Source: Salinispira sp. (GTDB taxonomy: Bacteria > Spirochaetota > Spirochaetia > DSM-27196 > Salinispiraceae). From it: a stretch of 64,000 bases of DNA. Below are positions 1 through 64,000 of the stretch, piece by piece. Each line of letters opens with the position of its first letter. The first letter of the stretch is position 1. The notes under the pieces were generated by a model, which saw only the letters and a list, made by a program, of their open reading frames with translations, was not told where the DNA came from and ran no database searches. The position numbers and the translations under genes were made by a program. The stretch spans positions 736,001 through 800,000 of the forward strand of contig OZ271918.1 in the NCBI GenBank assembly GCA_965602015.1. Direction: 5' to 3'.

Positions 1-193
1 TTTCTCGCTGCCTTGCATACATGGACGAGTTGGCGACTTTGAGCACCTTTGAGGCCAGACCCGGATCGAGCTTGATAACTTCCTCCAGGTCCCGGAAATC
101 GATTTCCTTGCTGTCTCCGGCCATGTTGATAACCCTGGCGGCAATATCGGGCATAATCGGCAGATTTTTCAGGTATGCGCTGTAATCCGTCAC
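1..193 (-). CDS. HDOD domain-containing protein (partial; 3' end runs off the window)
   Basis: Manual translation from GTG at 193 (RBS GGAGG upstream): MTDYSAYLKNLPIMPDIAARVINM...LEEVIKLDPGLASKVLKVANSSMY, matching the HDOD LPxxP...DPxLxxxxLxxANS pattern. Not in the ORF track. Confidence 0.85.
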   Translation of the reverse strand, partial: MTDYSAYLKNLPIMPDIAARVINMAGDSKEIDFRDLEEVIKLDPGLASKVLKVANSSMYARQRE

Positions 194-210
194 TGGTCCT
201 CCCCATCGGA

Positions 211-1161
211 TTATCGGCCGATAGTACCCTTCGGTTGATCCCAATCCGGGGAATCCCTGAGTATGTAGCCCATGGTTTGATAGATCAGCTGGGCCGTCAG
301 AAAATCCGGGGCGTGCAGACCGGGAATTGGAGCCAACTCCACGAAGTCTCCGGCGATAATTTTTCTCTGGCTCGCCACCGAACGAAGGAGAGAAAGGGTT
401 TGGTACCACAGGAGGCCGCCGGGAACCGGTGTTCCGGTTGCCGGCATGACCGAAGGGTCCAGACCATCGACGTCAAAGCTGAGATAGACATAGGGGGGGA
501 AATCATCGGGAAATTCGATGTGGGTGATGCCGCCGGTGACCAGCTCTGCTCCATCATAATAGTGTATATGACTGCAGGAATCGCGAAATTCCGCCTCTTC
601 CCGGCACAGGGCCCGGACGCCGAGCTGAAGCAGGGGGATACCGTCGTCGGCGCATCGGCGCATCACCGAGGCATGGGACCATTGCCTGCCCTCGTACGCC
701 AGGCGCAGATCCGCGTGGGCATCGAACTGGACGACTCCGAGATTTTCCCCCAGGCGTTGTCTGAGCGCGCTGATCGGTCCGTAGCTGATGCTGTGCTCCC
801 CTCCAAGGAACATGGGGACCGCCCCGGCTTCGAGGCTTGAGGCGGTCAGGGCGGCCGCGTCATCAAAAATCGACGCCACCTCCCGGTCTGTCGGGTTCTG
901 CGGGTCGGCGAAGCGCCCGGAGGAGCAGTCCGGTCCCGCGGCGGTAAAAATTCCCGCTTCGCCAGGGCTGGAAACCCCATCGTAGAGCTCAAGCTGCTGG
1001 CTCGCTTCGAGGACGGCCTCAGGACCTGCCGAGGTTCCCCCGGCATATGAAACAGAAGCTTCGAAGGGAAAGGGAATGATGTGAAAAGCCGAGTCAGTGG
1101 CGGAGGGGCGTTGTATTTCACTTTCGAGGAAAAACTCGCCGGGATACTCTTGAAGCTTCAT
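211..1161 (-). CDS. speB: Agmatinase (ureohydrolase family)
   Basis: GGEHS, DAHADLR and SFDVDGLDPSVMPATGTPVPGG metal-binding motifs; lies in an operon with speA and nspC. Confidence 0.93.
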   Translation of the reverse strand: MKLQEYPGEFFLESEIQRPSATDSAFHIIPFPFEASVSYAGGTSAGPEAVLEASQQLELYDGVSSPGEAGIFTAAGPDCSSGRFADPQNPTDREVASIFDDAAALTASSLEAGAVPMFLGGEHSISYGPISALRQRLGENLGVVQFDAHADLRLAYEGRQWSHASVMRRCADDGIPLLQLGVRALCREEAEFRDSCSHIHYYDGAELVTGGITHIEFPDDFPPYVYLSFDVDGLDPSVMPATGTPVPGGLLWYQTLSLLRSVASQRKIIAGDFVELAPIPGLHAPDFLTAQLIYQTMGYILRDSPDWDQPKGTIGR

Positions 1162-1169
1162 GTATGCTC

Positions 1170-2375
1170 CTATGACAGACGGTTTCGGAAATCCTCGTAG
1201 CCGAATTCCCTGATAACCTGATATTCTCCCGTTCGGCTGTCATACGTGCAGATCGACGGCAGATTGATTCCGTTGAAGGTTGTGGTCTTCACCATGGTGT
1301 AGTGAGCCATATCGTCGAACACCAGCCTGTCGCCGACCTGAAGTTTCTCTTCAAAGCTGTAATCGCCGATGACGTCGCCGGCGAGGCAGGTCTGTCCGCC
1401 GAGGCGGTACAGGTGGGGATGGGCTCCGGGTTCTCCGGCTCCCCATATTTCCGGACGGTAGGGCATTTCCAGCACGTCGGGCATGTGGCAGGTGGCCGAG
1501 CTGTCCAGAATCGCCAGGTTCATGCCGTTTACCGGAAGATCAAGCACGCTTGTCACCAGGACTCCGGTGTGAATCGCAACGGCTTCGCCGGGTTCAAGGT
1601 AGATCTTCGCTCGGTATTCACTGCGAAGATCGTGTATCAACTGAATCAGGAGCTCACGGTTGTAGTCGTCTTTGGTTATGTGATGTCCGCCGCCCAGGTT
1701 CAGCCAGCTCATGTCTTTCATCCAGGGGCCGAACTGTTTTTTTACCGCCTCAAGGGTCCGCTCCAGGGGCTCGGCTCCCTGCTCGCAGAGGGTGTGAAAA
1801 TGCAGCCCGCTGATGCCCTCCAGCAGTTCGGGCTTGAACTGATCAAGGGGCACTCCCATGCGCGAGTACGGCGCGCAGGGGTCATAGAGGGCGACGGCCC
1901 CTTCGCTGTGACGGGGGTTGATCCGCATACCGAAGCGCAGTTCGCCGGGACGCCTTGCAGCGGCCGCCAAAGCGGCGTCCCGATGGAACTCCCACTGTGA
2001 AAAGCTGTTGAATACGATGTGATTGGCGAACTGCAGGAGCTCGGCCATTTCTTCCCGCTTGAAGGCCGGGGCGTACACATGCACCTCCCCGCCGAACTCC
2101 TCGCGGCCCAGCCGGGCCTCATGGAGGGAGCTCGCCGTGGTTCCCGCCAGGGCGCCGGAAATCTGATCCGCCAGGGCGAACATGGAAAATCCCTTGAGGG
2201 CTAAAATAATTGAAGCCCCGGAACGCTCCATCACCTCGGTGAGGATATCGAGGTTGTGCTGGACCGCGGCCCGGTCCACCACATAGGCCGGTGACGGGAG
2301 TTTTGCGGGATCAAAACCCTCAAACGCCCCGCGTTTCTGGGTAAGGGTACGTTCGACCGGGGTCCATGAACTCAT
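1170..2375 (-). CDS. nspC: Carboxynorspermidine/carboxyspermidine decarboxylase
   Basis: ALKGF PLP-lysine, HFHTLCEQ, LGGGHH, CHMPDVLEMPY, TCLAGD and HYTMVKTTTFNG motifs. Confidence 0.95.
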   Translation of the reverse strand: MSSWTPVERTLTQKRGAFEGFDPAKLPSPAYVVDRAAVQHNLDILTEVMERSGASIILALKGFSMFALADQISGALAGTTASSLHEARLGREEFGGEVHVYAPAFKREEMAELLQFANHIVFNSFSQWEFHRDAALAAAARRPGELRFGMRINPRHSEGAVALYDPCAPYSRMGVPLDQFKPELLEGISGLHFHTLCEQGAEPLERTLEAVKKQFGPWMKDMSWLNLGGGHHITKDDYNRELLIQLIHDLRSEYRAKIYLEPGEAVAIHTGVLVTSVLDLPVNGMNLAILDSSATCHMPDVLEMPYRPEIWGAGEPGAHPHLYRLGGQTCLAGDVIGDYSFEEKLQVGDRLVFDDMAHYTMVKTTTFNGINLPSICTYDSRTGEYQVIREFGYEDFRNRLS

Positions 2376-3562
2376 TCGCGCACCTTCCAGGGCAGACCCT
2401 GGACATTGAGTTCAGCCATAAATGGATCGGGATCGAACTGCTCCATGTTCCACACTCCGGGCTTTTTCCACGCGCCGGTGAGCATCATTTTTGCGCCGAT
2501 CATTGCCGGTACGCCTGTTGTGTAGCTTACGGCCTGGCTACGCACTTCCCGATACGCATCCTGGTGATCGCAAATGTTGTAGATGTAGATTTCCCGGTCA
2601 GCGCCTTCCTTGCTGCCCTTGATGATGTTTCCGATGCAGGTCTTACCCGTGGTGTCGGGTCCCAGACTGGCGGGTTCGGGCAGCACGGCTTTGAGGAATT
2701 GGAGGGGCACGATGTTTACTCCCTGATACTCCACCTCATCGATACGGGTCATACCCACATTCTGCAGGACTTCCAGATGTTTGAGATAGTTGTCGGAGAA
2801 GCTCATCCAGAACTGGGCCTTTTTCAAGCTTGGAAAGTTTTTCGTGAGGGATTCAAGTTCTTCGTGATACATGCGGTAAATATTGTAGGTTCCCACATCT
2901 TCCGGACAGTGGTATTCCCGGCTCATGGACATGGCGGGGGTTTCCACGGCGACGCCGTTTTCGTAGTGGCGGCAGGGCGCGGTCACCTCCCGGATATTGA
3001 TTTCAGGGTTGAAATTCGTGGCGAAAGCCTTGCCGTGGTCTCCGCCGTTTACGTCGATGATGTCGAGTTGGCTGATTTCATCGAAGTAGTGTTTCGCGCC
3101 GTAGGCGGTGAATACATTTGTAACCCCAGGGTCGAAGCCGCTGCCCAGAAGGGCCATGATGCCCTTTTTTTCAAAGCGCTCGGCGTATTCCCATTGCCAG
3201 CTGTACTCGAACTTTGCCGTATCCTTGGGTTCGTAGTTGGCGGTATCGAGGTAGTCGATGCCCGTTGCCAGGCAGGCGTCCATGATGGGCAGGTCCTGAT
3301 AGGGCAGGGCGACGTTGAGCACCAGATCGGGCTGCACCCGGTCGATAAGGGTCGTCATTTCCGCCACATTGTCGGCGTCCACCGCCGCAGTGTGTACCTC
3401 TCTTCCGTGCATTTGAGAAACCTGCGCGGCAATGCTGTCGCATTTTGCCTTGGTTCTGCTGGCCAGGGTAATTGTGCCGAATACGTCGCTGTTCATCGCG
3501 CATTTGTGAGTCACTACCGAGCCGACCCCGCCGGCGCCGATTATCAGTACATGTTTTCCCAT
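2372..3562 (-). CDS. Carboxy(nor)spermidine dehydrogenase (saccharopine dehydrogenase family)
   Basis: GAGGVG Rossmann motif, NVALPYQDL, YLDTANYEP, GFDPGVT, ATNFNPEINIRE; 4-bp overlap with nspC. Confidence 0.93.
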   Translation of the reverse strand: MGKHVLIIGAGGVGSVVTHKCAMNSDVFGTITLASRTKAKCDSIAAQVSQMHGREVHTAAVDADNVAEMTTLIDRVQPDLVLNVALPYQDLPIMDACLATGIDYLDTANYEPKDTAKFEYSWQWEYAERFEKKGIMALLGSGFDPGVTNVFTAYGAKHYFDEISQLDIIDVNGGDHGKAFATNFNPEINIREVTAPCRHYENGVAVETPAMSMSREYHCPEDVGTYNIYRMYHEELESLTKNFPSLKKAQFWMSFSDNYLKHLEVLQNVGMTRIDEVEYQGVNIVPLQFLKAVLPEPASLGPDTTGKTCIGNIIKGSKEGADREIYIYNICDHQDAYREVRSQAVSYTTGVPAMIGAKMMLTGAWKKPGVWNMEQFDPDPFMAELNVQGLPWKVRE

Positions 3563-3644
3563 TCTATCCTCCCCATGGTCCGGGCCCGCCGCGGGGACTC
3601 GGCTTTCCGTCGCTCCCCTTCCGATGGTGCCCGCTGTTGTCGTT

Positions 3645-5561
3645 CTATCGTTCGAAGTAGGTGTATCCCCGCATGCTGGCGTCGTAGGCGTCGACGATGA
3701 GTTTTCGCTCCTGTACGCTTATGGCGCCCCGGCGCACCGCTTCCTCGGCCTTGTCCCTGAACCGGGTAAACACTTCTTTCGCGTCGTATTCCACATAGCT
3801 CAGCACGTCTGCCACGCTGTCGCCCATGATTTCCTTGACGATGTCATGGCTCCCGTCCTCATTGATGCGCACGGACACCACGTGGGTATCGCCCAGGAGG
3901 TTGTGGAGGTCCCCAAGGGTTTCCTGATATGCGCCCACCAGGAAAATCCCTAGGTAATATTCGTCCCCGTCCACCATTTCGTGGAGGCTCAGGGTGCTGT
4001 GCACATCGTGAATGTCGGCGAACTTGTCAATTTTGCCGTCAGAGTCGCAGGTAATGTCCCCCAAAATGCCCTTTCTGGTGGGCTTTTCGCCGTGCCGGTG
4101 CACCGGAATGATGGGGAATATCTGATCGATGGCCCAGGCGTCCGGGAGGCTTTGAAACACGCTGAAGTTGCAGTAATAGATGTCGTACAGCGCTTCTTTC
4201 AAGCCCTCGAGCTCCTTGGGAATCCGCTTGACCTTGTCCACATTTCCGGCAATGTCCTCTATGAGGGTGCGGAATATGTTTTCCCCCAGAGCCCGCTGCC
4301 GCAGGCTCACTTGTCCGATCTTGAATCGGTCACGCAGCTGATCCCGGTAGTACACCCCGTCGTTAAAGCATTCCTGCATGTTCTTGATGGTCATGTAGGA
4401 GCGGATCTCCCAGAGATTGCGGAGCATGTCGTCGCTGTCTTCCGGCAGGGCTTCGGGTAGGGGTCTCGGCTCGTTCTTGGTTACATCAAGTACATTGAAC
4501 AGCAGCACTGAGGAGTAGGCAACCGTAGCCCGGCCCGATTCGGTGAGGATTGTCGGATGGCTCACCTCCTGTTCGTCCAGAACTTCCATGAGTGCTTCTA
4601 TGATGTCTGTACAGTATTCCTGCAGGCTGTAATTTTTTGAGTGTACGAAATTTGTGCGGCTTCCGTCGTAATCCACCGCCAGCCCGCCTCCCAGGTCGAG
4701 ATTACCCATGGGTGCTCCTTCCTTCACCAGTTCGGTGTAGAAACGTGCGGTTTCCTGGACTGCGGTTCTGATATCCCGGATGTTGGGTATCTGGCTTCCC
4801 AGGTGGTAGTGGAGCAGTCTTAAGCAGTCGAGCATGGCTTCGTCCCGTAATCGGTCGATAATATCGACGATTTCCGCGGTGGTCAGCCCGAAAAGGCTGT
4901 TGTCCCCGCCGCTGTCCTGCCAGTGACCGCCAGCCCGGCTGGAGAGTTTGAGACGCACCCCGATGAGGGGCTTTATGTCCAGTTTTTTGCTTCGTTCCAG
5001 GAGTATGGGCAGCTCGCTCGGGGTTTCGATGACAAAAAAGCAGCGGTACCCCATCCGGGTGGCGTACAAGCCCAGGTCGAAAAACTCCGAGTCCTTGTAC
5101 CCGTTGCAGATAATATACCCCTCACGGGTCGAGATCATCGACAGGGCGACCATCAGCTCAGCCTTGCTGCCTGCTTCCAGGCCATGGGAGAATCGCTCGC
5201 CGAAGCGGGAGATTTCCTCGATTACCTGTTGCTGCTGATTAACCTTGATGGGAAACACTCCCCGGTACTGCCCGTTGTATCCGTTGTGCTTGATGGCCTT
5301 TGCGAAACTGTTGTTCAGAAGGCTGATTTGAGCATCCAGAAGGTTCTCAATTCTCAGAAGAACCGGCATATGGGTTCCCCGTTCGTTTAATCCGGTGATG
5401 ATGTCCAAAAGGCTGACGTCGGTGCTCTTGCCCGCACCGGGCACCCGAACGACCACCTCGCCGGATTCATTTATATCAAAATACCCGGCTCCCCATTCTT
5501 TTATGCCGTAAAGCTTTGCGGAGTCGTCGGGGTTCCATTTTTGCAATACATCGTTCTTCAT
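3645..5561 (-). CDS. speA: Biosynthetic arginine decarboxylase
   Basis: FPIKVNQ, GLEAGSKAE, HYHLGSQI, GGGLAVDYDG, TCDSDGKID and GAYQE motifs; ATG at 5561 chosen as the start. Confidence 0.96.
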   Translation of the reverse strand: MKNDVLQKWNPDDSAKLYGIKEWGAGYFDINESGEVVVRVPGAGKSTDVSLLDIITGLNERGTHMPVLLRIENLLDAQISLLNNSFAKAIKHNGYNGQYRGVFPIKVNQQQQVIEEISRFGERFSHGLEAGSKAELMVALSMISTREGYIICNGYKDSEFFDLGLYATRMGYRCFFVIETPSELPILLERSKKLDIKPLIGVRLKLSSRAGGHWQDSGGDNSLFGLTTAEIVDIIDRLRDEAMLDCLRLLHYHLGSQIPNIRDIRTAVQETARFYTELVKEGAPMGNLDLGGGLAVDYDGSRTNFVHSKNYSLQEYCTDIIEALMEVLDEQEVSHPTILTESGRATVAYSSVLLFNVLDVTKNEPRPLPEALPEDSDDMLRNLWEIRSYMTIKNMQECFNDGVYYRDQLRDRFKIGQVSLRQRALGENIFRTLIEDIAGNVDKVKRIPKELEGLKEALYDIYYCNFSVFQSLPDAWAIDQIFPIIPVHRHGEKPTRKGILGDITCDSDGKIDKFADIHDVHSTLSLHEMVDGDEYYLGIFLVGAYQETLGDLHNLLGDTHVVSVRINEDGSHDIVKEIMGDSVADVLSYVEYDAKEVFTRFRDKAEEAVRRGAISVQERKLIVDAYDASMRGYTYFER

Positions 5562-5679
5562 TTTTTTCCTGCCTGGCAATTAATGTGTTCATCTGTATAC
5601 GTGAAAACCGTGCTTTGTACAATGATGTCCCCGATGCCCCGGGCCGAAACCGGGCAACAGATGGATACGCCGCGCGGTA

Positions 5680-6420
5680 CTAAAAATCGTCGATCTCGGT
5701 TTGAAGGGTCTTCCGGATAAATTGGTAAATTTTGCCCTTGGTTTCCCTGCTGATGTCTGTGAACAGGATCACGTAGATCTCTTCTCCGGTATCCTGGCTT
5801 CGGCGTCCCATCACTTTTCCGCCGGCGTGAAGAATAGCTCCCCGCAGGGATACCTGCATATCGATAAATTCCGTGCCGGTTTCCGCGAAACGGTCCAGGG
5901 TGCATGCGAAGCCCGCCGAACTCACATCGAGCAGGGTTCCCCTGATTGAACCGGTGACGTCCTTGATATTTATGCTGGTTTTGCCCACCGGGCACTTCAC
6001 CCTGACGTATTTCCGGTCTCCCTTCGCCTCATTGGCCATGAGGGCCTTCATGACGATTTTTGTGCTGTCCATGAGGCCGAGCTTCAGCTGGATAAAACCG
6101 CATTGGACGCCGATGTCTATCAGGTATTTTTGAGCAAGGGCTGAGTCGCTGTTATAAACCATAATGCCCACTGCAGTGCGGTGTTTCGAGAAGCCCTGAA
6201 TGATGTTGCGAACCATCACCTCCCACTCGTCCTCCTTGAGATGGTCCTCGATATTAATAAACAGGATTGAATCGGTAAAATTGTGAATGAGCTGCATGGC
6301 CTTTTGGTGATCATTGAGGGTAGCCACTTCAAACTCGGACTGAATGAGCAGATCGATCATCTGACCGGAAACCACCGAATGGGGGTAGAGAAACAGCACC
6401 TTCTTTGCAACGCTTCGCAT
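5680..6420 (-). CDS. PilZ domain protein with an N-terminal receiver-like alpha/beta domain
   Basis: C-terminal RKYVR (RxxxR) and DVSSAG (DxSxxG) c-di-GMP-binding motifs. Confidence 0.8.
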   Translation of the reverse strand: MRSVAKKVLFLYPHSVVSGQMIDLLIQSEFEVATLNDHQKAMQLIHNFTDSILFINIEDHLKEDEWEVMVRNIIQGFSKHRTAVGIMVYNSDSALAQKYLIDIGVQCGFIQLKLGLMDSTKIVMKALMANEAKGDRKYVRVKCPVGKTSINIKDVTGSIRGTLLDVSSAGFACTLDRFAETGTEFIDMQVSLRGAILHAGGKVMGRRSQDTGEEIYVILFTDISRETKGKIYQFIRKTLQTEIDDF

Positions 6421-6569
6421 AGCCCCAGTATAAGAGAGCGGAAGGTCCTTTGCACGGCAAACATCGCATCCCCGCCGCTAAACCGCGGAAAAATAATTTG
6501 TAAATTCCTGCTCTGTATTACTTTATTTCTGCCCTCCACTCCACTAAGGTATATAACGGAGGTTCCGCC

Positions 6570-8138
6570 GTGCAGCATAATCTGATCATTGACGAACTGG
6601 TTCGCACCACAAACGTGCTCAGCCAGGATATGAGCCGACGCTCGGTGAGCCGTTCGCTGGTCGAGCAGGCGCTGGATGTCACCCGGGCCGACCTGGCCGC
6701 CCTCTATGTTATCAACCCCCGGGATGAGGACGATGACGTGCTTCCCCTTCTGCACAAGCGGGGACGCTATCCCGTGCCGTCCGAGCTTGAAAAGGAGAGG
6801 GAGTCCATTGAGTTCATCCTGGATTGCGGAAACTCTCTCGTCGTAAATCAGCCGGATGCGGAGTTTTTTGCCGACGTCTATCTGCATCCCGACATGAAAT
6901 CCGCCATGGTGGTGCCCCTGCTCAACCAAAAGGTCCTTTTGGGGGTGCTGTATATAAATGCCCGGGAAGAGAATCATTTCGGGGCGAGCCGGCTTTCCTT
7001 CATCGATTCGTTCAGCCGGATGGCGAGCGGGCTGTTGAGAAATATCGATCTCTTCCAGGAGGTCAAGGATCAGCTCAAGAAGATCGAGAGTCTTCACCGT
7101 TACCAGACCAGCGTTTTCAATTCCATGACCAATTTGCTGGTAACCCTGGATGAAAACGGAAACATCCGGTATTTCAATCCCACTGCGGCCGAACGATTCG
7201 GCCTTGCCGAGGATGACGTGGACAAACCGGCGGATGAGCTGTTTATCAAGGGCCTGGGGAAAAAGGCCGCGAATCACATCGTAAAGGTTCGGGAAACCGG
7301 AAAGATCATCATGGGGCTCGAGGGGATTTATCAGGCTTCGGAAGGCGAAATGGATTACTCCCTCAATATCGCTCCCATTCTCACCACCCGGGGCAAAAAC
7401 GAAGGCCTGACCCTTTTGTTTTCCGATCAGACCAGGGAGCGGGAGCTCAAAAGCCAGATGGAATCCGCCGTGGAAGACCGCAGGATAGTCAAGGATATGT
7501 TCAGTCGTTACCTCTCCAGCGACATTGTTCATCAGTTGATGGAAAATCCGGAATTTGCCAGCCTCGGCGGCGCAAAGAAGGACGCGACGATTTTCTTCGC
7601 GGATATTTGCGGCTACACATCCTTCAGCGAGGGCAAGGAACCGGAGTACATCGTCGAGGTGCTCAACGAGTTTTTCTCTGTGGCGTTGGAAGTGGTGATC
7701 AAGTACCAGGGCTACATCGACAAGCTCATCGGTGACTGCATCATGGCGGCCTTCGGCGTTCCGGTGCCCAACGGACTTTCCGATGCGGTCAATGCGGTTA
7801 CCTGCGCCGTTGAAATGCAGGCGATGGTTAAGGACAAGCAGCGGCAATTTTTTCAGGGCGAAGCCAAGCACCTGAAGGTGAGCATCGGTATGAACACCGG
7901 ACCGGTGGTTGTTGGTAACCTGGGCAGCAGCCGTCGAATGGACTACTCGGTCATCAGCGATACGGTGAACACCGCCGCCCGCCTGGAAGGCGTGGCCGGA
8001 GCAAACGATATAATCATCTCAGCGGCGACACGAGACGCCGTGGGGGACCGTTTTAAAATTAAGGAACTGCCACCGGTTAAGGTAAAAGGCAAGGTCAAAC
8101 CGGTGCCGATATTCAACGTCCTCGGCATTCGCAATTAA
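6570..8138 (+). CDS. GAF-PAS class III adenylate cyclase
   Basis: FFADICGYTSF, DKLIGDCIMA and MDYSVISDTVNTAARLE motifs (K/D pair indicates ATP specificity); N-terminal GAF (SAMVVPL...GVLYI) and PAS (LDENGNIRYFNPTA). Confidence 0.92.
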   Translation: MQHNLIIDELVRTTNVLSQDMSRRSVSRSLVEQALDVTRADLAALYVINPRDEDDDVLPLLHKRGRYPVPSELEKERESIEFILDCGNSLVVNQPDAEFFADVYLHPDMKSAMVVPLLNQKVLLGVLYINAREENHFGASRLSFIDSFSRMASGLLRNIDLFQEVKDQLKKIESLHRYQTSVFNSMTNLLVTLDENGNIRYFNPTAAERFGLAEDDVDKPADELFIKGLGKKAANHIVKVRETGKIIMGLEGIYQASEGEMDYSLNIAPILTTRGKNEGLTLLFSDQTRERELKSQMESAVEDRRIVKDMFSRYLSSDIVHQLMENPEFASLGGAKKDATIFFADICGYTSFSEGKEPEYIVEVLNEFFSVALEVVIKYQGYIDKLIGDCIMAAFGVPVPNGLSDAVNAVTCAVEMQAMVKDKQRQFFQGEAKHLKVSIGMNTGPVVVGNLGSSRRMDYSVISDTVNTAARLEGVAGANDIIISAATRDAVGDRFKIKELPPVKVKGKVKPVPIFNVLGIRN

Positions 8139-8149
8139 AGGGAGAAACT

Positions 8150-10714
8150 ATGCCGGAATTCATGTATCAGCTAAACAGCGTGCCCATGTGGGTATACATC
8201 GGCGGAGCTGCGCTCATAGCGGCCATCCTTCTCGCAGTGGTAATCAGCGAGATTCTTAAAAGCCGGCGCTTCCGTCGGGAACTCGAATCGGCCCTGGAGA
8301 GCGGCGAAAATTTTAATCAGCTGTTCAGCAGCGCATATATCAAGGCGAAAAAACGTGCGCTTATCAAGATTGCCAGGGAGCGAAAGGATGCCAGGGTCAT
8401 ACGGCTTTCGGGTCTCAACAGCATTTGGCTCGCTCAGTTTCTCCAGCGCCCCCGGGAAGGGCTGTTGAGGCTCATGCTTGAGTTCATTCCCGAAGAAGTG
8501 CTGTTCCAAGCGCTGCAGGCTTCCCTGGGTAAAACATCGCTGCTGCGGCTGATCGGCGAATCGGCGGAGCAGCACGGTATGAGGGTCTTTGCCCGGTCGT
8601 GCAACGGCGACGAGTTTGACGGCGAGGCGAATCTCGAGTTCTTCCGGGATAAAATTGATGAGATCCGGGAGATTGCCGGCGACCCCGAGTGGCAGGCCCG
8701 GTACTACTCAATTTCTGTTCTCCTGAAGGACGGCTCGGACCGCTCCTTGAGGCCGGTCCTTGACGCCTTTTCCGATCCCCATCCGCTTATTCGCCGGACG
8801 GTAATTCTGCAGATCGGACAGGAAAAGGTCGACGATCTTTATCAGCGACTTGAGAGCTCGCTTATTCATGATGCGGCATTTGAGGTCCGCTCGGCGGCAT
8901 GGCAGCGCATTCAGCGGGAATTTCTCGATAGCTACCATGTAGACCTGTCCAAGATGAACAGCGTTGAGGCCTACCATGTTCTCGATTTCCTCGATGCCCG
9001 GCGGGACGATCATGTGAATTTGGCCATCGGCCTGCTGGAAGGATCGAACCTCGAACTGCGCCATCCCGCCGCCGTTTTTCTCGGCCATAGCGGCTGGCTA
9101 TTAAAAACCCTCAATGAGGCGGAACTCAATGATCAGAAAGATTTGGACCGCCGCCTGGCGCTATTGAGCGCATCCGCCGAAGTTCAGGTTTGCGATTTTC
9201 TGCTCCACACCGCTCCCCGGCCGGCGAGCATTCTGCTGTCACTGATGCTGCTGGAGAAATATGCGGACCGGAGCCAGATTCCCCCGCTGGTCGAACGGGC
9301 GTTTAACCAGTTCAATGGAGACGAGCATCGTATTTGGGAAGAGGCCGTCAGGCTTCTCAACCTCAGGGAAACCGACAGCGGCAACGCCCTGTTGATCAAG
9401 GAGCTGGACCGTCACCGGTACAACAGGAAAAAGGCCGCGTTTATCCTGAAGGAGCTGCGAATTGTCGAGGACCGGCGGATGGCCGAACTGCTTATGAGCC
9501 TTCTTATGGACGAGCGTTTTGAATCCCGGGACGAACTGGTGGAGGCCCTGAGCAGATTCAAGGTAGCCGTGACCCTACCGGAACTCAAGCAAATCCTCAA
9601 ATCCGGGCGGGAGGAGTACTCCCATATCATCAGGATTACCGCCCTACGGATAATCGCTTCCTACAAGCTACCCTACCTGGTTCAGATGATTCTCGAGCAA
9701 CTGCCCACCCTGCCCTTGGAGGAAGCCCGGGATTTCGCCAAAATCCTGCAGGAGTATTCGGGAAAAGATTTCTCCGAACGGGTTGACGATCTCATCGCTC
9801 AGCCCGACGGTAAAATCCGCTCTGCGGTCATCGCCTCAATTCCCCTGGATGAGAAAAAGCGGGTTATCAAGGAAATACGAAAGGCAATAAAGGATGCCGA
9901 ACCCGACGTGCGTATTGCCGCCGTATGGGCTCTTATCGAAGTTGAGGAAACCCGTACCATCAATCAAAGCCTCGATCTGCTCAGGGATCCGGTTTCCCGG
10001 GTCCGCGAAGCGGCAGCCAGGGCAATTGGAACCTACGGTTCTGATTCCAGCGTTGAAAGTCTGTTTGCCATTGTGAAGGATTCGAACGAGGTGCTCAGCG
10101 TGAAACGGGCGGGAATTGCCGGGCTGGGAGCGTCGGATTCACCGAAGGCACTGGAGCTTCTGGTAAGCCTGCTCGGCGACGTGGAAGACGATGATGAAAT
10201 TCTCGGCGATATTCAGAATGCCATTGCCTGGTCGCCGGATGCCAAGAGGATCGGCCTTCTCTTGGAGCATATGAAGGATGCGGAGGCCGATCTCAGGGAC
10301 CGAATCGTCAATATTTTTGTGATGCTCGGTCAGGACATCGAGTCAGCCGTCCGCGAACTCTTGGAAGAAGACCTGGCGACCCTCAAACCGTACTTGATAG
10401 AGATACTCGACCGGACGGGATTCATCGAGCTGATGATTCGGCGACTGAGCAACCGGGATCCGCGGATCAGGAGGGCCAGCGCCGATTTCCTGGCAAAGGT
10501 GGGGAGTCATTCCAGCTTCAGGGGAATTATTCTCGCCGCCAGGGATCCCGACGAGGAGGTCCGGGTTCAGGTGACCAAGGCCCTTGAGTATCTGCAGAGC
10601 AAGGAAGGGGTTGAAATCCTGGGCAAGCTCAAGGAGGATCCCGAGCGCCGGGTGCGCAAATATACCGCTTGGGCGATACAGCGCATCACCGCACGGGAAA
10701 TCGAGGACAAATAG
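8150..10714 (+). CDS. Membrane-anchored HEAT-repeat protein
   Basis: N-terminal hydrophobic segment; repeated DPxxxVRxxAxxAL units (DPHPLIRR, DAEPDVRIAAVWAL, DPVSRVREAAARAI, DPDEEVRVQVTKAL). Confidence 0.88.
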   Translation: MPEFMYQLNSVPMWVYIGGAALIAAILLAVVISEILKSRRFRRELESALESGENFNQLFSSAYIKAKKRALIKIARERKDARVIRLSGLNSIWLAQFLQRPREGLLRLMLEFIPEEVLFQALQASLGKTSLLRLIGESAEQHGMRVFARSCNGDEFDGEANLEFFRDKIDEIREIAGDPEWQARYYSISVLLKDGSDRSLRPVLDAFSDPHPLIRRTVILQIGQEKVDDLYQRLESSLIHDAAFEVRSAAWQRIQREFLDSYHVDLSKMNSVEAYHVLDFLDARRDDHVNLAIGLLEGSNLELRHPAAVFLGHSGWLLKTLNEAELNDQKDLDRRLALLSASAEVQVCDFLLHTAPRPASILLSLMLLEKYADRSQIPPLVERAFNQFNGDEHRIWEEAVRLLNLRETDSGNALLIKELDRHRYNRKKAAFILKELRIVEDRRMAELLMSLLMDERFESRDELVEALSRFKVAVTLPELKQILKSGREEYSHIIRITALRIIASYKLPYLVQMILEQLPTLPLEEARDFAKILQEYSGKDFSERVDDLIAQPDGKIRSAVIASIPLDEKKRVIKEIRKAIKDAEPDVRIAAVWALIEVEETRTINQSLDLLRDPVSRVREAAARAIGTYGSDSSVESLFAIVKDSNEVLSVKRAGIAGLGASDSPKALELLVSLLGDVEDDDEILGDIQNAIAWSPDAKRIGLLLEHMKDAEADLRDRIVNIFVMLGQDIESAVRELLEEDLATLKPYLIEILDRTGFIELMIRRLSNRDPRIRRASADFLAKVGSHSSFRGIILAARDPDEEVRVQVTKALEYLQSKEGVEILGKLKEDPERRVRKYTAWAIQRITAREIEDK

Positions 10715-10781
10715 CTTCCGCCGCCGGTCATTTCCCGCGGGATTAATGGCCCCGTCATTCACCGCTGCAGGTAAGTGGTGT

Positions 10782-12419
10782 ATGATGGAAGAAGATATGA
10801 GCGATGCGTTGAATCCGGATCCTCCCGCCGCCGATGAGGGCGGCGGGAATCCCGTACATAACCAAAAGGATATCCTGAGAAACCGCAGACATTTGAAGCG
10901 CGGCATTGCCGCGAATTCATTGATGAATTATATGCTCTATGATTTCTGGAAGTTGCGGAAGTACGGGCATCAGACCGGGCTCATAGAATCCCACCTGTTC
11001 TTTCGCCTCAGCATGGCTACGGGATTGGGAGAACGCCTCGAACGATCCATAAATCAGGAGATTGTCATCCCCCTGGCTGCCAGGCTCGACATCATTCTGG
11101 AACGGGGGTGGCTCTACCTCAATAAATGGGATTACAACCTCATCGCGCTTTTACGGAGTCTCTGCCGGGAAGTGGATAAAACCGGTTTTATGAAGCTGAA
11201 TGTTTCCTCCCGCAATGCCGCCGAGCTATTCCGCAATGTGGAGCCCCACTTTCTGGTGTTTTACCACAGGCCCCAAATTGTTAAGTCCCTTCTGGATATT
11301 CTCAGCTATGCCCACGACAACATGGAGCAGGTGAAGTTCGCGTACCGGGAAACCCGGATTCTGGTCGAACGCCTGCTGCTGTTCGGCGTCGCCCGTCCCT
11401 CGCTTGCCCAGGTCATCCTCTCGGCCAACATGGTAGTCAGCCGGCGGTACATAAGCATGACCGATCTCATCGAGAATGTGGAGGAACCGCTGATTTCCGA
11501 TCAGCATTACGATGTGGATGAGCGCATTCACGGGGAGATCTACCGATATCTCGACGATCTGGATAAAAAACTCGCGGCCCAATACGGCGGTTATCAGCAG
11601 ATGTCCGGCCTGCGGTATTTTTTTCCCCGTCTCGATTCCCAGACTCCGGACATCGGCGGCCTCCAAACCTTTCTCACCAGGAAAATAGGTCCGGAGCGAA
11701 AGACCGCCTATGCGGAAATGTATTCCAACCTGCCGAGCTATGTTATCGATTTCACCAATGCATGGATTAAGGCCTTCGAAACCCTCCTGTGCAGGCAGCC
11801 GCTGATCGAGCAGAAGGGGCCGGTTCACCTGTTTTCTCCCGCCCTGTTCTCCGATTATTTCAGCAAACTGAAGTACAACGTCGATCAGATCGAACGGCTT
11901 CGGACCCAGCTTCCCTTCTTTCAGATTCGCCGCTACCTCGACCTGACGAATAAGGGCGGGCGAAGCAGCTCCTACGGTGAAAAAGCGAACAAGGCCGAGA
12001 CTCAGCTTTTGAATTTCCTCGATGATAATATCAACCTGTTTAGAAGCCTCAAGGACATCCTGTACAGGCTGGCGGTGGGATTCGCCGCCGGCGGTGAGAA
12101 TCACAAAGACAACCGGATCGAGGGGGAGGATAACCGGGGGCTGCCGACGGGAAACCAGGAGATATTCCGATACGCCGAACGCAGAATCCTCGCCGACGGC
12201 TGGGTGAACGGCTTGACGGTAAAGGAAGCAGTCCGGAATGTTATCGTGCTCATCAATCTGTATCTTTACGAACTCCATGAAGATAACGTCGTAGCGGAAC
12301 TTGAAGACGAGACAAAGATGCGGGCCGTCATTTCCAATCTTATCCAGCTCGCCGAACGTATTGCCAATCCGGACCAGATTCAGCGGATCAGGCGTAAATA
12401 TCCCCTGGAGGAGAAGTAG
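10782..12419 (+). CDS. Hypothetical protein (helical-looking, soluble)
   Basis: Long ORF with gene-like composition, co-directional with its neighbours; start uncertain (ATG 10782/10785/10797). Confidence 0.75.
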   Translation: MMEEDMSDALNPDPPAADEGGGNPVHNQKDILRNRRHLKRGIAANSLMNYMLYDFWKLRKYGHQTGLIESHLFFRLSMATGLGERLERSINQEIVIPLAARLDIILERGWLYLNKWDYNLIALLRSLCREVDKTGFMKLNVSSRNAAELFRNVEPHFLVFYHRPQIVKSLLDILSYAHDNMEQVKFAYRETRILVERLLLFGVARPSLAQVILSANMVVSRRYISMTDLIENVEEPLISDQHYDVDERIHGEIYRYLDDLDKKLAAQYGGYQQMSGLRYFFPRLDSQTPDIGGLQTFLTRKIGPERKTAYAEMYSNLPSYVIDFTNAWIKAFETLLCRQPLIEQKGPVHLFSPALFSDYFSKLKYNVDQIERLRTQLPFFQIRRYLDLTNKGGRSSSYGEKANKAETQLLNFLDDNINLFRSLKDILYRLAVGFAAGGENHKDNRIEGEDNRGLPTGNQEIFRYAERRILADGWVNGLTVKEAVRNVIVLINLYLYELHEDNVVAELEDETKMRAVISNLIQLAERIANPDQIQRIRRKYPLEEK

Positions 12420-12432
12420 GATTGAAACAGTT

Positions 12433-13905
12433 ATGTCGGTCCTAAGTGTATTTGATCTGTTTATTCCCGGCGGCGGAGAGGGCGATGCCCGGCTGTTTGT
12501 TCTGCTGCGCAGCGCCCGGTGTTTCGGCGCCCTGTCCCGGAAATTCCTTGATGAAAAGTCCGACACCCATATCGACGCCCTGTCGGTTTTGGTTTATGTA
12601 ACCGGCGGTGTGGCATCGGCCGCGGGTCATGACCGGGTCCTCGAGCAGATCCGCCGCGGGCTGGAAGATAGCCGTCGTACAGACAGTTCTGTCTTTTCCC
12701 CGGATATCACCGTCAATTTCCGCCCGTCGGGGGTTGGCGAGAGCTATCCAAAGTCAATTGAGTACCGCCTGGTTGCCGACAGCAGGGAGCACGGGGAACG
12801 GCTGCTGATGTCCCGAAAATGGTTTGCTGTGGGGGGCGCTTTGCTGGTCGATGAAGCCGGAGAGCTGCTTTACCATGAGCCGATTGAGGATGACTCATCG
12901 CTTCCTTCCCGCCTCAAACCTCCGAAGCCTTTCGAGAGCCTTTCCGCCCTCGCTGAATATCTTCAGGATTCGCCGGGCATTGTGCCCCTGGCCTATCAGA
13001 ACGAAAGCGCAGTTCACGGCGAGCCGGGAATCCACTACCGCATTTCAGCCCTCTGTGATCTAGTTGAGGCGGATATTGAGCTGACGCTGCATAGCGGATC
13101 TTTAACTGAAGCGTCAGGCGGGCAGCCAAACCCGCCGCCGGCCGAATCGCCGGGTGAGCCTTCAGCCGCGCCGAAAACCGCGTCGTCCACCGTTTCTCTG
13201 GCCGCATCTCCAGGCGAAGCGACCGGCGAGCCTTCACCCGCGCAGAATACCGCTCCGGCCGCATCGCCAGGCGAAACGACCGGCCGGGATATCCTTTCCT
13301 TCCACAATCACCGGGTGCGCAGGCAAGGGAACAAGCACAGCATTATCCTTGCCCCGGGAAGCTGGTCTTCCTCGGTGATGTACCCGGTTCTATTTTTTTG
13401 CTGGCGGGACGGGCTCCTGGGGCCGGATCGGCGGAATAGCAGAGAGCATCAGCTCAGGCGCTTCGTGCTGGCCGCCGGAGCCGTGGGAATGGCCCTCGGC
13501 AAGGGGCAACTTCACAGCCATGTGCGCTGGGGCTGCACCGCCGAGTTGGGCATAGCCGCCGCAATGGCAGCCGCCGGGCTGGCGGCAATTTATGAGCTTT
13601 CTGATGCCAAGGTGCTGGCGGCGGTGCGGATGGCCTTGGCGCCTCACATCGGCCTCCCCTGCAGCTCCCGCGATGTAATCAACCCCTGCTCTGACCGGGC
13701 GGCGCAGGCAGCACTGGGCGCAATCGACTCGGTCAGTATTGTTCGGGAAAGCGACGATCCCGATCTGTCCTCACTGGAAAAGCAGGTATCCCTGCTGGAA
13801 TACAGTCTCAGGAGAATCAGACACGCAGCCGAGGATATGCGCGGCCGGATACGGGGCAACGGGGAAGCCGGCGACGGCGATGAATGGGGTGTTCCTGCCT
13901 GCTGA
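12433..13905 (+). CDS. Degenerate Fe-S L-serine dehydratase-like protein
   Basis: N-terminus SVFDLF; C-terminal GCTAELGIAAAMAAAGLA...HIGLPC...PCSDR matches the SdaA three-cysteine cluster region; GPSSSHT and TAPTNG motifs are absent. Confidence 0.7.
   Translation: MSVLSVFDLFIPGGGEGDARLFVLLRSARCFGALSRKFLDEKSDTHIDALSVLVYVTGGVASAAGHDRVLEQIRRGLEDSRRTDSSVFSPDITVNFRPSGVGESYPKSIEYRLVADSREHGERLLMSRKWFAVGGALLVDEAGELLYHEPIEDDSSLPSRLKPPKPFESLSALAEYLQDSPGIVPLAYQNESAVHGEPGIHYRISALCDLVEADIELTLHSGSLTEASGGQPNPPPAESPGEPSAAPKTASSTVSLAASPGEATGEPSPAQNTAPAASPGETTGRDILSFHNHRVRRQGNKHSIILAPGSWSSSVMYPVLFFCWRDGLLGPDRRNSREHQLRRFVLAAGAVGMALGKGQLHSHVRWGCTAELGIAAAMAAAGLAAIYELSDAKVLAAVRMALAPHIGLPCSSRDVINPCSDRAAQAALGAIDSVSIVRESDDPDLSSLEKQVSLLEYSLRRIRHAAEDMRGRIRGNGEAGDGDEWGVPAC
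13140..13285 (+). repeat. Imperfect in-frame tandem repeats encoding a Pro/Ala/Ser/Gly-rich insert
   Basis: Recurrent GCCGCATC.CCAGGCGAA.CGACCGGC and GGCGAGCCTTCA segments; peptide AESPGEPSAAP...AASPGEATGEPSPAQ...AASPGETTG. Confidence 0.55.
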
Positions 13906-13970
13906 ATAACTGCCGCCGATTGTGGTACGGTACAATGAGCTTGCAGCAATTTGCCAAACCTGGAGGATAT

Positions 13971-14348
13971 ATGAGTGATTATCAGCAATCCGGCGGAAGT
14001 CTGGACTGGAAATGGGTGTTTATCAGCATGGGGATTTATTTTGTCGCCCAGATAGTTGTGTCTCTGGTTTTCGGTGTTTTTACCGTTCTTACCTTCGGCC
14101 TCGGCTTTATTCTGTTCCTCGTTCTCAAGCCGGTTACGTATTTTATCGGAGGCTATATTACAGGACGTCTGAGTCCGGGGATTACCATACGCGAGCCGGC
14201 AATCGGCGCCGCTGCAGCATCTGTGGCCGGTGCGCTGTTCGACTCTTCACGGGTAATAGGTCCCCGCATCGTTGGGGTAATAATCGCGGCCTTGATTGCC
14301 TACTTCACGGCGCTCATCGGCGCCAGAATCGGTGAGGGAGGCGAATAG
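13971..14348 (+). CDS. Small integral membrane protein
   Basis: RBS GGAGG before ATG 13971; about 4 hydrophobic segments; abuts rph. Confidence 0.8.
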   Translation: MSDYQQSGGSLDWKWVFISMGIYFVAQIVVSLVFGVFTVLTFGLGFILFLVLKPVTYFIGGYITGRLSPGITIREPAIGAAAASVAGALFDSSRVIGPRIVGVIIAALIAYFTALIGARIGEGGE

Positions 14349-15053
14349 GTGAGGCCGGTAAGGATAACAAGGAATTACCTTCAGGCGCCGGCGGGTTCCT
14401 GTCTGGTGGAATTCGGCAACACCAAGGTCATCTGCAGCGCAACCCTGGAAGACAGCGTGCCGCCCTTTCTCAGGGGCAGCGGCAGCGGATGGGTGACCGC
14501 CGAGTATGCCATGCTCCCGGGAAGCACCGGGGGCGGCCGCAAGCGGAGGGAAATCGGCAAACGGGACGGCCGTTCGGTGGAAATCCAGCGTCTCATCGGA
14601 CGCTCGCTTCGGGCCGCCGCCGATATGAACGCCATGGGCGAGGCGAGCATCATTGTGGATTGCGATGTCATCCAGGCCGACGGCGGCACCCGAACTGCGG
14701 CGATTACCGGAGGCTGGGTTGCTCTTGTGGACGCCCTTGCGGTGCACGCCGAGGCTTCCTCAAAGGACCTTGCGGATATGCTCATCGGTCAGCTCGCGGC
14801 GGTCAGCGTGGGATTAATCGACGGCGAGGTTTACTGTGACCTTGATTATGCTCTGGACAGCCGGGCGGAAGTCGACATGAATGTGGTTATGCGCGGCGAT
14901 GAGCTGGTTGAAGTACAGGGAACCGGGGAACGCAATACCTTCAGCCGGAGTCAGCTCAATGAACTGCTGGACAGCGCTACTGAGGGAATTAAAGAACTGT
15001 ATCAGGTGCAGCGAGATGCCCTGGGGGACCTGCTTCCGGAGGACATACAATGA
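14349..15053 (+). CDS. rph: Ribonuclease PH
   Basis: [39 protein letters not shown] and EVQGTGE motifs. Confidence 0.97.
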
Positions 15054-15475
15054 CCGCAAGGGAACGGGAGGAAGGTATAGAACTGGCCCCGGACTTCGAA
15101 AAACGGGGGGGCATTCTGCCCTGCGTTGTGCAGGATGCAAAATCCGGGGATATCCTTATGCTCGGCTATGTCAATCAACAAGCCCTGGAAAAAAGCATCA
15201 GCAGCCGGAAGGCGACCTTTTACAGCACCTCCCGCAATTGCCTGTGGACCAAGGGCGAAACCTCCGGGGACTTTCTCGAGATTAAGGATATCCTCGTGGA
15301 TTGCGACCAGGACTCATTGCTGTACCGGGTCGAAGTGCTGGGGGACGGGGTCTGTCATACCTACAGATCCGACGGCAGGCACCGTCATAGCTGTTTTTAC
15401 CGGAAAATTGCCCTCAATGAGGACGGCGGGCAGGCGGAGAATCTTGAGTTCACCGGGCAGCCTGACCAGCGATGA
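15050..15475 (+). CDS. hisI: Phosphoribosyl-AMP cyclohydrolase
   Basis: [20 protein letters not shown] and CHT...SCF zinc-binding motifs. Confidence 0.95.
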
Positions 15476-15476
15476 G

Positions 15477-16667
15477 TCAAAGAGGAGGTTGCCAGCCCCG
15501 GGTGAAAAGCGGTCCCAGGGGATCCTTCCACCGGGGGTTTTTGCTCGACATGTCCTCAAGATAGTAGGGCCGTTTCAGCGGTTCGCCCTCGGGCTCCATC
15601 ATCATGTGGATATAGTTCGATATCCATCGGGCGATTCTCAGCACCACCATTTTATGGCGCAATCGACCCTGCATGTCCCGGTTTAGAATTTGCGGGATGG
15701 TGCTGGTGGTGACGATCTCGTCGATGACCGGGCTGTTGAGTTTGATCCGCCCCTCCTGACTCGAGTAAAAATGGGTAACCACAAACACGATTCGCTCGGC
15801 TCCCGCTTCCCGCAACTTGGTGCAGGCCTTGACGATGGTTCCGCCGGTGCGGACCATGTCGTCGATGACCACCACATGTTTACCCCTGACGTCGTCAAAG
15901 CTGAGGTCCGATTCGGGATTTAATTCAATGCTTATTTGCCGTTCACCGCTTCGTTCTTTTTCGAGGATTAGCAGAGGTACCGAACTGTCCTCGAAATGAC
16001 CGTGAACCTCCCTGACGAATGCGGCGGCGCCTTTGTCCGGAGCGCACAGCACCAGTTTTTCCTGATCGACAATGTCCGATTCCTGGATATAGTTCGCAAA
16101 TACGTCGCTTGGCTGCAAGTTATGGAAATGCCCTGAAAAACGCTCCATAAAGAGCCGTTTCACGGAGTTCGAGTGATTGTGAATCGTGATGACCTCGTCT
16201 ACTCCGGATTCCTTGAGCAGATCGGCATAGAGCCTGCTGGAAAACGGCTGACCGTCGAACTTTTTGAAGTCCTTATCACCCCGATCAAAATCGACAAACC
16301 CGTGCTCCGGCCTGGGCCCCCGGTCCTGAGCGCTGTAAAACAGATCGGGTTCAAGCAGGATAACCCGTGCCGCCCCGTTATCCTTCGCCGCCCGGGCAAT
16401 GAGGAAATTCCTCATTGCGAGTTCGTCCCGGGCATGGATGGTCTGGGTTGTAGAGACGATAAGCACCGTCCGGTCTTTTAACTTGTTTCCGATCTCATCC
16501 CAGCTCTGTTCATCGACAATAAATCGTGGACAGAATTCGCTGTTGAGAAAGCTTTTCAGGGAAATCAGGTCGGAATAATGGGTGCTTTGGCCCATATGCT
16601 GGGCGATATCCGCGACGAAGGGATTGTCGGCAATGCTGCCGACGATGATGGGCTGCTGTAGGCTCAT
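15477..16667 (-). CDS. prs: Ribose-phosphate pyrophosphokinase
   Basis: YSAQDR, APDKGA and VVIDDMVRTGGT (PRPP-binding loop); start at ATG 16667. Confidence 0.88.
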   Translation of the reverse strand: MSLQQPIIVGSIADNPFVADIAQHMGQSTHYSDLISLKSFLNSEFCPRFIVDEQSWDEIGNKLKDRTVLIVSTTQTIHARDELAMRNFLIARAAKDNGAARVILLEPDLFYSAQDRGPRPEHGFVDFDRGDKDFKKFDGQPFSSRLYADLLKESGVDEVITIHNHSNSVKRLFMERFSGHFHNLQPSDVFANYIQESDIVDQEKLVLCAPDKGAAAFVREVHGHFEDSSVPLLILEKERSGERQISIELNPESDLSFDDVRGKHVVVIDDMVRTGGTIVKACTKLREAGAERIVFVVTHFYSSQEGRIKLNSPVIDEIVTTSTIPQILNRDMQGRLRHKMVVLRIARWISNYIHMMMEPEGEPLKRPYYLEDMSSKNPRWKDPLGPLFTRGWQPPL

Positions 16668-16874
16668 GTGAATTGTATAGTAGATATCGCCTGTTTGTTC
16701 AAGCAAGCCGGGTTTCCGGCGCTCTTCGTTGAGAACCGAGGGCAATTTTTGTATACTTACCCTAGTAGGTCAGCACGATCCGTTGGCAGCACAACAGAGA
16801 AGCCGGACGGGGTCTCCGGAAGCCTTGCCTCAGCTGCCGCCTCCGGGGAAAAGCGCATGAAGGAGAACTCCAAA

Positions 16875-17168
16875 ATGGATTCCATCATTATCGAGGTAGA
16901 TCCGGTGATCAAACCATTTGCCGGGAAATACCTCGGCGATACCCGTGACCTGCTGCCCCGGCTTCGGGAGCTTTACCGGTCAGCAGATGCGGATACCCTC
17001 CGGGAACTGGCTCACCGTTTAAAAGGCGAGGGCGGGACCTACGGATTTGACGAACTGTCCCGCCTGGGACGGGAACTGGAGTTGGTCTGCCAACCGTCGC
17101 GCTTGAGCGAGGTCCCCGCCATCCTCGACGCCATGCAGGACTATCTCGAAAGGGTAGTGATAACCTGA
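16875..17168 (+). CDS. Stand-alone Hpt (histidine phosphotransfer) domain protein
   Basis: LAHRLKGEGGTYGF motif; RBS AGGAG before ATG 16875 (alternative start 16857). Confidence 0.88.
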   Translation: MDSIIIEVDPVIKPFAGKYLGDTRDLLPRLRELYRSADADTLRELAHRLKGEGGTYGFDELSRLGRELELVCQPSRLSEVPAILDAMQDYLERVVIT

Positions 17169-17262
17169 TTGTGGTTCTTTCACCGCAAAAATACCCCACT
17201 TGCCACAGGGCTGCCTGCGGGGTAAGCTGGCCACATCTCATAATAGTTGCGGAGCTCAAGCC

Positions 17263-18921
17263 ATGAACAAGCAATCACCGGACAAATTCAAAGACCTGGT
17301 AATCTACCAGATTTATACCCGCAGCTTCAAAGATTCCAACGGCGACGGCATCGGTGATTTTAACGGAGTCATTGAGAAACTCGACTATCTGCAGTGGCTT
17401 GGCATCGATGTTGTGTGGCTGAGCCCATTTTGCGATTCGCCAAATGTGGACAACGGATATGATGTGTCGGATTACCGGAACGTCATGGGCGAGTTCGGCA
17501 CCCTCGAAGATTTGGACAGGCTCATAGAGGAAGCCCATCGCCGGGATATTCTGGTGATGATGGACCTGGTGATGAACCACAGCTCGAACCAGCATCCCTG
17601 GTTTCGCCAGCGCCCGGAATACTATTACTGGACCGATACCCCCAATAACTGGGACAGCTATTTCCACAACAGCGCCTGGACCTTCGACAAAGAGCGCGGG
17701 CAATACTACCTTCACCTTTTCTACCCTGAACAGCCCGACCTTAACTGGGAGAATCCCGAACTGCGCAGCGAGATGCATGATATCGCCAGGTTTTGGATTG
17801 AACGGGGCATCGACGCGTTCCGTATGGATGCCATCCATCACATCGGGAAACCAGAGGGCCTTCCCGATGCCCCTGAGAATAACCAGGAATGGCATTTTAA
17901 GAACTTCAAAAACACTCCCCGAACGCATCAGTATCTTCGGGAGCTTTACGATAAGGTCCTTGCGGGTACCCGGGTCTTCACCGTCGGCGAGACCGGCGGT
18001 ACCACGCCGAAAACCTCCCGGCTCTACGTAGACCGCAGCCGCCGGGAACTGGATATGATCTTTCTGTTCGATCATATCTGGAAGATGAACGACGATTTGA
18101 GAAATATCGGGCGGTTTATGAAGCCCCTGTATCGCCACCTCAGTCCCGAGGGCTGGAACAGCCTGTTTTTCGGCAATCACGATTTCGCCCGGCAACTAAC
18201 GATTTTCGGCGACGAAGCGTACCGAAGGGAATCCGCCACCGCCATCGCCACCCTGCTTCTTACCCTCTGGGGCACGCCCTTTATCTACCAGGGCGAGGAA
18301 ATCGGCATGACCAATGCCAATTTCCCCTCCATAGATGATTACGACTGCAAGGCCGCCAAACGGCATTACTTTGCGGCGCTGGAACGGGGAGTAGACAAGG
18401 ACCTGGCCTTCAAAGAGTTCAGCCGCCGCACCAGGGACAATTCCCGGACGCCGATGCAGTGGAACTCCGGCGGTGGCGCGGGGTTTTCCGACGCCAGACC
18501 CTGGCTCAAAATCAACGCAAATTATCCCCAGGTAAACGTGGAATCCCAGCGCGGAGTGCCCGGAAGCATTCTCGAACATTACCGCTATCTGCTCACATTG
18601 AGAAAGCATGCTGAAGTGCTGCGCCGCGGCGATCTTCGTTTCATCAGTTCCACCAGACGGCGTCCAGAGGTCCTGGTGTATCGACGGAGTATAAGAGGGG
18701 GAGCAACTGCGCTGATTGTGGCAAACCCCGCGTCTCAGTACGCAGTGCTTCGGCTGCCGGCCAGATACCGGAAAGGGTATTACCCGGTATACCGCAACCT
18801 GGATACGAGCCTGCTGGGCGATTCCCCTCTGGGCGACAGCAAAAACGCCGGTCCGGATTCACAGCCCGAAGCCTCCATGAGCCTTGCGCCTTGGGAGACC
18901 AGGGTGTATTTCAGAGCCTGA
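17263..18921 (+). CDS. GH13 alpha-glucosidase / oligo-1,6-glucosidase
   Basis: YQIYTRSFKDSNGDGIGD, DLVMNHSS, QPDLNW, FRMDAI, GET, NHD and YQGEEIGM motifs. Confidence 0.92.
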   Translation: MNKQSPDKFKDLVIYQIYTRSFKDSNGDGIGDFNGVIEKLDYLQWLGIDVVWLSPFCDSPNVDNGYDVSDYRNVMGEFGTLEDLDRLIEEAHRRDILVMMDLVMNHSSNQHPWFRQRPEYYYWTDTPNNWDSYFHNSAWTFDKERGQYYLHLFYPEQPDLNWENPELRSEMHDIARFWIERGIDAFRMDAIHHIGKPEGLPDAPENNQEWHFKNFKNTPRTHQYLRELYDKVLAGTRVFTVGETGGTTPKTSRLYVDRSRRELDMIFLFDHIWKMNDDLRNIGRFMKPLYRHLSPEGWNSLFFGNHDFARQLTIFGDEAYRRESATAIATLLLTLWGTPFIYQGEEIGMTNANFPSIDDYDCKAAKRHYFAALERGVDKDLAFKEFSRRTRDNSRTPMQWNSGGGAGFSDARPWLKINANYPQVNVESQRGVPGSILEHYRYLLTLRKHAEVLRRGDLRFISSTRRRPEVLVYRRSIRGGATALIVANPASQYAVLRLPARYRKGYYPVYRNLDTSLLGDSPLGDSKNAGPDSQPEASMSLAPWETRVYFRA

Positions 18922-20559
18922 TCAGGTATCCAGCTCTTCAAGGACCCGGAGAACTTCGGGAAGCACCTGTTTTTTCCGCGAGAGAATTTTCGGCAGGTCA
19001 AAACGGCGGGGTCCGATTTCCGTATATATGAGTTTGTCGCTTCCCTCACGGAAGGCGCTGCTGACCAGGATGCTGTGCTGTTTAATGACATCGGTAATGA
19101 GCAACAGCGTCCAGTTGAGATTTTTTTCTCCGGCCACCGAATCCAGGGCCGAGGCGAAGGCCTCGGTAAGTTCGGAAGCCTCCTCCAGACTGATGACTTC
19201 CACCTGACCGATGCCCACCGAACGGTCAAACTGCTCATAGGTTTTGAAGTCCGCCAGGACGATTTCCCGGGGATCGCGCTCCTTCAGCGCCTTGAGCTGA
19301 CTGAACATCTCCACCGCATACTCTTCGATTTTCAAACCGGATAGCATGGACAGTTCATTCAGAGCCTTTTCATCCTCTACTGTTGTGGTCGGCGATTTGA
19401 GATTCACCGTATCCGAAATAATTCCCGACTGTAGCAGAATGGCGATATGTCTGGGGATTTCCTCGAAATGCATTCTGAAGTGCTGATACACAATGGTGGA
19501 AGATGATCCTACGGGTTTGCTTGCTATGTAGATCGGGGTATTCGTTTTTTCCGCCCCGAAGCGGTGATGATCGATTATTTCAACCACCTTGGCCTCCCGG
19601 GCTCCGGGCACCGACTGGTGAATTTCATTGTGATCCACCATTATCAGTTCCTTAACCGGCTTTTCGATGAATCGCCGTCGGGTAACGATGCCCATGAATT
19701 CTTCGCCGTCGAAAACCGGCAGTCCCCGATAGTCCGAAGACATAAGCTGCTGTTTCACCTCTTCAAAGCTCTGGCTCCGCTGAACCCTGGGCTGCGAGGT
19801 GTTGGCGATGGTGCTTACGGGCACTGACAGGCGAAGCAGCCGAATGCTTTCGGCGCTGTCGGTGCGGGACATGTAGACAAAGCCGCGGTAGCTGGAAAAG
19901 TCCGTATCCAGTTCATCGGCGGACTCAAGGCCGGTAATAATAATCGCCGGAAGCTGGTTCTCCACCGCGTGGGATAGAATTTTTCGGCGGTTGCCGACCA
20001 CCAGCACGGGTTTTTTTTCCAGTCCCTTCATTCTCTTGAGGTAAATATCGAATGGCATGGCGCCGGTCATGATCGGGGCGTCAATTTCCTCGTTCTCGCC
20101 CCGGTGGATAAATTCGCCGGGCAGAACCTGAGGAATATTGGCCATGGAAAAATGATACATGGGCCGGCCGGTGGTGCTTTGGCGCACCAGGTAGGCAGAA
20201 ACCTCGTTAATGGAAACCGTGCCGGTAAAACCGTCGAAATCCAGGATGGGGAGGAAACTGATATTGCGGGTATACAATAGTTCCAGGGCATCGAGGATGG
20301 GCGCATTTGCCGGCAGGGAAGTGTAATCCATGCGGGTGACATCACCGACGGTGGGAATCAGCTGCTTGTACAAAACAGGGAGGGCGGTTCCCGCTTTGGC
20401 GAAGGCCGCCTTGGTCTGATCATTGACAGATCCGCAGCGGATGGAGATGTATTTATTGTCAGGATCTATCTGGTTTTTTAAAAATGCGTATGCATAGCTT
20501 GCCACTGTACAGTCCATATCGGGGTTGATATGGCCGGTGACGTAAACGGTTCGACTCAT
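18922..20559 (-). CDS. ppaC: Mn-dependent family II inorganic pyrophosphatase with CBS/DRTGG insert
   Basis: GHINPDMDC, VDHNE, IIDHH, SDT and SRKKQ motifs; central regulatory insert. Confidence 0.92.
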   Translation of the reverse strand: MSRTVYVTGHINPDMDCTVASYAYAFLKNQIDPDNKYISIRCGSVNDQTKAAFAKAGTALPVLYKQLIPTVGDVTRMDYTSLPANAPILDALELLYTRNISFLPILDFDGFTGTVSINEVSAYLVRQSTTGRPMYHFSMANIPQVLPGEFIHRGENEEIDAPIMTGAMPFDIYLKRMKGLEKKPVLVVGNRRKILSHAVENQLPAIIITGLESADELDTDFSSYRGFVYMSRTDSAESIRLLRLSVPVSTIANTSQPRVQRSQSFEEVKQQLMSSDYRGLPVFDGEEFMGIVTRRRFIEKPVKELIMVDHNEIHQSVPGAREAKVVEIIDHHRFGAEKTNTPIYIASKPVGSSSTIVYQHFRMHFEEIPRHIAILLQSGIISDTVNLKSPTTTVEDEKALNELSMLSGLKIEEYAVEMFSQLKALKERDPREIVLADFKTYEQFDRSVGIGQVEVISLEEASELTEAFASALDSVAGEKNLNWTLLLITDVIKQHSILVSSAFREGSDKLIYTEIGPRRFDLPKILSRKKQVLPEVLRVLEELDT

Positions 20560-20591
20560 GGGCTGGAGAATATACCGAGGACCGGCCTTTA

Positions 20592-22040
20592 TCAAGCCGG
20601 GAAGAATGCCGAGTGAACCGCACGCAGCGCGGACTCGACCTGTTCCCGCCTCACCACGAAATATGTGGCCGCCGCGCTGGCCCCGATTGAGAGCATTTTT
20701 GCATGGAGGCCGTACCGGCTGAGAGCCAGAATGAGGGTCTCGGCGATTTCCTCGCATTCTTCGAGTCCTTCTCCCACCAGGGCGACGATGGCGTATTCAT
20801 CCAGGGTCTCGAGGCGGGCCACCGTAGCCAGGGAGAGGGCCGAGATGCATTCCCGTGCAGCGTCGAGATCTCCCCGGGAGAGGAAGAGGTTGATGGAAGT
20901 CTGGGTGGTAATTACTGATTTAATATTGATTCCGGAGGCTGCCAGTTCGGCGCTTGCCCTGCCGAGAATCCCGGCTTTTGAACCGACTCCCGATCCGCTG
21001 AGCCTGAGTATGCCGAAGTCCTCGGTGTGGGTTACGGATTTTACCCGGTGGGTCACTGCCCGGCCGCTTCCGTCGGTGAGTGGACTGTGGGATGCCTCGA
21101 TTCGGGAAACCGGAGCGATGCCCCGCACGTGCCGGTGAATGTTGAGAATTCGCAAAGGTATACCCTGTTCCCGAAGGGGTTCCACCGTCCGGGGGTGGAG
21201 AATACGGGCGCCGAAATAGGAAAGTTCTGCGGCCTCCCGGTAACTGAGTACCTCCAAAGGCCGGGGCGAGTCGACGAGTCCGGGGTCGCCGGACATAAAG
21301 CCTTCGACATCCTTCCAAATATCCAGAGATTCGGCGCTAATGCAGCGGGCTATGGCTGCCGCCGAATAATCGCTTCCACCGCGTCCCAGCAGCGTCACCT
21401 CGCCCTGCCGGGACACGCCGTAAAAACCGGGGACTACGTACACCGCGTCTCGCTTCAGGGCCTTTTCCAGCGCCGGAACCGATGCCTCAAAATCCACCGT
21501 TGCGTTGCGGGCTTCGCCGTCGGTTATCAGCCCGATGTTCTCCGGGAGGGCTTCGCCGGCGTCAAACCCGCTGTCTTTGAGAATTGCGGCAACCAGCGCG
21601 GAAGACAGCCGTTCGCCATAGCTCAGAACCCGGTCATAGATCCGCTCGGGAATTTCCGACAGATAATGCACCCCGAGAAGCAGCCGGCTCAACTCCTCAA
21701 GGCGTTGGGAGATGGTAGCGCTGATCTCTTTTTTTATCTCCGGGCTTGAGATATGCCCATCGATAACACCGCGCTTGTACTCTCGTATTTCGCCGATATT
21801 ATTCGCCGCGTCGGTATCGCTGCTCAGGGCCTGGTCCAGAAGGGCGATGAGCCGGTTGGTGATGCCGTAAAATGCAGAAACGACCACGACCACCGGGCGA
21901 TTATAGCTGCGGAGAACCGAGACCAGGCGGCCCATATCCTCCGGCTTGCGAAGGTTGGAACCGCCGAATTTCACCACGATTTTGGCCTGTGTTTGCCCAT
22001 TGTCCTCTGGCCGGTCAGCCTGCCTGTCGGATTGCTTCAC
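20592..22040 (-). CDS. Aspartate kinase (kinase domain plus ACT domains)
   Basis: VVKFGGS, LGRGGSDYSA, DVEGFMSGDP and ELSYFGARILHP motifs. Confidence 0.93.
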   Translation of the reverse strand: MKQSDRQADRPEDNGQTQAKIVVKFGGSNLRKPEDMGRLVSVLRSYNRPVVVVVSAFYGITNRLIALLDQALSSDTDAANNIGEIREYKRGVIDGHISSPEIKKEISATISQRLEELSRLLLGVHYLSEIPERIYDRVLSYGERLSSALVAAILKDSGFDAGEALPENIGLITDGEARNATVDFEASVPALEKALKRDAVYVVPGFYGVSRQGEVTLLGRGGSDYSAAAIARCISAESLDIWKDVEGFMSGDPGLVDSPRPLEVLSYREAAELSYFGARILHPRTVEPLREQGIPLRILNIHRHVRGIAPVSRIEASHSPLTDGSGRAVTHRVKSVTHTEDFGILRLSGSGVGSKAGILGRASAELAASGINIKSVITTQTSINLFLSRGDLDAARECISALSLATVARLETLDEYAIVALVGEGLEECEEIAETLILALSRYGLHAKMLSIGASAAATYFVVRREQVESALRAVHSAFFPA

Positions 22041-22465
22041 AGGATGGCCCAGAAAAACCAGGCGTAGGCCGCGCCGAGAACAAGGCCGCTGACGATTTCG
22101 GCAATTGAGTGGCCGACCATTTCAGAATGGTTTTCCAACTGTCCCTGCTGCTCAGCAGTGAAAAACGTTTTCATGCGGTTGAGCGCGATGGCATGATTTT
22201 GCACAAACCCCCGAAGTCGCAAGGCATCGTACATGACGATGAGGGCGAATACCAGGCTCACCGAAAACCATGGGCCCGATGTTCCGTATTCCAGCGCGAT
22301 GAAGGCCGTCAAGGATGATACAAATGCCGAGTGAGCGCTGGGCATGCCGCCGGTTGTGACCAGATACTTTGGGCTGAGCTTTTTATCGCGGATAGAATAA
22401 ATAATAAACTTAAACGCCTGGCTGACCAGCTGTACGCTGACCGCTACAAGAAACGCAACGGGCAT
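22037..22465 (-). CDS. Divergent PAP2 family membrane protein (DUF212)
   Basis: TGGMPSAHSA, VMYDA..R and E.VGH...EI motifs; RBS GGAGG before ATG 22465. Confidence 0.88.
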   Translation of the reverse strand: MPVAFLVAVSVQLVSQAFKFIIYSIRDKKLSPKYLVTTGGMPSAHSAFVSSLTAFIALEYGTSGPWFSVSLVFALIVMYDALRLRGFVQNHAIALNRMKTFFTAEQQGQLENHSEMVGHSIAEIVSGLVLGAAYAWFFWAIL

Positions 22466-22544
22466 GATTCCTCCACAGAACTCTGATGTGCCATTGTATC
22501 GGCTCAGCTCCGGACCTGTCCAGTTTCCGCCCGCAGGGCGGTGG

Positions 22545-23507
22545 TCAAAGCCCGTAGAATCCGTGGCCGATTGCGGTGCCGAAGACCAACACGGCACCGG
22601 GTTTGCGCAAATTGCGGGCGGCAGCAGCGCCGTCGTGCCAGCTGGTGACAGCGGGCCGCTGCCCGGCAATCTCTTCCCAGAGATCGGCGGTTAGCCGGTT
22701 AAAATCCCTGTCGATCATCCGCAGCTTGCAGTATCCTCCCCGGTGGTTCTCGATGAATTGCCCTCCATCGAGATATGCCGCCAGGCTGATTGCAATGCCC
22801 GGCGGCGCTCCTCCTGGATTGCGGGAATACTGCTGGTGAAAAAACTCCAGGGATAAGCGGTAACGACTCAGGACCTCCCGGGCATAGGCGAGGTCCCAGC
22901 CCTCATGGGCTGCGTTGATGCCCATGGGGAAGCGCGTAAATACAATGTTTGTTCCGGCGACCATCGATTTGGCGGCCGAGTGGCCGTAGTCCAGCACCAG
23001 GGTCCCGGCTTTCTGGCCCCGGGCTGCGCCGTGAATTGGCAATTCTGCGGGATTATCGGCCAGCAGTATCTGACGGTCGGCCAATTTCCATTCGTTGAGC
23101 AGCTCCCCGACGCCGCCGGCAATGCGCTTGCCGTCAAGCAACGCCAGGTAGCCGCCGCCCAGGAGGACCCGGGGACAAATCATCCATCCCCGGCGGATCT
23201 GTTCAATTCGGTCAATAGGCCCCTGGGGAGGGACGGGCCAGCGTGCATTGCCGCTCAATAGGCTGTGAAGCAGGGCTGCCAGCCGCCTGATGAACTCATT
23301 TTCTATTTGATGCCGGTCTTTACGCTGCGGTCGGGTTTCGAGGCTCTCCCGGGCATGCCTTACCGGGGCTGTCTGACAGAGGGCGTCTATTGCCCGGGAG
23401 CTAAGCAGATCTCTTCCCGCCCAGCCCCGGTAATTCGGAAACGGACAATTATCGCCCACAGTGACCCTATTGATGCTCGACTCTGGAATTGCTGCTATTG
23501 GGCTCAT
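22545..23507 (-). CDS. Hypothetical protein, probable circularly permuted ROK/ASKHA-fold protein
   Basis: VLLGGG and HGAA precede LVLDYGHSAAK, IAISLAAYLD, HDGAAAA and VLVFGTAIGHGF, i.e. ROK motifs in permuted order. Confidence 0.55.
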   Translation of the reverse strand: MSPIAAIPESSINRVTVGDNCPFPNYRGWAGRDLLSSRAIDALCQTAPVRHARESLETRPQRKDRHQIENEFIRRLAALLHSLLSGNARWPVPPQGPIDRIEQIRRGWMICPRVLLGGGYLALLDGKRIAGGVGELLNEWKLADRQILLADNPAELPIHGAARGQKAGTLVLDYGHSAAKSMVAGTNIVFTRFPMGINAAHEGWDLAYAREVLSRYRLSLEFFHQQYSRNPGGAPPGIAISLAAYLDGGQFIENHRGGYCKLRMIDRDFNRLTADLWEEIAGQRPAVTSWHDGAAAARNLRKPGAVLVFGTAIGHGFYGL

Positions 23508-23547
23508 GAGTTGCCGGACTCTTCGGGGCAGCCGGGGCTGTCCGCGC

Positions 23548-24786
23548 CTACCGAGCTGACCCTTCATCGTCGCGGCCTTTAGCAATACCGCCGGACTCCC
23601 CGGGCATCAGCTTCATTTCCAGGTAATCAAAAATCTCCCGTTCAAGCAGGACCCGGCGGGCGAATTCCCCAAGGCGGGTATTACCCAGTAATGTGCCCAG
23701 CCCTCCGCTGCGGGCAGTTTCGAGCAGCTTCCCGTTCACATAATCAGGGGGAAGACTGCGGCGGCGGTTGAAATCCTTGCGTATTTCATCGAGCCATGCG
23801 GAGTAAGCCTTTGCGGCGGACTTGAGCCGTCGGGTGTTGACTCCCCGCATCGAGTACAACTCGACCATGTGCCAAAACAGAATGTGAAGTTCATCGGCGG
23901 GACCGAGCATTGTGCGATAGGCCCGGTGGGGGATGATTCCCGGCAGACCCAGTTCCTTCAGAACCCCCCAGGCCCGCTGATTGAGCTCTCCGGCATACCG
24001 GGCAAGCGGGCTGCCTGAAGAACGGTTTTCTCCGTACAGTCTTTCATAGAGGGGGATCAGGCCGGGGTCATGGTCTGCGAGCGCTGAAAAAAACCGGTCC
24101 TTCTGGCGTCCCGGTCTGAGGGTCAGTCCGCCGGGTATGATAAAATCCACACCCGACTCTTTTAGCGCGGAGAATAATCCGCTGATCTGATCTTCGGAAT
24201 CGCAGATGTCAGGCAGAAGGGGCATGGCCAAGACCCCGGTAACCGCGCCGGCTTCCTTGAAGGCCCTCAGGGCATGTACTCGATCTGCTATTGCGGACGC
24301 TCCGGGCTCAAAGCGGGCCCGAACCTGATCGTCAAGGGTGACAATGGACATCATAAAAATCAGCCCGGCGTCCCGGGCCACGGGTCCCCACAAATCGAGG
24401 TCGCGGACGGCCAGGGCGTTCTTTGTGGCGATTGCCGCCGGCTGGCCGGCGTCCCAAATTGCCCGGGCGCATTCCCTGGTCAATTTTAAATCGTTTTCTA
24501 TCGGCTGATAGATATCGCTGACTCCGGATCCGCCGGAGATTATTCCCTTTTCGCGAAGCTTCGACAGCTCGTTCGCCAAAAGTTCAGGGAGGTTGGTCCG
24601 GACGCTGATGTCTTCTTCGAACACCCCGTCCATGTAATATCGTTCAGCCCGTCCGTCGCAATACAGGCAGCCGTGCTCGCAATTCTGGTAGGGAGAAAAA
24701 CGGTAACGGGCGCACCAAAAGGGTTCGGCGGCCCGGTTTCGCGTGAGGGCCTTTTTCACATCCTTTTGGTGAACCCTGACGCTCAT
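23548..24786 (-). CDS. Radical SAM protein (spore photoproduct lyase / Rv2578c-like)
   Basis: SPYQNCEHGCLYCD (CxxxCxxC), SDIYQPIE and FEPGAS motifs. Confidence 0.88.
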   Translation of the reverse strand: MSVRVHQKDVKKALTRNRAAEPFWCARYRFSPYQNCEHGCLYCDGRAERYYMDGVFEEDISVRTNLPELLANELSKLREKGIISGGSGVSDIYQPIENDLKLTRECARAIWDAGQPAAIATKNALAVRDLDLWGPVARDAGLIFMMSIVTLDDQVRARFEPGASAIADRVHALRAFKEAGAVTGVLAMPLLPDICDSEDQISGLFSALKESGVDFIIPGGLTLRPGRQKDRFFSALADHDPGLIPLYERLYGENRSSGSPLARYAGELNQRAWGVLKELGLPGIIPHRAYRTMLGPADELHILFWHMVELYSMRGVNTRRLKSAAKAYSAWLDEIRKDFNRRRSLPPDYVNGKLLETARSGGLGTLLGNTRLGEFARRVLLEREIFDYLEMKLMPGESGGIAKGRDDEGSAR

Positions 24787-25613
24787 TCTCCGTTCTCCCT
24801 CCGCTTGCCCGGCCGATGCTGATCCCGGGGTCCGGTGCCGGCGACGATCCGCTTCACAGCCGATGAGAAAATAAAAGGATCGTCGCTGATAATCGCCCGG
24901 GCGCGGACGGGAAGCAGGGTGAATTCTTCCGGTCGGTTGACGGTCCAGAAGATCAGGGAAATCCGCCGAATAATAAACCAGAGAAACATGATCCGGCGCA
25001 GCGCCGGCCGGAGCCCGGTAAAAATCTGAACCGGCAGATGAACGGACCATGGTTTGACTCTGCGTACCGATTCCCGGATTCCCCGAAATCCCGAAGCCCG
25101 GTGTTCTTCCCCGATTAACAGGCCGCAGCGGTAGCCCGCCCGGGAAAAGGCGGGCAATAGTCCGTGGTCGAATGAGGATATGACGATAAAGAGCCGCGGG
25201 CGGTATGGTTCGAGAACCCGGTTGACAGCGCTAAAGTCCTCAGGGGCAAGGGTTTCGGCCTTCAGCTCAATGTTGACCGCCGGCCGCCGGCCCCCTGAGG
25301 CGAAGCCGGATGCCAGGTCCAAAACATCAGTCAGAAGCGGAGGACCCTTGCCGTCGCCGCAGTCCAGGGCTTCCAGTTCTTTTTTGCCTGCATTGCCGAT
25401 ATGTATTTCCCCCGGCGCTTCAGCGCAGGTCCGGTTTATGGTTTCGTCATGGATGACCCGGAAATTGCCGTCTCCGTCCTTCTGGATATCCAGCTCGATT
25501 CCGTCGGCTCCGTCTTCCAAAGCCTTTGTGAATGCCAGAACGGTATTTTCCGGATAGCGGGCCGAAAGCCCGCGGTGGGCCCACAGTTCGGGCTTTGATC
25601 TCCTGCGCCGCAT
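24783..25613 (-). CDS. Glycerophosphodiester phosphodiesterase
   Basis: AHRG...PENT, IELDIQ, VIHDET and NIELK motifs. Confidence 0.92.
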   Translation of the reverse strand: MRRRRSKPELWAHRGLSARYPENTVLAFTKALEDGADGIELDIQKDGDGNFRVIHDETINRTCAEAPGEIHIGNAGKKELEALDCGDGKGPPLLTDVLDLASGFASGGRRPAVNIELKAETLAPEDFSAVNRVLEPYRPRLFIVISSFDHGLLPAFSRAGYRCGLLIGEEHRASGFRGIRESVRRVKPWSVHLPVQIFTGLRPALRRIMFLWFIIRRISLIFWTVNRPEEFTLLPVRARAIISDDPFIFSSAVKRIVAGTGPRDQHRPGKRRENGE

Positions 25614-26938
25614 CAGTCCCTTGCCGCCGCTGTCGATGCGTCTGCCGGGCCGCCGGAGGACGCAGCAGCCTCACCACGGCGCACGAAGCTCATAATGACC
25701 AGAGCGAGCAGGAAAAACAGCGCGGCGAAAAACAGCAGCGATACATAGCCCTCCGGTCGGCTCCCGTTGGCGGTAAAAATATCCATGACCGCTCCCCCCA
25801 GGGGAGGTGCGACGATGTTCGCCGCCTGGGAAAAGAAATAATAGAGACCGGTATAGCCTCCGATTTTTTCCGCAGTTGTCATGTCCACAACCATGGGAAG
25901 CGAGTTGACATTAACGAAAGCCCAGGCTCCGCCGGCCAGGGCGAACAGAATTGCCACAGGCAAAAAAGTGGTAAAAAAGACCGCGGTTACCAAAAGGACA
26001 ATGAGGAGAAGCAGTCCCAGCCGGATGGTCTTGCGTCTTCCGATTCCCGATCCGATAAAACCTGCAGGAATGGAAAACAGGATAAAAAACGCAGAGTAAA
26101 TTCCCAGAATCAGTGCTCCGGTAGATTCTTCAAGGCCCATGTAAAACTTGGCATAGCTGGTGAAAAAGGTTTCAACGGCGTTGAAACCGACGAACCAGAG
26201 GAAAATCGCCAGAAGTATAAACAGCAGGCTTTTCTCCCCCTTGATGACGTCCCGCAGATTATCCGTCAGTTCGGCGATGGTGGCTTTTATGGATATGCGC
26301 TTGTTTCCGTCGGAATCCCCATTTGCGAACGCGTCTGCCTCCGCCGGGTCGGATCGGTCTTCCTTTACGCTTATTACCACGATCATGCTTGCGGTGAACA
26401 TTATCAGGCCGGCGACGATGAACGGCAGGCGGATGTCCGCGTCATACAGGGGCTTGCCTCCGAAGTATACAAGCAGCGCTCCCACTCCCCCCATAAAATT
26501 GATAATTCCGTTTGCCTGGCTGCGGTACTGGCTGGGAGTGATGTCGGGCATCAGGGCAATTACCGGTGAACGGAACAGCGCCATAGAGAGATTCATGAGG
26601 ATTACCGTGAGCATCATCAGCCCGAGGCTTTCCCAGATATTGGCGAAGGGAATCATAATAAAAAACAGCATGGCCAGCGGAGCGCCTAGCAGAAGATACG
26701 GACGCCGCCGCCCGATGCGGGTATGGGTCCGGTCGCTCAAGGCCCCTAAAAACGGCAGGAGAATAATGGCGAAGATATTATCGATGGTCATTACCGTTCC
26801 GACCAGGGTGAAGGGGAGGGAAAAGCTGTCGCGCAAAAACACCGGAACATAGGCATTGTACATCGACCAGATCATCGAAATTCCGAGAAATCCGAAACCG
26901 ATAAGAAAGGTTTTTTTCTGGCTGAATGAGCTGCTCAT
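25613..26938 (-). CDS. MFS sugar transporter (SLC45/GPH-like)
   Basis: About 12 hydrophobic segments; GALSDRT..RIGRRRPY and ALMPD motifs. Confidence 0.9.
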   Translation of the reverse strand: MSSSFSQKKTFLIGFGFLGISMIWSMYNAYVPVFLRDSFSLPFTLVGTVMTIDNIFAIILLPFLGALSDRTHTRIGRRRPYLLLGAPLAMLFFIMIPFANIWESLGLMMLTVILMNLSMALFRSPVIALMPDITPSQYRSQANGIINFMGGVGALLVYFGGKPLYDADIRLPFIVAGLIMFTASMIVVISVKEDRSDPAEADAFANGDSDGNKRISIKATIAELTDNLRDVIKGEKSLLFILLAIFLWFVGFNAVETFFTSYAKFYMGLEESTGALILGIYSAFFILFSIPAGFIGSGIGRRKTIRLGLLLLIVLLVTAVFFTTFLPVAILFALAGGAWAFVNVNSLPMVVDMTTAEKIGGYTGLYYFFSQAANIVAPPLGGAVMDIFTANGSRPEGYVSLLFFAALFFLLALVIMSFVRRGEAAASSGGPADASTAAARD

Positions 26939-26975
26939 GGAAACCGCCTCGTAATAAAGATTCGGCGGCGGGGAA

Positions 26976-27590
26976 TTAGGAAATTCCGATTACCGCCCGT
27001 ACCCCATCAATAATAAACTGAATTGCCAGAGATGCCAGCAGCAATCCTAAAAGTCGTTTGAAAACCGAGTTCGCCGTGCGGCCTGCAATTTTAATGAGAC
27101 GGGTTGAGGTGAGAAACATAACGAGGGTTACGCCGTATACAACCAGAATAGCGGCGAAAAGGGCGGTCAGAGTTGAGAGGGTATGAGCCGACGTGGAAAA
27201 CTGCAGCACTGTAAAGGTGAGGGCTCCGGGTCCGGCGATCATTGGTATACTCAAGGGGTAGACCGAAATGTCCCTTGGTTCGTCACCGTGGATTTTGGGG
27301 CGGTTGTCATCGTCGGGATGTACAATCATGCCAAAGGCTGTGTGGAAAAGCAAAATCCCACCGGTGATGCGGAAAGCATCCATGCTAATGTTCAGCCCCT
27401 CCAGGACCGCCGAACCAAACAGACCAAAGAGGGTCACCAGTCCCTGTGAAATCAGCACGGCTTTTACTGCCATACTCACTGCATAGGAACGCTTGTGGCC
27501 GTCGGTGAGGGCGTGGAAAATAAGCGAGACCCCTATGGGATCGACAATGACGAAAAAACCGGCAAATGCCGTGATAAACAGGGTGAGCAT
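26976..27590 (-). CDS. MarC family membrane protein
   Basis: IVDPIG, FRITGGILL and PLSIPMIAGPG motifs. Confidence 0.92.
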   Translation of the reverse strand: MLTLFITAFAGFFVIVDPIGVSLIFHALTDGHKRSYAVSMAVKAVLISQGLVTLFGLFGSAVLEGLNISMDAFRITGGILLFHTAFGMIVHPDDDNRPKIHGDEPRDISVYPLSIPMIAGPGALTFTVLQFSTSAHTLSTLTALFAAILVVYGVTLVMFLTSTRLIKIAGRTANSVFKRLLGLLLASLAIQFIIDGVRAVIGIS

Positions 27591-27662
27591 GGCACTGTTG
27601 TATCACAATGCCATGCGACGGACAATGGCGGCAGCTCATGTCTGTCAGCCGCTGCCCGCCTG

Positions 27663-28622
27663 TCAGCCGCCGGTGGTTTTCCAGGGTACGGTTGTGAGAT
27701 TTTTAGCCCTGCGGATGCTTTCGGGAAGGGATCTGCTGATGTGTTCTTTTAGATGGGCGAGCAGCGAATGGCGGATAAAGCCCGGGTGCCGGAGAATCCC
27801 GATATCCCTCGCCGGAGCAGGACTCGCCAGTGGTAGAATATGGCATTTCGATTCACGATTCTCGCCGGAGGCGGCGAGCTCCGGAATGAGTGTATAGCCC
27901 AAACCCCGCTCGACCAGCAGCTTCAGGGATTCCAGGCTGCCCGATGCAAACTCCAGGGCATTGCTCCGGCGACGTTCGGGGATTTTGCAGAGGTCGATTA
28001 TCTGATCTCTCAGGCAATGTCCCTCGGTCAACAACAGCATTCCCTCCCAGCCGAGCCGCCTGATGTCTACCCGCCCGGCGGGTGTCTTGCCGTCTCCGTA
28101 TGCGAAGCCCGGCGGCAGGTAGGCGTAAAATTCTTCTAAAAAAAGCGATTCTTCCACCAGACCGGATGTACCGGAGGGGAGGGCGAGAATGCCGATGTCC
28201 AGGCGATCGGCGCGAATGCCCTCTATGATATCGTCGGAATTAATCTCCGAAACGCTCATTTTCAAATTCGGATGGGCCGAGATGAAGTCGCCCAGGAACC
28301 GAGGCAGCAGGTAGGGTCCGAGGGTAGGGATAATGCCGATGCGCAGCGATCCGCCAAGGCTTGAGCGTTGCTCAGCGGCCATGACCGGTATGGCCTGCAT
28401 AATCTGCAGGGCTTCCCGAGCCTGACGGAGAATGTCCCTGGCATCGGCGCTGGCCCTCATGGGCCTGGCCGCCCGATCGATGAGAACTACCCCCAGCTCA
28501 TCTTCCAGTTTTGCAATCTGGGCGCTCAAGGTGGGCTGGGTGACATTGCAGTCTTCCGCCGCGGCGGTGAAGCTGCCCCGGTCCGCAACGTTGATCACAT
28601 ATTCCCATTGCTGAATAGTCAT
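27663..28622 (-). CDS. oxyR: Hydrogen-peroxide-sensing LysR regulator
   Basis: LysR HTH (SFTAAA...VTQPTLSAQIAKLE); GIIPTLGPYLLP; EGHCLRDQIIDLC with both redox cysteines. Confidence 0.88.
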   Translation of the reverse strand: MTIQQWEYVINVADRGSFTAAAEDCNVTQPTLSAQIAKLEDELGVVLIDRAARPMRASADARDILRQAREALQIMQAIPVMAAEQRSSLGGSLRIGIIPTLGPYLLPRFLGDFISAHPNLKMSVSEINSDDIIEGIRADRLDIGILALPSGTSGLVEESLFLEEFYAYLPPGFAYGDGKTPAGRVDIRRLGWEGMLLLTEGHCLRDQIIDLCKIPERRRSNALEFASGSLESLKLLVERGLGYTLIPELAASGENRESKCHILPLASPAPARDIGILRHPGFIRHSLLAHLKEHISRSLPESIRRAKNLTTVPWKTTGG

Positions 28623-28651
28623 ATAGACAGTATCTATCAGATTAAAAATAG
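28623..28651. promoter_or_regulatory. Putative OxyR/LysR autoregulatory box
   Basis: ATAG-N7-CTAT (28623-28637) plus a further ATAG (28648-28651) directly upstream of the oxyR start. Confidence 0.5.
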
Positions 28652-28690
28652 GATCAACTTCGTCCATATGCCGCTATTCCAGTCGGCGGA

Positions 28691-29653
28691 TTACATGCCG
28701 GTACTCATGCCGGGATTCCGGGTCCATGCTTCCAGCTCCGGCTGTGAAGCGTATACAAAGTGTCCATTTCTGACTTCCCTCCAACCGGGCTGCTCATTAT
28801 CGTAGTCATGCAGATCCGGGCGGTACACCAGCAGCTCGCGCTTCCTTTGGGCCCGGGGGTCGGGCACCGGAATTGCCGACAAGAGGGCTCGGGTGTAGGG
28901 ATGCAGGGGATTGGAAAACATTTCTTCGCTCCTTGCCAGTTCGACAATCCGGCCCTTGTAGATTACGGCGATTCGGTCCGAGATGATTTTAACCACCGAG
29001 AGGTCGTGTGCGACAAACAAGTAGGTCAGACCGTGGGTTCTCTTTAATTCATTCATCAGATTGAGGATTTGGCTTCGGATCGATACATCCAGGGCGGAAA
29101 TCGGTTCGTCGGCGATGAGCAGCTTTGGCCGCATTACCAGCGCCCGGGCTATTCCGATGCGCTGCCGTTGACCTCCGGAAAATTCATGGGGAAAGCGCGA
29201 TGCAAACTCCGCCAGGAGTCCAACCTCGGACAGGGCTTTTTCCACCTTGTTCTTCCGGTCCTGCTCGTTTTTGTAGAGTTTGAAGTTGTGAAGACCCTCA
29301 GAAACGATGTAATCCACCTTCGCCCGTTCATTAAGGCTGGCCATGGGGTCCTGGAATATCATTTGAATCTTCTGTCTGAGCTGTTTCTGCCGCTTGCCGC
29401 TAAGCCTTCCGCTGATCGATTGGCCATCGTAGAGAATATCTCCGTCGGCGGGCTGATGGATGCCCATAACGGTCCGCCCGATGGTGGTCTTGCCGCAGCC
29501 CGATTCTCCCACCAGCGAGAAGGTCTCTCCGGGGTAAATATCGAAACTGACATCCTTGACTGCCCGGAAACTGCTTCGTCCCAGCTTGAAATCCACACTC
29601 AGTTTGCGGACCGAAAGCAGGGCCTCTTTGGTTTTTTCTTGAATATCAGCCAT
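28691..29653 (-). CDS. oppF: Oligopeptide ABC transporter ATP-binding protein
   Basis: GESGCGKTT, FQDPMASLN, FSGGQRQR, ADEPISALD and HPYT motifs. Confidence 0.92.
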   Translation of the reverse strand: MADIQEKTKEALLSVRKLSVDFKLGRSSFRAVKDVSFDIYPGETFSLVGESGCGKTTIGRTVMGIHQPADGDILYDGQSISGRLSGKRQKQLRQKIQMIFQDPMASLNERAKVDYIVSEGLHNFKLYKNEQDRKNKVEKALSEVGLLAEFASRFPHEFSGGQRQRIGIARALVMRPKLLIADEPISALDVSIRSQILNLMNELKRTHGLTYLFVAHDLSVVKIISDRIAVIYKGRIVELARSEEMFSNPLHPYTRALLSAIPVPDPRAQRKRELLVYRPDLHDYDNEQPGWREVRNGHFVYASQPELEAWTRNPGMSTGM

Positions 29654-30709
29654 TACCGCCCTCCCGGTACCGTTCTCTGAGATGCCGGACACTGTCCGGC
29701 GGCGTCACCTCCGGAGCCCATTCATGGAGCAACCAGGTTTTCGCCCTGTGGGTATCGCTGAGGCTGAACCAGGGCGGACTTTTTTCGAAGTCGATTTTTA
29801 GCGCATAAGGATTGCGCGGTGCGAAGGCATCTCCCCTGATGTCCATATAGAGGTTGGGGGGCGTTCCCTTTATGCTGAACAGTTCGACGCCCGGCTGTCC
29901 GAGCTGGGGCATGCTCGACAATAGCGCCCAGGTGTAGGGGTTGCGGGCATCGTAGAATACTTCTTCGGTTGTACCGATTTCGATTATTTCCCCACCGTAC
30001 ATGACTGCGACCCGGTCGGCCATTTGCGCCACGACTCCCAGATCATGGGTGATAAAAATCATGCTCATTCCCATGTCGCGCTGCAGGCTCTGAAGAAGTT
30101 CGAGTATCTGGGCCTGGATGGTCACATCCAGCGCCGTCGTAGGCTCATCGCAGATGAGTATTTCCGGCTGGCAGGCGGCGGCGACGGCGATGACCACTCG
30201 CTGGCGCATGCCGCCGGAGAACTCGTGGGGGTATTGCCGGTAGCGCAGCTCGGCGTCGGTGATGCCCACCCTCCGAATCATTTCGACGGAGGCGGCCCTT
30301 GCCTGTTTCTTGTCCAATCCGCGATGCAGACTGATCACCTCCCGGATTTGCTCGCCGATGGTTTTGAGGGGATTGAGGGCCGTCATGGGGTCCTGGAAAA
30401 TCATGGCGATTTTTTTGCCCCGGATTCCCATCCAATCGTCCTCTTTGCCCCCGCCAGTTCGTTCCCCCTGTACCTGATCGAACCGCCGGTGACCCGTCCG
30501 TTTTTATCGAGCATTCCCACCAGGGATTTGGTCATCACTGATTTTCCCGAGCCCGACTCGCCGACGATTGCCAGGGTCTCGCCTTCCCCTAGTTCAAAAT
30601 CTACCGAGCGCACGGCCTTGAGCTGCCTGCCCCGGACATCGAAGGCCACCGAGAGATTCTCTACCTCTAATAGTGCCGGGGATTTTCCCCGGGTGCTTTC
30701 TGAAGTCAC
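29646..30709 (-). pseudogene. oppD: Oligopeptide ABC transporter ATP-binding protein, split by a frameshift near 30448-30452
   Basis: Walker A (GESGSGKS) is in ORF 30401-30709; Q-loop, signature and Walker B ([20 protein letters not shown]) are in ORF 29646-30431. One extra G in the G5 run would fuse them. Confidence 0.85.
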
Positions 30710-30718
30710 CGCTGTCTC

Positions 30719-31645
30719 CTACTGGTGGTTTTTCGGATCCGACGCATCGGCAAATTTACTCCCGGTGATGTAAAACGAGATGGTAATAAATGCCAGGACC
30801 ACAGTCGGCCAGGTGAGCTGATAGGGATAGAGCATAAAATTGCTCCTGCCCTGGTTTACCATGTTTCCCAGGCTCACAGTGTCGAGGGGAAGCCCCAGAC
30901 CGATAAATCCGAGAAACACCTCCGAGCCGATTGAGTAGGGAATGGTCAAGGCGGTCTGCATGATGATGATACTCACCAGAAATGGAATGATATTTTTCCG
31001 CAGTATCCGCCACAGCGGAGTGCCCAGGGTCTGGCTGGCAATGTTGTACTCGGCCTCCCGCAGGGATATGACCTTGTTCCTGATGAACCGGGCAATGGTT
31101 ATCCAGCCCCGGCTCGACAGGGCAATGACGATTGTCCAAAAGCTCGGCTGCATAATATATGAGAGCAGGATGAGATAGACTGTCGACGGAATGTTGGTTA
31201 TTACGTTGTACAGCTCGGTCATAAACCTGTCTATCTTTCTGACGTACCCCCACAGGGCGCCGGCGATGACCCCGATTCCCACATCCAGCAGGGCGATGGT
31301 GAAGGCGAGCAGCAGACTAGTGCGTGTTCCGTACCAGGTTCGGGCCCACATGCTCCGGCCCAGTGCGTCGGTGCCGAACAGCTGTCCGTTGCCCGGCCGT
31401 TGATTCCACATTGAACTGTCCAGGGAAACCTGGTTGGGGTCTCCCCCGGAAAAAACCGGGTACAGAAAACTCATGAGGGTGAACAGCACCATCAACACCA
31501 ACAGGACCATCGAGACCCGGTTTTTCATAAAGGTCCTGACGGTAGACCGCCAGTAGCTGTAGTTCGAGTATCCGATCAGTTCCGCCCGGTGGTCGCTGGG
31601 AGGCGCGAAGGCGAACAGGTCGCGTTTGAGCGAAATATCAGGCAT
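30719..31645 (-). CDS. oppC: Oligopeptide ABC transporter permease
   Basis: FGTDALGR, EYNIASQTLG (EAA-like loop) and transmembrane segments. Confidence 0.92.
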   Translation of the reverse strand: MPDISLKRDLFAFAPPSDHRAELIGYSNYSYWRSTVRTFMKNRVSMVLLVLMVLFTLMSFLYPVFSGGDPNQVSLDSSMWNQRPGNGQLFGTDALGRSMWARTWYGTRTSLLLAFTIALLDVGIGVIAGALWGYVRKIDRFMTELYNVITNIPSTVYLILLSYIMQPSFWTIVIALSSRGWITIARFIRNKVISLREAEYNIASQTLGTPLWRILRKNIIPFLVSIIIMQTALTIPYSIGSEVFLGFIGLGLPLDTVSLGNMVNQGRSNFMLYPYQLTWPTVVLAFITISFYITGSKFADASDPKNHQ

Positions 31646-32600
31646 GATCCCCTCCTTTTTTCCTGCGCTTCTGGGAAAGGCGTATGCGGGGATCCACCAG
31701 AACCATCAGCATATCGCCGATGAACACCCCGAAAACTCCCAGTACCGAGTAGATCATGACCAGTATCTGCACAAGATTGTTGTCCTGCTGACGGATGGCG
31801 TATACCAGGAGTCCTCCCATCCCGGGAATTGAGTAAATGCTTTCTATAATAAGCGATCCCGCAATAGTCAGCAGAAGCTGTACCGGCAGATACTGCACCA
31901 GGGGCACTACCGCATTCCTCATGATGTGATGCCTCATGATGTATTTGCGGCTCAGGCCTTTTGAACGGGCGAAGGCGACATATTCGCGGTTTTCCTCATC
32001 GACCATGAAGCGGCGCAGCCATATGGCATACCAGGCGATGCCCGTCAGCGAGAGAGACACAGTGGGCAAAATCCAGGTTACAGGCCTGCTGTCGTAAAAA
32101 ACCATGGGCCAGCCGAATAATCCGGTTACCCAAATTTGGATGAGAAAAAGATAGATAAGGCTCGGAATGGCGCGTACGCTGACCACATAGGCGGTGCCCA
32201 GGTGATCCGGCCATCGCTCCTTGAACCGGGCCATCAATATCCCCAGGCCGAAGCCGAAGGTCAGGGAGATGGTCATGCTCGCCAGGCCGAAATACAGCGA
32301 ATAGGGGATTTTATCCGCCAGGACAGTTGTTATGGGCAGTCGGGGATAGACTGTGATGGATCGTCCTAAATCTCCCCGGAAGATATCCGCGTAAAAGTTT
32401 TTTAACTGGACCAGGGGCGGATCCAGGAGTCCCAGACCCCGAAGATATGCCTTGCGTCCTTCCTCGGACATGTTTATATAGTCATCCCTGGTAAAGTAAC
32501 CGCTGGTGGGCATGAGCCTCAGCAGTAAAAATACCGCCGATACGACGATTATCACCGTGAATACCGACTGGATGGACCGCTTGCCAATGTAGCGCCACAT
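31638..32600 (-). CDS. oppB: Oligopeptide ABC transporter permease
   Basis: GDLGRS, EYVAFARSKGL, RNAVVP and PGMG motifs. Confidence 0.92.
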   Translation of the reverse strand: MWRYIGKRSIQSVFTVIIVVSAVFLLLRLMPTSGYFTRDDYINMSEEGRKAYLRGLGLLDPPLVQLKNFYADIFRGDLGRSITVYPRLPITTVLADKIPYSLYFGLASMTISLTFGFGLGILMARFKERWPDHLGTAYVVSVRAIPSLIYLFLIQIWVTGLFGWPMVFYDSRPVTWILPTVSLSLTGIAWYAIWLRRFMVDEENREYVAFARSKGLSRKYIMRHHIMRNAVVPLVQYLPVQLLLTIAGSLIIESIYSIPGMGGLLVYAIRQQDNNLVQILVMIYSVLGVFGVFIGDMLMVLVDPRIRLSQKRRKKGGDHA

Positions 32601-32689
32601 AATTTAGCTCTCTATATAATACAAAATGCTCTGAGCGGGCCCCCGGCGCGTGCGGAACGTATATCCGCCTACCCGGGGGCGATTCGAAG

Positions 32690-32717
32690 CGGATGCCCGC
32701 CAGTGGACGGGCATCCG
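32690..32717. other. Intercistronic stem-loop between oppA and oppB (mRNA stabiliser or attenuator)
   Basis: Perfect 10-bp inverted repeat CGGATGCCCG / CGGGCATCCG with an 8-nt loop. Confidence 0.6.
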
Positions 32718-32728
32718 TATACCATTAA

Positions 32729-34612
32729 TCAGTTGCCGATTGCGCGCAATTCTGCGCGGAACCGGGCTTCCAGCTCTTCATATTGCTGAAGGGTGACCGG
32801 TTCGCCCTGGAGCTCCATGCCCTTGTAGCGGTAGCGGGTGAGCCCGAATCCCCCCCGTGGGTAGCTGAAGGGAACCACCTGGCTCATGCTGTATGCGCCG
32901 CCGCCGGATTGCCAGGGAATGACGTACGCGTTGTCAATGAAATAGGTTTCGGCCTGGCTGAACAGTTCGTAGCGCCGGGAGAGGGTGCTCTGTGCATCGG
33001 CGGCCAGTACCTGGGCGTCAAAGGCTTCGTCCGTGAGCTCGCTGTCGTTGACGCTGCCGTCGCTGACAAGCCGCCCCAGCTGCGCCATGGGATCGGCGAA
33101 TCCCAGACGGAAACTGTCGTAGAGAAAATCAAAGCGCCGCGGCTTGATGGTGTCGTTGAACTTGTCGTCGACGAACTGGCCGAGAACCAGCTCCACCTGG
33201 CCGTCGAAGGCCTCTCTGAGCATTTCCTGCAGCAGCAGGGCAAGCCGGGTTTCCGTCGAGTCGGTTGAATGTACGTAGACGATCTGCACGGGAAGCCGGG
33301 CATCCAGGTCCAGATCGGCTATGGGGAGCCAGTCGACCCGGCCGGCTTCGGCTCCGCGGATTCGGCCGTTTTCGTCCACCAGCTCGGCGACTGCGGCCTC
33401 GAAGTACTCCCGAGCCAGGTCCCGGTCATAGGTTTCCCGGGCCTTGATTTCCGCCAGGCCGGGGTAATCGGTGTAGTCCGTTCCGTTCTCGTCGTAAATG
33501 ACTTCCTCGGGTATAACCGTATTGCGCAATAGCCGTTCGGGTTCAAAGGGATTGTAGAGTTCCAGCAGCTTCGCCCGGTCGAATCCGTGATAGAGGGCCT
33601 TTCTAAAATTCAGATTGTTCATAAACGCCCGGCTCTCGCTGTTTTCAGAGGTGAAGTTCATGGCGAACCAGAAGGTAACCGCGCTGCGCTCGGACAGGAA
33701 GATATAGTCTTCCCAGCGGCTGCCCTGCAATGCCTGGACTTGATCGCCCTGAAGGTTGGTGGTGGATATTTCACCCCGTTGGAACATCTGTACCCGGATA
33801 GCGTCGTCGGCGACTTTTTGCATATTAATGCTGTCGATGCTGATAGCCTCGGCATCCCAATAATGGGGGTTGGCGCTCAGGGTAATTGATTTGTCCCGCT
33901 GCCAGTCAGACAGGTAGTACGCCCCGGTGAACAGGAGGCGGTCAGCTGTGGTGCCGAAGTCTTCAGCTCCGACGCTGTCGAGGAAATCCCGCTCCAGGGG
34001 ATAAAACAGCTCGGTAACCAGATACGAAAGAAAGTACGGGGTGGGCGCGGTAAGGGTGTACTGAATGGTATATTCGTCCAAGGCCCTTACTCCTACCTCT
34101 TCATCGAAGCGGGCAAGCACCTCTTCCCGGGTGACGCCCAGGTCTACGCCGTCGTCAATATCAACCAGATCCCAATAATAGGCGTTCAGGCCTTCGATAA
34201 GCCTGCGGATGGTTCCCACGTTTCGGATATCGTTTTGGGGTTCGGCGATGAAACGCATGCCCTCGACGAAGTCGTCGGCGGTAACTTCATAATCAGTCTC
34301 GGCTCCGGTGGAGTCGACCCACATGACACCGGGACGCAGGGTGAAGGTCCAGACGCTGTAATCGTCGTTGTGCTCCCAGCTTTCGGCCAGTGAGGGCACA
34401 AAACGGGCAAAACGGTCGTTCTCCACCAGCCCGTCCATGGTGTTGGCCGCCACCCGCAATGCGGTGGTGTCCAAGAGGAGAAAATAATTCAGGGTTTTTA
34501 CTTCCGTGGCGTAGGTGGTGTTAAAGCTGGCGGGCGCCTCAGCGCCTCCGCCGGCAAAAACCATTCCGGCCCACAGAAATGCTATGATGGCAATAAGCAG
34601 TTTTCGTTTCAT
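32729..34612 (-). CDS. oppA: Peptide ABC transporter substrate-binding protein (family 5)
   Basis: Signal peptide ending FAGGGAE; PSLAESWE, VTADDFV and GAYYL...W motifs; RBS GGAGG before ATG 34612. Confidence 0.9.
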   Translation of the reverse strand: MKRKLLIAIIAFLWAGMVFAGGGAEAPASFNTTYATEVKTLNYFLLLDTTALRVAANTMDGLVENDRFARFVPSLAESWEHNDDYSVWTFTLRPGVMWVDSTGAETDYEVTADDFVEGMRFIAEPQNDIRNVGTIRRLIEGLNAYYWDLVDIDDGVDLGVTREEVLARFDEEVGVRALDEYTIQYTLTAPTPYFLSYLVTELFYPLERDFLDSVGAEDFGTTADRLLFTGAYYLSDWQRDKSITLSANPHYWDAEAISIDSINMQKVADDAIRVQMFQRGEISTTNLQGDQVQALQGSRWEDYIFLSERSAVTFWFAMNFTSENSESRAFMNNLNFRKALYHGFDRAKLLELYNPFEPERLLRNTVIPEEVIYDENGTDYTDYPGLAEIKARETYDRDLAREYFEAAVAELVDENGRIRGAEAGRVDWLPIADLDLDARLPVQIVYVHSTDSTETRLALLLQEMLREAFDGQVELVLGQFVDDKFNDTIKPRRFDFLYDSFRLGFADPMAQLGRLVSDGSVNDSELTDEAFDAQVLAADAQSTLSRRYELFSQAETYFIDNAYVIPWQSGGGAYSMSQVVPFSYPRGGFGLTRYRYKGMELQGEPVTLQQYEELEARFRAELRAIGN

Positions 34613-34742
34613 TGCCGCCTCCTTAGTGCAGTGATGCTCCACTGTGGACCTGATTATTACGGGCAGCAAGATGGGAAATATACGTAGGGGTATTACGTAA
34701 TCTGTGAAGGGGCGAAAAAACCGGCTTGAGGGGAGGTGGCTC

Positions 34743-37700
34743 CTATTCTTCGTGGAAGAAATTTATCAGTTCGACCCGGTTTTGCACCCCGGCCTTGCGG
34801 TACAGGTTGTACACATGCTTTTCCACGGTCCGCACGGAGATATCCAGATCCGAGGCGATTTCCTTGCTGAGCTTTCCCTCCAGGATGCCAAGCAGAATTT
34901 CCCGCTCCCGGGTTGAAAGATCGATTCGGCTCATCTGCTGTTCCCGCTTGCGCTTCTGTTCCTGCTGGATGCCCTTGGAAGTTCGTAAGGGTTTGAGGCT
35001 TTCGGCAATCCGCTGCTGGACGCTTTCCATGAGCATGCGCCGGCGCCGCTCCTGGCCGCTGATTCTGGCATCGATGCGCCCCGCCAGATCTTCCAGGGCG
35101 AAGGGTTTGGGAATAAAATCCACCGCGCCCTCGTAGAAGCTGCGCAGATACTCCTCCTTGTCGGACCGTGCCGAGAGGAAGATAAACGGCACCGCCCGCC
35201 ATCCGGTATCCTGAAGCCGGGTAAGGAGCTCATGCCCGCTGATTCCGTCCATCATGATATCCGAGACGATGATATCCGGGGCGGTTCTCTCGTCAAGGCC
35301 GTCAAGCAGCTCTTCCGCCGACGTGGCGAAACTGAGGTCGTATCGTCCAGCAAAACTTTCTGCCATAAGCTGAAGCATGTCCCGGTCGTCGTCGATGAAC
35401 AGGATGTGCTTGAACTCCCCGCCCCTCAGGACGTCATTGGGCTTTTGCGGAGGCGGTTGCCGGAAGTTGTAGTAGCTTTCGCTTTCCGCGCCGGAGCCGG
35501 GACGATCGACGGCGCCGGATGCCGGGGTTCCGCTTTGCTTGATGTCCCTTGAGGTACGGCTGCTTTCGGCGCTTCCGGTATGCCGATCTGCCGCCGGAAA
35601 ATCGACGGCAAAGCGGGAGCCTTCGCCGGGCGTCGATTCGATTACCAGTTTGCCCCCGAGACCCTCGGCTATTTTCCTGACGATAAACAGCCCCATGCCG
35701 ATACCCTGAATCTGCCGTTTGTTGTGGCTCAGCTGGAAAAACGGATCGCTCAGGGACTCAAGCTTGTCCTTCTGTATTCCCGGTCCGCTGTCCTGTACGG
35801 AGAAGTGGATGCGCTGGGATATTCTCTTTGCGAGTATGCGGACGCTTCCCCCGGGGCGGTTGTACTTGATGGCATTATCGATGAGATTGTTCACCACCCT
35901 ATCCACCGCCAGAGGATCGGCGCAGACGATCAGGTCGTTTTCCAGTTCCATGCCAAGGGTGAGCTGATGCTTTTGGGCCACCTCGCTGAGCATGGTGAGT
36001 TTGGGACCCAGGAGGGCGTGTATATCGGTGAGCCGGCTGTGATCGTACAAGTCCGATGAACGCTGGATTTTTTCCGCATCCAGGTAATTCACCATGTCCC
36101 GCACCAGCTTATCCACATTGTCTTTTACCAGCAGAAGCTCCTGCTCTCCGGGGTGGCGGGCCAAATACCGGTCCAGATAATTCTGGATAAATGTCAGCGG
36201 AGTCTTGGTTTCATGGGCGAGGTTGATAAAGAACGTCGACTTTCGCCGGATCGCCTGCTCCAGTGCCTCCTTGGCTTCGGTGAGTTCAGCGGTGCGCCGG
36301 GCGACCACCTGCTCCTGCTCGCGGATTATTCTCAGGTGCCGACGGGAGCGCAGGCGTATATAAAGGGCCACCAGCAGCGCGAGCGCGGTGGCATACATTA
36401 GAAGCAGGGGCCATTGCAGAACCAGTGGAGGCGAAACCCGGATGTCCAGGCTCCGTTCGGGAGTCAGCGGAATGCCGCCGTTGCCGCTTGCCCGCACATG
36501 CATGCGGTATCTTCCCGGCTGAATATGGGAAAGCAGAATTTCCCCGTTGCTTCCGATCTCTATCCACTCGCTCTGGTCGGAAAAGCGGTACGCGTATTCA
36601 GTTTCTCCGGGATGACGGTAATCAAATGCCGTGAGGCGGATGTGCAAAAGGCGGTTGGCCGAGTCCAGTTCCAGGATCTCCCCCGGGCGGTACAGCTGAA
36701 CCCTGCGCTGCAGATCTTCGTATACCTCAATGCCCAGGGGAAAGGCCGAAGGGGCGGGCAGGGCTGACGGTTCATCGGCCTTGATGAGCATGGCCAGACC
36801 TTCGGTGGAACCAAAGACCGGCCGGCCGTCATAACCATAGGCCACCGAGCCCGGGTTAAAAATCATTCCCGGTAGCCCGTCCTCACGTCGGAACACCTCG
36901 ATGGAAAACCCGCCCTGTTGCGATGATTGGCGAAGGCGCGCGATGCCGCGGATGCTGCTAATCCAGACCGAACCGTCGGGATCAGCGGCCAAGGCGCGGA
37001 TAACCGAGCTGGGAAGCCCGTCGGCCTCGCCTATTCTCCTCAGTCCATCATCATATGCCATGAACAATCCGTCCCGTTCGCTGCTCAGCCACCAGTTGCC
37101 CATGGCATCCCGGGTGGCGGTGTTAACCGAGCGCAGCTCATCGGGCCAGGGCGAAGCTATAAGGCTCAAGGTCAGCCGGTCCAGAAGCTGGGGATTTTTA
37201 TCGGCAATTCCCAGAAGCAGGTGGCGTTCATCGTATTCCGTAATGCTCAGCAGCGTATCCCCGGCGAGTCTGGTCAGGCTGGGATCGCTCGAGCGAAGCC
37301 ATCGGGGTTCATCTTCTCCGGAAGGAAGATAGCCGAGCCCCGAACCCTCTGTGGCTATCCACAGGGTGTCGTCGGAATCGCGATACAGCTGGTTGACCTG
37401 CGCCTCGGCCAGGCGAACGGAACGCCGGTTACCCGGCTCGCCGGATATTTCCAGCAATTCGCTCTGGGTTCCGGCGTACAGCAGCGTCCGGGATACCCTG
37501 TCCAGGGCGTAGACAATTCCCGAGGCCAGAATGGTTTCCTGCCCAGGAGGATTTCCCGGTGTAACGAGAAAAAGGCCGGAGAAACTGCCCAGATAATAGC
37601 CCTCTTCAGCAACGGCGATGCTCCGCAGGTCATTTCGGCGGGGAATATCCGCGGGATCGCCCTGCACGCCTATGCTGGTAAAGCGGGGGTCGATGTAGCG

Positions 37701-38818
37701 GTTCAGCCCGTCTCGGGTTCCGATCCAGAGTATTCCCCCGGCATCTTCTATAATCCGGTGCACCCGGGAGTGGCTGAGGCTGTTTTGATCATCGCTGAGA
37801 TGATACAGCCGGCTAAAGGTTCCCTCGTTCCTGTCCATGTGATTGAGTCCGTCGGTAGTTCCCACCCAAAAATCGCCCCTGATGTCTTCAAGAATGGCCC
37901 GTACCGAATTATTGCTGATGCTCTGCGGATCAGCCGGATCATGCAGAAATGCGGAAAAGCTGCCGGTTTGCCGGTCGAAGCGGTTTAATCCTCCTCCCGC
38001 GGTGCCCACCCACAGGGTTTGCGAGCTATCAATATAAAGGGAAAAAACATAGTCGCTGCTCAGGGAACCCGGCCTACCGTCGGCCCGGTAGTGAATAAAT
38101 TCCCCGCTTTCCACCAGCAGACGATTAAGACCTCCGCCGTCGGTACCGATCCACACATCGCCGTTGAAATCCTCGATGATTGGCCAGATGTTATTGTACG
38201 AGACGCTGGTTTCCCGGCTCTGATCGCCTCGGGTATAGGCTTGCACAGTTCCCGTTGCCGGATCGATGCGGTTGAGTCCTCCGTAACTGGTGCCCGCCTA
38301 AATAAACCCTCGGCTGTCTGCCAAAAGTCCCCAGACTGAATCGTCGCTGATGCGAAGAGACGGCTGGGAAGCCTGGCTGTGGTAACGGGTAAAGCTCCCC
38401 CGCTCCGGGTCCAGTCGTCCGATTCCGCCGCCGTCAGTGCCGACCCAGATATCCCCCGCGGCATCCTGAATGAGGCTGGTGACAAAATCGTCGGGAAGGC
38501 TGGATTCATCGCCCTCACGATGCCTGAACTCGATAAATTCTCTTCCGTCGAAGCGGTTCAGGCCGTTTGAGGTGCCCACCCAGATGTAGCCCCGGGAATC
38601 CTGCAGGAGGGCATAGATTCTCGAGTGGGACAGACCGTCGCTGATTCCGTAATGAGTAAAGGACTGGGTGGTCTGGCCGCTGACGCTCGTCGGCAATATC
38701 AGGTAAAAAACACATAAAAAGAGGAGGATCATCAGGATCGTTGGCGACCCTGGCCGGCGGGGAACTGCAGACCTCCGGCGGGGAACTGCAGACCTCCGGC
38801 GAGGTTGGAGAAATCTCA

Positions 38819-38819
<1 letters not shown>
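34743..38819 (-). pseudogene. Hybrid two-component sensor (beta-propeller, Y_Y_Y, TM, HisKA, HATPase, REC, LuxR HTH), interrupted by an in-frame TAG at 38298-38300
   Basis: Repeated DxxGxxWxGTxxGGLNR units; AHETKTPL, NLIDNAIKY, GIGMGL; REC (DDD, DIMM, KPF); LSTRERE...ISVRTVEKH. ORFs 38298-38819 and 34743-38246 are in the same frame across the TAG. Confidence 0.88.
38754..38801. repeat. 21-bp tandem repeat, about 2.3 copies, in frame
   Basis: CCGGCGGGGAACTGCAGACCT x2 plus CCGGCG; encodes RRRSAVP x2 on the minus strand. Confidence 0.9.
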
Positions 38820-39967
<1,148 letters not shown>

Positions 39968-40032
39968 AGCTATCCCCCGATGAATAGTAGGTAATATGGT
40001 AAAAAGCCGCAAGCGCGGACCATTGCGACATA

Positions 40033-40056
40033 ATGTTACTACTATAAAAGTAACAT
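40033..40056. promoter_or_regulatory. Putative TrmB operator 1 (cphB/trmB intergenic)
   Basis: ATGTTACT-N8-AGTAACAT perfect 8-bp inverted repeat; core TTACTACTATAAAAGTAA at 40036-40053; extra half-site TTACTACT at 40092-40099. Confidence 0.7.
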
Positions 40057-40121
40057 ATTCCGACTTGCTTCGCCATCGGGAAACTGTAGTGTTACTACTG
40101 CAGTTATGATATAGTTAATCT

Positions 40122-40931
40122 ATGTCAAACTCCCTTGATTCCGCCATCGCCGACCTCATGGAGGCGGGTTTTATCGAATACGAGGCCAAGGTGTATCTCT
40201 CACTTCTGCAGAACCATCCGGCCAGCGCCTATACCATCAGCCAGAATTCTGGCGTCCCTCATTCGCGGGTATACGATATCTGCCGCCGTTTGAAGAAAAA
40301 GGGCTATGCGGTTTCATCGAGCAGCAAACCGGAAACCTTCTCACCCCTGTCCCCCGACGAGCTGGTGGACAAGCTCACCAGGGACAGCCAAAAACTGACC
40401 AAAAAACTCGGCAGCAGCCTGAAGTCGATTTCCTTCTCAAGTGATTTTGATCCCGTGTGGAATTTGCAGGACCGGGAAGAAGCCCTGGGCAAAACTGTTG
40501 AGATAATCAGCGGCGCACGGCGCATCCTGTATATCGGATTCTGGAGCGAAGAGTTCGACCTTTTGGAAGAACCCCTCCGCCACGCTCATGAACGGGGAGT
40601 TCAGGTATATATGCTGGTGTACGGACAGCTCACTCTGGATTTCGGGGAGTATTATTTCCACGACAGGGATCACCTGGACGAGATACAGGAGCAGGGCCGA
40701 AGCATCGATTTGGCGGCGGACAGTGAAATCTGCCTTTCGGGAATTCTGGGCGGCCCCGGCAAAACCGAAATGGTGTGGACAAAAAACAGCGGTCTGGTGC
40801 ACTCAATCGAAGGATATATCATCCACGATTTTTACCTGGCCGAGCTTGAAAAAGTCTTCGGCGAGGAGATGAACAGCAAATTCGGCAAAAACCTCATCGT
40901 CCTTCGCGACAAGTTTAATAAAAGCCATTGA
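40122..40931 (+). CDS. TrmB family transcriptional regulator
   Basis: GF..YEAKVYLSLL, ISQNSGVPHSRVYD...LKKKG winged HTH plus a C-terminal effector domain. Confidence 0.92.
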   Translation: MSNSLDSAIADLMEAGFIEYEAKVYLSLLQNHPASAYTISQNSGVPHSRVYDICRRLKKKGYAVSSSSKPETFSPLSPDELVDKLTRDSQKLTKKLGSSLKSISFSSDFDPVWNLQDREEALGKTVEIISGARRILYIGFWSEEFDLLEEPLRHAHERGVQVYMLVYGQLTLDFGEYYFHDRDHLDEIQEQGRSIDLAADSEICLSGILGGPGKTEMVWTKNSGLVHSIEGYIIHDFYLAELEKVFGEEMNSKFGKNLIVLRDKFNKSH

Positions 40932-40954
40932 TTAGCCGGCAGGAGAGAGTATAG

Positions 40955-41269
40955 GTGTTTGAGAGTATTGCTTTTGGAATTTCCTTTGTCAGCACCCTGA
41001 TACTGATTCCTCAGCTGGCATTTAGGAAGATGACCTGTGCCATTCACAGCCATCTAGTGAAAGATAATATTTTGCCGGCGGATATGGCCAGGGCTTCCGA
41101 GATCAACTACCGCCTCCGCCGAATTTCCCGGCTTGATTCGGGCTGGGGTGCCAGACATTGGCTTTTTTCCATCGATGTGCGCCACCGCGGCGCGGTCTAC
41201 CCCATGACTTCCGCAATCGACGGGCGCTGCCAACACCGCGATGCCGTCGATTGGTCAAAACATTCCTGA
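40955..41269 (+). CDS. Small hypothetical protein with an N-terminal hydrophobic segment
   Basis: RBS AGGAG before GTG; fills the gap between trmB and the convergent ABC ATPase. Confidence 0.5.
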   Translation: MFESIAFGISFVSTLILIPQLAFRKMTCAIHSHLVKDNILPADMARASEINYRLRRISRLDSGWGARHWLFSIDVRHRGAVYPMTSAIDGRCQHRDAVDWSKHS

Positions 41270-42079
41270 CTAAATTACATAATCCATTGAATCAGCCATT
41301 TCGCGGTGGAGCCCCTGGCGGCGGAAAATAAGCTCAGGGGACTCGGGGTCCCGCGGGCGGGGTAGGTCAACGGAGATTTCCCGCACCACGGTCGACGGGC
41401 TTCCGGATAAAATCAAGATGCGGTCGGCCAGCACCAGGGCTTCTTCAGTATCGTGGGTTACCATGAGGGCGGGAATACGAGTCGCGCTCACCAGCGATAC
41501 CAGCTCGCCCTGGAGCCTGATACGGGTGGCACGGTCCAGGGCGCTGAAGGGTTCGTCCAGGAGCAGGAGCTCCGGTTCGGCGGCCAGGGCCCGGGCTATG
41601 GAGACCCGCTGCCGTTGTCCCCCGGAGAGCTGCCTCGGCCAGCGGTTTTCCAAACCCTGAAGCCCCAGGTCGGTCAGAAGGCCATCGGCCCTGAGGATTC
41701 GCCGATTCCGCCGCTCCCTGTGTGTTGGATAATGCATTCCGCCGTCCCTGCGGTTCCCCGGGGCCTTGTCCTGCATCCCTGTCATAACGTTTCGCCGGGC
41801 GTCGAGCCACGGGAATAGCCTTGGCTCCTGGAATACGAATCCGATTCTCCCGGCAAATGAACTCCTGCCTTCCTCAGCCGGTGACGTGGAATCCCTGACA
41901 TCGGGAAGCAGGCCGGCAATGTGTCGGAGAAGGGTAGACTTTCCGGCCCCCGACGCACCGAGTACGACGCAGAGCTCGCCGGGTATCAGATCAATTGTGA
42001 TATTCCGAAGGATTTCCCTACTGCTGCCCTCGTTTCCAAGGTGCACGCTGGAAAGCGATACACTTATTCGGCGGTCCAT
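41270..42079 (-). CDS. ABC transporter ATP-binding protein (NitT/TauT, SsuB-like)
   Basis: GASGAGKST, FQEPRLFPW, LSGGQRQR and LLDEPFSALD motifs. Confidence 0.92.
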   Translation of the reverse strand: MDRRISVSLSSVHLGNEGSSREILRNITIDLIPGELCVVLGASGAGKSTLLRHIAGLLPDVRDSTSPAEEGRSSFAGRIGFVFQEPRLFPWLDARRNVMTGMQDKAPGNRRDGGMHYPTHRERRNRRILRADGLLTDLGLQGLENRWPRQLSGGQRQRVSIARALAAEPELLLLDEPFSALDRATRIRLQGELVSLVSATRIPALMVTHDTEEALVLADRILILSGSPSTVVREISVDLPRPRDPESPELIFRRQGLHREMADSMDYVI

Positions 42080-42867
42080 CGCAAAACCCTCCGTTTTATC
42101 AGGCTAAAAATCACATCGACCGCGGTATACAGCCCGGCGATGGTGATCATGTACACCAGAACCACATCGGTTGCCAAAAGTCCCGCGGCCTGGTTCATTC
42201 GCTGACCGATTCCGTCAACTCCAAACAGTTCGGACGCAACCACAGCCATCCAGCCCATGCCCAACGCGGTGTGCAGGGCGGTCATTACCCCCGGCAGGGA
42301 CTCGGGAATGGCTACACGCAGCAGGTAGGGCAACGGTGAGCCAAAGCCAAAGACCCGGCTGACTTCCCTGAGCTCCGCCGAACAGCGCTCCATGGAACCG
42401 GCTGTCCCCAGGCAGGTAATCCAGAATACTCCTATTAATATGATAAACGCCGAGGCCCAATGACTGATGCCGAACCAGATAATGCTGAAGGGTATCCAGG
42501 CCAGGGGCGGTATGGGCCGGAGAATCCGGATCAGTCCGGAGCTGAAGGACCGGAAACCCGGTGATATTCCCATGATAAAGCCCGTGCTGATTCCCGCCGC
42601 CGAGCCGATTGCCACTCCCGGCAGGTAGTGGATCAGGCTCTGTAGTACTTTTTGCCCCCAGATTCCCAACGGTGCCGATGGTCCGGCGCCCAGGTGAAGT
42701 TCCCGCAACCAGGCTGCGGGTACGGCGCTCGGCGGTGGGACCAGGGTTCGGGGAAAGAGTCCGGAGACTACGGATAGCTCCCAAATCAGCAGGAATGAGG
42801 CTATCCCCGCAGCCGGCAATGCGAACGAGCTAATCTGACGCTTCAGTTGTCTCGAAATAGCTGACAT
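42064..42867 (-). CDS. ABC transporter permease (SsuC/TauC-like)
   Basis: RPIPPLAWIP and WMAVVASE...GIG motifs; start uncertain. Confidence 0.88.
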   Translation of the reverse strand: MSAISRQLKRQISSFALPAAGIASFLLIWELSVVSGLFPRTLVPPPSAVPAAWLRELHLGAGPSAPLGIWGQKVLQSLIHYLPGVAIGSAAGISTGFIMGISPGFRSFSSGLIRILRPIPPLAWIPFSIIWFGISHWASAFIILIGVFWITCLGTAGSMERCSAELREVSRVFGFGSPLPYLLRVAIPESLPGVMTALHTALGMGWMAVVASELFGVDGIGQRMNQAAGLLATDVVLVYMITIAGLYTAVDVIFSLIKRRVLRWTAE

Positions 42868-43876
42868 CAATGAGTTCCTCAATATCCACCTCGGCGGCGA
42901 GGGTGCCGATCTCTACCTGAAAACGTTGCATCTCGGCGGTCGATTCGAGAATGATCCGGGGATCGGCCACAAAGGAATCCCGGCTTGAGCGCAGCGCCGA
43001 CTCAATTATTTGCGGATCCACGAGGCCATCCCCGATGGCTCCGGCAATTATCTCAGAGGCTTGCCCGGGCTCATCCCGGATAAAATCCGTTGCCCTGCGG
43101 ATCAATCGAACAAGCCGCTCTCCCAGGTCGGGATACTCATCAAAAAGAGGGCTGCGCACCGCAAGCACCGCACCCGGCTGGCGGGGAAAGAGCTGGCTTC
43201 CCCGGGCAAGCACCCGGGATCCCGGTTCTGCGTTGGAAACAATGGATACGATGGGCTCGAGGGTGCTTGCGCCGTCGACCGCCCCGCTGAGCATGGCCTG
43301 CTGGACCGCATTCGCCCCCATGCCGAGTATTTCCACATCCTCGGTGCCCACCTGCAGCACGTTTTCCAGCCAGTACATCAGTACTACATGAGGTACGCTC
43401 CCCTCCTGGAAGGTGGCGATTTTCGCCCTTCGTCCGTTTTCTTCCCTGAATCGACGGAAGACTCCCGCAGGATCTCTTTCATCCCAGTGCATAGCGAGAT
43501 TGTCCCGGGCAATAAAGGACATTTGCTCAATAATAAGCGAGGTAATGACGGCAATGTCCTGGCCGCGGCTTCTGGACACCATCGCCGGTCCGATACCGAA
43601 AAACATGATATCCAGATTGCCCGATGCCACCGCCTGAACCATGGCCGGTCCTGACTGGAACATGTTCTGATTGAGTACCAGGCCCTCTTCCCGGTCCCAG
43701 CCCTTTTCGGAGATGATAAAAAACTGGGAGACCGGGAGAATCGGCATCACCCCTGCTTCAAGACTGAGCAGTTCAGGGCTCGTCTCCGCCTGCTCGCCGC
43801 TCCCCGCGGCACCAAGGGCAGCAGTTGTTATGAAAAACATCAGCAAGGTCAGAATGATAGTTCTCATCCGGGGCAT
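42830..43876 (-). CDS. ABC transporter substrate-binding protein (SsuA/NMT1-like)
   Basis: Signal peptide; FQSGPAMVQAVASGNLD and SGAVDG...EP motifs; RBS GGAGG before ATG 43876. Confidence 0.88.
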   Translation of the reverse strand: MPRMRTIILTLLMFFITTAALGAAGSGEQAETSPELLSLEAGVMPILPVSQFFIISEKGWDREEGLVLNQNMFQSGPAMVQAVASGNLDIMFFGIGPAMVSRSRGQDIAVITSLIIEQMSFIARDNLAMHWDERDPAGVFRRFREENGRRAKIATFQEGSVPHVVLMYWLENVLQVGTEDVEILGMGANAVQQAMLSGAVDGASTLEPIVSIVSNAEPGSRVLARGSQLFPRQPGAVLAVRSPLFDEYPDLGERLVRLIRRATDFIRDEPGQASEIIAGAIGDGLVDPQIIESALRSSRDSFVADPRIILESTAEMQRFQVEIGTLAAEVDIEELIDVSYFETTEASD

Positions 43877-44057
43877 AGTATCCTCCAATAGCCAGGTTTA
43901 TTTGCTTGCTTAAACCTAACTAAGTAAAGTTGTAAAGTCAAGAATGAAGGTGTAAAAAAGGCAGCCTCGAGGCCGCCTATTCGTGAGTAAAAAATGCCGT
44001 GCCCCGAAAACAGCTGATTTAAATCACCAAAACACTTCGGCGAAAAAGGGGCCAAAC

Positions 44058-45011
44058 TCAGTGAGAGACGATGACCGTGCCCGCCTCTCCCCGTATTGCC
44101 GAGGGCAAACTGTCCACATCGGTGATGATAACCTTGTTGCCCGGATCGGCCTGGACAAACTCAATTGCCGCTCCGATTTTTGGTCCCATAGAGCCTGCGG
44201 GGAACTGGCCTTGACGCTGATAATGCCGGGCCTGCGCAAGGGTTATGCGGCTCAGGTCCTTCTGATCTGCCTTGCCGAAATTAATCGATACCCGGGGAAC
44301 CCCGGTGATAATAATAAGCTCATGGGCCCCCACCGCCAGGGCAAGCTTCATGCTCGCCAGATCCTTGTCGATGACGCAGTCCAGCCCTTCGATCAGCCCG
44401 TTTTCATCCCAGTACACCGGAATACCGCCCCCGCCCCCGGAGATGACCACATAATCTTCGTCGATGAGGTGCCTGATTGAGTCCTTCTCAATAATATCAA
44501 GCGGGTAGGGCGATGCCACGTATCGCCGCCAACCGCGACCCGCGTCTTCCTTAACCACCCAGCCGTGTTCTTTTGCAAGCTTCCTGGCTTCGGCTTCATC
44601 GTAAAACGGACCGATGGGTTTGGTGGGGTCCTCCATGGCCGGATCGGCGGGGTCGACCACGACCTGGGCCGGTATGGTAACCACATTCCGCCAAATCCCG
44701 TTTTGAATCATGGTGTTCTGCAGGCTTTGCTCGATCATATAGCCGATTGAACCGCAGGTCATGGCATCGGCAACTCCCAGTGGAGTTTCCGGAAGGGAAT
44801 TTCGTGAATTTTCCACCATGAGCATAATATTGCCCACCTGGGGACCGTTTCCGTGGGTGATTAGCAGGCGATAGTCGGATTTCAGCAGCTCGGCCAGACC
44901 AGCCATGGAATCCCGTGTGGCCTGAAACTGGGCGTGAATATCGCTTCCCCGTTTTTTGTCGAGAATGGCATTTCCCCCCAGGGCGACCACTGCAAGGCGC
45001 TTTTCTTCCAT
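44058..45011 (-). CDS. arcC: Carbamate kinase
   Basis: VALGGNA, THGNGPQVG, PTKPIGPFY, DAGRGWRR.VASP, IDKD and GSMGPK motifs. Confidence 0.96.
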   Translation of the reverse strand: MEEKRLAVVALGGNAILDKKRGSDIHAQFQATRDSMAGLAELLKSDYRLLITHGNGPQVGNIMLMVENSRNSLPETPLGVADAMTCGSIGYMIEQSLQNTMIQNGIWRNVVTIPAQVVVDPADPAMEDPTKPIGPFYDEAEARKLAKEHGWVVKEDAGRGWRRYVASPYPLDIIEKDSIRHLIDEDYVVISGGGGGIPVYWDENGLIEGLDCVIDKDLASMKLALAVGAHELIIITGVPRVSINFGKADQKDLSRITLAQARHYQRQGQFPAGSMGPKIGAAIEFVQADPGNKVIITDVDSLPSAIRGEAGTVIVSH

Positions 45012-45065
45012 ACCGGCTCCTTTTGGAAAAAAATATGCCGGCGGATTATAATGCCGGCGCAGTTA

Positions 45066-45083
45066 TTACTACTTTGATAGTAA
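45066..45083. promoter_or_regulatory. Putative TrmB operator 2 (arcC)
   Basis: TTACTACTTTGATAGTAA, 4 bp downstream of the minus-strand -10 element. Confidence 0.7.
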
Positions 45084-45087
45084 AAAT

Positions 45088-45117
45088 ACTATAGTCCCTG
45101 GAAAGCTCTGCTGTCAA
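45088..45117 (-). promoter_or_regulatory. Sigma70-type promoter of arcC
   Basis: Minus-strand TTGACA (45117-45112), 18-bp spacer, TATAGT (45093-45088). Confidence 0.6.
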
Positions 45118-45142
45118 TGAAATACTGTTTTTCGGTGGGGAC

Positions 45143-46840
45143 TCAGGTTATGAGTTGGTGTTGGAGAAACTCTTTTGAGTATGTTGTACAGAAACCATAG
45201 AGTTCCTCCCAGGAATCCAGTAGCTCGGCGTAGTTGTGGAGATAGCCCACGAGCGCAGAAAAATCTGCGGTTTCATCGGGAAGCCAGAAATTCGGCTCAT
45301 CGGCCAGTTCATCGAGAAATGCCATTGCCGCCCGGCAGTCGGCTACCCAACTCGACGGCGAATCATAATTATCCAGGGCTTGTTCAATAAGCCGCTTTCT
45401 CCCCGCCAGCGCCTGGAAAACCAGTTCGTCAAACAGGCCTTCCAGCTCATGCGCCGGCCATTGCAGAATGGCCTGAAGTTCGCCGCTCAGGAGTTTGAAG
45501 CCTTGTCCCAGTTCCCCGGCATCCCGGACTGCGAATCCCAACAGGAGCCGGATGAGGTCGTTGAGCCCCGGTCTTATCATCAGGGTGTCGATTGTGCCGC
45601 TTGTTTCCGCCGTGCGATGGCGCACGGCATAATCGGGCGTAAATGTGTAGGCCGAGGGCAGCAGATATCTCAGACTGGATCCCCACAGGCCGTCGGCATT
45701 TCTCCCCCTGGGGCTGAAGGGCGGCAGAACCGGAGAGGGGTTGAGAAGCAGATAGCCGCCCATCAGGCTGCCGTACCCGGCATGAGGATTGACGGGGTTC
45801 CGAAAAATCAGAGCGCTTTCCCGGCAGGATAAATATTCCTGATCGGTTTTATACCTTCTGCTGAATTCATTCCTGCCATAGAGGAGAAATGCATATGACG
45901 GCGACCCCGATACTCCCCAGTAGGGGTGCGAAAGTACCGCGACCTTTCCCTTGCCGCTGAGGGCGTCTTGAATGAGGGTGAACCGGGCTTCTGACAGATC
46001 GAGGGTCTCATGCCCCGATAAAAAACTGTTCACTGTTTCTCCGCCGGCAAAGCCGTACAACTCTTCCGGCATTATCTCCTCGCCCATTGTTTCAAGACCC
46101 TCCCAGTCCGATGCGCTTACCGCATGCACCGGTCTCCCTGTTGATGACAGGGAAAGGCAATTTTTGCCTCCGGCGAGTAGCTTTAGCCTTCGAAAAACCG
46201 GATAGATGTCATCGTCGGTCATGGCGATTTTGTCCCCCGCGCTTAGCAGCAGCAGGGTATTCCGATTACTTCCGTAAGCCTGAGAGGCGGTGTCTCCGTC
46301 GAGATTCAAGGCGAATCTGGCGCTCTGCTGCAATGCAGGAGGGAGACCTCGTATAAAGTCCTCCTGTGAAGACCGATGTAGATATGCGACCTTCTCTCCG
46401 CTCTGCCGGGCAAAGCTCAGTGCCGCCGAGCGCACCTGCGATGAATAGACCAGCGAATCGTCACTGATAATCCAGGATAGCTTATGACCGAGGCTTTGAT
46501 GGTGGCCCTTCCATGACCTGAGATGCTGCTCGAGCTGTTTGGGCCGGTCTTTGGTGGGGATGCAGTGATACGCCAATGAAGCCGCAGGAGTCTCAACGCT
46601 TTTCGCGCTGGCATCGACCAGATCCGCTAACGCAACTACCGAGCCGTTTTTCTCTAACTCATCGATGCAAGACTGAAGTCCGCTGATGCTCTCTTGAGGC
46701 CAGTTTTGAGATTCCAGAATTGATGATAACTGCTTTATGCTGCGCGGTGTTGTGAGGTGGGTGCGAATCTCCTCAAGCATTGGTTCGCTTGAGGAGATAG
46801 TTGTTGAAACATAGCAGGCGCCCTGCGGTAGGTAGTTCAA
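45143..46840 (-). CDS. Hypothetical protein with a GT-A (GT2-like) glycosyltransferase core
   Basis: CIPTKDRP..L, IISDDS, YGSNRN and AMTDDD (DxD) resemble GT-A nucleotide-sugar-binding motifs; TTG start uncertain. Confidence 0.55.
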   Translation of the reverse strand: MNYLPQGACYVSTTISSSEPMLEEIRTHLTTPRSIKQLSSILESQNWPQESISGLQSCIDELEKNGSVVALADLVDASAKSVETPAASLAYHCIPTKDRPKQLEQHLRSWKGHHQSLGHKLSWIISDDSLVYSSQVRSAALSFARQSGEKVAYLHRSSQEDFIRGLPPALQQSARFALNLDGDTASQAYGSNRNTLLLLSAGDKIAMTDDDIYPVFRRLKLLAGGKNCLSLSSTGRPVHAVSASDWEGLETMGEEIMPEELYGFAGGETVNSFLSGHETLDLSEARFTLIQDALSGKGKVAVLSHPYWGVSGSPSYAFLLYGRNEFSRRYKTDQEYLSCRESALIFRNPVNPHAGYGSLMGGYLLLNPSPVLPPFSPRGRNADGLWGSSLRYLLPSAYTFTPDYAVRHRTAETSGTIDTLMIRPGLNDLIRLLLGFAVRDAGELGQGFKLLSGELQAILQWPAHELEGLFDELVFQALAGRKRLIEQALDNYDSPSSWVADCRAAMAFLDELADEPNFWLPDETADFSALVGYLHNYAELLDSWEELYGFCTTYSKEFLQHQLIT

Positions 46841-46858
46841 CCGTTGTGGTCTATATGC

Positions 46859-47503
46859 CTACCAACCGCTGTTGCCCTCGGAAACCCCGTACACTTCGAA
46901 AACAAAATCGAAATCTTCCGCTGTGCCGTCGACGAATATGCGGAAACGGCGTCGCAGCAAGTAACCGAAGGTATTGATGTCATCATCTGAAAGGGTAATG
47001 GTAAAATCAGGTGACGACGCGCCGGCAGCCACGAGGGTACCGGTGGGTATTGCGGTAAAATCGCCGGTCAGGTCCGGGGAGGTTGGTGCAAAAAAATCCA
47101 GACTTCCGCCCTGAGTTGTCCTGGTCTCCAGATCGATATCAAATACCGGACTTCCCGAAAAGGTAATATCCTCATTTCCGTTATTGACAAAACGGAAGGT
47201 GTTCACAATATCAGGATCGAAATACCCAACATAGCCGAGATAGATTTGAGCGCCGGAGTAATACCTGGCCCCTGCCGCATCCTCGAGGTAGAAGGTTGGA
47301 CCGGGAAGTCCGTCGCTTCCGTCTGTACCGTCCGTACCGTTGAGTCCGTCTGCGCCGTCTATACCATTTAACCCCGCAGGACCCTCAGGACCGATGGGAC
47401 CTTCCGGACCGATGGGACCCTCCGGCAACTGAAAGATATCGCAACTTGCGACCAGCACACTTGCCATCACGAGAACGGCCAGTAACAACTTCCCTTTGTT
47501 CAT
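46859..47503 (-). CDS. Collagen-like lipoprotein
   Basis: Lipobox LVAS-C; 14 consecutive Gly-X-Y triplets (GPI GPE ... GLP GPT); beta-rich C-terminal domain; RBS GGAG. Confidence 0.85.
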   Translation of the reverse strand: MNKGKLLLAVLVMASVLVASCDIFQLPEGPIGPEGPIGPEGPAGLNGIDGADGLNGTDGTDGSDGLPGPTFYLEDAAGARYYSGAQIYLGYVGYFDPDIVNTFRFVNNGNEDITFSGSPVFDIDLETRTTQGGSLDFFAPTSPDLTGDFTAIPTGTLVAAGASSPDFTITLSDDDINTFGYLLRRRFRIFVDGTAEDFDFVFEVYGVSEGNSGW

Positions 47504-47790
47504 ACAAACTCCTCCAAATTTTCCCTCGTAAAGCTATTGAGGAGCTAATTCTTGGTCAAGTAAAAAGATAGTAGATTATTAAAATAATCGGAATTTTCAT
47601 CCATACGAGGTCCTGAAATCCTGTGATAATCAACATTAAATAGCGCAATTATACTGCATTCTCTGTTATTTACCGATTTAATCCATATGAACTACATTTC
47701 AAAAATAGTATGATTCCCGATGGCTGCCGGATTTTGCATGAGACAGCAAGTGGAGCGCTTGTGACAGTCCGGTTGCCGAAGGAGATAATT

Positions 47791-49740
47791 ATGCGAGTGA
47801 ATCGAAGTCTCCCGGGAACGCTTATGCTCATAGTCGCCTTATTATTGGCGTCTTGTGATATGTTTCCGGGGCTGGAAGGAGATGGCGGCGATCTGCTAAT
47901 TAGCATTAATGAGTCGGTTTCCCGGACTCTGCTGCCTGATATTTCAATGGATCCCCGTTCTTATCGAATCGATGGAACCGGACCTGCGGGCCAAGAGTTT
48001 TCTGTCGAAAGTGCCGACGAGCGCGTTCTGATTGAAGAGCTTATGTTCGGGGATTGGACGGTGACCGTGACGGCGATCAACGCCGACGGCACGGAAATCG
48101 GCAGGGGAGCCGCGGAGGTGACGGTGCGCAGTAATGAAACCGTAAGCACCTCCATCACTGTCACCCCGCTTGTGGGTTCCGGAACCCTCAGTCTGGAGGT
48201 GAACTGGAACGCGCCGGACATCCAGAGTCCGGAGATCCGGGCCGATTTGGTTCCGGTAACCGGCGATTCTCGCATCCTGGATTTTACCATCGTCGAAGGC
48301 CAGGGGCTGTTTTTTGCGGATGATATCGAAACCGGCTACCACAGCCTGATTCTTCAGCTATTTGATAACGGTCAGCTCGTTGCCGGTTTGGTTGAAGTTG
48401 TGCGGATTGTCCATGCGGAGCGTACGGAAGGGGTAATCGACTTTTACAGCATCAATCCCGCAACCGGCGGCCTCCAGGTTCAGGTTGAGCTTAATCTTCA
48501 AAACCCGCTTCACGTAAACATTGCCGCTCCGGCGCTTGAAAAGGCTGTAAACGAATCTATCGAACTACACTCGCATGTTTCCGATTATCCGGGGAATGTA
48601 ACGTATCTGTGGTACGTCAACGGCGAGGTTCAGGAAGCCGGGAGCAGTTATACCCTCGATGAAAGCTGGGAAGAAGGGTTTTATACGGTGAATGTCACCG
48701 CTTTTACCCCCGACGGCTTGAGGGCGGGAAGCGCCGGGGTCGACCTTACCGTCGCCGGTTTTTCAGGTCTGGATTTTGCAAATCCGAACAACTATGTCTC
48801 ACTGCCCGCATCGTACAGCAGGACCATGGAGTTCTGGGGTGATTTTGCGTACGTTTTTGATTCGAATAGAAGAGAACTAAAGGTGTACTCCCTACTGGAT
48901 CCTGACCTGCCTGCGCTGGCTCATCAGATTTCTACCGACGGCCTCGGGAATGTATATAACATGATTATCGTCGGCGATTATCTGTACCTCCCCCAGTATT
49001 GGGACAATACCATGGATACCTTCGATGTCGTCCGCTGTTTCGCTATACAGCCTGACGGTGGGCTTGACGAAATTGGCCCGGTTTTTTTCACCCCTGATTA
49101 TAGTCTCGGCCTCTCAACTGCACATTTTTTCCTGAGTGAGCAATACGGCGACATCTATCTATTTGAGCGGGGCTACAGCTACAGTCTACACAGATATGTC
49201 CAAGAGTCGGACGGCAGCCTGACGCTCCTCAGTACTTCTCAGCTGCCGGGGTTTGTACCCGAGCAGTCTCCAAGCCCTGGTTTCGCCGCGGGGAGCCTCC
49301 ATGTATCTACCTATCGGCGTAATCCCGACAATTCGATCTACTATTTCAACTACTTCTATGGCATATCAGAGAATGGAACGGTGAACCTTCACTCACGGTA
49401 TGAAGGGGTCGACATGGGGTATAGCAGGACGTCAGCCGGATCCTGGCAGGTGCTGAATTATAGCTACTCATATACTCTCGTGAATCCGGTGCTCGATGTC
49501 ATTACGTACCCAGAATTTACCGGATACAGCTATGAACGAGTTCAATCCGGTGACGGCGAATACCTGTTTACCCTGGCGTACGACCCAGTTCTTCAGAAGC
49601 GCTTGATACGCACACATCGGGTAAACGCTGACGGGAGTTTAGATATTCTCGGCCATGTCATTGATAAAACTCAGTCGGGCAGCATGGAAACAGCGGGCAT
49701 TCACAAAGGTCGGGTTTATTACACCGGAGGTTCTACATGA
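47791..49740 (+). CDS. Surface lipoprotein: beta-rich stalk plus a C-terminal propeller-like domain
   Basis: Lipobox LLAS-C after ATG 47791 (RBS AGGAG); N-terminal about 320 aa paralogous to the next gene; Tyr-rich repeats (GDFAYV, GDYLYL, GEYLFT). Confidence 0.75.
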   Translation: MRVNRSLPGTLMLIVALLLASCDMFPGLEGDGGDLLISINESVSRTLLPDISMDPRSYRIDGTGPAGQEFSVESADERVLIEELMFGDWTVTVTAINADGTEIGRGAAEVTVRSNETVSTSITVTPLVGSGTLSLEVNWNAPDIQSPEIRADLVPVTGDSRILDFTIVEGQGLFFADDIETGYHSLILQLFDNGQLVAGLVEVVRIVHAERTEGVIDFYSINPATGGLQVQVELNLQNPLHVNIAAPALEKAVNESIELHSHVSDYPGNVTYLWYVNGEVQEAGSSYTLDESWEEGFYTVNVTAFTPDGLRAGSAGVDLTVAGFSGLDFANPNNYVSLPASYSRTMEFWGDFAYVFDSNRRELKVYSLLDPDLPALAHQISTDGLGNVYNMIIVGDYLYLPQYWDNTMDTFDVVRCFAIQPDGGLDEIGPVFFTPDYSLGLSTAHFFLSEQYGDIYLFERGYSYSLHRYVQESDGSLTLLSTSQLPGFVPEQSPSPGFAAGSLHVSTYRRNPDNSIYYFNYFYGISENGTVNLHSRYEGVDMGYSRTSAGSWQVLNYSYSYTLVNPVLDVITYPEFTGYSYERVQSGDGEYLFTLAYDPVLQKRLIRTHRVNADGSLDILGHVIDKTQSGSMETAGIHKGRVYYTGGST

Positions 49741-51758
49741 GGATTATCAAGAAGATTAACACCGGGCTCGTGAATGCCATTTTTGCGTTCATCGCCCTAT
49801 TTGTGATGCTTTTCACACATGCATCGTGCGATCTTATTCCGACAGAATCCGGGAGCATACGCGTCAGCGCAGAAAATGCGGTTTCAAGGACCATAGCCCC
49901 GGATATTTCAATGGATGTGGCCAGGTATGAAATCGACGGCCGGGGCCCGGGCGAAGCGCAATTCAATGGTCATTTCCTTCCCGGTGAAACCTTCCTGGCA
50001 GAGAGCCTGCTGTTTGGAACCTGGACCGTCGAGCTGACGGCGTTAAACGAGGCAAATGATGTAATCGGCCGGGGATCATCGGACTGTGAGGTTCGCAGCA
50101 ATGAGACGACAGTTCTTATCGTCGAAGTTCTTCCTATTGAGGGGACGGGAACATTAGATCTGTCGTTCGCCTGGAATCCTTCACTTATAGATATGCCTGA
50201 ACTACGGGCATCGCTTATTCCCGTCAGCGGCGAAACAATCGATCTTGATGTTGTTCTGGATGCCCCGCAAGGGAACGCAACCTACCGTTCAGATTTTGCT
50301 AGCGGGTATTATACCCTGATTCTTCAGTTACTTGACAACGGCGCCCTTACAACCGGTCTGGTGGAAGTTGTCCGTGTCGTCGATAGCCAGGTTTCCTCGG
50401 CGGATATTGTATTTGAAAACATCAATATGCCGGGAGGCAGCATCGATATCAATGTTGATCTCGCTCTTGCTGATCCCATTCAGCTAACATTGGAGAATCA
50501 GCCGACCTTCATGCTTTCCGGTGATACGGTAGTATATGAGCCGGAAGTGAGCAATTATGCTGATAATCTGATATTTACCTGGTATGTCGACGGCCGGGCA
50601 GTGGACAACGCCGAGCAATTCTCCATGAATGGCACCTGGGGCGCAGGGTATCATCGCCTCTCTGTGACAGTTTTTACCCCTGACGGGCTTCGGGCCGGCA
50701 GCGCCCAACATGCCGTATATGTATCTGCCCAAAGCGGCTCAACGGAAGATTTGAGTGATCGTCTGGTATTGGGTGGGAGCAATTATTACGTGGATGATCA
50801 AAACCGCTTGTGGGGCTGGGGCGGCAACAGGGACGGACAAATGCTGCGGCCGGCGGGTGAGGACCTGGCAATCCCGACGGTAATAATGAGTGACGTAGCC
50901 AAGGTATGGAGCTCGGGCTATCATACGGGAATCCTAAAAACCGACGGCAGTTTTTGGACTGCCGGGTACAACTACCACGGCGAGTTAGGTGACGGCACTC
51001 GGAACAGCAGCTCGACTGCAATCAACGTCATGAATAATGTGGCTGACGCCTCGCTTTCGGGAAGCAGAACCATGATCATTACCGATTCCGGCGAAGCCTA
51101 CGGAACCGGCTATAACTACCACGGCCAGCTCGGCGACGGCACCAATATTAACAGAACGGGCTTTGTTCACGTAATGTCCGGTGTTACAAAAATTGAGAGC
51201 ACGGCGGTTACAACCTTGTTCCTTAAAGCCGACGGTAGCGCCTGGGGTTGCGGTGCCAACAGCAGCGCTCAATTAGGCGACGGGTTCACCGCGTCAGTGT
51301 ATTCCACCCCCTTTCTCATCGAGACGGGTATTGCTGATATCGCCATCGGCTGGAGCGGCTTCCTGCTGAGAACCGACGGTACCTTATTGGCCTCCGGAGT
51401 TAATCATTATGGCGAAATAATGAGCGGCGACACCGATCAATACCTGACGTACACAGAGCTGCTGCAGAATGTCGCTGAAATCGAATCGGGAGGCAATTAC
51501 AGTTATGTTCGCTTCACCGATGGTCGGGTAATCGCTGCCGGCTATAACTTCCAAAGAGAACTCGGAACAGGAGGCCGTACTCACCGGGTTGAGCCGGTGA
51601 CAATCGGAACGGGAATCGTAGACATCATTCCCGGAGAATATGCTTCGGCAGTTCAAACAGCTGACGGACAAATTCTTGTTTTCGGAAGCGTTCAGAACGG
51701 TCCCGATTTCAACCGACAGGACTACAGCCCCCTGCCCGAAGCTTTTTCCCTCTATTAA
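49737..51758 (+). CDS. Surface lipoprotein with C-terminal RCC1-like repeats
   Basis: Lipobox-like HAS-C; repeats DGSFWTAGYNYHGELGDGT, GEAYGTGYNYHGQLGDGT and DGSAWGCGANSSAQLGDG. Confidence 0.85.
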   Translation: MRIIKKINTGLVNAIFAFIALFVMLFTHASCDLIPTESGSIRVSAENAVSRTIAPDISMDVARYEIDGRGPGEAQFNGHFLPGETFLAESLLFGTWTVELTALNEANDVIGRGSSDCEVRSNETTVLIVEVLPIEGTGTLDLSFAWNPSLIDMPELRASLIPVSGETIDLDVVLDAPQGNATYRSDFASGYYTLILQLLDNGALTTGLVEVVRVVDSQVSSADIVFENINMPGGSIDINVDLALADPIQLTLENQPTFMLSGDTVVYEPEVSNYADNLIFTWYVDGRAVDNAEQFSMNGTWGAGYHRLSVTVFTPDGLRAGSAQHAVYVSAQSGSTEDLSDRLVLGGSNYYVDDQNRLWGWGGNRDGQMLRPAGEDLAIPTVIMSDVAKVWSSGYHTGILKTDGSFWTAGYNYHGELGDGTRNSSSTAINVMNNVADASLSGSRTMIITDSGEAYGTGYNYHGQLGDGTNINRTGFVHVMSGVTKIESTAVTTLFLKADGSAWGCGANSSAQLGDGFTASVYSTPFLIETGIADIAIGWSGFLLRTDGTLLASGVNHYGEIMSGDTDQYLTYTELLQNVAEIESGGNYSYVRFTDGRVIAAGYNFQRELGTGGRTHRVEPVTIGTGIVDIIPGEYASAVQTADGQILVFGSVQNGPDFNRQDYSPLPEAFSLY

Positions 51759-51775
51759 TAGTTCTTCGGCTGTAT

Positions 51776-51812
51776 GCTGCGGGAGGATCAACTTGATCCT
51801 CCCGCAGCTTTT
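51776..51812 (+). terminator. Rho-independent terminator
   Basis: 15-bp perfect stem GCTGCGGGAGGATCA/TGATCCTCCCGCAGC followed by TTTT, 17 bp after the RCC1 gene stop. Confidence 0.85.
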
Positions 51813-51849
51813 ATACACCCGCATCACATTGAACCGCAGCAACTATTCC

Positions 51850-51877
51850 TTGACAGCCCCAAAGCCTCCTGTATAAT
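51850..51877 (+). promoter_or_regulatory. Consensus sigma70 promoter of the ord operon
   Basis: TTGACA (51850-51855), 16-bp spacer, TATAAT (51872-51877). Confidence 0.8.
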
Positions 51878-51894
51878 TACTACTTCAATAGTAA
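51877..51894. promoter_or_regulatory. Putative TrmB operator 3 (ord operon)
   Basis: TTACTACTTCAATAGTAA overlapping the last base of the -10 box and the predicted +1. Confidence 0.72.
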
Positions 51895-51992
51895 ATAGTG
51901 CGCGCCTGGTCTGCTGTATTAGACTCAGGCCGTGGGCGCGGTGATCCCTCATGTGTGCAGCGCGTGGTTTCATCGGGCCAATGGGAGATACA

Positions 51993-53054
51993 ATGAAAGA
52001 ACGGGTCAAGGTCCTCCTCTGGGGCTTCGGGGCAATGGGATCGGGCATGGCACGGATGCTTCTGCAAAAAACCGGCGTTCAGATTAGCGCGGTTTGCGAC
52101 AATCACCCTCAGCGGGCCGGCAAAAGCATCTTTGAGGTATTGGGGCAGGAAGCAGGGGATCATCCGGATGTCATCATTCGACCTGATATACATGAAGCAC
52201 TGTCGGATGCCCGGGCCGCCGGAGCTGTATCAATCGCCCTGTTGGCTACCGATTCCTTCACCAAAATGGCTTATGAGAAAATCATGCTCCTGGTGAACGA
52301 GGGAATCAATGTTATTTCCACCGCCGAGGAAATGGCCTATCCCAGGGCAGGCGAGCCCGAACTTGCCCAGAACATTGACCGGGCTGCCAAGGCTTCCGGG
52401 GTCAGCGTGCTGGGAACCGGCATCAATCCCGGGCTGATTATGGATCTGCTGGTGGTTCTGATGACCGGCGCATGCATCAATATCGATTCGATCAAAGCCG
52501 AACGGGTCAACAGTCTATCTCCCTTCGGTCCGGCGGTAATGGAGGAACAGGGAGTCGGCCTCAGCCCCGAAGAGTTTAGAGAAGGGGCGGCCAATGGCAG
52601 CTTGGCCGGCCATGTGGGCTTTGCCGAGTCGGTGAACATGATAGCCGACGCTGTGGGCTGGAAGCTGGACGGTCCCGTTGAACAGGCAATGAAGCCAATT
52701 ATTTCGTCGGTTCCCCGCAAAACCGAGTACATAGAAATAGAAGCCGGCCAGGTCGCGGGCTGCAATATGACCGGTTCAGGAAGGGTTTCGGGGACCGGAG
52801 GCATCGAAATGGACCATCCGCAGCAGATTGAACCGGAGCTGGAGGGAACCGACACCGGTGATTATGTGACTATTAAGGGTACGCCGGATATCAATCTTTC
52901 CATCAAACCCGAAGTGCCCGGAGGCATCGGGACCATCGCCATGTGCGTCAATATGATTCCCCAGGTGATCAATGCATCTCCTGGCTTAAAAACCATGCTC
53001 GACCTGCCGGTTCCCCGGGCGATTCTGGGCGATATCCGCGACCGCATCGAATAG
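51993..53054 (+). CDS. ord: 2,4-diaminopentanoate dehydrogenase
   Basis: WGFGAMGSG, ATDSFT, STAEEMAYP, LGTGINPG and HPQQIEP motifs; adjacent to oraSE. Confidence 0.93.
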   Translation: MKERVKVLLWGFGAMGSGMARMLLQKTGVQISAVCDNHPQRAGKSIFEVLGQEAGDHPDVIIRPDIHEALSDARAAGAVSIALLATDSFTKMAYEKIMLLVNEGINVISTAEEMAYPRAGEPELAQNIDRAAKASGVSVLGTGINPGLIMDLLVVLMTGACINIDSIKAERVNSLSPFGPAVMEEQGVGLSPEEFREGAANGSLAGHVGFAESVNMIADAVGWKLDGPVEQAMKPIISSVPRKTEYIEIEAGQVAGCNMTGSGRVSGTGGIEMDHPQQIEPELEGTDTGDYVTIKGTPDINLSIKPEVPGGIGTIAMCVNMIPQVINASPGLKTMLDLPVPRAILGDIRDRIE

Positions 53055-53064
53055 GAGAAATAAC

Positions 53065-53478
53065 ATGAAGGAACGACCCGACGATTATACCCGGCGCCGT
53101 GCTCATTTGGCGGATTTGACCGAAGAGCAGCTGGAAGCCCATTTCTGGGATCTGGCCGACAAGCTGACCCAGCCCTTAATCGAACTGGCTCATGGTCATA
53201 CCAGCCCGTCAATCGAGCGCTCGGTGCTCCTGAGAATGGGCCTGTCATCCATTGAATCCCAATCGCTTGTAAGCCGGGCGGTGGATACCGGCCTGATTGG
53301 AAAAGGCGCAGGTCATATCGTCTACAAAATCAGCAAACATACGGGGTTGGATATCCGAGCGGCCGGGCAGGCTCTGGCCGAAGGCCGGTACTGGGATGAT
53401 GCGGCCCGGCTCTTCGCTCAAAGCGGACCTTCGTCAAACGCGTCGGGAACCGAAACATCAGCCGGAGGGCAACAATGA
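53065..53478 (+). CDS. oraS: D-ornithine 4,5-aminomutase, small subunit
   Basis: R.DDY..RR.HL, HTSPSIERSVLLRMG and GKGAG motifs. Confidence 0.93.
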   Translation: MKERPDDYTRRRAHLADLTEEQLEAHFWDLADKLTQPLIELAHGHTSPSIERSVLLRMGLSSIESQSLVSRAVDTGLIGKGAGHIVYKISKHTGLDIRAAGQALAEGRYWDDAARLFAQSGPSSNASGTETSAGGQQ

Positions 53479-55679
53479 AGCTGGAAACGAATAAAAAGCT
53501 CGATGTCGAGGAAATCCTCAAGGACCTTGAAAGCTATCACCCTCGACGCCGCGGCTGGACATGGAGGAAGGGTATCGGCGAAAAGCGGGGTATCGGTCCG
53601 TTCGAGTACTATCAGACCAGTGAAAACCTGAACAACAATGTGCCCCTCCCTGCCGCCCATTATTTCGGAGATATCGACCCCCAGCCCGTGAGCACCATTA
53701 CCACGGAAATCGCTTCAGGGCGATTCGAGGACGACATACGCCGGATGAGAATGGCCGCCTGGCACGGAGCGGACCACCTGATGGTTATCCGCACCGCAGG
53801 CCAGAGTCATATGGACGGGCTTCTGGAGGGAACTCCCCAGGGTATAGGCGGCGTGGCGATTACCCGAAAGCAGCTGCGGGCACAGCGGAAGGCCCTTGAT
53901 GCCATTGAGGACGAGGTCGGGCGGCCCATTAACTACCACTCCTATGTCAGCGGAGTGGCCGGACCGGAGATGGCGGTACTATTCGCCGAAGAAGGGGTGA
54001 ACGGAGCCCACCAGGACCCCCAGTACAACGTCTTGTACCGCAATGTGAACATGGTCCGCTCTTTCGTGGATGCGGCTGCGGCAAAAAAAGTTATGGCCTG
54101 GGCGGGAATTGCCCAAATCGACGGCGCCCATAACGCCAACGCCACAGCCCGCCAGGCCTGGAAGGTTATGCCCGAGCTGATGGTCCAGCATGCCCTGAAC
54201 TCCATGTTTTCCGTAAAGTCCGGCATGCCAAAGGAAGACATCTGCCTTTCAAGCGTTCCTCCCAGCGCGCCTCCGGCTCCGGCCATGCGGCTCGATCTGC
54301 CCTATGCCGTGGCACTGAGGGAATTATTCCGGGATTACAAAATCCGGGCCCAGCAGAACACCAAATACATGACCAGTTCCGCCCGGGAGGCCACGGTGAC
54401 CCACACCCTGAACCTTCTGATAAGTCAGTTTACCCGGGCTGAAATCCAGTCGACCATCACCCCCGATGAGGGACGGAATGTCCCCTGGCATATTTATAAT
54501 ATAGAGGGAACAGATACCGCCAAGCAGGCTTTTAGCGGGATGGACGGTCTCATGGAGATGGTTCAGCTCCGCAGGGACGAAGGCGAGCTCGCCGATTCGG
54601 TCCGGGAGCTCAAGGAGCGGGCCGTTCTGTACATGGAGGAAATGCTCGAGCTCGGAGGGTATTTCAAGGCGGTTGAGGCCGGGATGTTCGTCGATTCGGG
54701 CAAGTACCCCGAGCGAAACGGCGATCCCATCGTCCGAAAAGTCGACGACGGCATCGGCGCCGGCACAGTGTACCCCAGAGATGAGGAGTACATGGCCCCT
54801 GTTACCGCGCACTTCGGATACAACAATCTCAAGCCCTTCGGCCCCGAAGCCGTAAAAAATCCATCCAGCCTGATCGGCGGTTCAACCTTCGAAAATCCGG
54901 ATAAAATTGTCTTCATCGATGAGCTCGACGAGAGCGACAACGTCAACCTCCGCATGGCGGAAACCGCTGAGCTCCGGGGCGGAACCAAAATCAAGCCTGA
55001 AATGGAGTGGCAGGGTGACGGAACGGTGCTTGTGACCGTCTTCCTGCCCACAGACGAGCGCACCGCCAAGGTCGCGGCTCTTGAAGTGGGTAAGGCAATG
55101 AACCTGAGCGAGTGTGAGGTTATTCACAGCGAGGTCATGCACCCCTCGGAGGGGACCCGCATCGAGTTAAAGGGCAGGCTGGATGTAATAATCGATACGG
55201 CTTCCCTTGAAATCCCCCCGGAGCCCGACATCATGACCGCCGAAGAAGTGGCAGCCGAAGTAAAGGTCCGGCCCCTCACAATAGTTGCGGGAACCGTGGG
55301 CGAGGACGAGCATTCGGTGGGCCTGAGGGAAATAATCGACATCAAGCACGGCGGAATCGAGGGGTACGGAATACAGTGTCTCTACCTGGGGACTTCCGTA
55401 CCCCTGGAAAAACTGGTTGATGCGGCCATCGAGGCAGATGCCGAGGCAATTCTGATGTCCACCATTATCAGTCATGATGAAATTCACTATAAAAATATGA
55501 AGCGGGTCCACGAGCTGTGCATTGAGAAAGGGGTGCGCGACCGCCTTCTGATTCTTGCCGGCGGAACCCAGGTAACTCCAGACCTGGCGGTAAAACAGGG
55601 AGTCGATGCGGGCTTCGGACGGGGTACCAAGGGCATCCACGTGGCCACCTTCCTGGTAAAAAACCGCAAGGGCAGGTAA
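53475..55679 (+). CDS. oraE: D-ornithine 4,5-aminomutase, large subunit (PLP and AdoCbl dependent)
   Basis: EIASGRFEDDIRRMRMAAWHGADH; C-terminal B12 domain GEDEHSVG...IDIKHGG with the PLP lysine. Confidence 0.96.
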   Translation: MKLETNKKLDVEEILKDLESYHPRRRGWTWRKGIGEKRGIGPFEYYQTSENLNNNVPLPAAHYFGDIDPQPVSTITTEIASGRFEDDIRRMRMAAWHGADHLMVIRTAGQSHMDGLLEGTPQGIGGVAITRKQLRAQRKALDAIEDEVGRPINYHSYVSGVAGPEMAVLFAEEGVNGAHQDPQYNVLYRNVNMVRSFVDAAAAKKVMAWAGIAQIDGAHNANATARQAWKVMPELMVQHALNSMFSVKSGMPKEDICLSSVPPSAPPAPAMRLDLPYAVALRELFRDYKIRAQQNTKYMTSSAREATVTHTLNLLISQFTRAEIQSTITPDEGRNVPWHIYNIEGTDTAKQAFSGMDGLMEMVQLRRDEGELADSVRELKERAVLYMEEMLELGGYFKAVEAGMFVDSGKYPERNGDPIVRKVDDGIGAGTVYPRDEEYMAPVTAHFGYNNLKPFGPEAVKNPSSLIGGSTFENPDKIVFIDELDESDNVNLRMAETAELRGGTKIKPEMEWQGDGTVLVTVFLPTDERTAKVAALEVGKAMNLSECEVIHSEVMHPSEGTRIELKGRLDVIIDTASLEIPPEPDIMTAEEVAAEVKVRPLTIVAGTVGEDEHSVGLREIIDIKHGGIEGYGIQCLYLGTSVPLEKLVDAAIEADAEAILMSTIISHDEIHYKNMKRVHELCIEKGVRDRLLILAGGTQVTPDLAVKQGVDAGFGRGTKGIHVATFLVKNRKGR

Positions 55680-57205
55680 TGAGCGCCGGAGGAGTATTAA
55701 CCGTCGACCTGCTGTCGGCGGAAATCGGCAGCACGACGACGGTGGTCAGCGCCTTCGACGGACTGGGCCTGGAATCCGGATCCTCGGTTTTTCGGGGCTC
55801 GGGCGAGAAAGCCCATGCCTCCGCAGCGCCAGATGCGCCGCACAGGAGCAAAAGCGCCGGAGTTCCCCGGTTTCTCGGTCAGGGTTCAGCGCCGACCAGC
55901 GTGTATCCCCCCCAAGCCGACGTCCGCCTTGGTCTGGAGGCGGCGATCAGCGATCTCGCCGCCCGCCTGGGATATGACAGACTGGAGTGGCGAAGATTCT
56001 CCGCCAGCAGTTCGGCGGCCGGCGGCCTGCGGATGAGCGTGCACGGCCTGGTGTATGACATGACGGTTAAGGCCGCCCGGGAGGCCGCCCTGGGGGCCGG
56101 GGCGAACATCATTCATGTCACCGCCGGCCGTCTGCGCCGTCTGGACATCAAAAAAACCATCGAGCACAAGCCGAATATAATCATGATAGCCGGCGGTCTG
56201 GACTACGGTGAGCGGGACACGGCCCTGGACAACGCCGAGCTTATTTCAGCCGCCCTGTCTTCTGCGGGGCTCCCGATTCCGGTGATCTACGCCGGAAATA
56301 TTGAAAACCACGATGAAATCCGGGAGATCTTCTCGGGTCATGCAAGCAGGCTCTATATCTGCGAGAACGTATACCCCCGCATCGACGAGCTGAACATCGA
56401 GCCGGCCCGCCGGATCATCCAGGACGTGTTTGAGCAGCACATCGTGCATGCCCCGGGCATGGAGCATATTCGCGAGCTGGTAAACGGCCATATTATGCCG
56501 GTTCCCGGAGCGGTTATGGCAAGCGCCAGGCTTTTGCGGGAATCGATCGGCGATGTAGTGGTTTTCGACGTCGGGGGCGCCACCACGGACATACACTCGG
56601 TGTGCTCCGATTCGCCGGAGATCGAGCGCATACTAATCGCTCCGGAGCCCCTGGCCAAGCGAAGCGTCGAGGGCGACTTGGGGGTGTATGTAAACCGAAT
56701 TAGCATTGTGGAGACAGCGGGTTGCGACGCGATAGCCGCATTTTTATCACGGGAAGCTATCCAAACACCCGGTTTGCATCCCGGCAGCCAGGAACTTGAG
56801 GACGAAATCCGACGGCTGCCGCCCATCCCCGTATCGGCCAGGGAGAAAGCCCTTGTCCGGGCCCTGACATTTCACGCCTGCCGCATCGCCCTGCAGCGCC
56901 ATGCGGGATGCCTGCGGGAACTGTACAGCATTTCCGGAAAGGAAACCCTTGCGGAGGGCAAAGATCTGAGCGCCGTGCAATACCTATTGGCTACCGGAGG
57001 CGCTCTCACCCGTCTCCCCGATGCCCCGGCAATACTCAGGGCGGTCCTGGCGGCACGAAGGGGCGCTGAACTCTACCCCCTGCCGAACACTCCCATTTTG
57101 CTGGACAATGATTATATTATGGCTACCATGGGAGTTCTTGCCGGCGAATACCCCCGGGAAGCCCTGTGGCTGCTAAAAAAAAGTCTGGGAATACATAATG
57201 AATAA
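55679..57205 (+). CDS. GlmL/MutL-related ornithine aminomutase reactivating factor
   Basis: AEIGSTTT, SSSAAGGL, IAGG.DYGE, DVGGATTD.HS and RSVEGDLG motifs. Confidence 0.9.
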   Translation: MSAGGVLTVDLLSAEIGSTTTVVSAFDGLGLESGSSVFRGSGEKAHASAAPDAPHRSKSAGVPRFLGQGSAPTSVYPPQADVRLGLEAAISDLAARLGYDRLEWRRFSASSSAAGGLRMSVHGLVYDMTVKAAREAALGAGANIIHVTAGRLRRLDIKKTIEHKPNIIMIAGGLDYGERDTALDNAELISAALSSAGLPIPVIYAGNIENHDEIREIFSGHASRLYICENVYPRIDELNIEPARRIIQDVFEQHIVHAPGMEHIRELVNGHIMPVPGAVMASARLLRESIGDVVVFDVGGATTDIHSVCSDSPEIERILIAPEPLAKRSVEGDLGVYVNRISIVETAGCDAIAAFLSREAIQTPGLHPGSQELEDEIRRLPPIPVSAREKALVRALTFHACRIALQRHAGCLRELYSISGKETLAEGKDLSAVQYLLATGGALTRLPDAPAILRAVLAARRGAELYPLPNTPILLDNDYIMATMGVLAGEYPREALWLLKKSLGIHNE

Positions 57206-59123
57206 GAATCCACAACTGCACGATACATCGGGGCCCCTTGTAGAGGTCGATATTGAAGCCATAGAAAACAACGCCCGAATTATCTGCGGACTCTGCGCGG
57301 ACAACGGCATAGAGGTCACGGCGGTGACCAAGGTTACCTGCGGCATGCCCCAGGTCGCCAAAGCCCTGCTCAGATCGGGAGTACGTCAGCTCGGCGAAAG
57401 CCGGCTTGAAAATATCTACCGCCTGCGTTCCGGGGGCATCAGCGCGTCGGTCATGCTTCTGCGAATTCCCCCGATTTCCGCTGCCGAAGAAATCGTGCGC
57501 AGCGTTGACATCAGTCTCAACTCCGAGCTGCCGGTCATTGAACGGCTGTCGGAAGTCGCCCTGTCCATGGGCACGGTGCACCAGATTATTCTCATGGTTG
57601 ACCTGGGCGATCTCAGGGAAGGAATCTGGCCCGAGGACCTCATGGGCACAGTAGCCAGGGTGATTGAGCTAGAGGGTGTAAAAATCCGAGGACTGGGCAC
57701 AAACCTGACTTGCTATGGCGGAGTAATCCCCACAGAAGAAAATCTCGGCCGCCTGGTGAACTATGCGGAGACTATTGAAGACCGCTTCGGATTCGCTCTG
57801 GATGTCATATCAGGGGGGAATTCATCCACCCTCGATTTGCTTGCTGCCGGCAAGGTGCCCCGCCGGGTCAACAATCTGCGAATAGGCGAGGCCATTCTAT
57901 TAGGGCGGGAGACCGTAGAACGGCGGCCGTGGCCGGGTACCAGCCAGAAAGCATTTGTGCTCAGCGCCGAGCTCATAGAAAAGAAGGTCAAACCCTCGGT
58001 GCCCATCGGCGAGACCGGTCAGGACGCCTTCGGCGGCAAGCCGGTGTTCGAGGACCGGGGAGACCGCCTCCGGGGAATATTAAACATCGGACGGGAAGAT
58101 GTAGACGTTGATGGGCTTGAGCCCGTCGATTCCGGAGTACGGGTAATGGGCGCATCCAGCGATCACCTGCTTGTAGACCTCAGCGATGGGGAAAAACAAC
58201 CCGAGCTGGGCGATCGTGTGAAATTCATACCCAATTACTCCGCCTTGCTCGCATGCATGACCAGCGAATACGTCGGCAAGCGGGTAAGGCTTCCCGAGGG
58301 ACGGGATCAAACCACAGCTTCCACGGTGGCCCTGGCCGGCGAGCTCTTCCGCAAGAAAAAATACGGAAAGGAACTGGATATGTGGCTCGACCGCCTGGGC
58401 TATGTCAGGAAACAGCTCGGCGACCAGGCAGCTGCGGCTGAAATTGCCGGACATATCCGTCCCGGATCAATTCCGGTTCTCGGCGGCAGGAAATACAGCG
58501 TCCGGGGACTTGAGGCTGCAGGCCAAAGCATGAGTCAGTTCGGGCTCCTGTGGGTGGACTCGACCATCGCCGCGGAGGAATTGCGGCGGGTCCTGGGTCC
58601 GAGGGCCTTGATGGATAATGGCCCGGACAACCAGGCGGTTCGCGGCAAAACCGGCTCCGCTGAGCCTCACCACCATGCATCCTCGCTGGCCCTGGAGAAC
58701 ATCGTCCTGCTCGGAGTCCGGGAAATCGAAGAAGGCGCAGCCCGGCTCATCAGGCGTTTGGGCATCAGGGTGTACACCATGGAAGAGGTTTCCCTGCTGC
58801 CAATGAGGGAGATAGTCCGTCGATCCATCGCCCGCTGCAGCAGGGGAACCGAGGGAATCTATCTTAAATTTTCAGGCAGGGTGGCGGATAACGGTAATGA
58901 CGGTCTTACCAACCGGGAGACCCATCTCATTATGGAGCTTATCGCCGCAAGCGGAGCCCTGAGGGTGTTCGAGATGGATGATGACGATATCGGCGGTCTG
59001 GAGTCCTCGTATGTTCGCAGCAGCAGACAGGCCAGCGCGAACATGCCCCGCTTTTTGTTGTCCGCCCTCGGCAAGCGAATACTCGGCGCACCATCACCGA
59101 GCTCACCAGAGGCCTCCGGGTAG
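57198..59123 (+). CDS. orr: Ornithine racemase fused to a C-terminal degenerate arginase-like domain
   Basis: N-terminal AVTK, DLGDLREG, GTNLTCYG, SGGNSS, RIGE and GASSDH; C-terminal about 275 aa with arginase scaffold motifs (ENIVLLGVRE, VYTMEEV, GLTNRE, LSALGKRIL). Confidence 0.88.
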   Translation: MNKNPQLHDTSGPLVEVDIEAIENNARIICGLCADNGIEVTAVTKVTCGMPQVAKALLRSGVRQLGESRLENIYRLRSGGISASVMLLRIPPISAAEEIVRSVDISLNSELPVIERLSEVALSMGTVHQIILMVDLGDLREGIWPEDLMGTVARVIELEGVKIRGLGTNLTCYGGVIPTEENLGRLVNYAETIEDRFGFALDVISGGNSSTLDLLAAGKVPRRVNNLRIGEAILLGRETVERRPWPGTSQKAFVLSAELIEKKVKPSVPIGETGQDAFGGKPVFEDRGDRLRGILNIGREDVDVDGLEPVDSGVRVMGASSDHLLVDLSDGEKQPELGDRVKFIPNYSALLACMTSEYVGKRVRLPEGRDQTTASTVALAGELFRKKKYGKELDMWLDRLGYVRKQLGDQAAAAEIAGHIRPGSIPVLGGRKYSVRGLEAAGQSMSQFGLLWVDSTIAAEELRRVLGPRALMDNGPDNQAVRGKTGSAEPHHHASSLALENIVLLGVREIEEGAARLIRRLGIRVYTMEEVSLLPMREIVRRSIARCSRGTEGIYLKFSGRVADNGNDGLTNRETHLIMELIAASGALRVFEMDDDDIGGLESSYVRSSRQASANMPRFLLSALGKRILGAPSPSSPEASG

Positions 59124-59167
59124 ATTGCCACAGTCCCCCTCATCATGCTAAAAATCCTCGTCTGAAA

Positions 59168-59211
59168 TGTTAGTATCGTGTTAGTATTCCGTTAGCATTC
59201 TGTTAGACACG
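59168..59211. promoter_or_regulatory. Four 11-bp direct repeats (Pho-box-like)
   Basis: TGTTAGTATCG / TGTTAGTATTC / CGTTAGCATTC / TGTTAGACACG, upstream of a Na/Pi cotransporter. Confidence 0.7.
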
Positions 59212-59249
59212 CGTACCACAAACCTATCTGCATTTCACAGGAGTGACCG

Positions 59250-60959
59250 GTGAACATCATCTCTCAAATCTGGCAGGTTATCGGCCAGATCCTCCGAATC
59301 GTCGGCGGCCTCGGGGTCTTTATATTCGGCATGAAAGTTCTCAGCGACGGCCTGCAGAAAGCCGCCGGCAGCCGAATGCAGTCGATTTTGGACAAGATGA
59401 CCGAGAAACCCGTCTCGGCCATCGGCACGGGAATCGCAGTAACCAGCATGCTTCAAAGCTCTTCGGCGACCACGGTGATGGTAGTGTCGGTGGTAAACGC
59501 CGGTCTGTTGAGCCTGACCGGAGCCATCGGCGTCATCATGGGGGCAAATATCGGCACCACCTTAACGGCCTGGATTGTTTCAGCCCTCGGTTTTAAGGTG
59601 TCGGTAAGCGCGTTTGCCCTGCCGGTTATCGCAATGGGTCTGCCGATGCTTATCAACAGCCGCAGCAGGCACAAAGGCCTTGCAGAAGCCCTGGTCGGTT
59701 TTGGTATCCTGTTCATCGGCCTGGGATTCCTTAAGGAATACATGGCCACCGACGCCATGAAGGACTTCATCCAGACCGTTATCAGCAGCATTAATCTGGA
59801 TGCATACATCCTGCGTTTTCCGGTTTTTGTTCTCATCGGCACAATTCTGACCGTGCTGGTTCAATCATCCTCCGCTGCCATGACCATTACCTTGACCCTC
59901 ATCAGCATTGGGGCGCTCAACTTTGAACAGGGCGCGCTTATCGTGTTGGGAGAAAATATCGGGACGACAATCACCGCTTATTTGGCATCCCTTGGTGGAA
60001 ATATCCACGCCAAGCGCGCGTCCCGGGTGCATATTCTGTTCAACCTTTTTGGCGTCGCCTGGATGTTCGTGGCCTTTACGGGCTTCGCCTTGCTTGTTCG
60101 CCGGATAATTCCCGACGGCAGCGTTCTGTTCGGCAATGAAAACTATCTGCTGTTCCAGCTGGCGCTGTTCCACAGCCTGTTCAACATAACCAACACCTTC
60201 ATCCTCGCATGGTTTATCCCCCAGCTCGAATGGGCTGCGGGAAAAATGGTCAAGGATCAGCTCGGCCAGAGCGAGATATCCCTGCGCATGCTCTCCCAGG
60301 GATACCAGGAAATCAGCGAGGCGTATCTTTTCGAAGCGCAGAAGTACAGCGACAAGCTATTCGAGCGGGTGGGCAGCATGCTCGCAAATTTCAGAAATCT
60401 TCTGGAAAGCGGGCATATTCCCGCCGGAGAATTCTACGAAAATCAGCTGGCAATAGAAGCGGAAGTTGATGTTCTCGAAGGAGAACTCTCGGAATTTCTG
60501 TCAGAGCTTTCGGGAAAGGATCTTTCCCCTGCCCACCACAGCGAAGTGGGCATAATGACCCGCAGCGTAGGCGAGCTCGAGCGCATCGGCGATGAAATGC
60601 TCCGCATTTCCAAGGTCTGGAAGAAGATGGCAAAGCGGAATTTCGATCTGCCTCCGGAACAGGCAGCGGCTCTCAGGGAAATGGTACTCCAGCTCGAGGA
60701 AATGCACCGCCAAAGTGCGGCGGTTCTCCGGGAGAGGAAGGTTAGCCCGTCCCGGGCCACTGTCTCAGCCTTGCAGAAAAATCTCATAAAGAGCCACAAG
60801 GGTTCTTACAAAGGCCTGCGCACCCGCCTCGAAGCAGGGGGCAACGTTCGCCTTGAACTCATGCTCATGGATATTCTTAACGCCATCGGAGAGATCCGCG
60901 ACCTGTTTGTCGATATAGTAGAGTTTGATCAGGAAAGCCGCAGCACCGAGCCGGCGTGA
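59250..60959 (+). CDS. Na+/phosphate cotransporter with a C-terminal PhoU-like domain
   Basis: Two QSSSA repeats with GANIGTT/GENIGTT; ELERIGD in the helical C-terminus. Confidence 0.93.
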   Translation: MNIISQIWQVIGQILRIVGGLGVFIFGMKVLSDGLQKAAGSRMQSILDKMTEKPVSAIGTGIAVTSMLQSSSATTVMVVSVVNAGLLSLTGAIGVIMGANIGTTLTAWIVSALGFKVSVSAFALPVIAMGLPMLINSRSRHKGLAEALVGFGILFIGLGFLKEYMATDAMKDFIQTVISSINLDAYILRFPVFVLIGTILTVLVQSSSAAMTITLTLISIGALNFEQGALIVLGENIGTTITAYLASLGGNIHAKRASRVHILFNLFGVAWMFVAFTGFALLVRRIIPDGSVLFGNENYLLFQLALFHSLFNITNTFILAWFIPQLEWAAGKMVKDQLGQSEISLRMLSQGYQEISEAYLFEAQKYSDKLFERVGSMLANFRNLLESGHIPAGEFYENQLAIEAEVDVLEGELSEFLSELSGKDLSPAHHSEVGIMTRSVGELERIGDEMLRISKVWKKMAKRNFDLPPEQAAALREMVLQLEEMHRQSAAVLRERKVSPSRATVSALQKNLIKSHKGSYKGLRTRLEAGGNVRLELMLMDILNAIGEIRDLFVDIVEFDQESRSTEPA

Positions 60960-61184
60960 TGAGGAAATTCCTTGTTCTGTGAGACGCCGGGACAACAAGG
61001 CGGGTGGGTACCGGCGCAGATCACTGAACTCAATCAGTGATTTCCCGCATGTGGCAGCCGCTGCTGTTTTCTGGCCTCCTTTCCCCCGAGAAGCAACACG
61101 CTACGTCCATTTTTTTATGGATTTCTGTTTACGGTATCGCAGTCCGGTAAAAATGAGTTATGCTTAAGAAGCGGGCTGATTATA

Positions 61185-62999
61185 ATGCAATTTTCAAAAA
61201 CCAAAACCCTATTACTCGTTGAAGACGAGCCCATTATCGCGCTTTCTGAGAAAACTTCCCTCGTTACATACGGTTATGATGTGGTCATAGCCGCTAGCGG
61301 CGAGAAGGCAATTGATGCGGTGGATTCTAATCCGGAAATCTCCTTGATCCTCATGGATATCGATCTGGGAAAGGGCATGGACGGTACCGAGTCGGCGGCC
61401 ATCATCCTCAGTCGCCATGATATCCCGATTGTTTTCTTATCGAGCCACAGCGAGCGGGACATCGTTGAGAAAACGGAGCGGATTACATCCTATGGATATG
61501 TTGTCAAGAACTCATCAATAACGGTCCTTGACGCGTCAATCAAGATGGCCTTTAAGTTATTCGACGCATCAGTAAAAAAGCAGGAGAAAGAAGCTGCTCT
61601 GAGGAAGAACGAAGAGATGATGCGCAACTCCGAAACCTTGGCGCATATATGTTCATATTCAACTAATCTCGTTGAGACCGATATCGATAAAAGCGCATGG
61701 GTCTGCTCACCTAATTTCTACAACGTCTTTGGTATCGATGAATCGTATCCCCACACCATCGCCGGCTGGTCGGCCTTCCTGCACCCGGACTTTCGTGAGG
61801 ATACCTATTCATACCATGAGCAGGTGGTGCGGGAACGAACAACCTTCGATCGTGAGTACAAGATTATCCGCATCAACGATGGTGCGGAGCGCTGGGTGCA
61901 CGGTACCGGCAAGCTAGAATTCGATGAAGATGGAAAACCGATACGGATGCACGGCGCAATCCAGGACATTACCGAACGGAAAGAAGTGGAAGAACATCTT
62001 GTGCGGACAAAACGGCTGCTTTCCGAGTCCGAGCAGGTCGGGAAAGTCGGAGGATGGGAACTGAGCATAGATTCCAATGAATTGAGCTGGACCGATGAGA
62101 CCTATCGGATTCACGAGGTCGACCTTCAGTTTGATCTCTCTCCGGAAAAATCTGCGAGCTTCTATACGGAGAAATCGAGGCCACTCATCGAAAATGCGGT
62201 GAGGGAGGCAATCGAGTTTGAAAAACCTTTTGATTTGGAACTTGATATAATTACCGCCAAAGGTAATCTGCGCCATGTTCATGCAATCGGAAAACCTGAC
62301 CCTGATAATCGCAGAGTATTCGGATTTTTCCAGGATATTACCTACCGTAAATCAGTTGAAAAGGAAATCAAGCGTCAGTTATCGGAAAAAGAAACCTTGC
62401 TGAAAGAGGTTCATCACCGAATCAAGAATAACATAGCTTCGATTGAAGCATTGCTGGTAATGCAAGCCGAGGAGGTGGCGAACGCTGAGGCGGAAAAGTC
62501 GCTTAAGCTCGCGATCTCTCGCGTGCAGGGAGTGAGAGTTCTCTATGAAAAGTTGCTGGTGGATCAGCGCTATGAAGCAGTTTCAATCAGAAGTTATATC
62601 GATGAGCTGCTAAACTCATTAGTTAGCATATATCCCGAGCACACCGATATTTGTGTTGAAAAGAATATTACCGAGGTAAACCTAAGCTCCGGTAAGGCCG
62701 TTTTAATAGGAATTATTATTAATGAGCTGGTCACAAACATCCTCAAGCATGCGTTTAACGGCGTACCATCCAAACATGTACGAATCGATTTTAATCACGG
62801 ACATGAAGGTACTGTACTGATGATTCAAGATGACGGAGTGGGATACTCAGAGGAAGCCTCAAAAAACGATTCCTCAGGCTTCGGACTCACTATCGTCAAA
62901 ATGCTCGCCGAACAGCTGTCAGGCACCTTCAGCATTACAACCGACCGCGGAACGATATTTACGATAGTTTTTGATGATCTGATCGATGGCTCACAGTGA
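61185..62999 (+). CDS. REC-PAS-PAS histidine kinase (HisKA_2 type)
   Basis: LLVEDE, LMDIDL; PAC motifs (GAIQDITERK, FFQDITYRK); KEVHHRIKNN, NELVTN.LKH, DDGVG and GFGL. Confidence 0.92.
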   Translation: MQFSKTKTLLLVEDEPIIALSEKTSLVTYGYDVVIAASGEKAIDAVDSNPEISLILMDIDLGKGMDGTESAAIILSRHDIPIVFLSSHSERDIVEKTERITSYGYVVKNSSITVLDASIKMAFKLFDASVKKQEKEAALRKNEEMMRNSETLAHICSYSTNLVETDIDKSAWVCSPNFYNVFGIDESYPHTIAGWSAFLHPDFREDTYSYHEQVVRERTTFDREYKIIRINDGAERWVHGTGKLEFDEDGKPIRMHGAIQDITERKEVEEHLVRTKRLLSESEQVGKVGGWELSIDSNELSWTDETYRIHEVDLQFDLSPEKSASFYTEKSRPLIENAVREAIEFEKPFDLELDIITAKGNLRHVHAIGKPDPDNRRVFGFFQDITYRKSVEKEIKRQLSEKETLLKEVHHRIKNNIASIEALLVMQAEEVANAEAEKSLKLAISRVQGVRVLYEKLLVDQRYEAVSIRSYIDELLNSLVSIYPEHTDICVEKNITEVNLSSGKAVLIGIIINELVTNILKHAFNGVPSKHVRIDFNHGHEGTVLMIQDDGVGYSEEASKNDSSGFGLTIVKMLAEQLSGTFSITTDRGTIFTIVFDDLIDGSQ

Positions 63000-63142
63000 A
63001 AGTAGATATAGTTTTTAACCCTCATAAAGCGGAAATCTCGGTCTTTGTTTGATTGACATCCCGGAGCCGGATCCATACTGCAAGGTGCAAACCGACCACG
63101 CCTTGGCCGCTCCGGCTGCCGATACCGGCAGCTCCGTGAAGT

Positions 63143-63922
63143 CTAAATCAGCGTAACCCCTGCTTTTTTCATAATTCTCTCAAACCGGTTGTCTAAGCAG
63201 ACTCCCAAATCAGTGGTGATAAACCGGCCATTATAGTAGAGGGAAAAGATAGTAGCTGGAGTGGGCGCATTTTGTGCCTGATTACGGCTCTCCAATTTGT
63301 GAATTGTAAGCGATAGTCCACGGTTTTTAGCTGTTTGGGGCAGGGTGTCAGTTATATAGTATTCTGTGAAGGGACAGCGGTTAGAAAAATATACCACTAA
63401 CCCATCCTTTTCGTCGCAACCGCCTGATTTAACCTGAGCTGGGAAGCGGGGAGGGCTATCATTCGTAACCAATTCTAAGGCCAAGAGGCTGAAGCCGTCG
63501 GGGCTACGGTCGGCTTCATAAAACCCCTGTTTCAAGAGAAATTTTCCGTCACTCATAAAATGAAACTTTTTGGTGCCCACCACGGCCACTAAGCCCTTTT
63601 TATTCTGCGCCTGAGCGGCCTCCTTGGCCAGATGTAATAATGCCTTTCCGTGGCCCTGTCCTTTATATTTGCCAGAAACCCAAAAACAGCCCAGCATGAG
63701 ATAATCGGGGGCAGATACCGGTATCCAGGACTCCTCGGCGGGGCCATATTCAATAAAAACTTTCGCCCGTTCGTTCAAGCGTTGAAAACGGAAACCGCGG
63801 TGGTATTGATCAATAAGCCAACGCTTTTTTAAGCCGTAACCCTCAGAGCATTTCTTGTCGCTGATGGCACAGCAAATGTGCTCGTTCATAACCGACTTCG
63901 GATCAAGAGTAAGATAGGTCAT
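63143..63922 (-). CDS. GNAT N-acetyltransferase with a C-terminal YoaP-like domain
   Basis: EHICCAISDKK, CFWVSGKYKGQGHG (acetyl-CoA motif), RCPFT and AQNAPTP. Confidence 0.88.
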   Translation of the reverse strand: MTYLTLDPKSVMNEHICCAISDKKCSEGYGLKKRWLIDQYHRGFRFQRLNERAKVFIEYGPAEESWIPVSAPDYLMLGCFWVSGKYKGQGHGKALLHLAKEAAQAQNKKGLVAVVGTKKFHFMSDGKFLLKQGFYEADRSPDGFSLLALELVTNDSPPRFPAQVKSGGCDEKDGLVVYFSNRCPFTEYYITDTLPQTAKNRGLSLTIHKLESRNQAQNAPTPATIFSLYYNGRFITTDLGVCLDNRFERIMKKAGVTLI

Positions 63923-64000
63923 AACGGTTCTCCATGATTGATATGTGCATAAGCATACCCCAATCAAAAATAGCCGAATCTTCATCGAGCACTTGAGCTG

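Follow-up and report, generated by a model that had tools for sequence, protein, structure and literature searches.

Arginine deiminase genes are regulated by ArgR and by the Crp-type protein ArcR in response to arginine or redox state. For ornithine oxidation, OrdR has been predicted, in the account given in PMC6615313, to act as a sigma-54 activator of ord-ortBA-oraSEF-orr-nhaC genes of Clostridiales. TrmB proteins, as treated in PMC4158304, are mostly archaeal sugar regulators. Archaeal TrmB, TrmBL1/Tgr, and Halobacterium TrmB are described as joining a winged helix and a coiled coil to an effector domain and as carrying an RVYD helix with a DNA-contacting Tyr; their palindromic operators have a TACT...AGTA core (TACT-N3-AGTA or TACT-N7-8-GAGTA), repressing sites lie at the start site, and autoregulation occurs (PMC4158304, PMC3794607; PDB 3qph). 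TrmBL2, in the description of PMC4158304, is a largely nonspecific chromatin protein without a sugar pocket.

In many free-living spirochetes, as judged from the sequence, a TrmB-family regulator appears to switch off the genes for arginine and ornithine breakdown through one palindrome at the start site; our literature search found no description of TrmB-type control of this catabolism. The protein shares with its archaeal relatives the domain order, the helix with its Tyr, the TACT...AGTA palindrome, the placement of the site at the start site, and (here predicted) autoregulation. It differs from the sugar-sensing members in being bacterial, in being associated with sigma-70 promoters, in lacking the C-terminal sugar-binding Gly/Glu part, and in having amino acid catabolic genes rather than sugar genes as its targets. 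Its length and domain layout are those of TrmBL2 (PDB 5bpd; about 21% identity), in which the sugar-binding part is also missing, but it goes with a narrow regulon and an 18-bp operator that is rare and specific, with only 11 strong sites in the genome, which sets it apart from that protein. With OrdR it shares the ornithine oxidation genes as putative targets, NhaC-type transporters included, whereas the two belong to different protein families, predicted repression of TTGACA/TATAAT promoters takes the place of sigma-54 activation at -24/-12 promoters, and the regulon described here also contains arcA, arcB, and arcC, an ArcE-like gene, ornithine cyclodeaminase, and cyanophycin genes. ArgR and ArcR have different folds and motifs, and ArgR is separately encoded in these genomes.

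A TrmB-family protein without the sugar-binding region

The regulator gene (40122..40931, plus strand) lies in a 64-kb window, the whole stretch of DNA that was analyzed, and encodes 269 amino acids comprising a winged-helix DNA-binding domain (PF01978, 66.7 bits against a cutoff of 25.6), a coiled coil, and a PLD-like effector domain (PF11495, 28.6 bits against a cutoff of 22.2, with only part of the model covered). The predicted structure (model pLDDT, 91.6) ends in two helices, and its Foldseek matches were TrmBL2 (5bpd, the best), TrmB (3qph and 2f5t), and PLD nucleases. Y51 of the recognition helix is invariant in 60/60 orthologs and aligns with the RVYD helix of 3qph; Y50 of Pyrococcus furiosus TrmB is the DNA-contacting Tyr of that helix according to PMC4158304. 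The sequence match to 3qph stops at residue 166, and with 269 amino acids against 342, the part containing Gly320 and Glu326 is missing. NCBIfam equivalog models of archaeal TrmB reached about 72.5 bits at most against cutoffs of 500 to 650 (for one model, 72.5 against 600), and the TrmBL2 equivalog NF041141 gave 37.5 bits against 530. Pfam and NCBIfam scans of the 269-amino-acid protein found no AAA+ activator domain. The orthologs form one branch (SH-aLRT, 99) in a quick tree, but it was similarity to the query that had decided membership of the group. An ortholog with 75% identity is encoded by Salinispira pacifica, a cultured species (PMC4511686), and there are also carriers among the Desulfobacterales. 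Two TrmB paralogs are encoded elsewhere in the genome; their own upstream regions score below 3 bits with the box matrix and contain a different palindrome, on which grounds they were rejected as binders of the box.

Operator copies and promoters in the window

Divergent from trmB is cphB, encoding a cyanophycinase in which no signal peptide was seen (38819..39967, minus strand; TIGR02069, 148 bits against a cutoff of 126.6), and downstream lies arcC, encoding carbamate kinase (44058..45011, minus strand; TIGR00746, 364 bits against 358). The ornithine oxidation genes follow on the plus strand: ord, encoding 2,4-diaminopentanoate dehydrogenase (51993..53054; NF040740, 506 bits against 400); oraS and oraE, encoding the small subunit (53065..53478; PF16552) and the B12-dependent component (53475..55679; NF040743, 1348 bits against 800) of D-ornithine 4,5-aminomutase; the gene for the GlmL-related ornithine degradation protein Or-4 (55679..57205; NF040744, 604 bits against 600); and a gene for an Orr-like ornithine racemase fused to an arginase-like domain (57198..59123), in which NF040742 covers residues 13 to 362 but scores below its cutoff (433 bits against 480) and PF00491 covers residues 487 to 558. 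An ABC transporter (41270-43876) was considered as a regulon member and rejected: it has no box, and a terminator-like stem (43978-43959) divides it from arcC.

The box is an 18-bp palindrome with the consensus TYACTAYT-N2-ARTAGTRA. The initial annotation had claimed three copies in the window, and all three 18-mers are present: TTACTACTATAAAAGTAA at 40036..40053, between cphB and trmB (22 bits with a matrix trained on other genomes), which is kept in genome G001; one at 45066..45083, covering the predicted arcC transcription start; and one at 51877..51894, upstream of ord, the top-scoring site genome-wide. A weaker box just 5' of the trmB start (40092..40109; 14 to 15 bits [14.7]) overlaps the likely extended -10 element of trmB, a promoter read by eye, and the identical 18-mer lies 31 nt 5' of the trmB ortholog start in genome G002; it is a candidate site of trmB autoregulation. 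This fourth site was absent from the initial annotation. With at most one mismatch, TTACT-N8-AGTAA occurs four times in the window (three exact) against 0.52 expected, and 0/100 shuffles reach four; three of the six exact core copies in the 3.87-Mb genome fall inside the window. Promoter regions are AT rich and the TACTAT of the box resembles a -10 box, so the palindromes might be suspected of being random matches in AT-rich DNA, or pieces of promoters or terminators, but we find that explanation scarcely credible for a motif that carries about 26 bits over 97 sites, that trmB-less relatives lack at their matched arcA and ord promoters, and that shuffled matrices fail to reproduce.

At two window genes the box adjoins the promoters that had been proposed there, and both promoters, with their repressor geometry, were confirmed. 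For arcC (45088..45117, minus strand), TTGACA-18-TATAGT matches the consensus at 11/12 positions, running from 45117 to the end of TATAGT at 45088, and the box begins 4 nt further downstream; for the ord operon (51850..51877, plus strand), TTGACA-16-TATAAT matches at 12/12 positions, and its last base, 51877, is the first base of the box. Among 88 target sites, a sigma-70 promoter with its -10 box starting 4 to 25 nt 5' of the site was found at 52, against a mean of 2.1 and a maximum of 5 after shuffling. A near-consensus promoter stands immediately 5' of the box at 24 of 28 ord sites, so that the box covers the start site; a box just 3' of a sigma-70 -10 element is repressor geometry. Promoters of this kind do not depend on an activator, and initiation would be blocked by a protein sitting on the box. 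It is therefore very improbable that ligand-bound TrmB turns the catabolic genes on from these sites as ArcR or OrdR would, even though some arcA and ortA sites lie upstream of or within weak promoters and known regulators of the pathway include activators, such as OrdR in the account of PMC6615313.

The geometry is different at some targets. In the window, about 65 nt separate the cphB box from the likeliest promoter of that gene (read by eye), which is downstream of it, and at gdhA, a SerA-like gene, the G001 cphB gene, and eight trmB genes, the -10 box of the best promoter follows the first base of the site by 55 to 70 nt. Most of these promoters score weakly (8 to 11 bits); the exceptions are at divergent trmB genes, and there the opposite ord promoter explains the box. 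It is possible, although we consider it unlikely, that the protein is a dual regulator, repressing from boxes that overlap the start site and activating from those 50 to 70 nt upstream (cphB in the window, gdhA, the SerA-like gene, and some trmB genes), so that scavenging and ammonia assimilation would be active during a shortage of ornithine or arginine; such a role would extend the repressor reading and does not exclude it. Tgr, TrmBL1, and Halobacterium TrmB activate or repress according to site position, as described in PMC4158304, but archaeal activation uses TBP/TFB and not bacterial RNA polymerase, and the sites of the second cyanophycinase and of iadA have repressor geometry.

The regulon in this genome

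A matrix built from nine sites upstream of trmB orthologs outside this genus (threshold, at least 18 bits) found 11 sites in the genome (G000), all intergenic, whereas 40 column-shuffled matrices gave means of 1.9 matches and 0.5 intergenic matches. The box is thus rare, and seven of its sites are at arginine, ornithine, or cyanophycin genes: cphB/trmB, arcC, ord, arcA, ortA, iadA, and a second cyanophycinase gene. The scan bore out the expectation of further sites at arcA/arcB, ortAB, and an isoaspartyl dipeptidase gene, in every case; the boxed genes include an ortAB-ald-lrp-iadA run. The other four sites are off the pathway. Those at pckA, gdhA, and the SerA-like dehydrogenase gene probably belong to the regulon; the fourth, 2588215 (21 bits), lies in an apparently decayed coding sequence and is regarded as chance. 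No sugar gene is found at any of the 11 sites. Two TACT-N8-AGTA matches, at 1037060 and 3498863, have a GTACT...AGTAC form, receive no score from the refined matrices, and are probably sites of another regulator; by eye, they adjoin a GntR-like gene and an ABC transporter gene. Cyanophycin synthetase was not found in this organism, which, together with the boxed exported cyanophycinase and transporter, suggests that cyanophycin from other producers is scavenged.

Conservation of the box and its association with trmB

Of 401 Spirochaetia genomes, 38 encode trmB, 34 encode ord, and 26 encode both, and the box lies directly at ord in 25 of these 26; within 300 nt of arcA it occurs in 21 of 31 trmB genomes, 10 having none there, against 0 of 20 trmB-less relatives. 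The box is therefore kept at orthologous promoters, although the genomes compared are related and the counts overstate independence. No box was found in the 17 to 18 kb around ord in 5/5 trmB-less genomes having upstream DNA. At 59 nonredundant trmB ortholog loci, from which the nine training sites were drawn, 41 have a box, 18 have none in the sequence examined, and 39 have an arginine, ornithine, or cyanophycin gene; a matrix of the three window sites alone found the box at 39. Paralog loci have none (0/11), and 12 shuffled matrices match no locus. A de novo dyad count over 37 upstream regions, with crude deduplication, was weak alone (top dyad in 4; shuffles, at most 2), and genome-wide pattern totals are uninformative, a reversed-pattern control often being as frequent, so only positions were used. 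The box tracks one TrmB subfamily across Spirochaetia.

This association also bears on whether a different regulator, such as ArgR or the Lrp/AsnC protein of the ortAB-ald operon, binds the box while trmB is merely a coregulated neighbor. Both proteins are encoded in this genome, the Lrp/AsnC gene inside the boxed run; Lrp/AsnC homologs occur in 5/5 trmB genomes tested (best match, 37 to 59% identity), and two assemblies, G347 and G227, have 24- to 25-bit boxes at ord (G227 also at arcA) without a trmB match at an E value of ≤1e-8, both being fragmented, with 480 and 430 contigs and a completeness of 87% and 90%, respectively. However, Lrp was seen in the cluster only in this genus, ArgR is also encoded in 4/4 tested trmB-less ord genomes, all boxless, and the box shares its TACT core with TrmB operators and precedes many trmB genes. 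With an ARG-box core as the query, one match with two mismatches turned up near one of five sites in this genome; at arcA, where up to two mismatches were allowed, the core matched 3 of the 21 boxed promoters, 2 of the 10 unboxed ones, and 2 of the 20 from trmB-less genomes. ARG boxes are thus not enriched at arcA promoters and give no signal that would account for the unboxed ones. Binding by another factor is accordingly improbable, and ArgR in place of TrmB, the alternative raised in the initial annotation, does not fit a box that follows trmB. One further trmB-less genome, G299, has a single exact box elsewhere, near an oligopeptide-binding protein gene.

An enzyme converting arginine to citrulline is encoded in 37 of 39 trmB genomes, and ord scores above its cutoff in 26 of 38. 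ArcE, an arginine synthetase (TK2200 in T. kodakarensis), converts arginine to citrulline in an ADP/Pi-dependent reaction. In other genomes, a boxed ArcE-like protein of 442 amino acids fills 4 of 6 arcA gaps; it is annotated as "putative GTPase" or "cyclic 2,3-diphosphoglycerate synthase family," names that agree with the description in PMC11032458, and had no match in a search of solved structures. Genome G230 has a box at ornithine cyclodeaminase and none at arcA, and NhaC-type transporter genes are boxed as well. The assigned targets of 106 of 113 sites (7 unassigned) include no sugar gene, but the reference set itself contained none. Cyanophycinase matches occur in only 5 of 39 trmB genomes and are boxed in 2, so the conserved regulon is one of arginine and ornithine catabolism, to which cyanophycin is a local addition. 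The whole cyanophycin-arginine-ornithine regulon claimed initially thus stands for its arginine and ornithine parts; cyanophycin falls outside the conserved core, and with the box upstream of the likely cphB promoter, repression of that gene is no more than a possibility.

Proposed mechanism and effector

We consider it highly probable, on sequence grounds, that the 269-amino-acid TrmB is the box-binding repressor of arginine and ornithine catabolism. A TrmB dimer would bind the palindrome and block sigma-70 transcription of the operons that convert arginine to citrulline and ornithine (arcA or the ArcE-like gene, arcB, and arcC) and likewise of those for ornithine oxidation (orr, oraSE, ord, ortAB, and ald); in this genome, cyanophycin scavenging, through two cyanophycinases, a YfcC-type transporter, and IadA, would also be covered. 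A pathway metabolite at the effector domain would release the protein from DNA. We give L-ornithine roughly an even chance of being that inducer, since every boxed pathway makes or consumes it and since G230 has its box at ornithine cyclodeaminase and not at arcA. Arginine is the next candidate, favored by the presence of an arginine-to-citrulline enzyme in more trmB genomes than ord; another ligand, or none, is less probable, and citrulline is the least probable. Because its length and layout match those of TrmBL2, which has no sugar pocket, any ligand site of the protein is only putative.

According to PMC4511686, the diamino acid in the peptidoglycan of Spirochaetaceae is ornithine, which also counts in favor of L-ornithine as the inducer. 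By the same source, a cultured species of this genus did not grow on amino acids or peptides, and the role of an energy pathway given to these genes in the initial annotation is only putative. A possible, tentative reading is that the pocketless TrmB senses L-ornithine as a cell wall checkpoint, so that arginine, cyanophycin, and ornithine would be burned only if the precursor is in excess, and that it may switch scavenging on when the precursor is scarce. In that case the ornithine site would probably be the remnant PLD active-site pocket of the model (H180, R193, D196, D200, E230, H235, and D236).

Implications

These data give a bacterial TrmB subfamily a specific predicted operator and an amino acid regulon, with matched negative controls, and B12-dependent ornithine oxidation a second, unrelated predicted regulator, the only one that we found in print being OrdR of clostridia, itself a prediction. 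Different enzymes serving one purpose are brought together by the box, which so predicts functions for uncharacterized genes: boxed alternatives include arginine deiminase, the ArcE-like protein, ornithine cyclodeaminase, an opine dehydrogenase-like protein, and NhaC, YfcC, YitT, and EamA transporters. If the ornithine-sensing reading is correct, the box would be a tag for finding further arginine and ornithine enzymes and transporters, and the protein would be an amino acid-sensing TrmB with a new ligand site. The idea of a TrmB effector site elsewhere than in the sugar pocket is now open to direct testing, and a repressor that responds to ornithine or arginine and has an operator of 18 bp could be used as a biosensor. 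In this genome, the box connects fermentation with an exported cyanophycinase and a transporter.

Results

The initial annotation placed three copies of an 18-bp palindrome, the predicted operator or box, at 40036 (between divergent cphB and trmB), 45066 (arcC) and 51877 (ord), and all three are present as written. TTACT-N8-AGTAA with at most one mismatch occurs four times in the window against 0.52 expected, and its exact core six times in the 3.87-Mb genome. The proposed promoters directly before the ord and arcC sites ranked as the top two sigma-70 promoters of the region in a consensus scan (12/12 and 11/12 consensus matches). HMM scans recovered cyanophycinase, ArcC, Ord, OraS, OraE and Or-4, but Orr fell under its cut-off; this Orr-like ornithine racemase (57198-59123) is fused to a C-terminal arginase-like domain. 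Profile scans placed four genes between arcC and ord (45143-51758), encoding a 565-aa protein without a family match, a collagen-repeat lipoprotein-like product and two large secreted proteins, of which one has RCC1 repeats; because arcC and ord are divergent neighbors with two boxes in between in genomes G001 and G002, this gap looks like an insertion that split a promoter pair. A -10-like box about 7 to 15 nt ahead of the trmB start codon (40105-40122, and at many orthologue loci) suggests a leaderless trmB mRNA. A nearby sensor-kinase-like gene with beta-propeller-like repeats is seemingly divided over two reading frames (38298-38732 and 34743-38246), the break falling near 38250-38300.

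The three-site matrix gave 14 genome matches of at least 16 bits, every one outside called genes (3,269 genes from our own script, 89% coding), and found the sites anticipated at arcA-arcB, ortA-ortB and iadA. A second matrix, from nine sites upstream of trmB orthologues outside Salinispira, gave 11 matches of at least 18 bits, all intergenic; 40 shuffled matrices gave a mean of 1.9 matches, 0.5 of them intergenic (maximum, 10 and 4). Pathway sites make up seven of the 11: three in the window, two between divergent arcA-arcB and ortA-ortB-ald-lrp (genome positions 803693 and 803736), one ahead of iadA (807245) and one ahead of a second cyanophycinase and a YfcC-type transporter (2632931). The remaining four are at pckA (kept in G001), gdhA, a SerA-like dehydrogenase under the PGDH cut-off, and 2588215, a probable chance match. 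GTACT-N8-AGTAC palindromes at genome positions 1037060 and 3498863, before GntR-like and ABC-transporter genes (named by eye), were set aside as probably another regulator's sites.

The trmB orthologues form a tight group (among the 120 matches listed, identity is at least 47%; the closest, at 91%, is from an uncultured Salinispira sp.), for which few close clusters turned up in 1.84 billion representatives, and by source name are mostly from Spirochaetota, with some from Desulfobacterales and Deltaproteobacteria. The box is present in 41 of 59 nonredundant orthologue loci, from which the nine training sites were themselves drawn (39/59 with the window-only matrix), and in 0 of 11 TrmB paralogue loci; 39 of the 59 hold an arginine, ornithine or cyanophycin gene (ord, 19; ortA, 10; ArcE-like, 10; arcC, 9; cphB, 1). 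Of 401 Spirochaetia genomes, 38 have trmB and 34 have ord over its cut-off, with 26 carrying the two together; kinship would inflate any test on these counts. The initial annotation would have been contradicted by loss of the motif from orthologous promoters; the box is instead kept directly at ord in 25 of these 26 genomes (21/22 in the main survey plus the remaining four), G239 having it 4.8 kb upstream at the head of a same-strand gene run, and lies within 300 nt of arcA in 21/31 trmB genomes, with two more having too little upstream DNA. It was absent from arcA in 20 trmB-less relatives, chosen from 139 arcA carriers with near-complete genomes favored and many from the same families. In eight ord genomes trmB went unmatched. 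The five of these with upstream DNA show no site above 9.5 bits in 17 to 18 kb, and ArgR, a possible alternative binder, is present in all four tested of these box-free genomes, which argues against it; G231 ends at a contig edge. G347 and G227 carry a box without a trmB match, which counts against a TrmB operator unless trmB is missing from these fragmented assemblies. G299, a trmB-less genome, has one exact box elsewhere.

Discussion

These data establish a real and well-controlled regulon, apparently undescribed so far. The ornithine pathway and its genes were already known (PMC9815643), its predicted Clostridiales regulator is the sigma-54 activator OrdR (PMC6615313), and the passages describing ArcE (PMC11032458) do not mention TrmB. 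No link between TrmB and arginine or ornithine catabolism was found in the full-text literature; subscription journals, RegPrecise and supplements lay outside that search, so an earlier prediction may exist.

Refinement over 97 sites gives the consensus TYACTAYT-N2-ARTAGTRA (~26 bits). With assumed promoter weights, a sigma-70 promoter scoring 10 bits or more places its -10 box 4 to 25 nt ahead of 52 of 88 nonredundant target sites, against 1 to 5 in shifted windows and 2.1 with shuffled flanks. Repression is the simplest reading of this placement, since a protein bound just after the -10 box would block initiation. The repressor geometry claimed initially holds at ord (24 of 28 sites directly behind a promoter). 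The window cphB site belongs to a minority lying 50 to 70 nt upstream of the best promoter, where the box may have no effect or may activate.

The operators described for TrmB proteins have the form TACT-N3-AGTA or TACT-N7-8-GAGTA, TrmB Tyr50 contacts DNA, and TrmBL2 is without the last 70 residues, which carry the sugar site (PMC4158304, PMC3794607). The model of the window protein (pLDDT 91.6) matches TrmBL2 and TrmB structurally; compared with known TrmB, it has the DNA-contact tyrosine but is without the C-terminal sugar-site part, and any ligand would therefore bind elsewhere. Residues H180, D196, D200, E230, H235 and D236, which, judging from its motif, would line the old PLD active site, are invariant or nearly so among orthologues and would suit a basic amino acid. 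The regulator probably works like a TrmB repressor and belongs to the broad TrmB family, outside the sugar-sensing subfamilies.

The genome encodes two other TrmB paralogues, one adjoining an alpha-amylase-family gene; a separate palindrome goes with these, AGTAGTAC-N5-GTACTACT or a variant. Since this palindrome uses the half-site of the box in reversed orientation, each paralogue may have its own operator; the palindrome is probably a second bacterial TrmB operator, sugar related. It (AATAGTAGTAC-N5-GTACTACTATT and variants) lies just upstream at genome positions 3206200-3206260 and 1784770-1784820 and at loci L011, L013 and L015.

The cyanophycin link proposed initially is local only, because among the cyanophycinase carriers (5 of 39 trmB genomes) the box was seen at the gene in the window genome and G001 but not in the 2- to 4-kb loci of the other three. 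A search of the window genome found no cyanophycin synthetase, and by eye the second cyanophycinase begins with a lipoprotein-like leader. A route that scavenges outside cyanophycin via cyanophycinase and IadA has been described (PMC9974463). Behind the lipoprotein-like gene, the YfcC-type basic amino acid transporter (genome 2628536-2631382, minus strand; L020:8537-11383) has a 450-aa C-terminal extension without a Pfam match and is a candidate importer of beta-Asp-Arg that would have an outer binding part.

Several neighbors extend the gene set. A 442-aa "putative GTPase" resembling the arginine synthetase ArcE (L134, L196, L197, L263-L272) is often the boxed gene beside trmB, also in genomes without arginine deiminase. 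In several genomes the neighbor of trmB, ord or arcA is an alanine-racemase-family gene, for whose product arginine or ornithine may be the substrate; in P0121 (G200:C134:5849-7810) such a domain is fused to the trmB orthologue. In G015 (L191:6333-7513), the gene directly after the ornithine operon is opine-dehydrogenase-like and has a strong box and promoter ahead of it. Metagenome loci L067 and L076 may encode a different arginine/ornithine route: after trmB they carry boxed arcC, followed by genes for a distant ArcA-like protein (~30% identity) and a class III aminotransferase-like protein, and arcB is present as well in L067.

Arginine as the inducer would be consistent with arcA in 33 of 39 trmB genomes, an ArcE-like gene in four of the other six (boxed within 100 nt at 6 of 10 loci) and a box at arcA in several ord-less genomes. 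Pointing to ornithine are the more constant boxing of ord than of arcA, the box in G230 at ornithine cyclodeaminase and an NhaC-type transporter rather than arcA, and the presence of ornithine in all boxed routes. In the peptidoglycan of Spirochaetaceae, moreover, ornithine is the diamino acid (PMC4511686), which would be a reason for tight control. Because amino acids and peptides, according to that same source, failed to sustain growth of a cultured species of the genus, the pathway may supplement growth more than support it.
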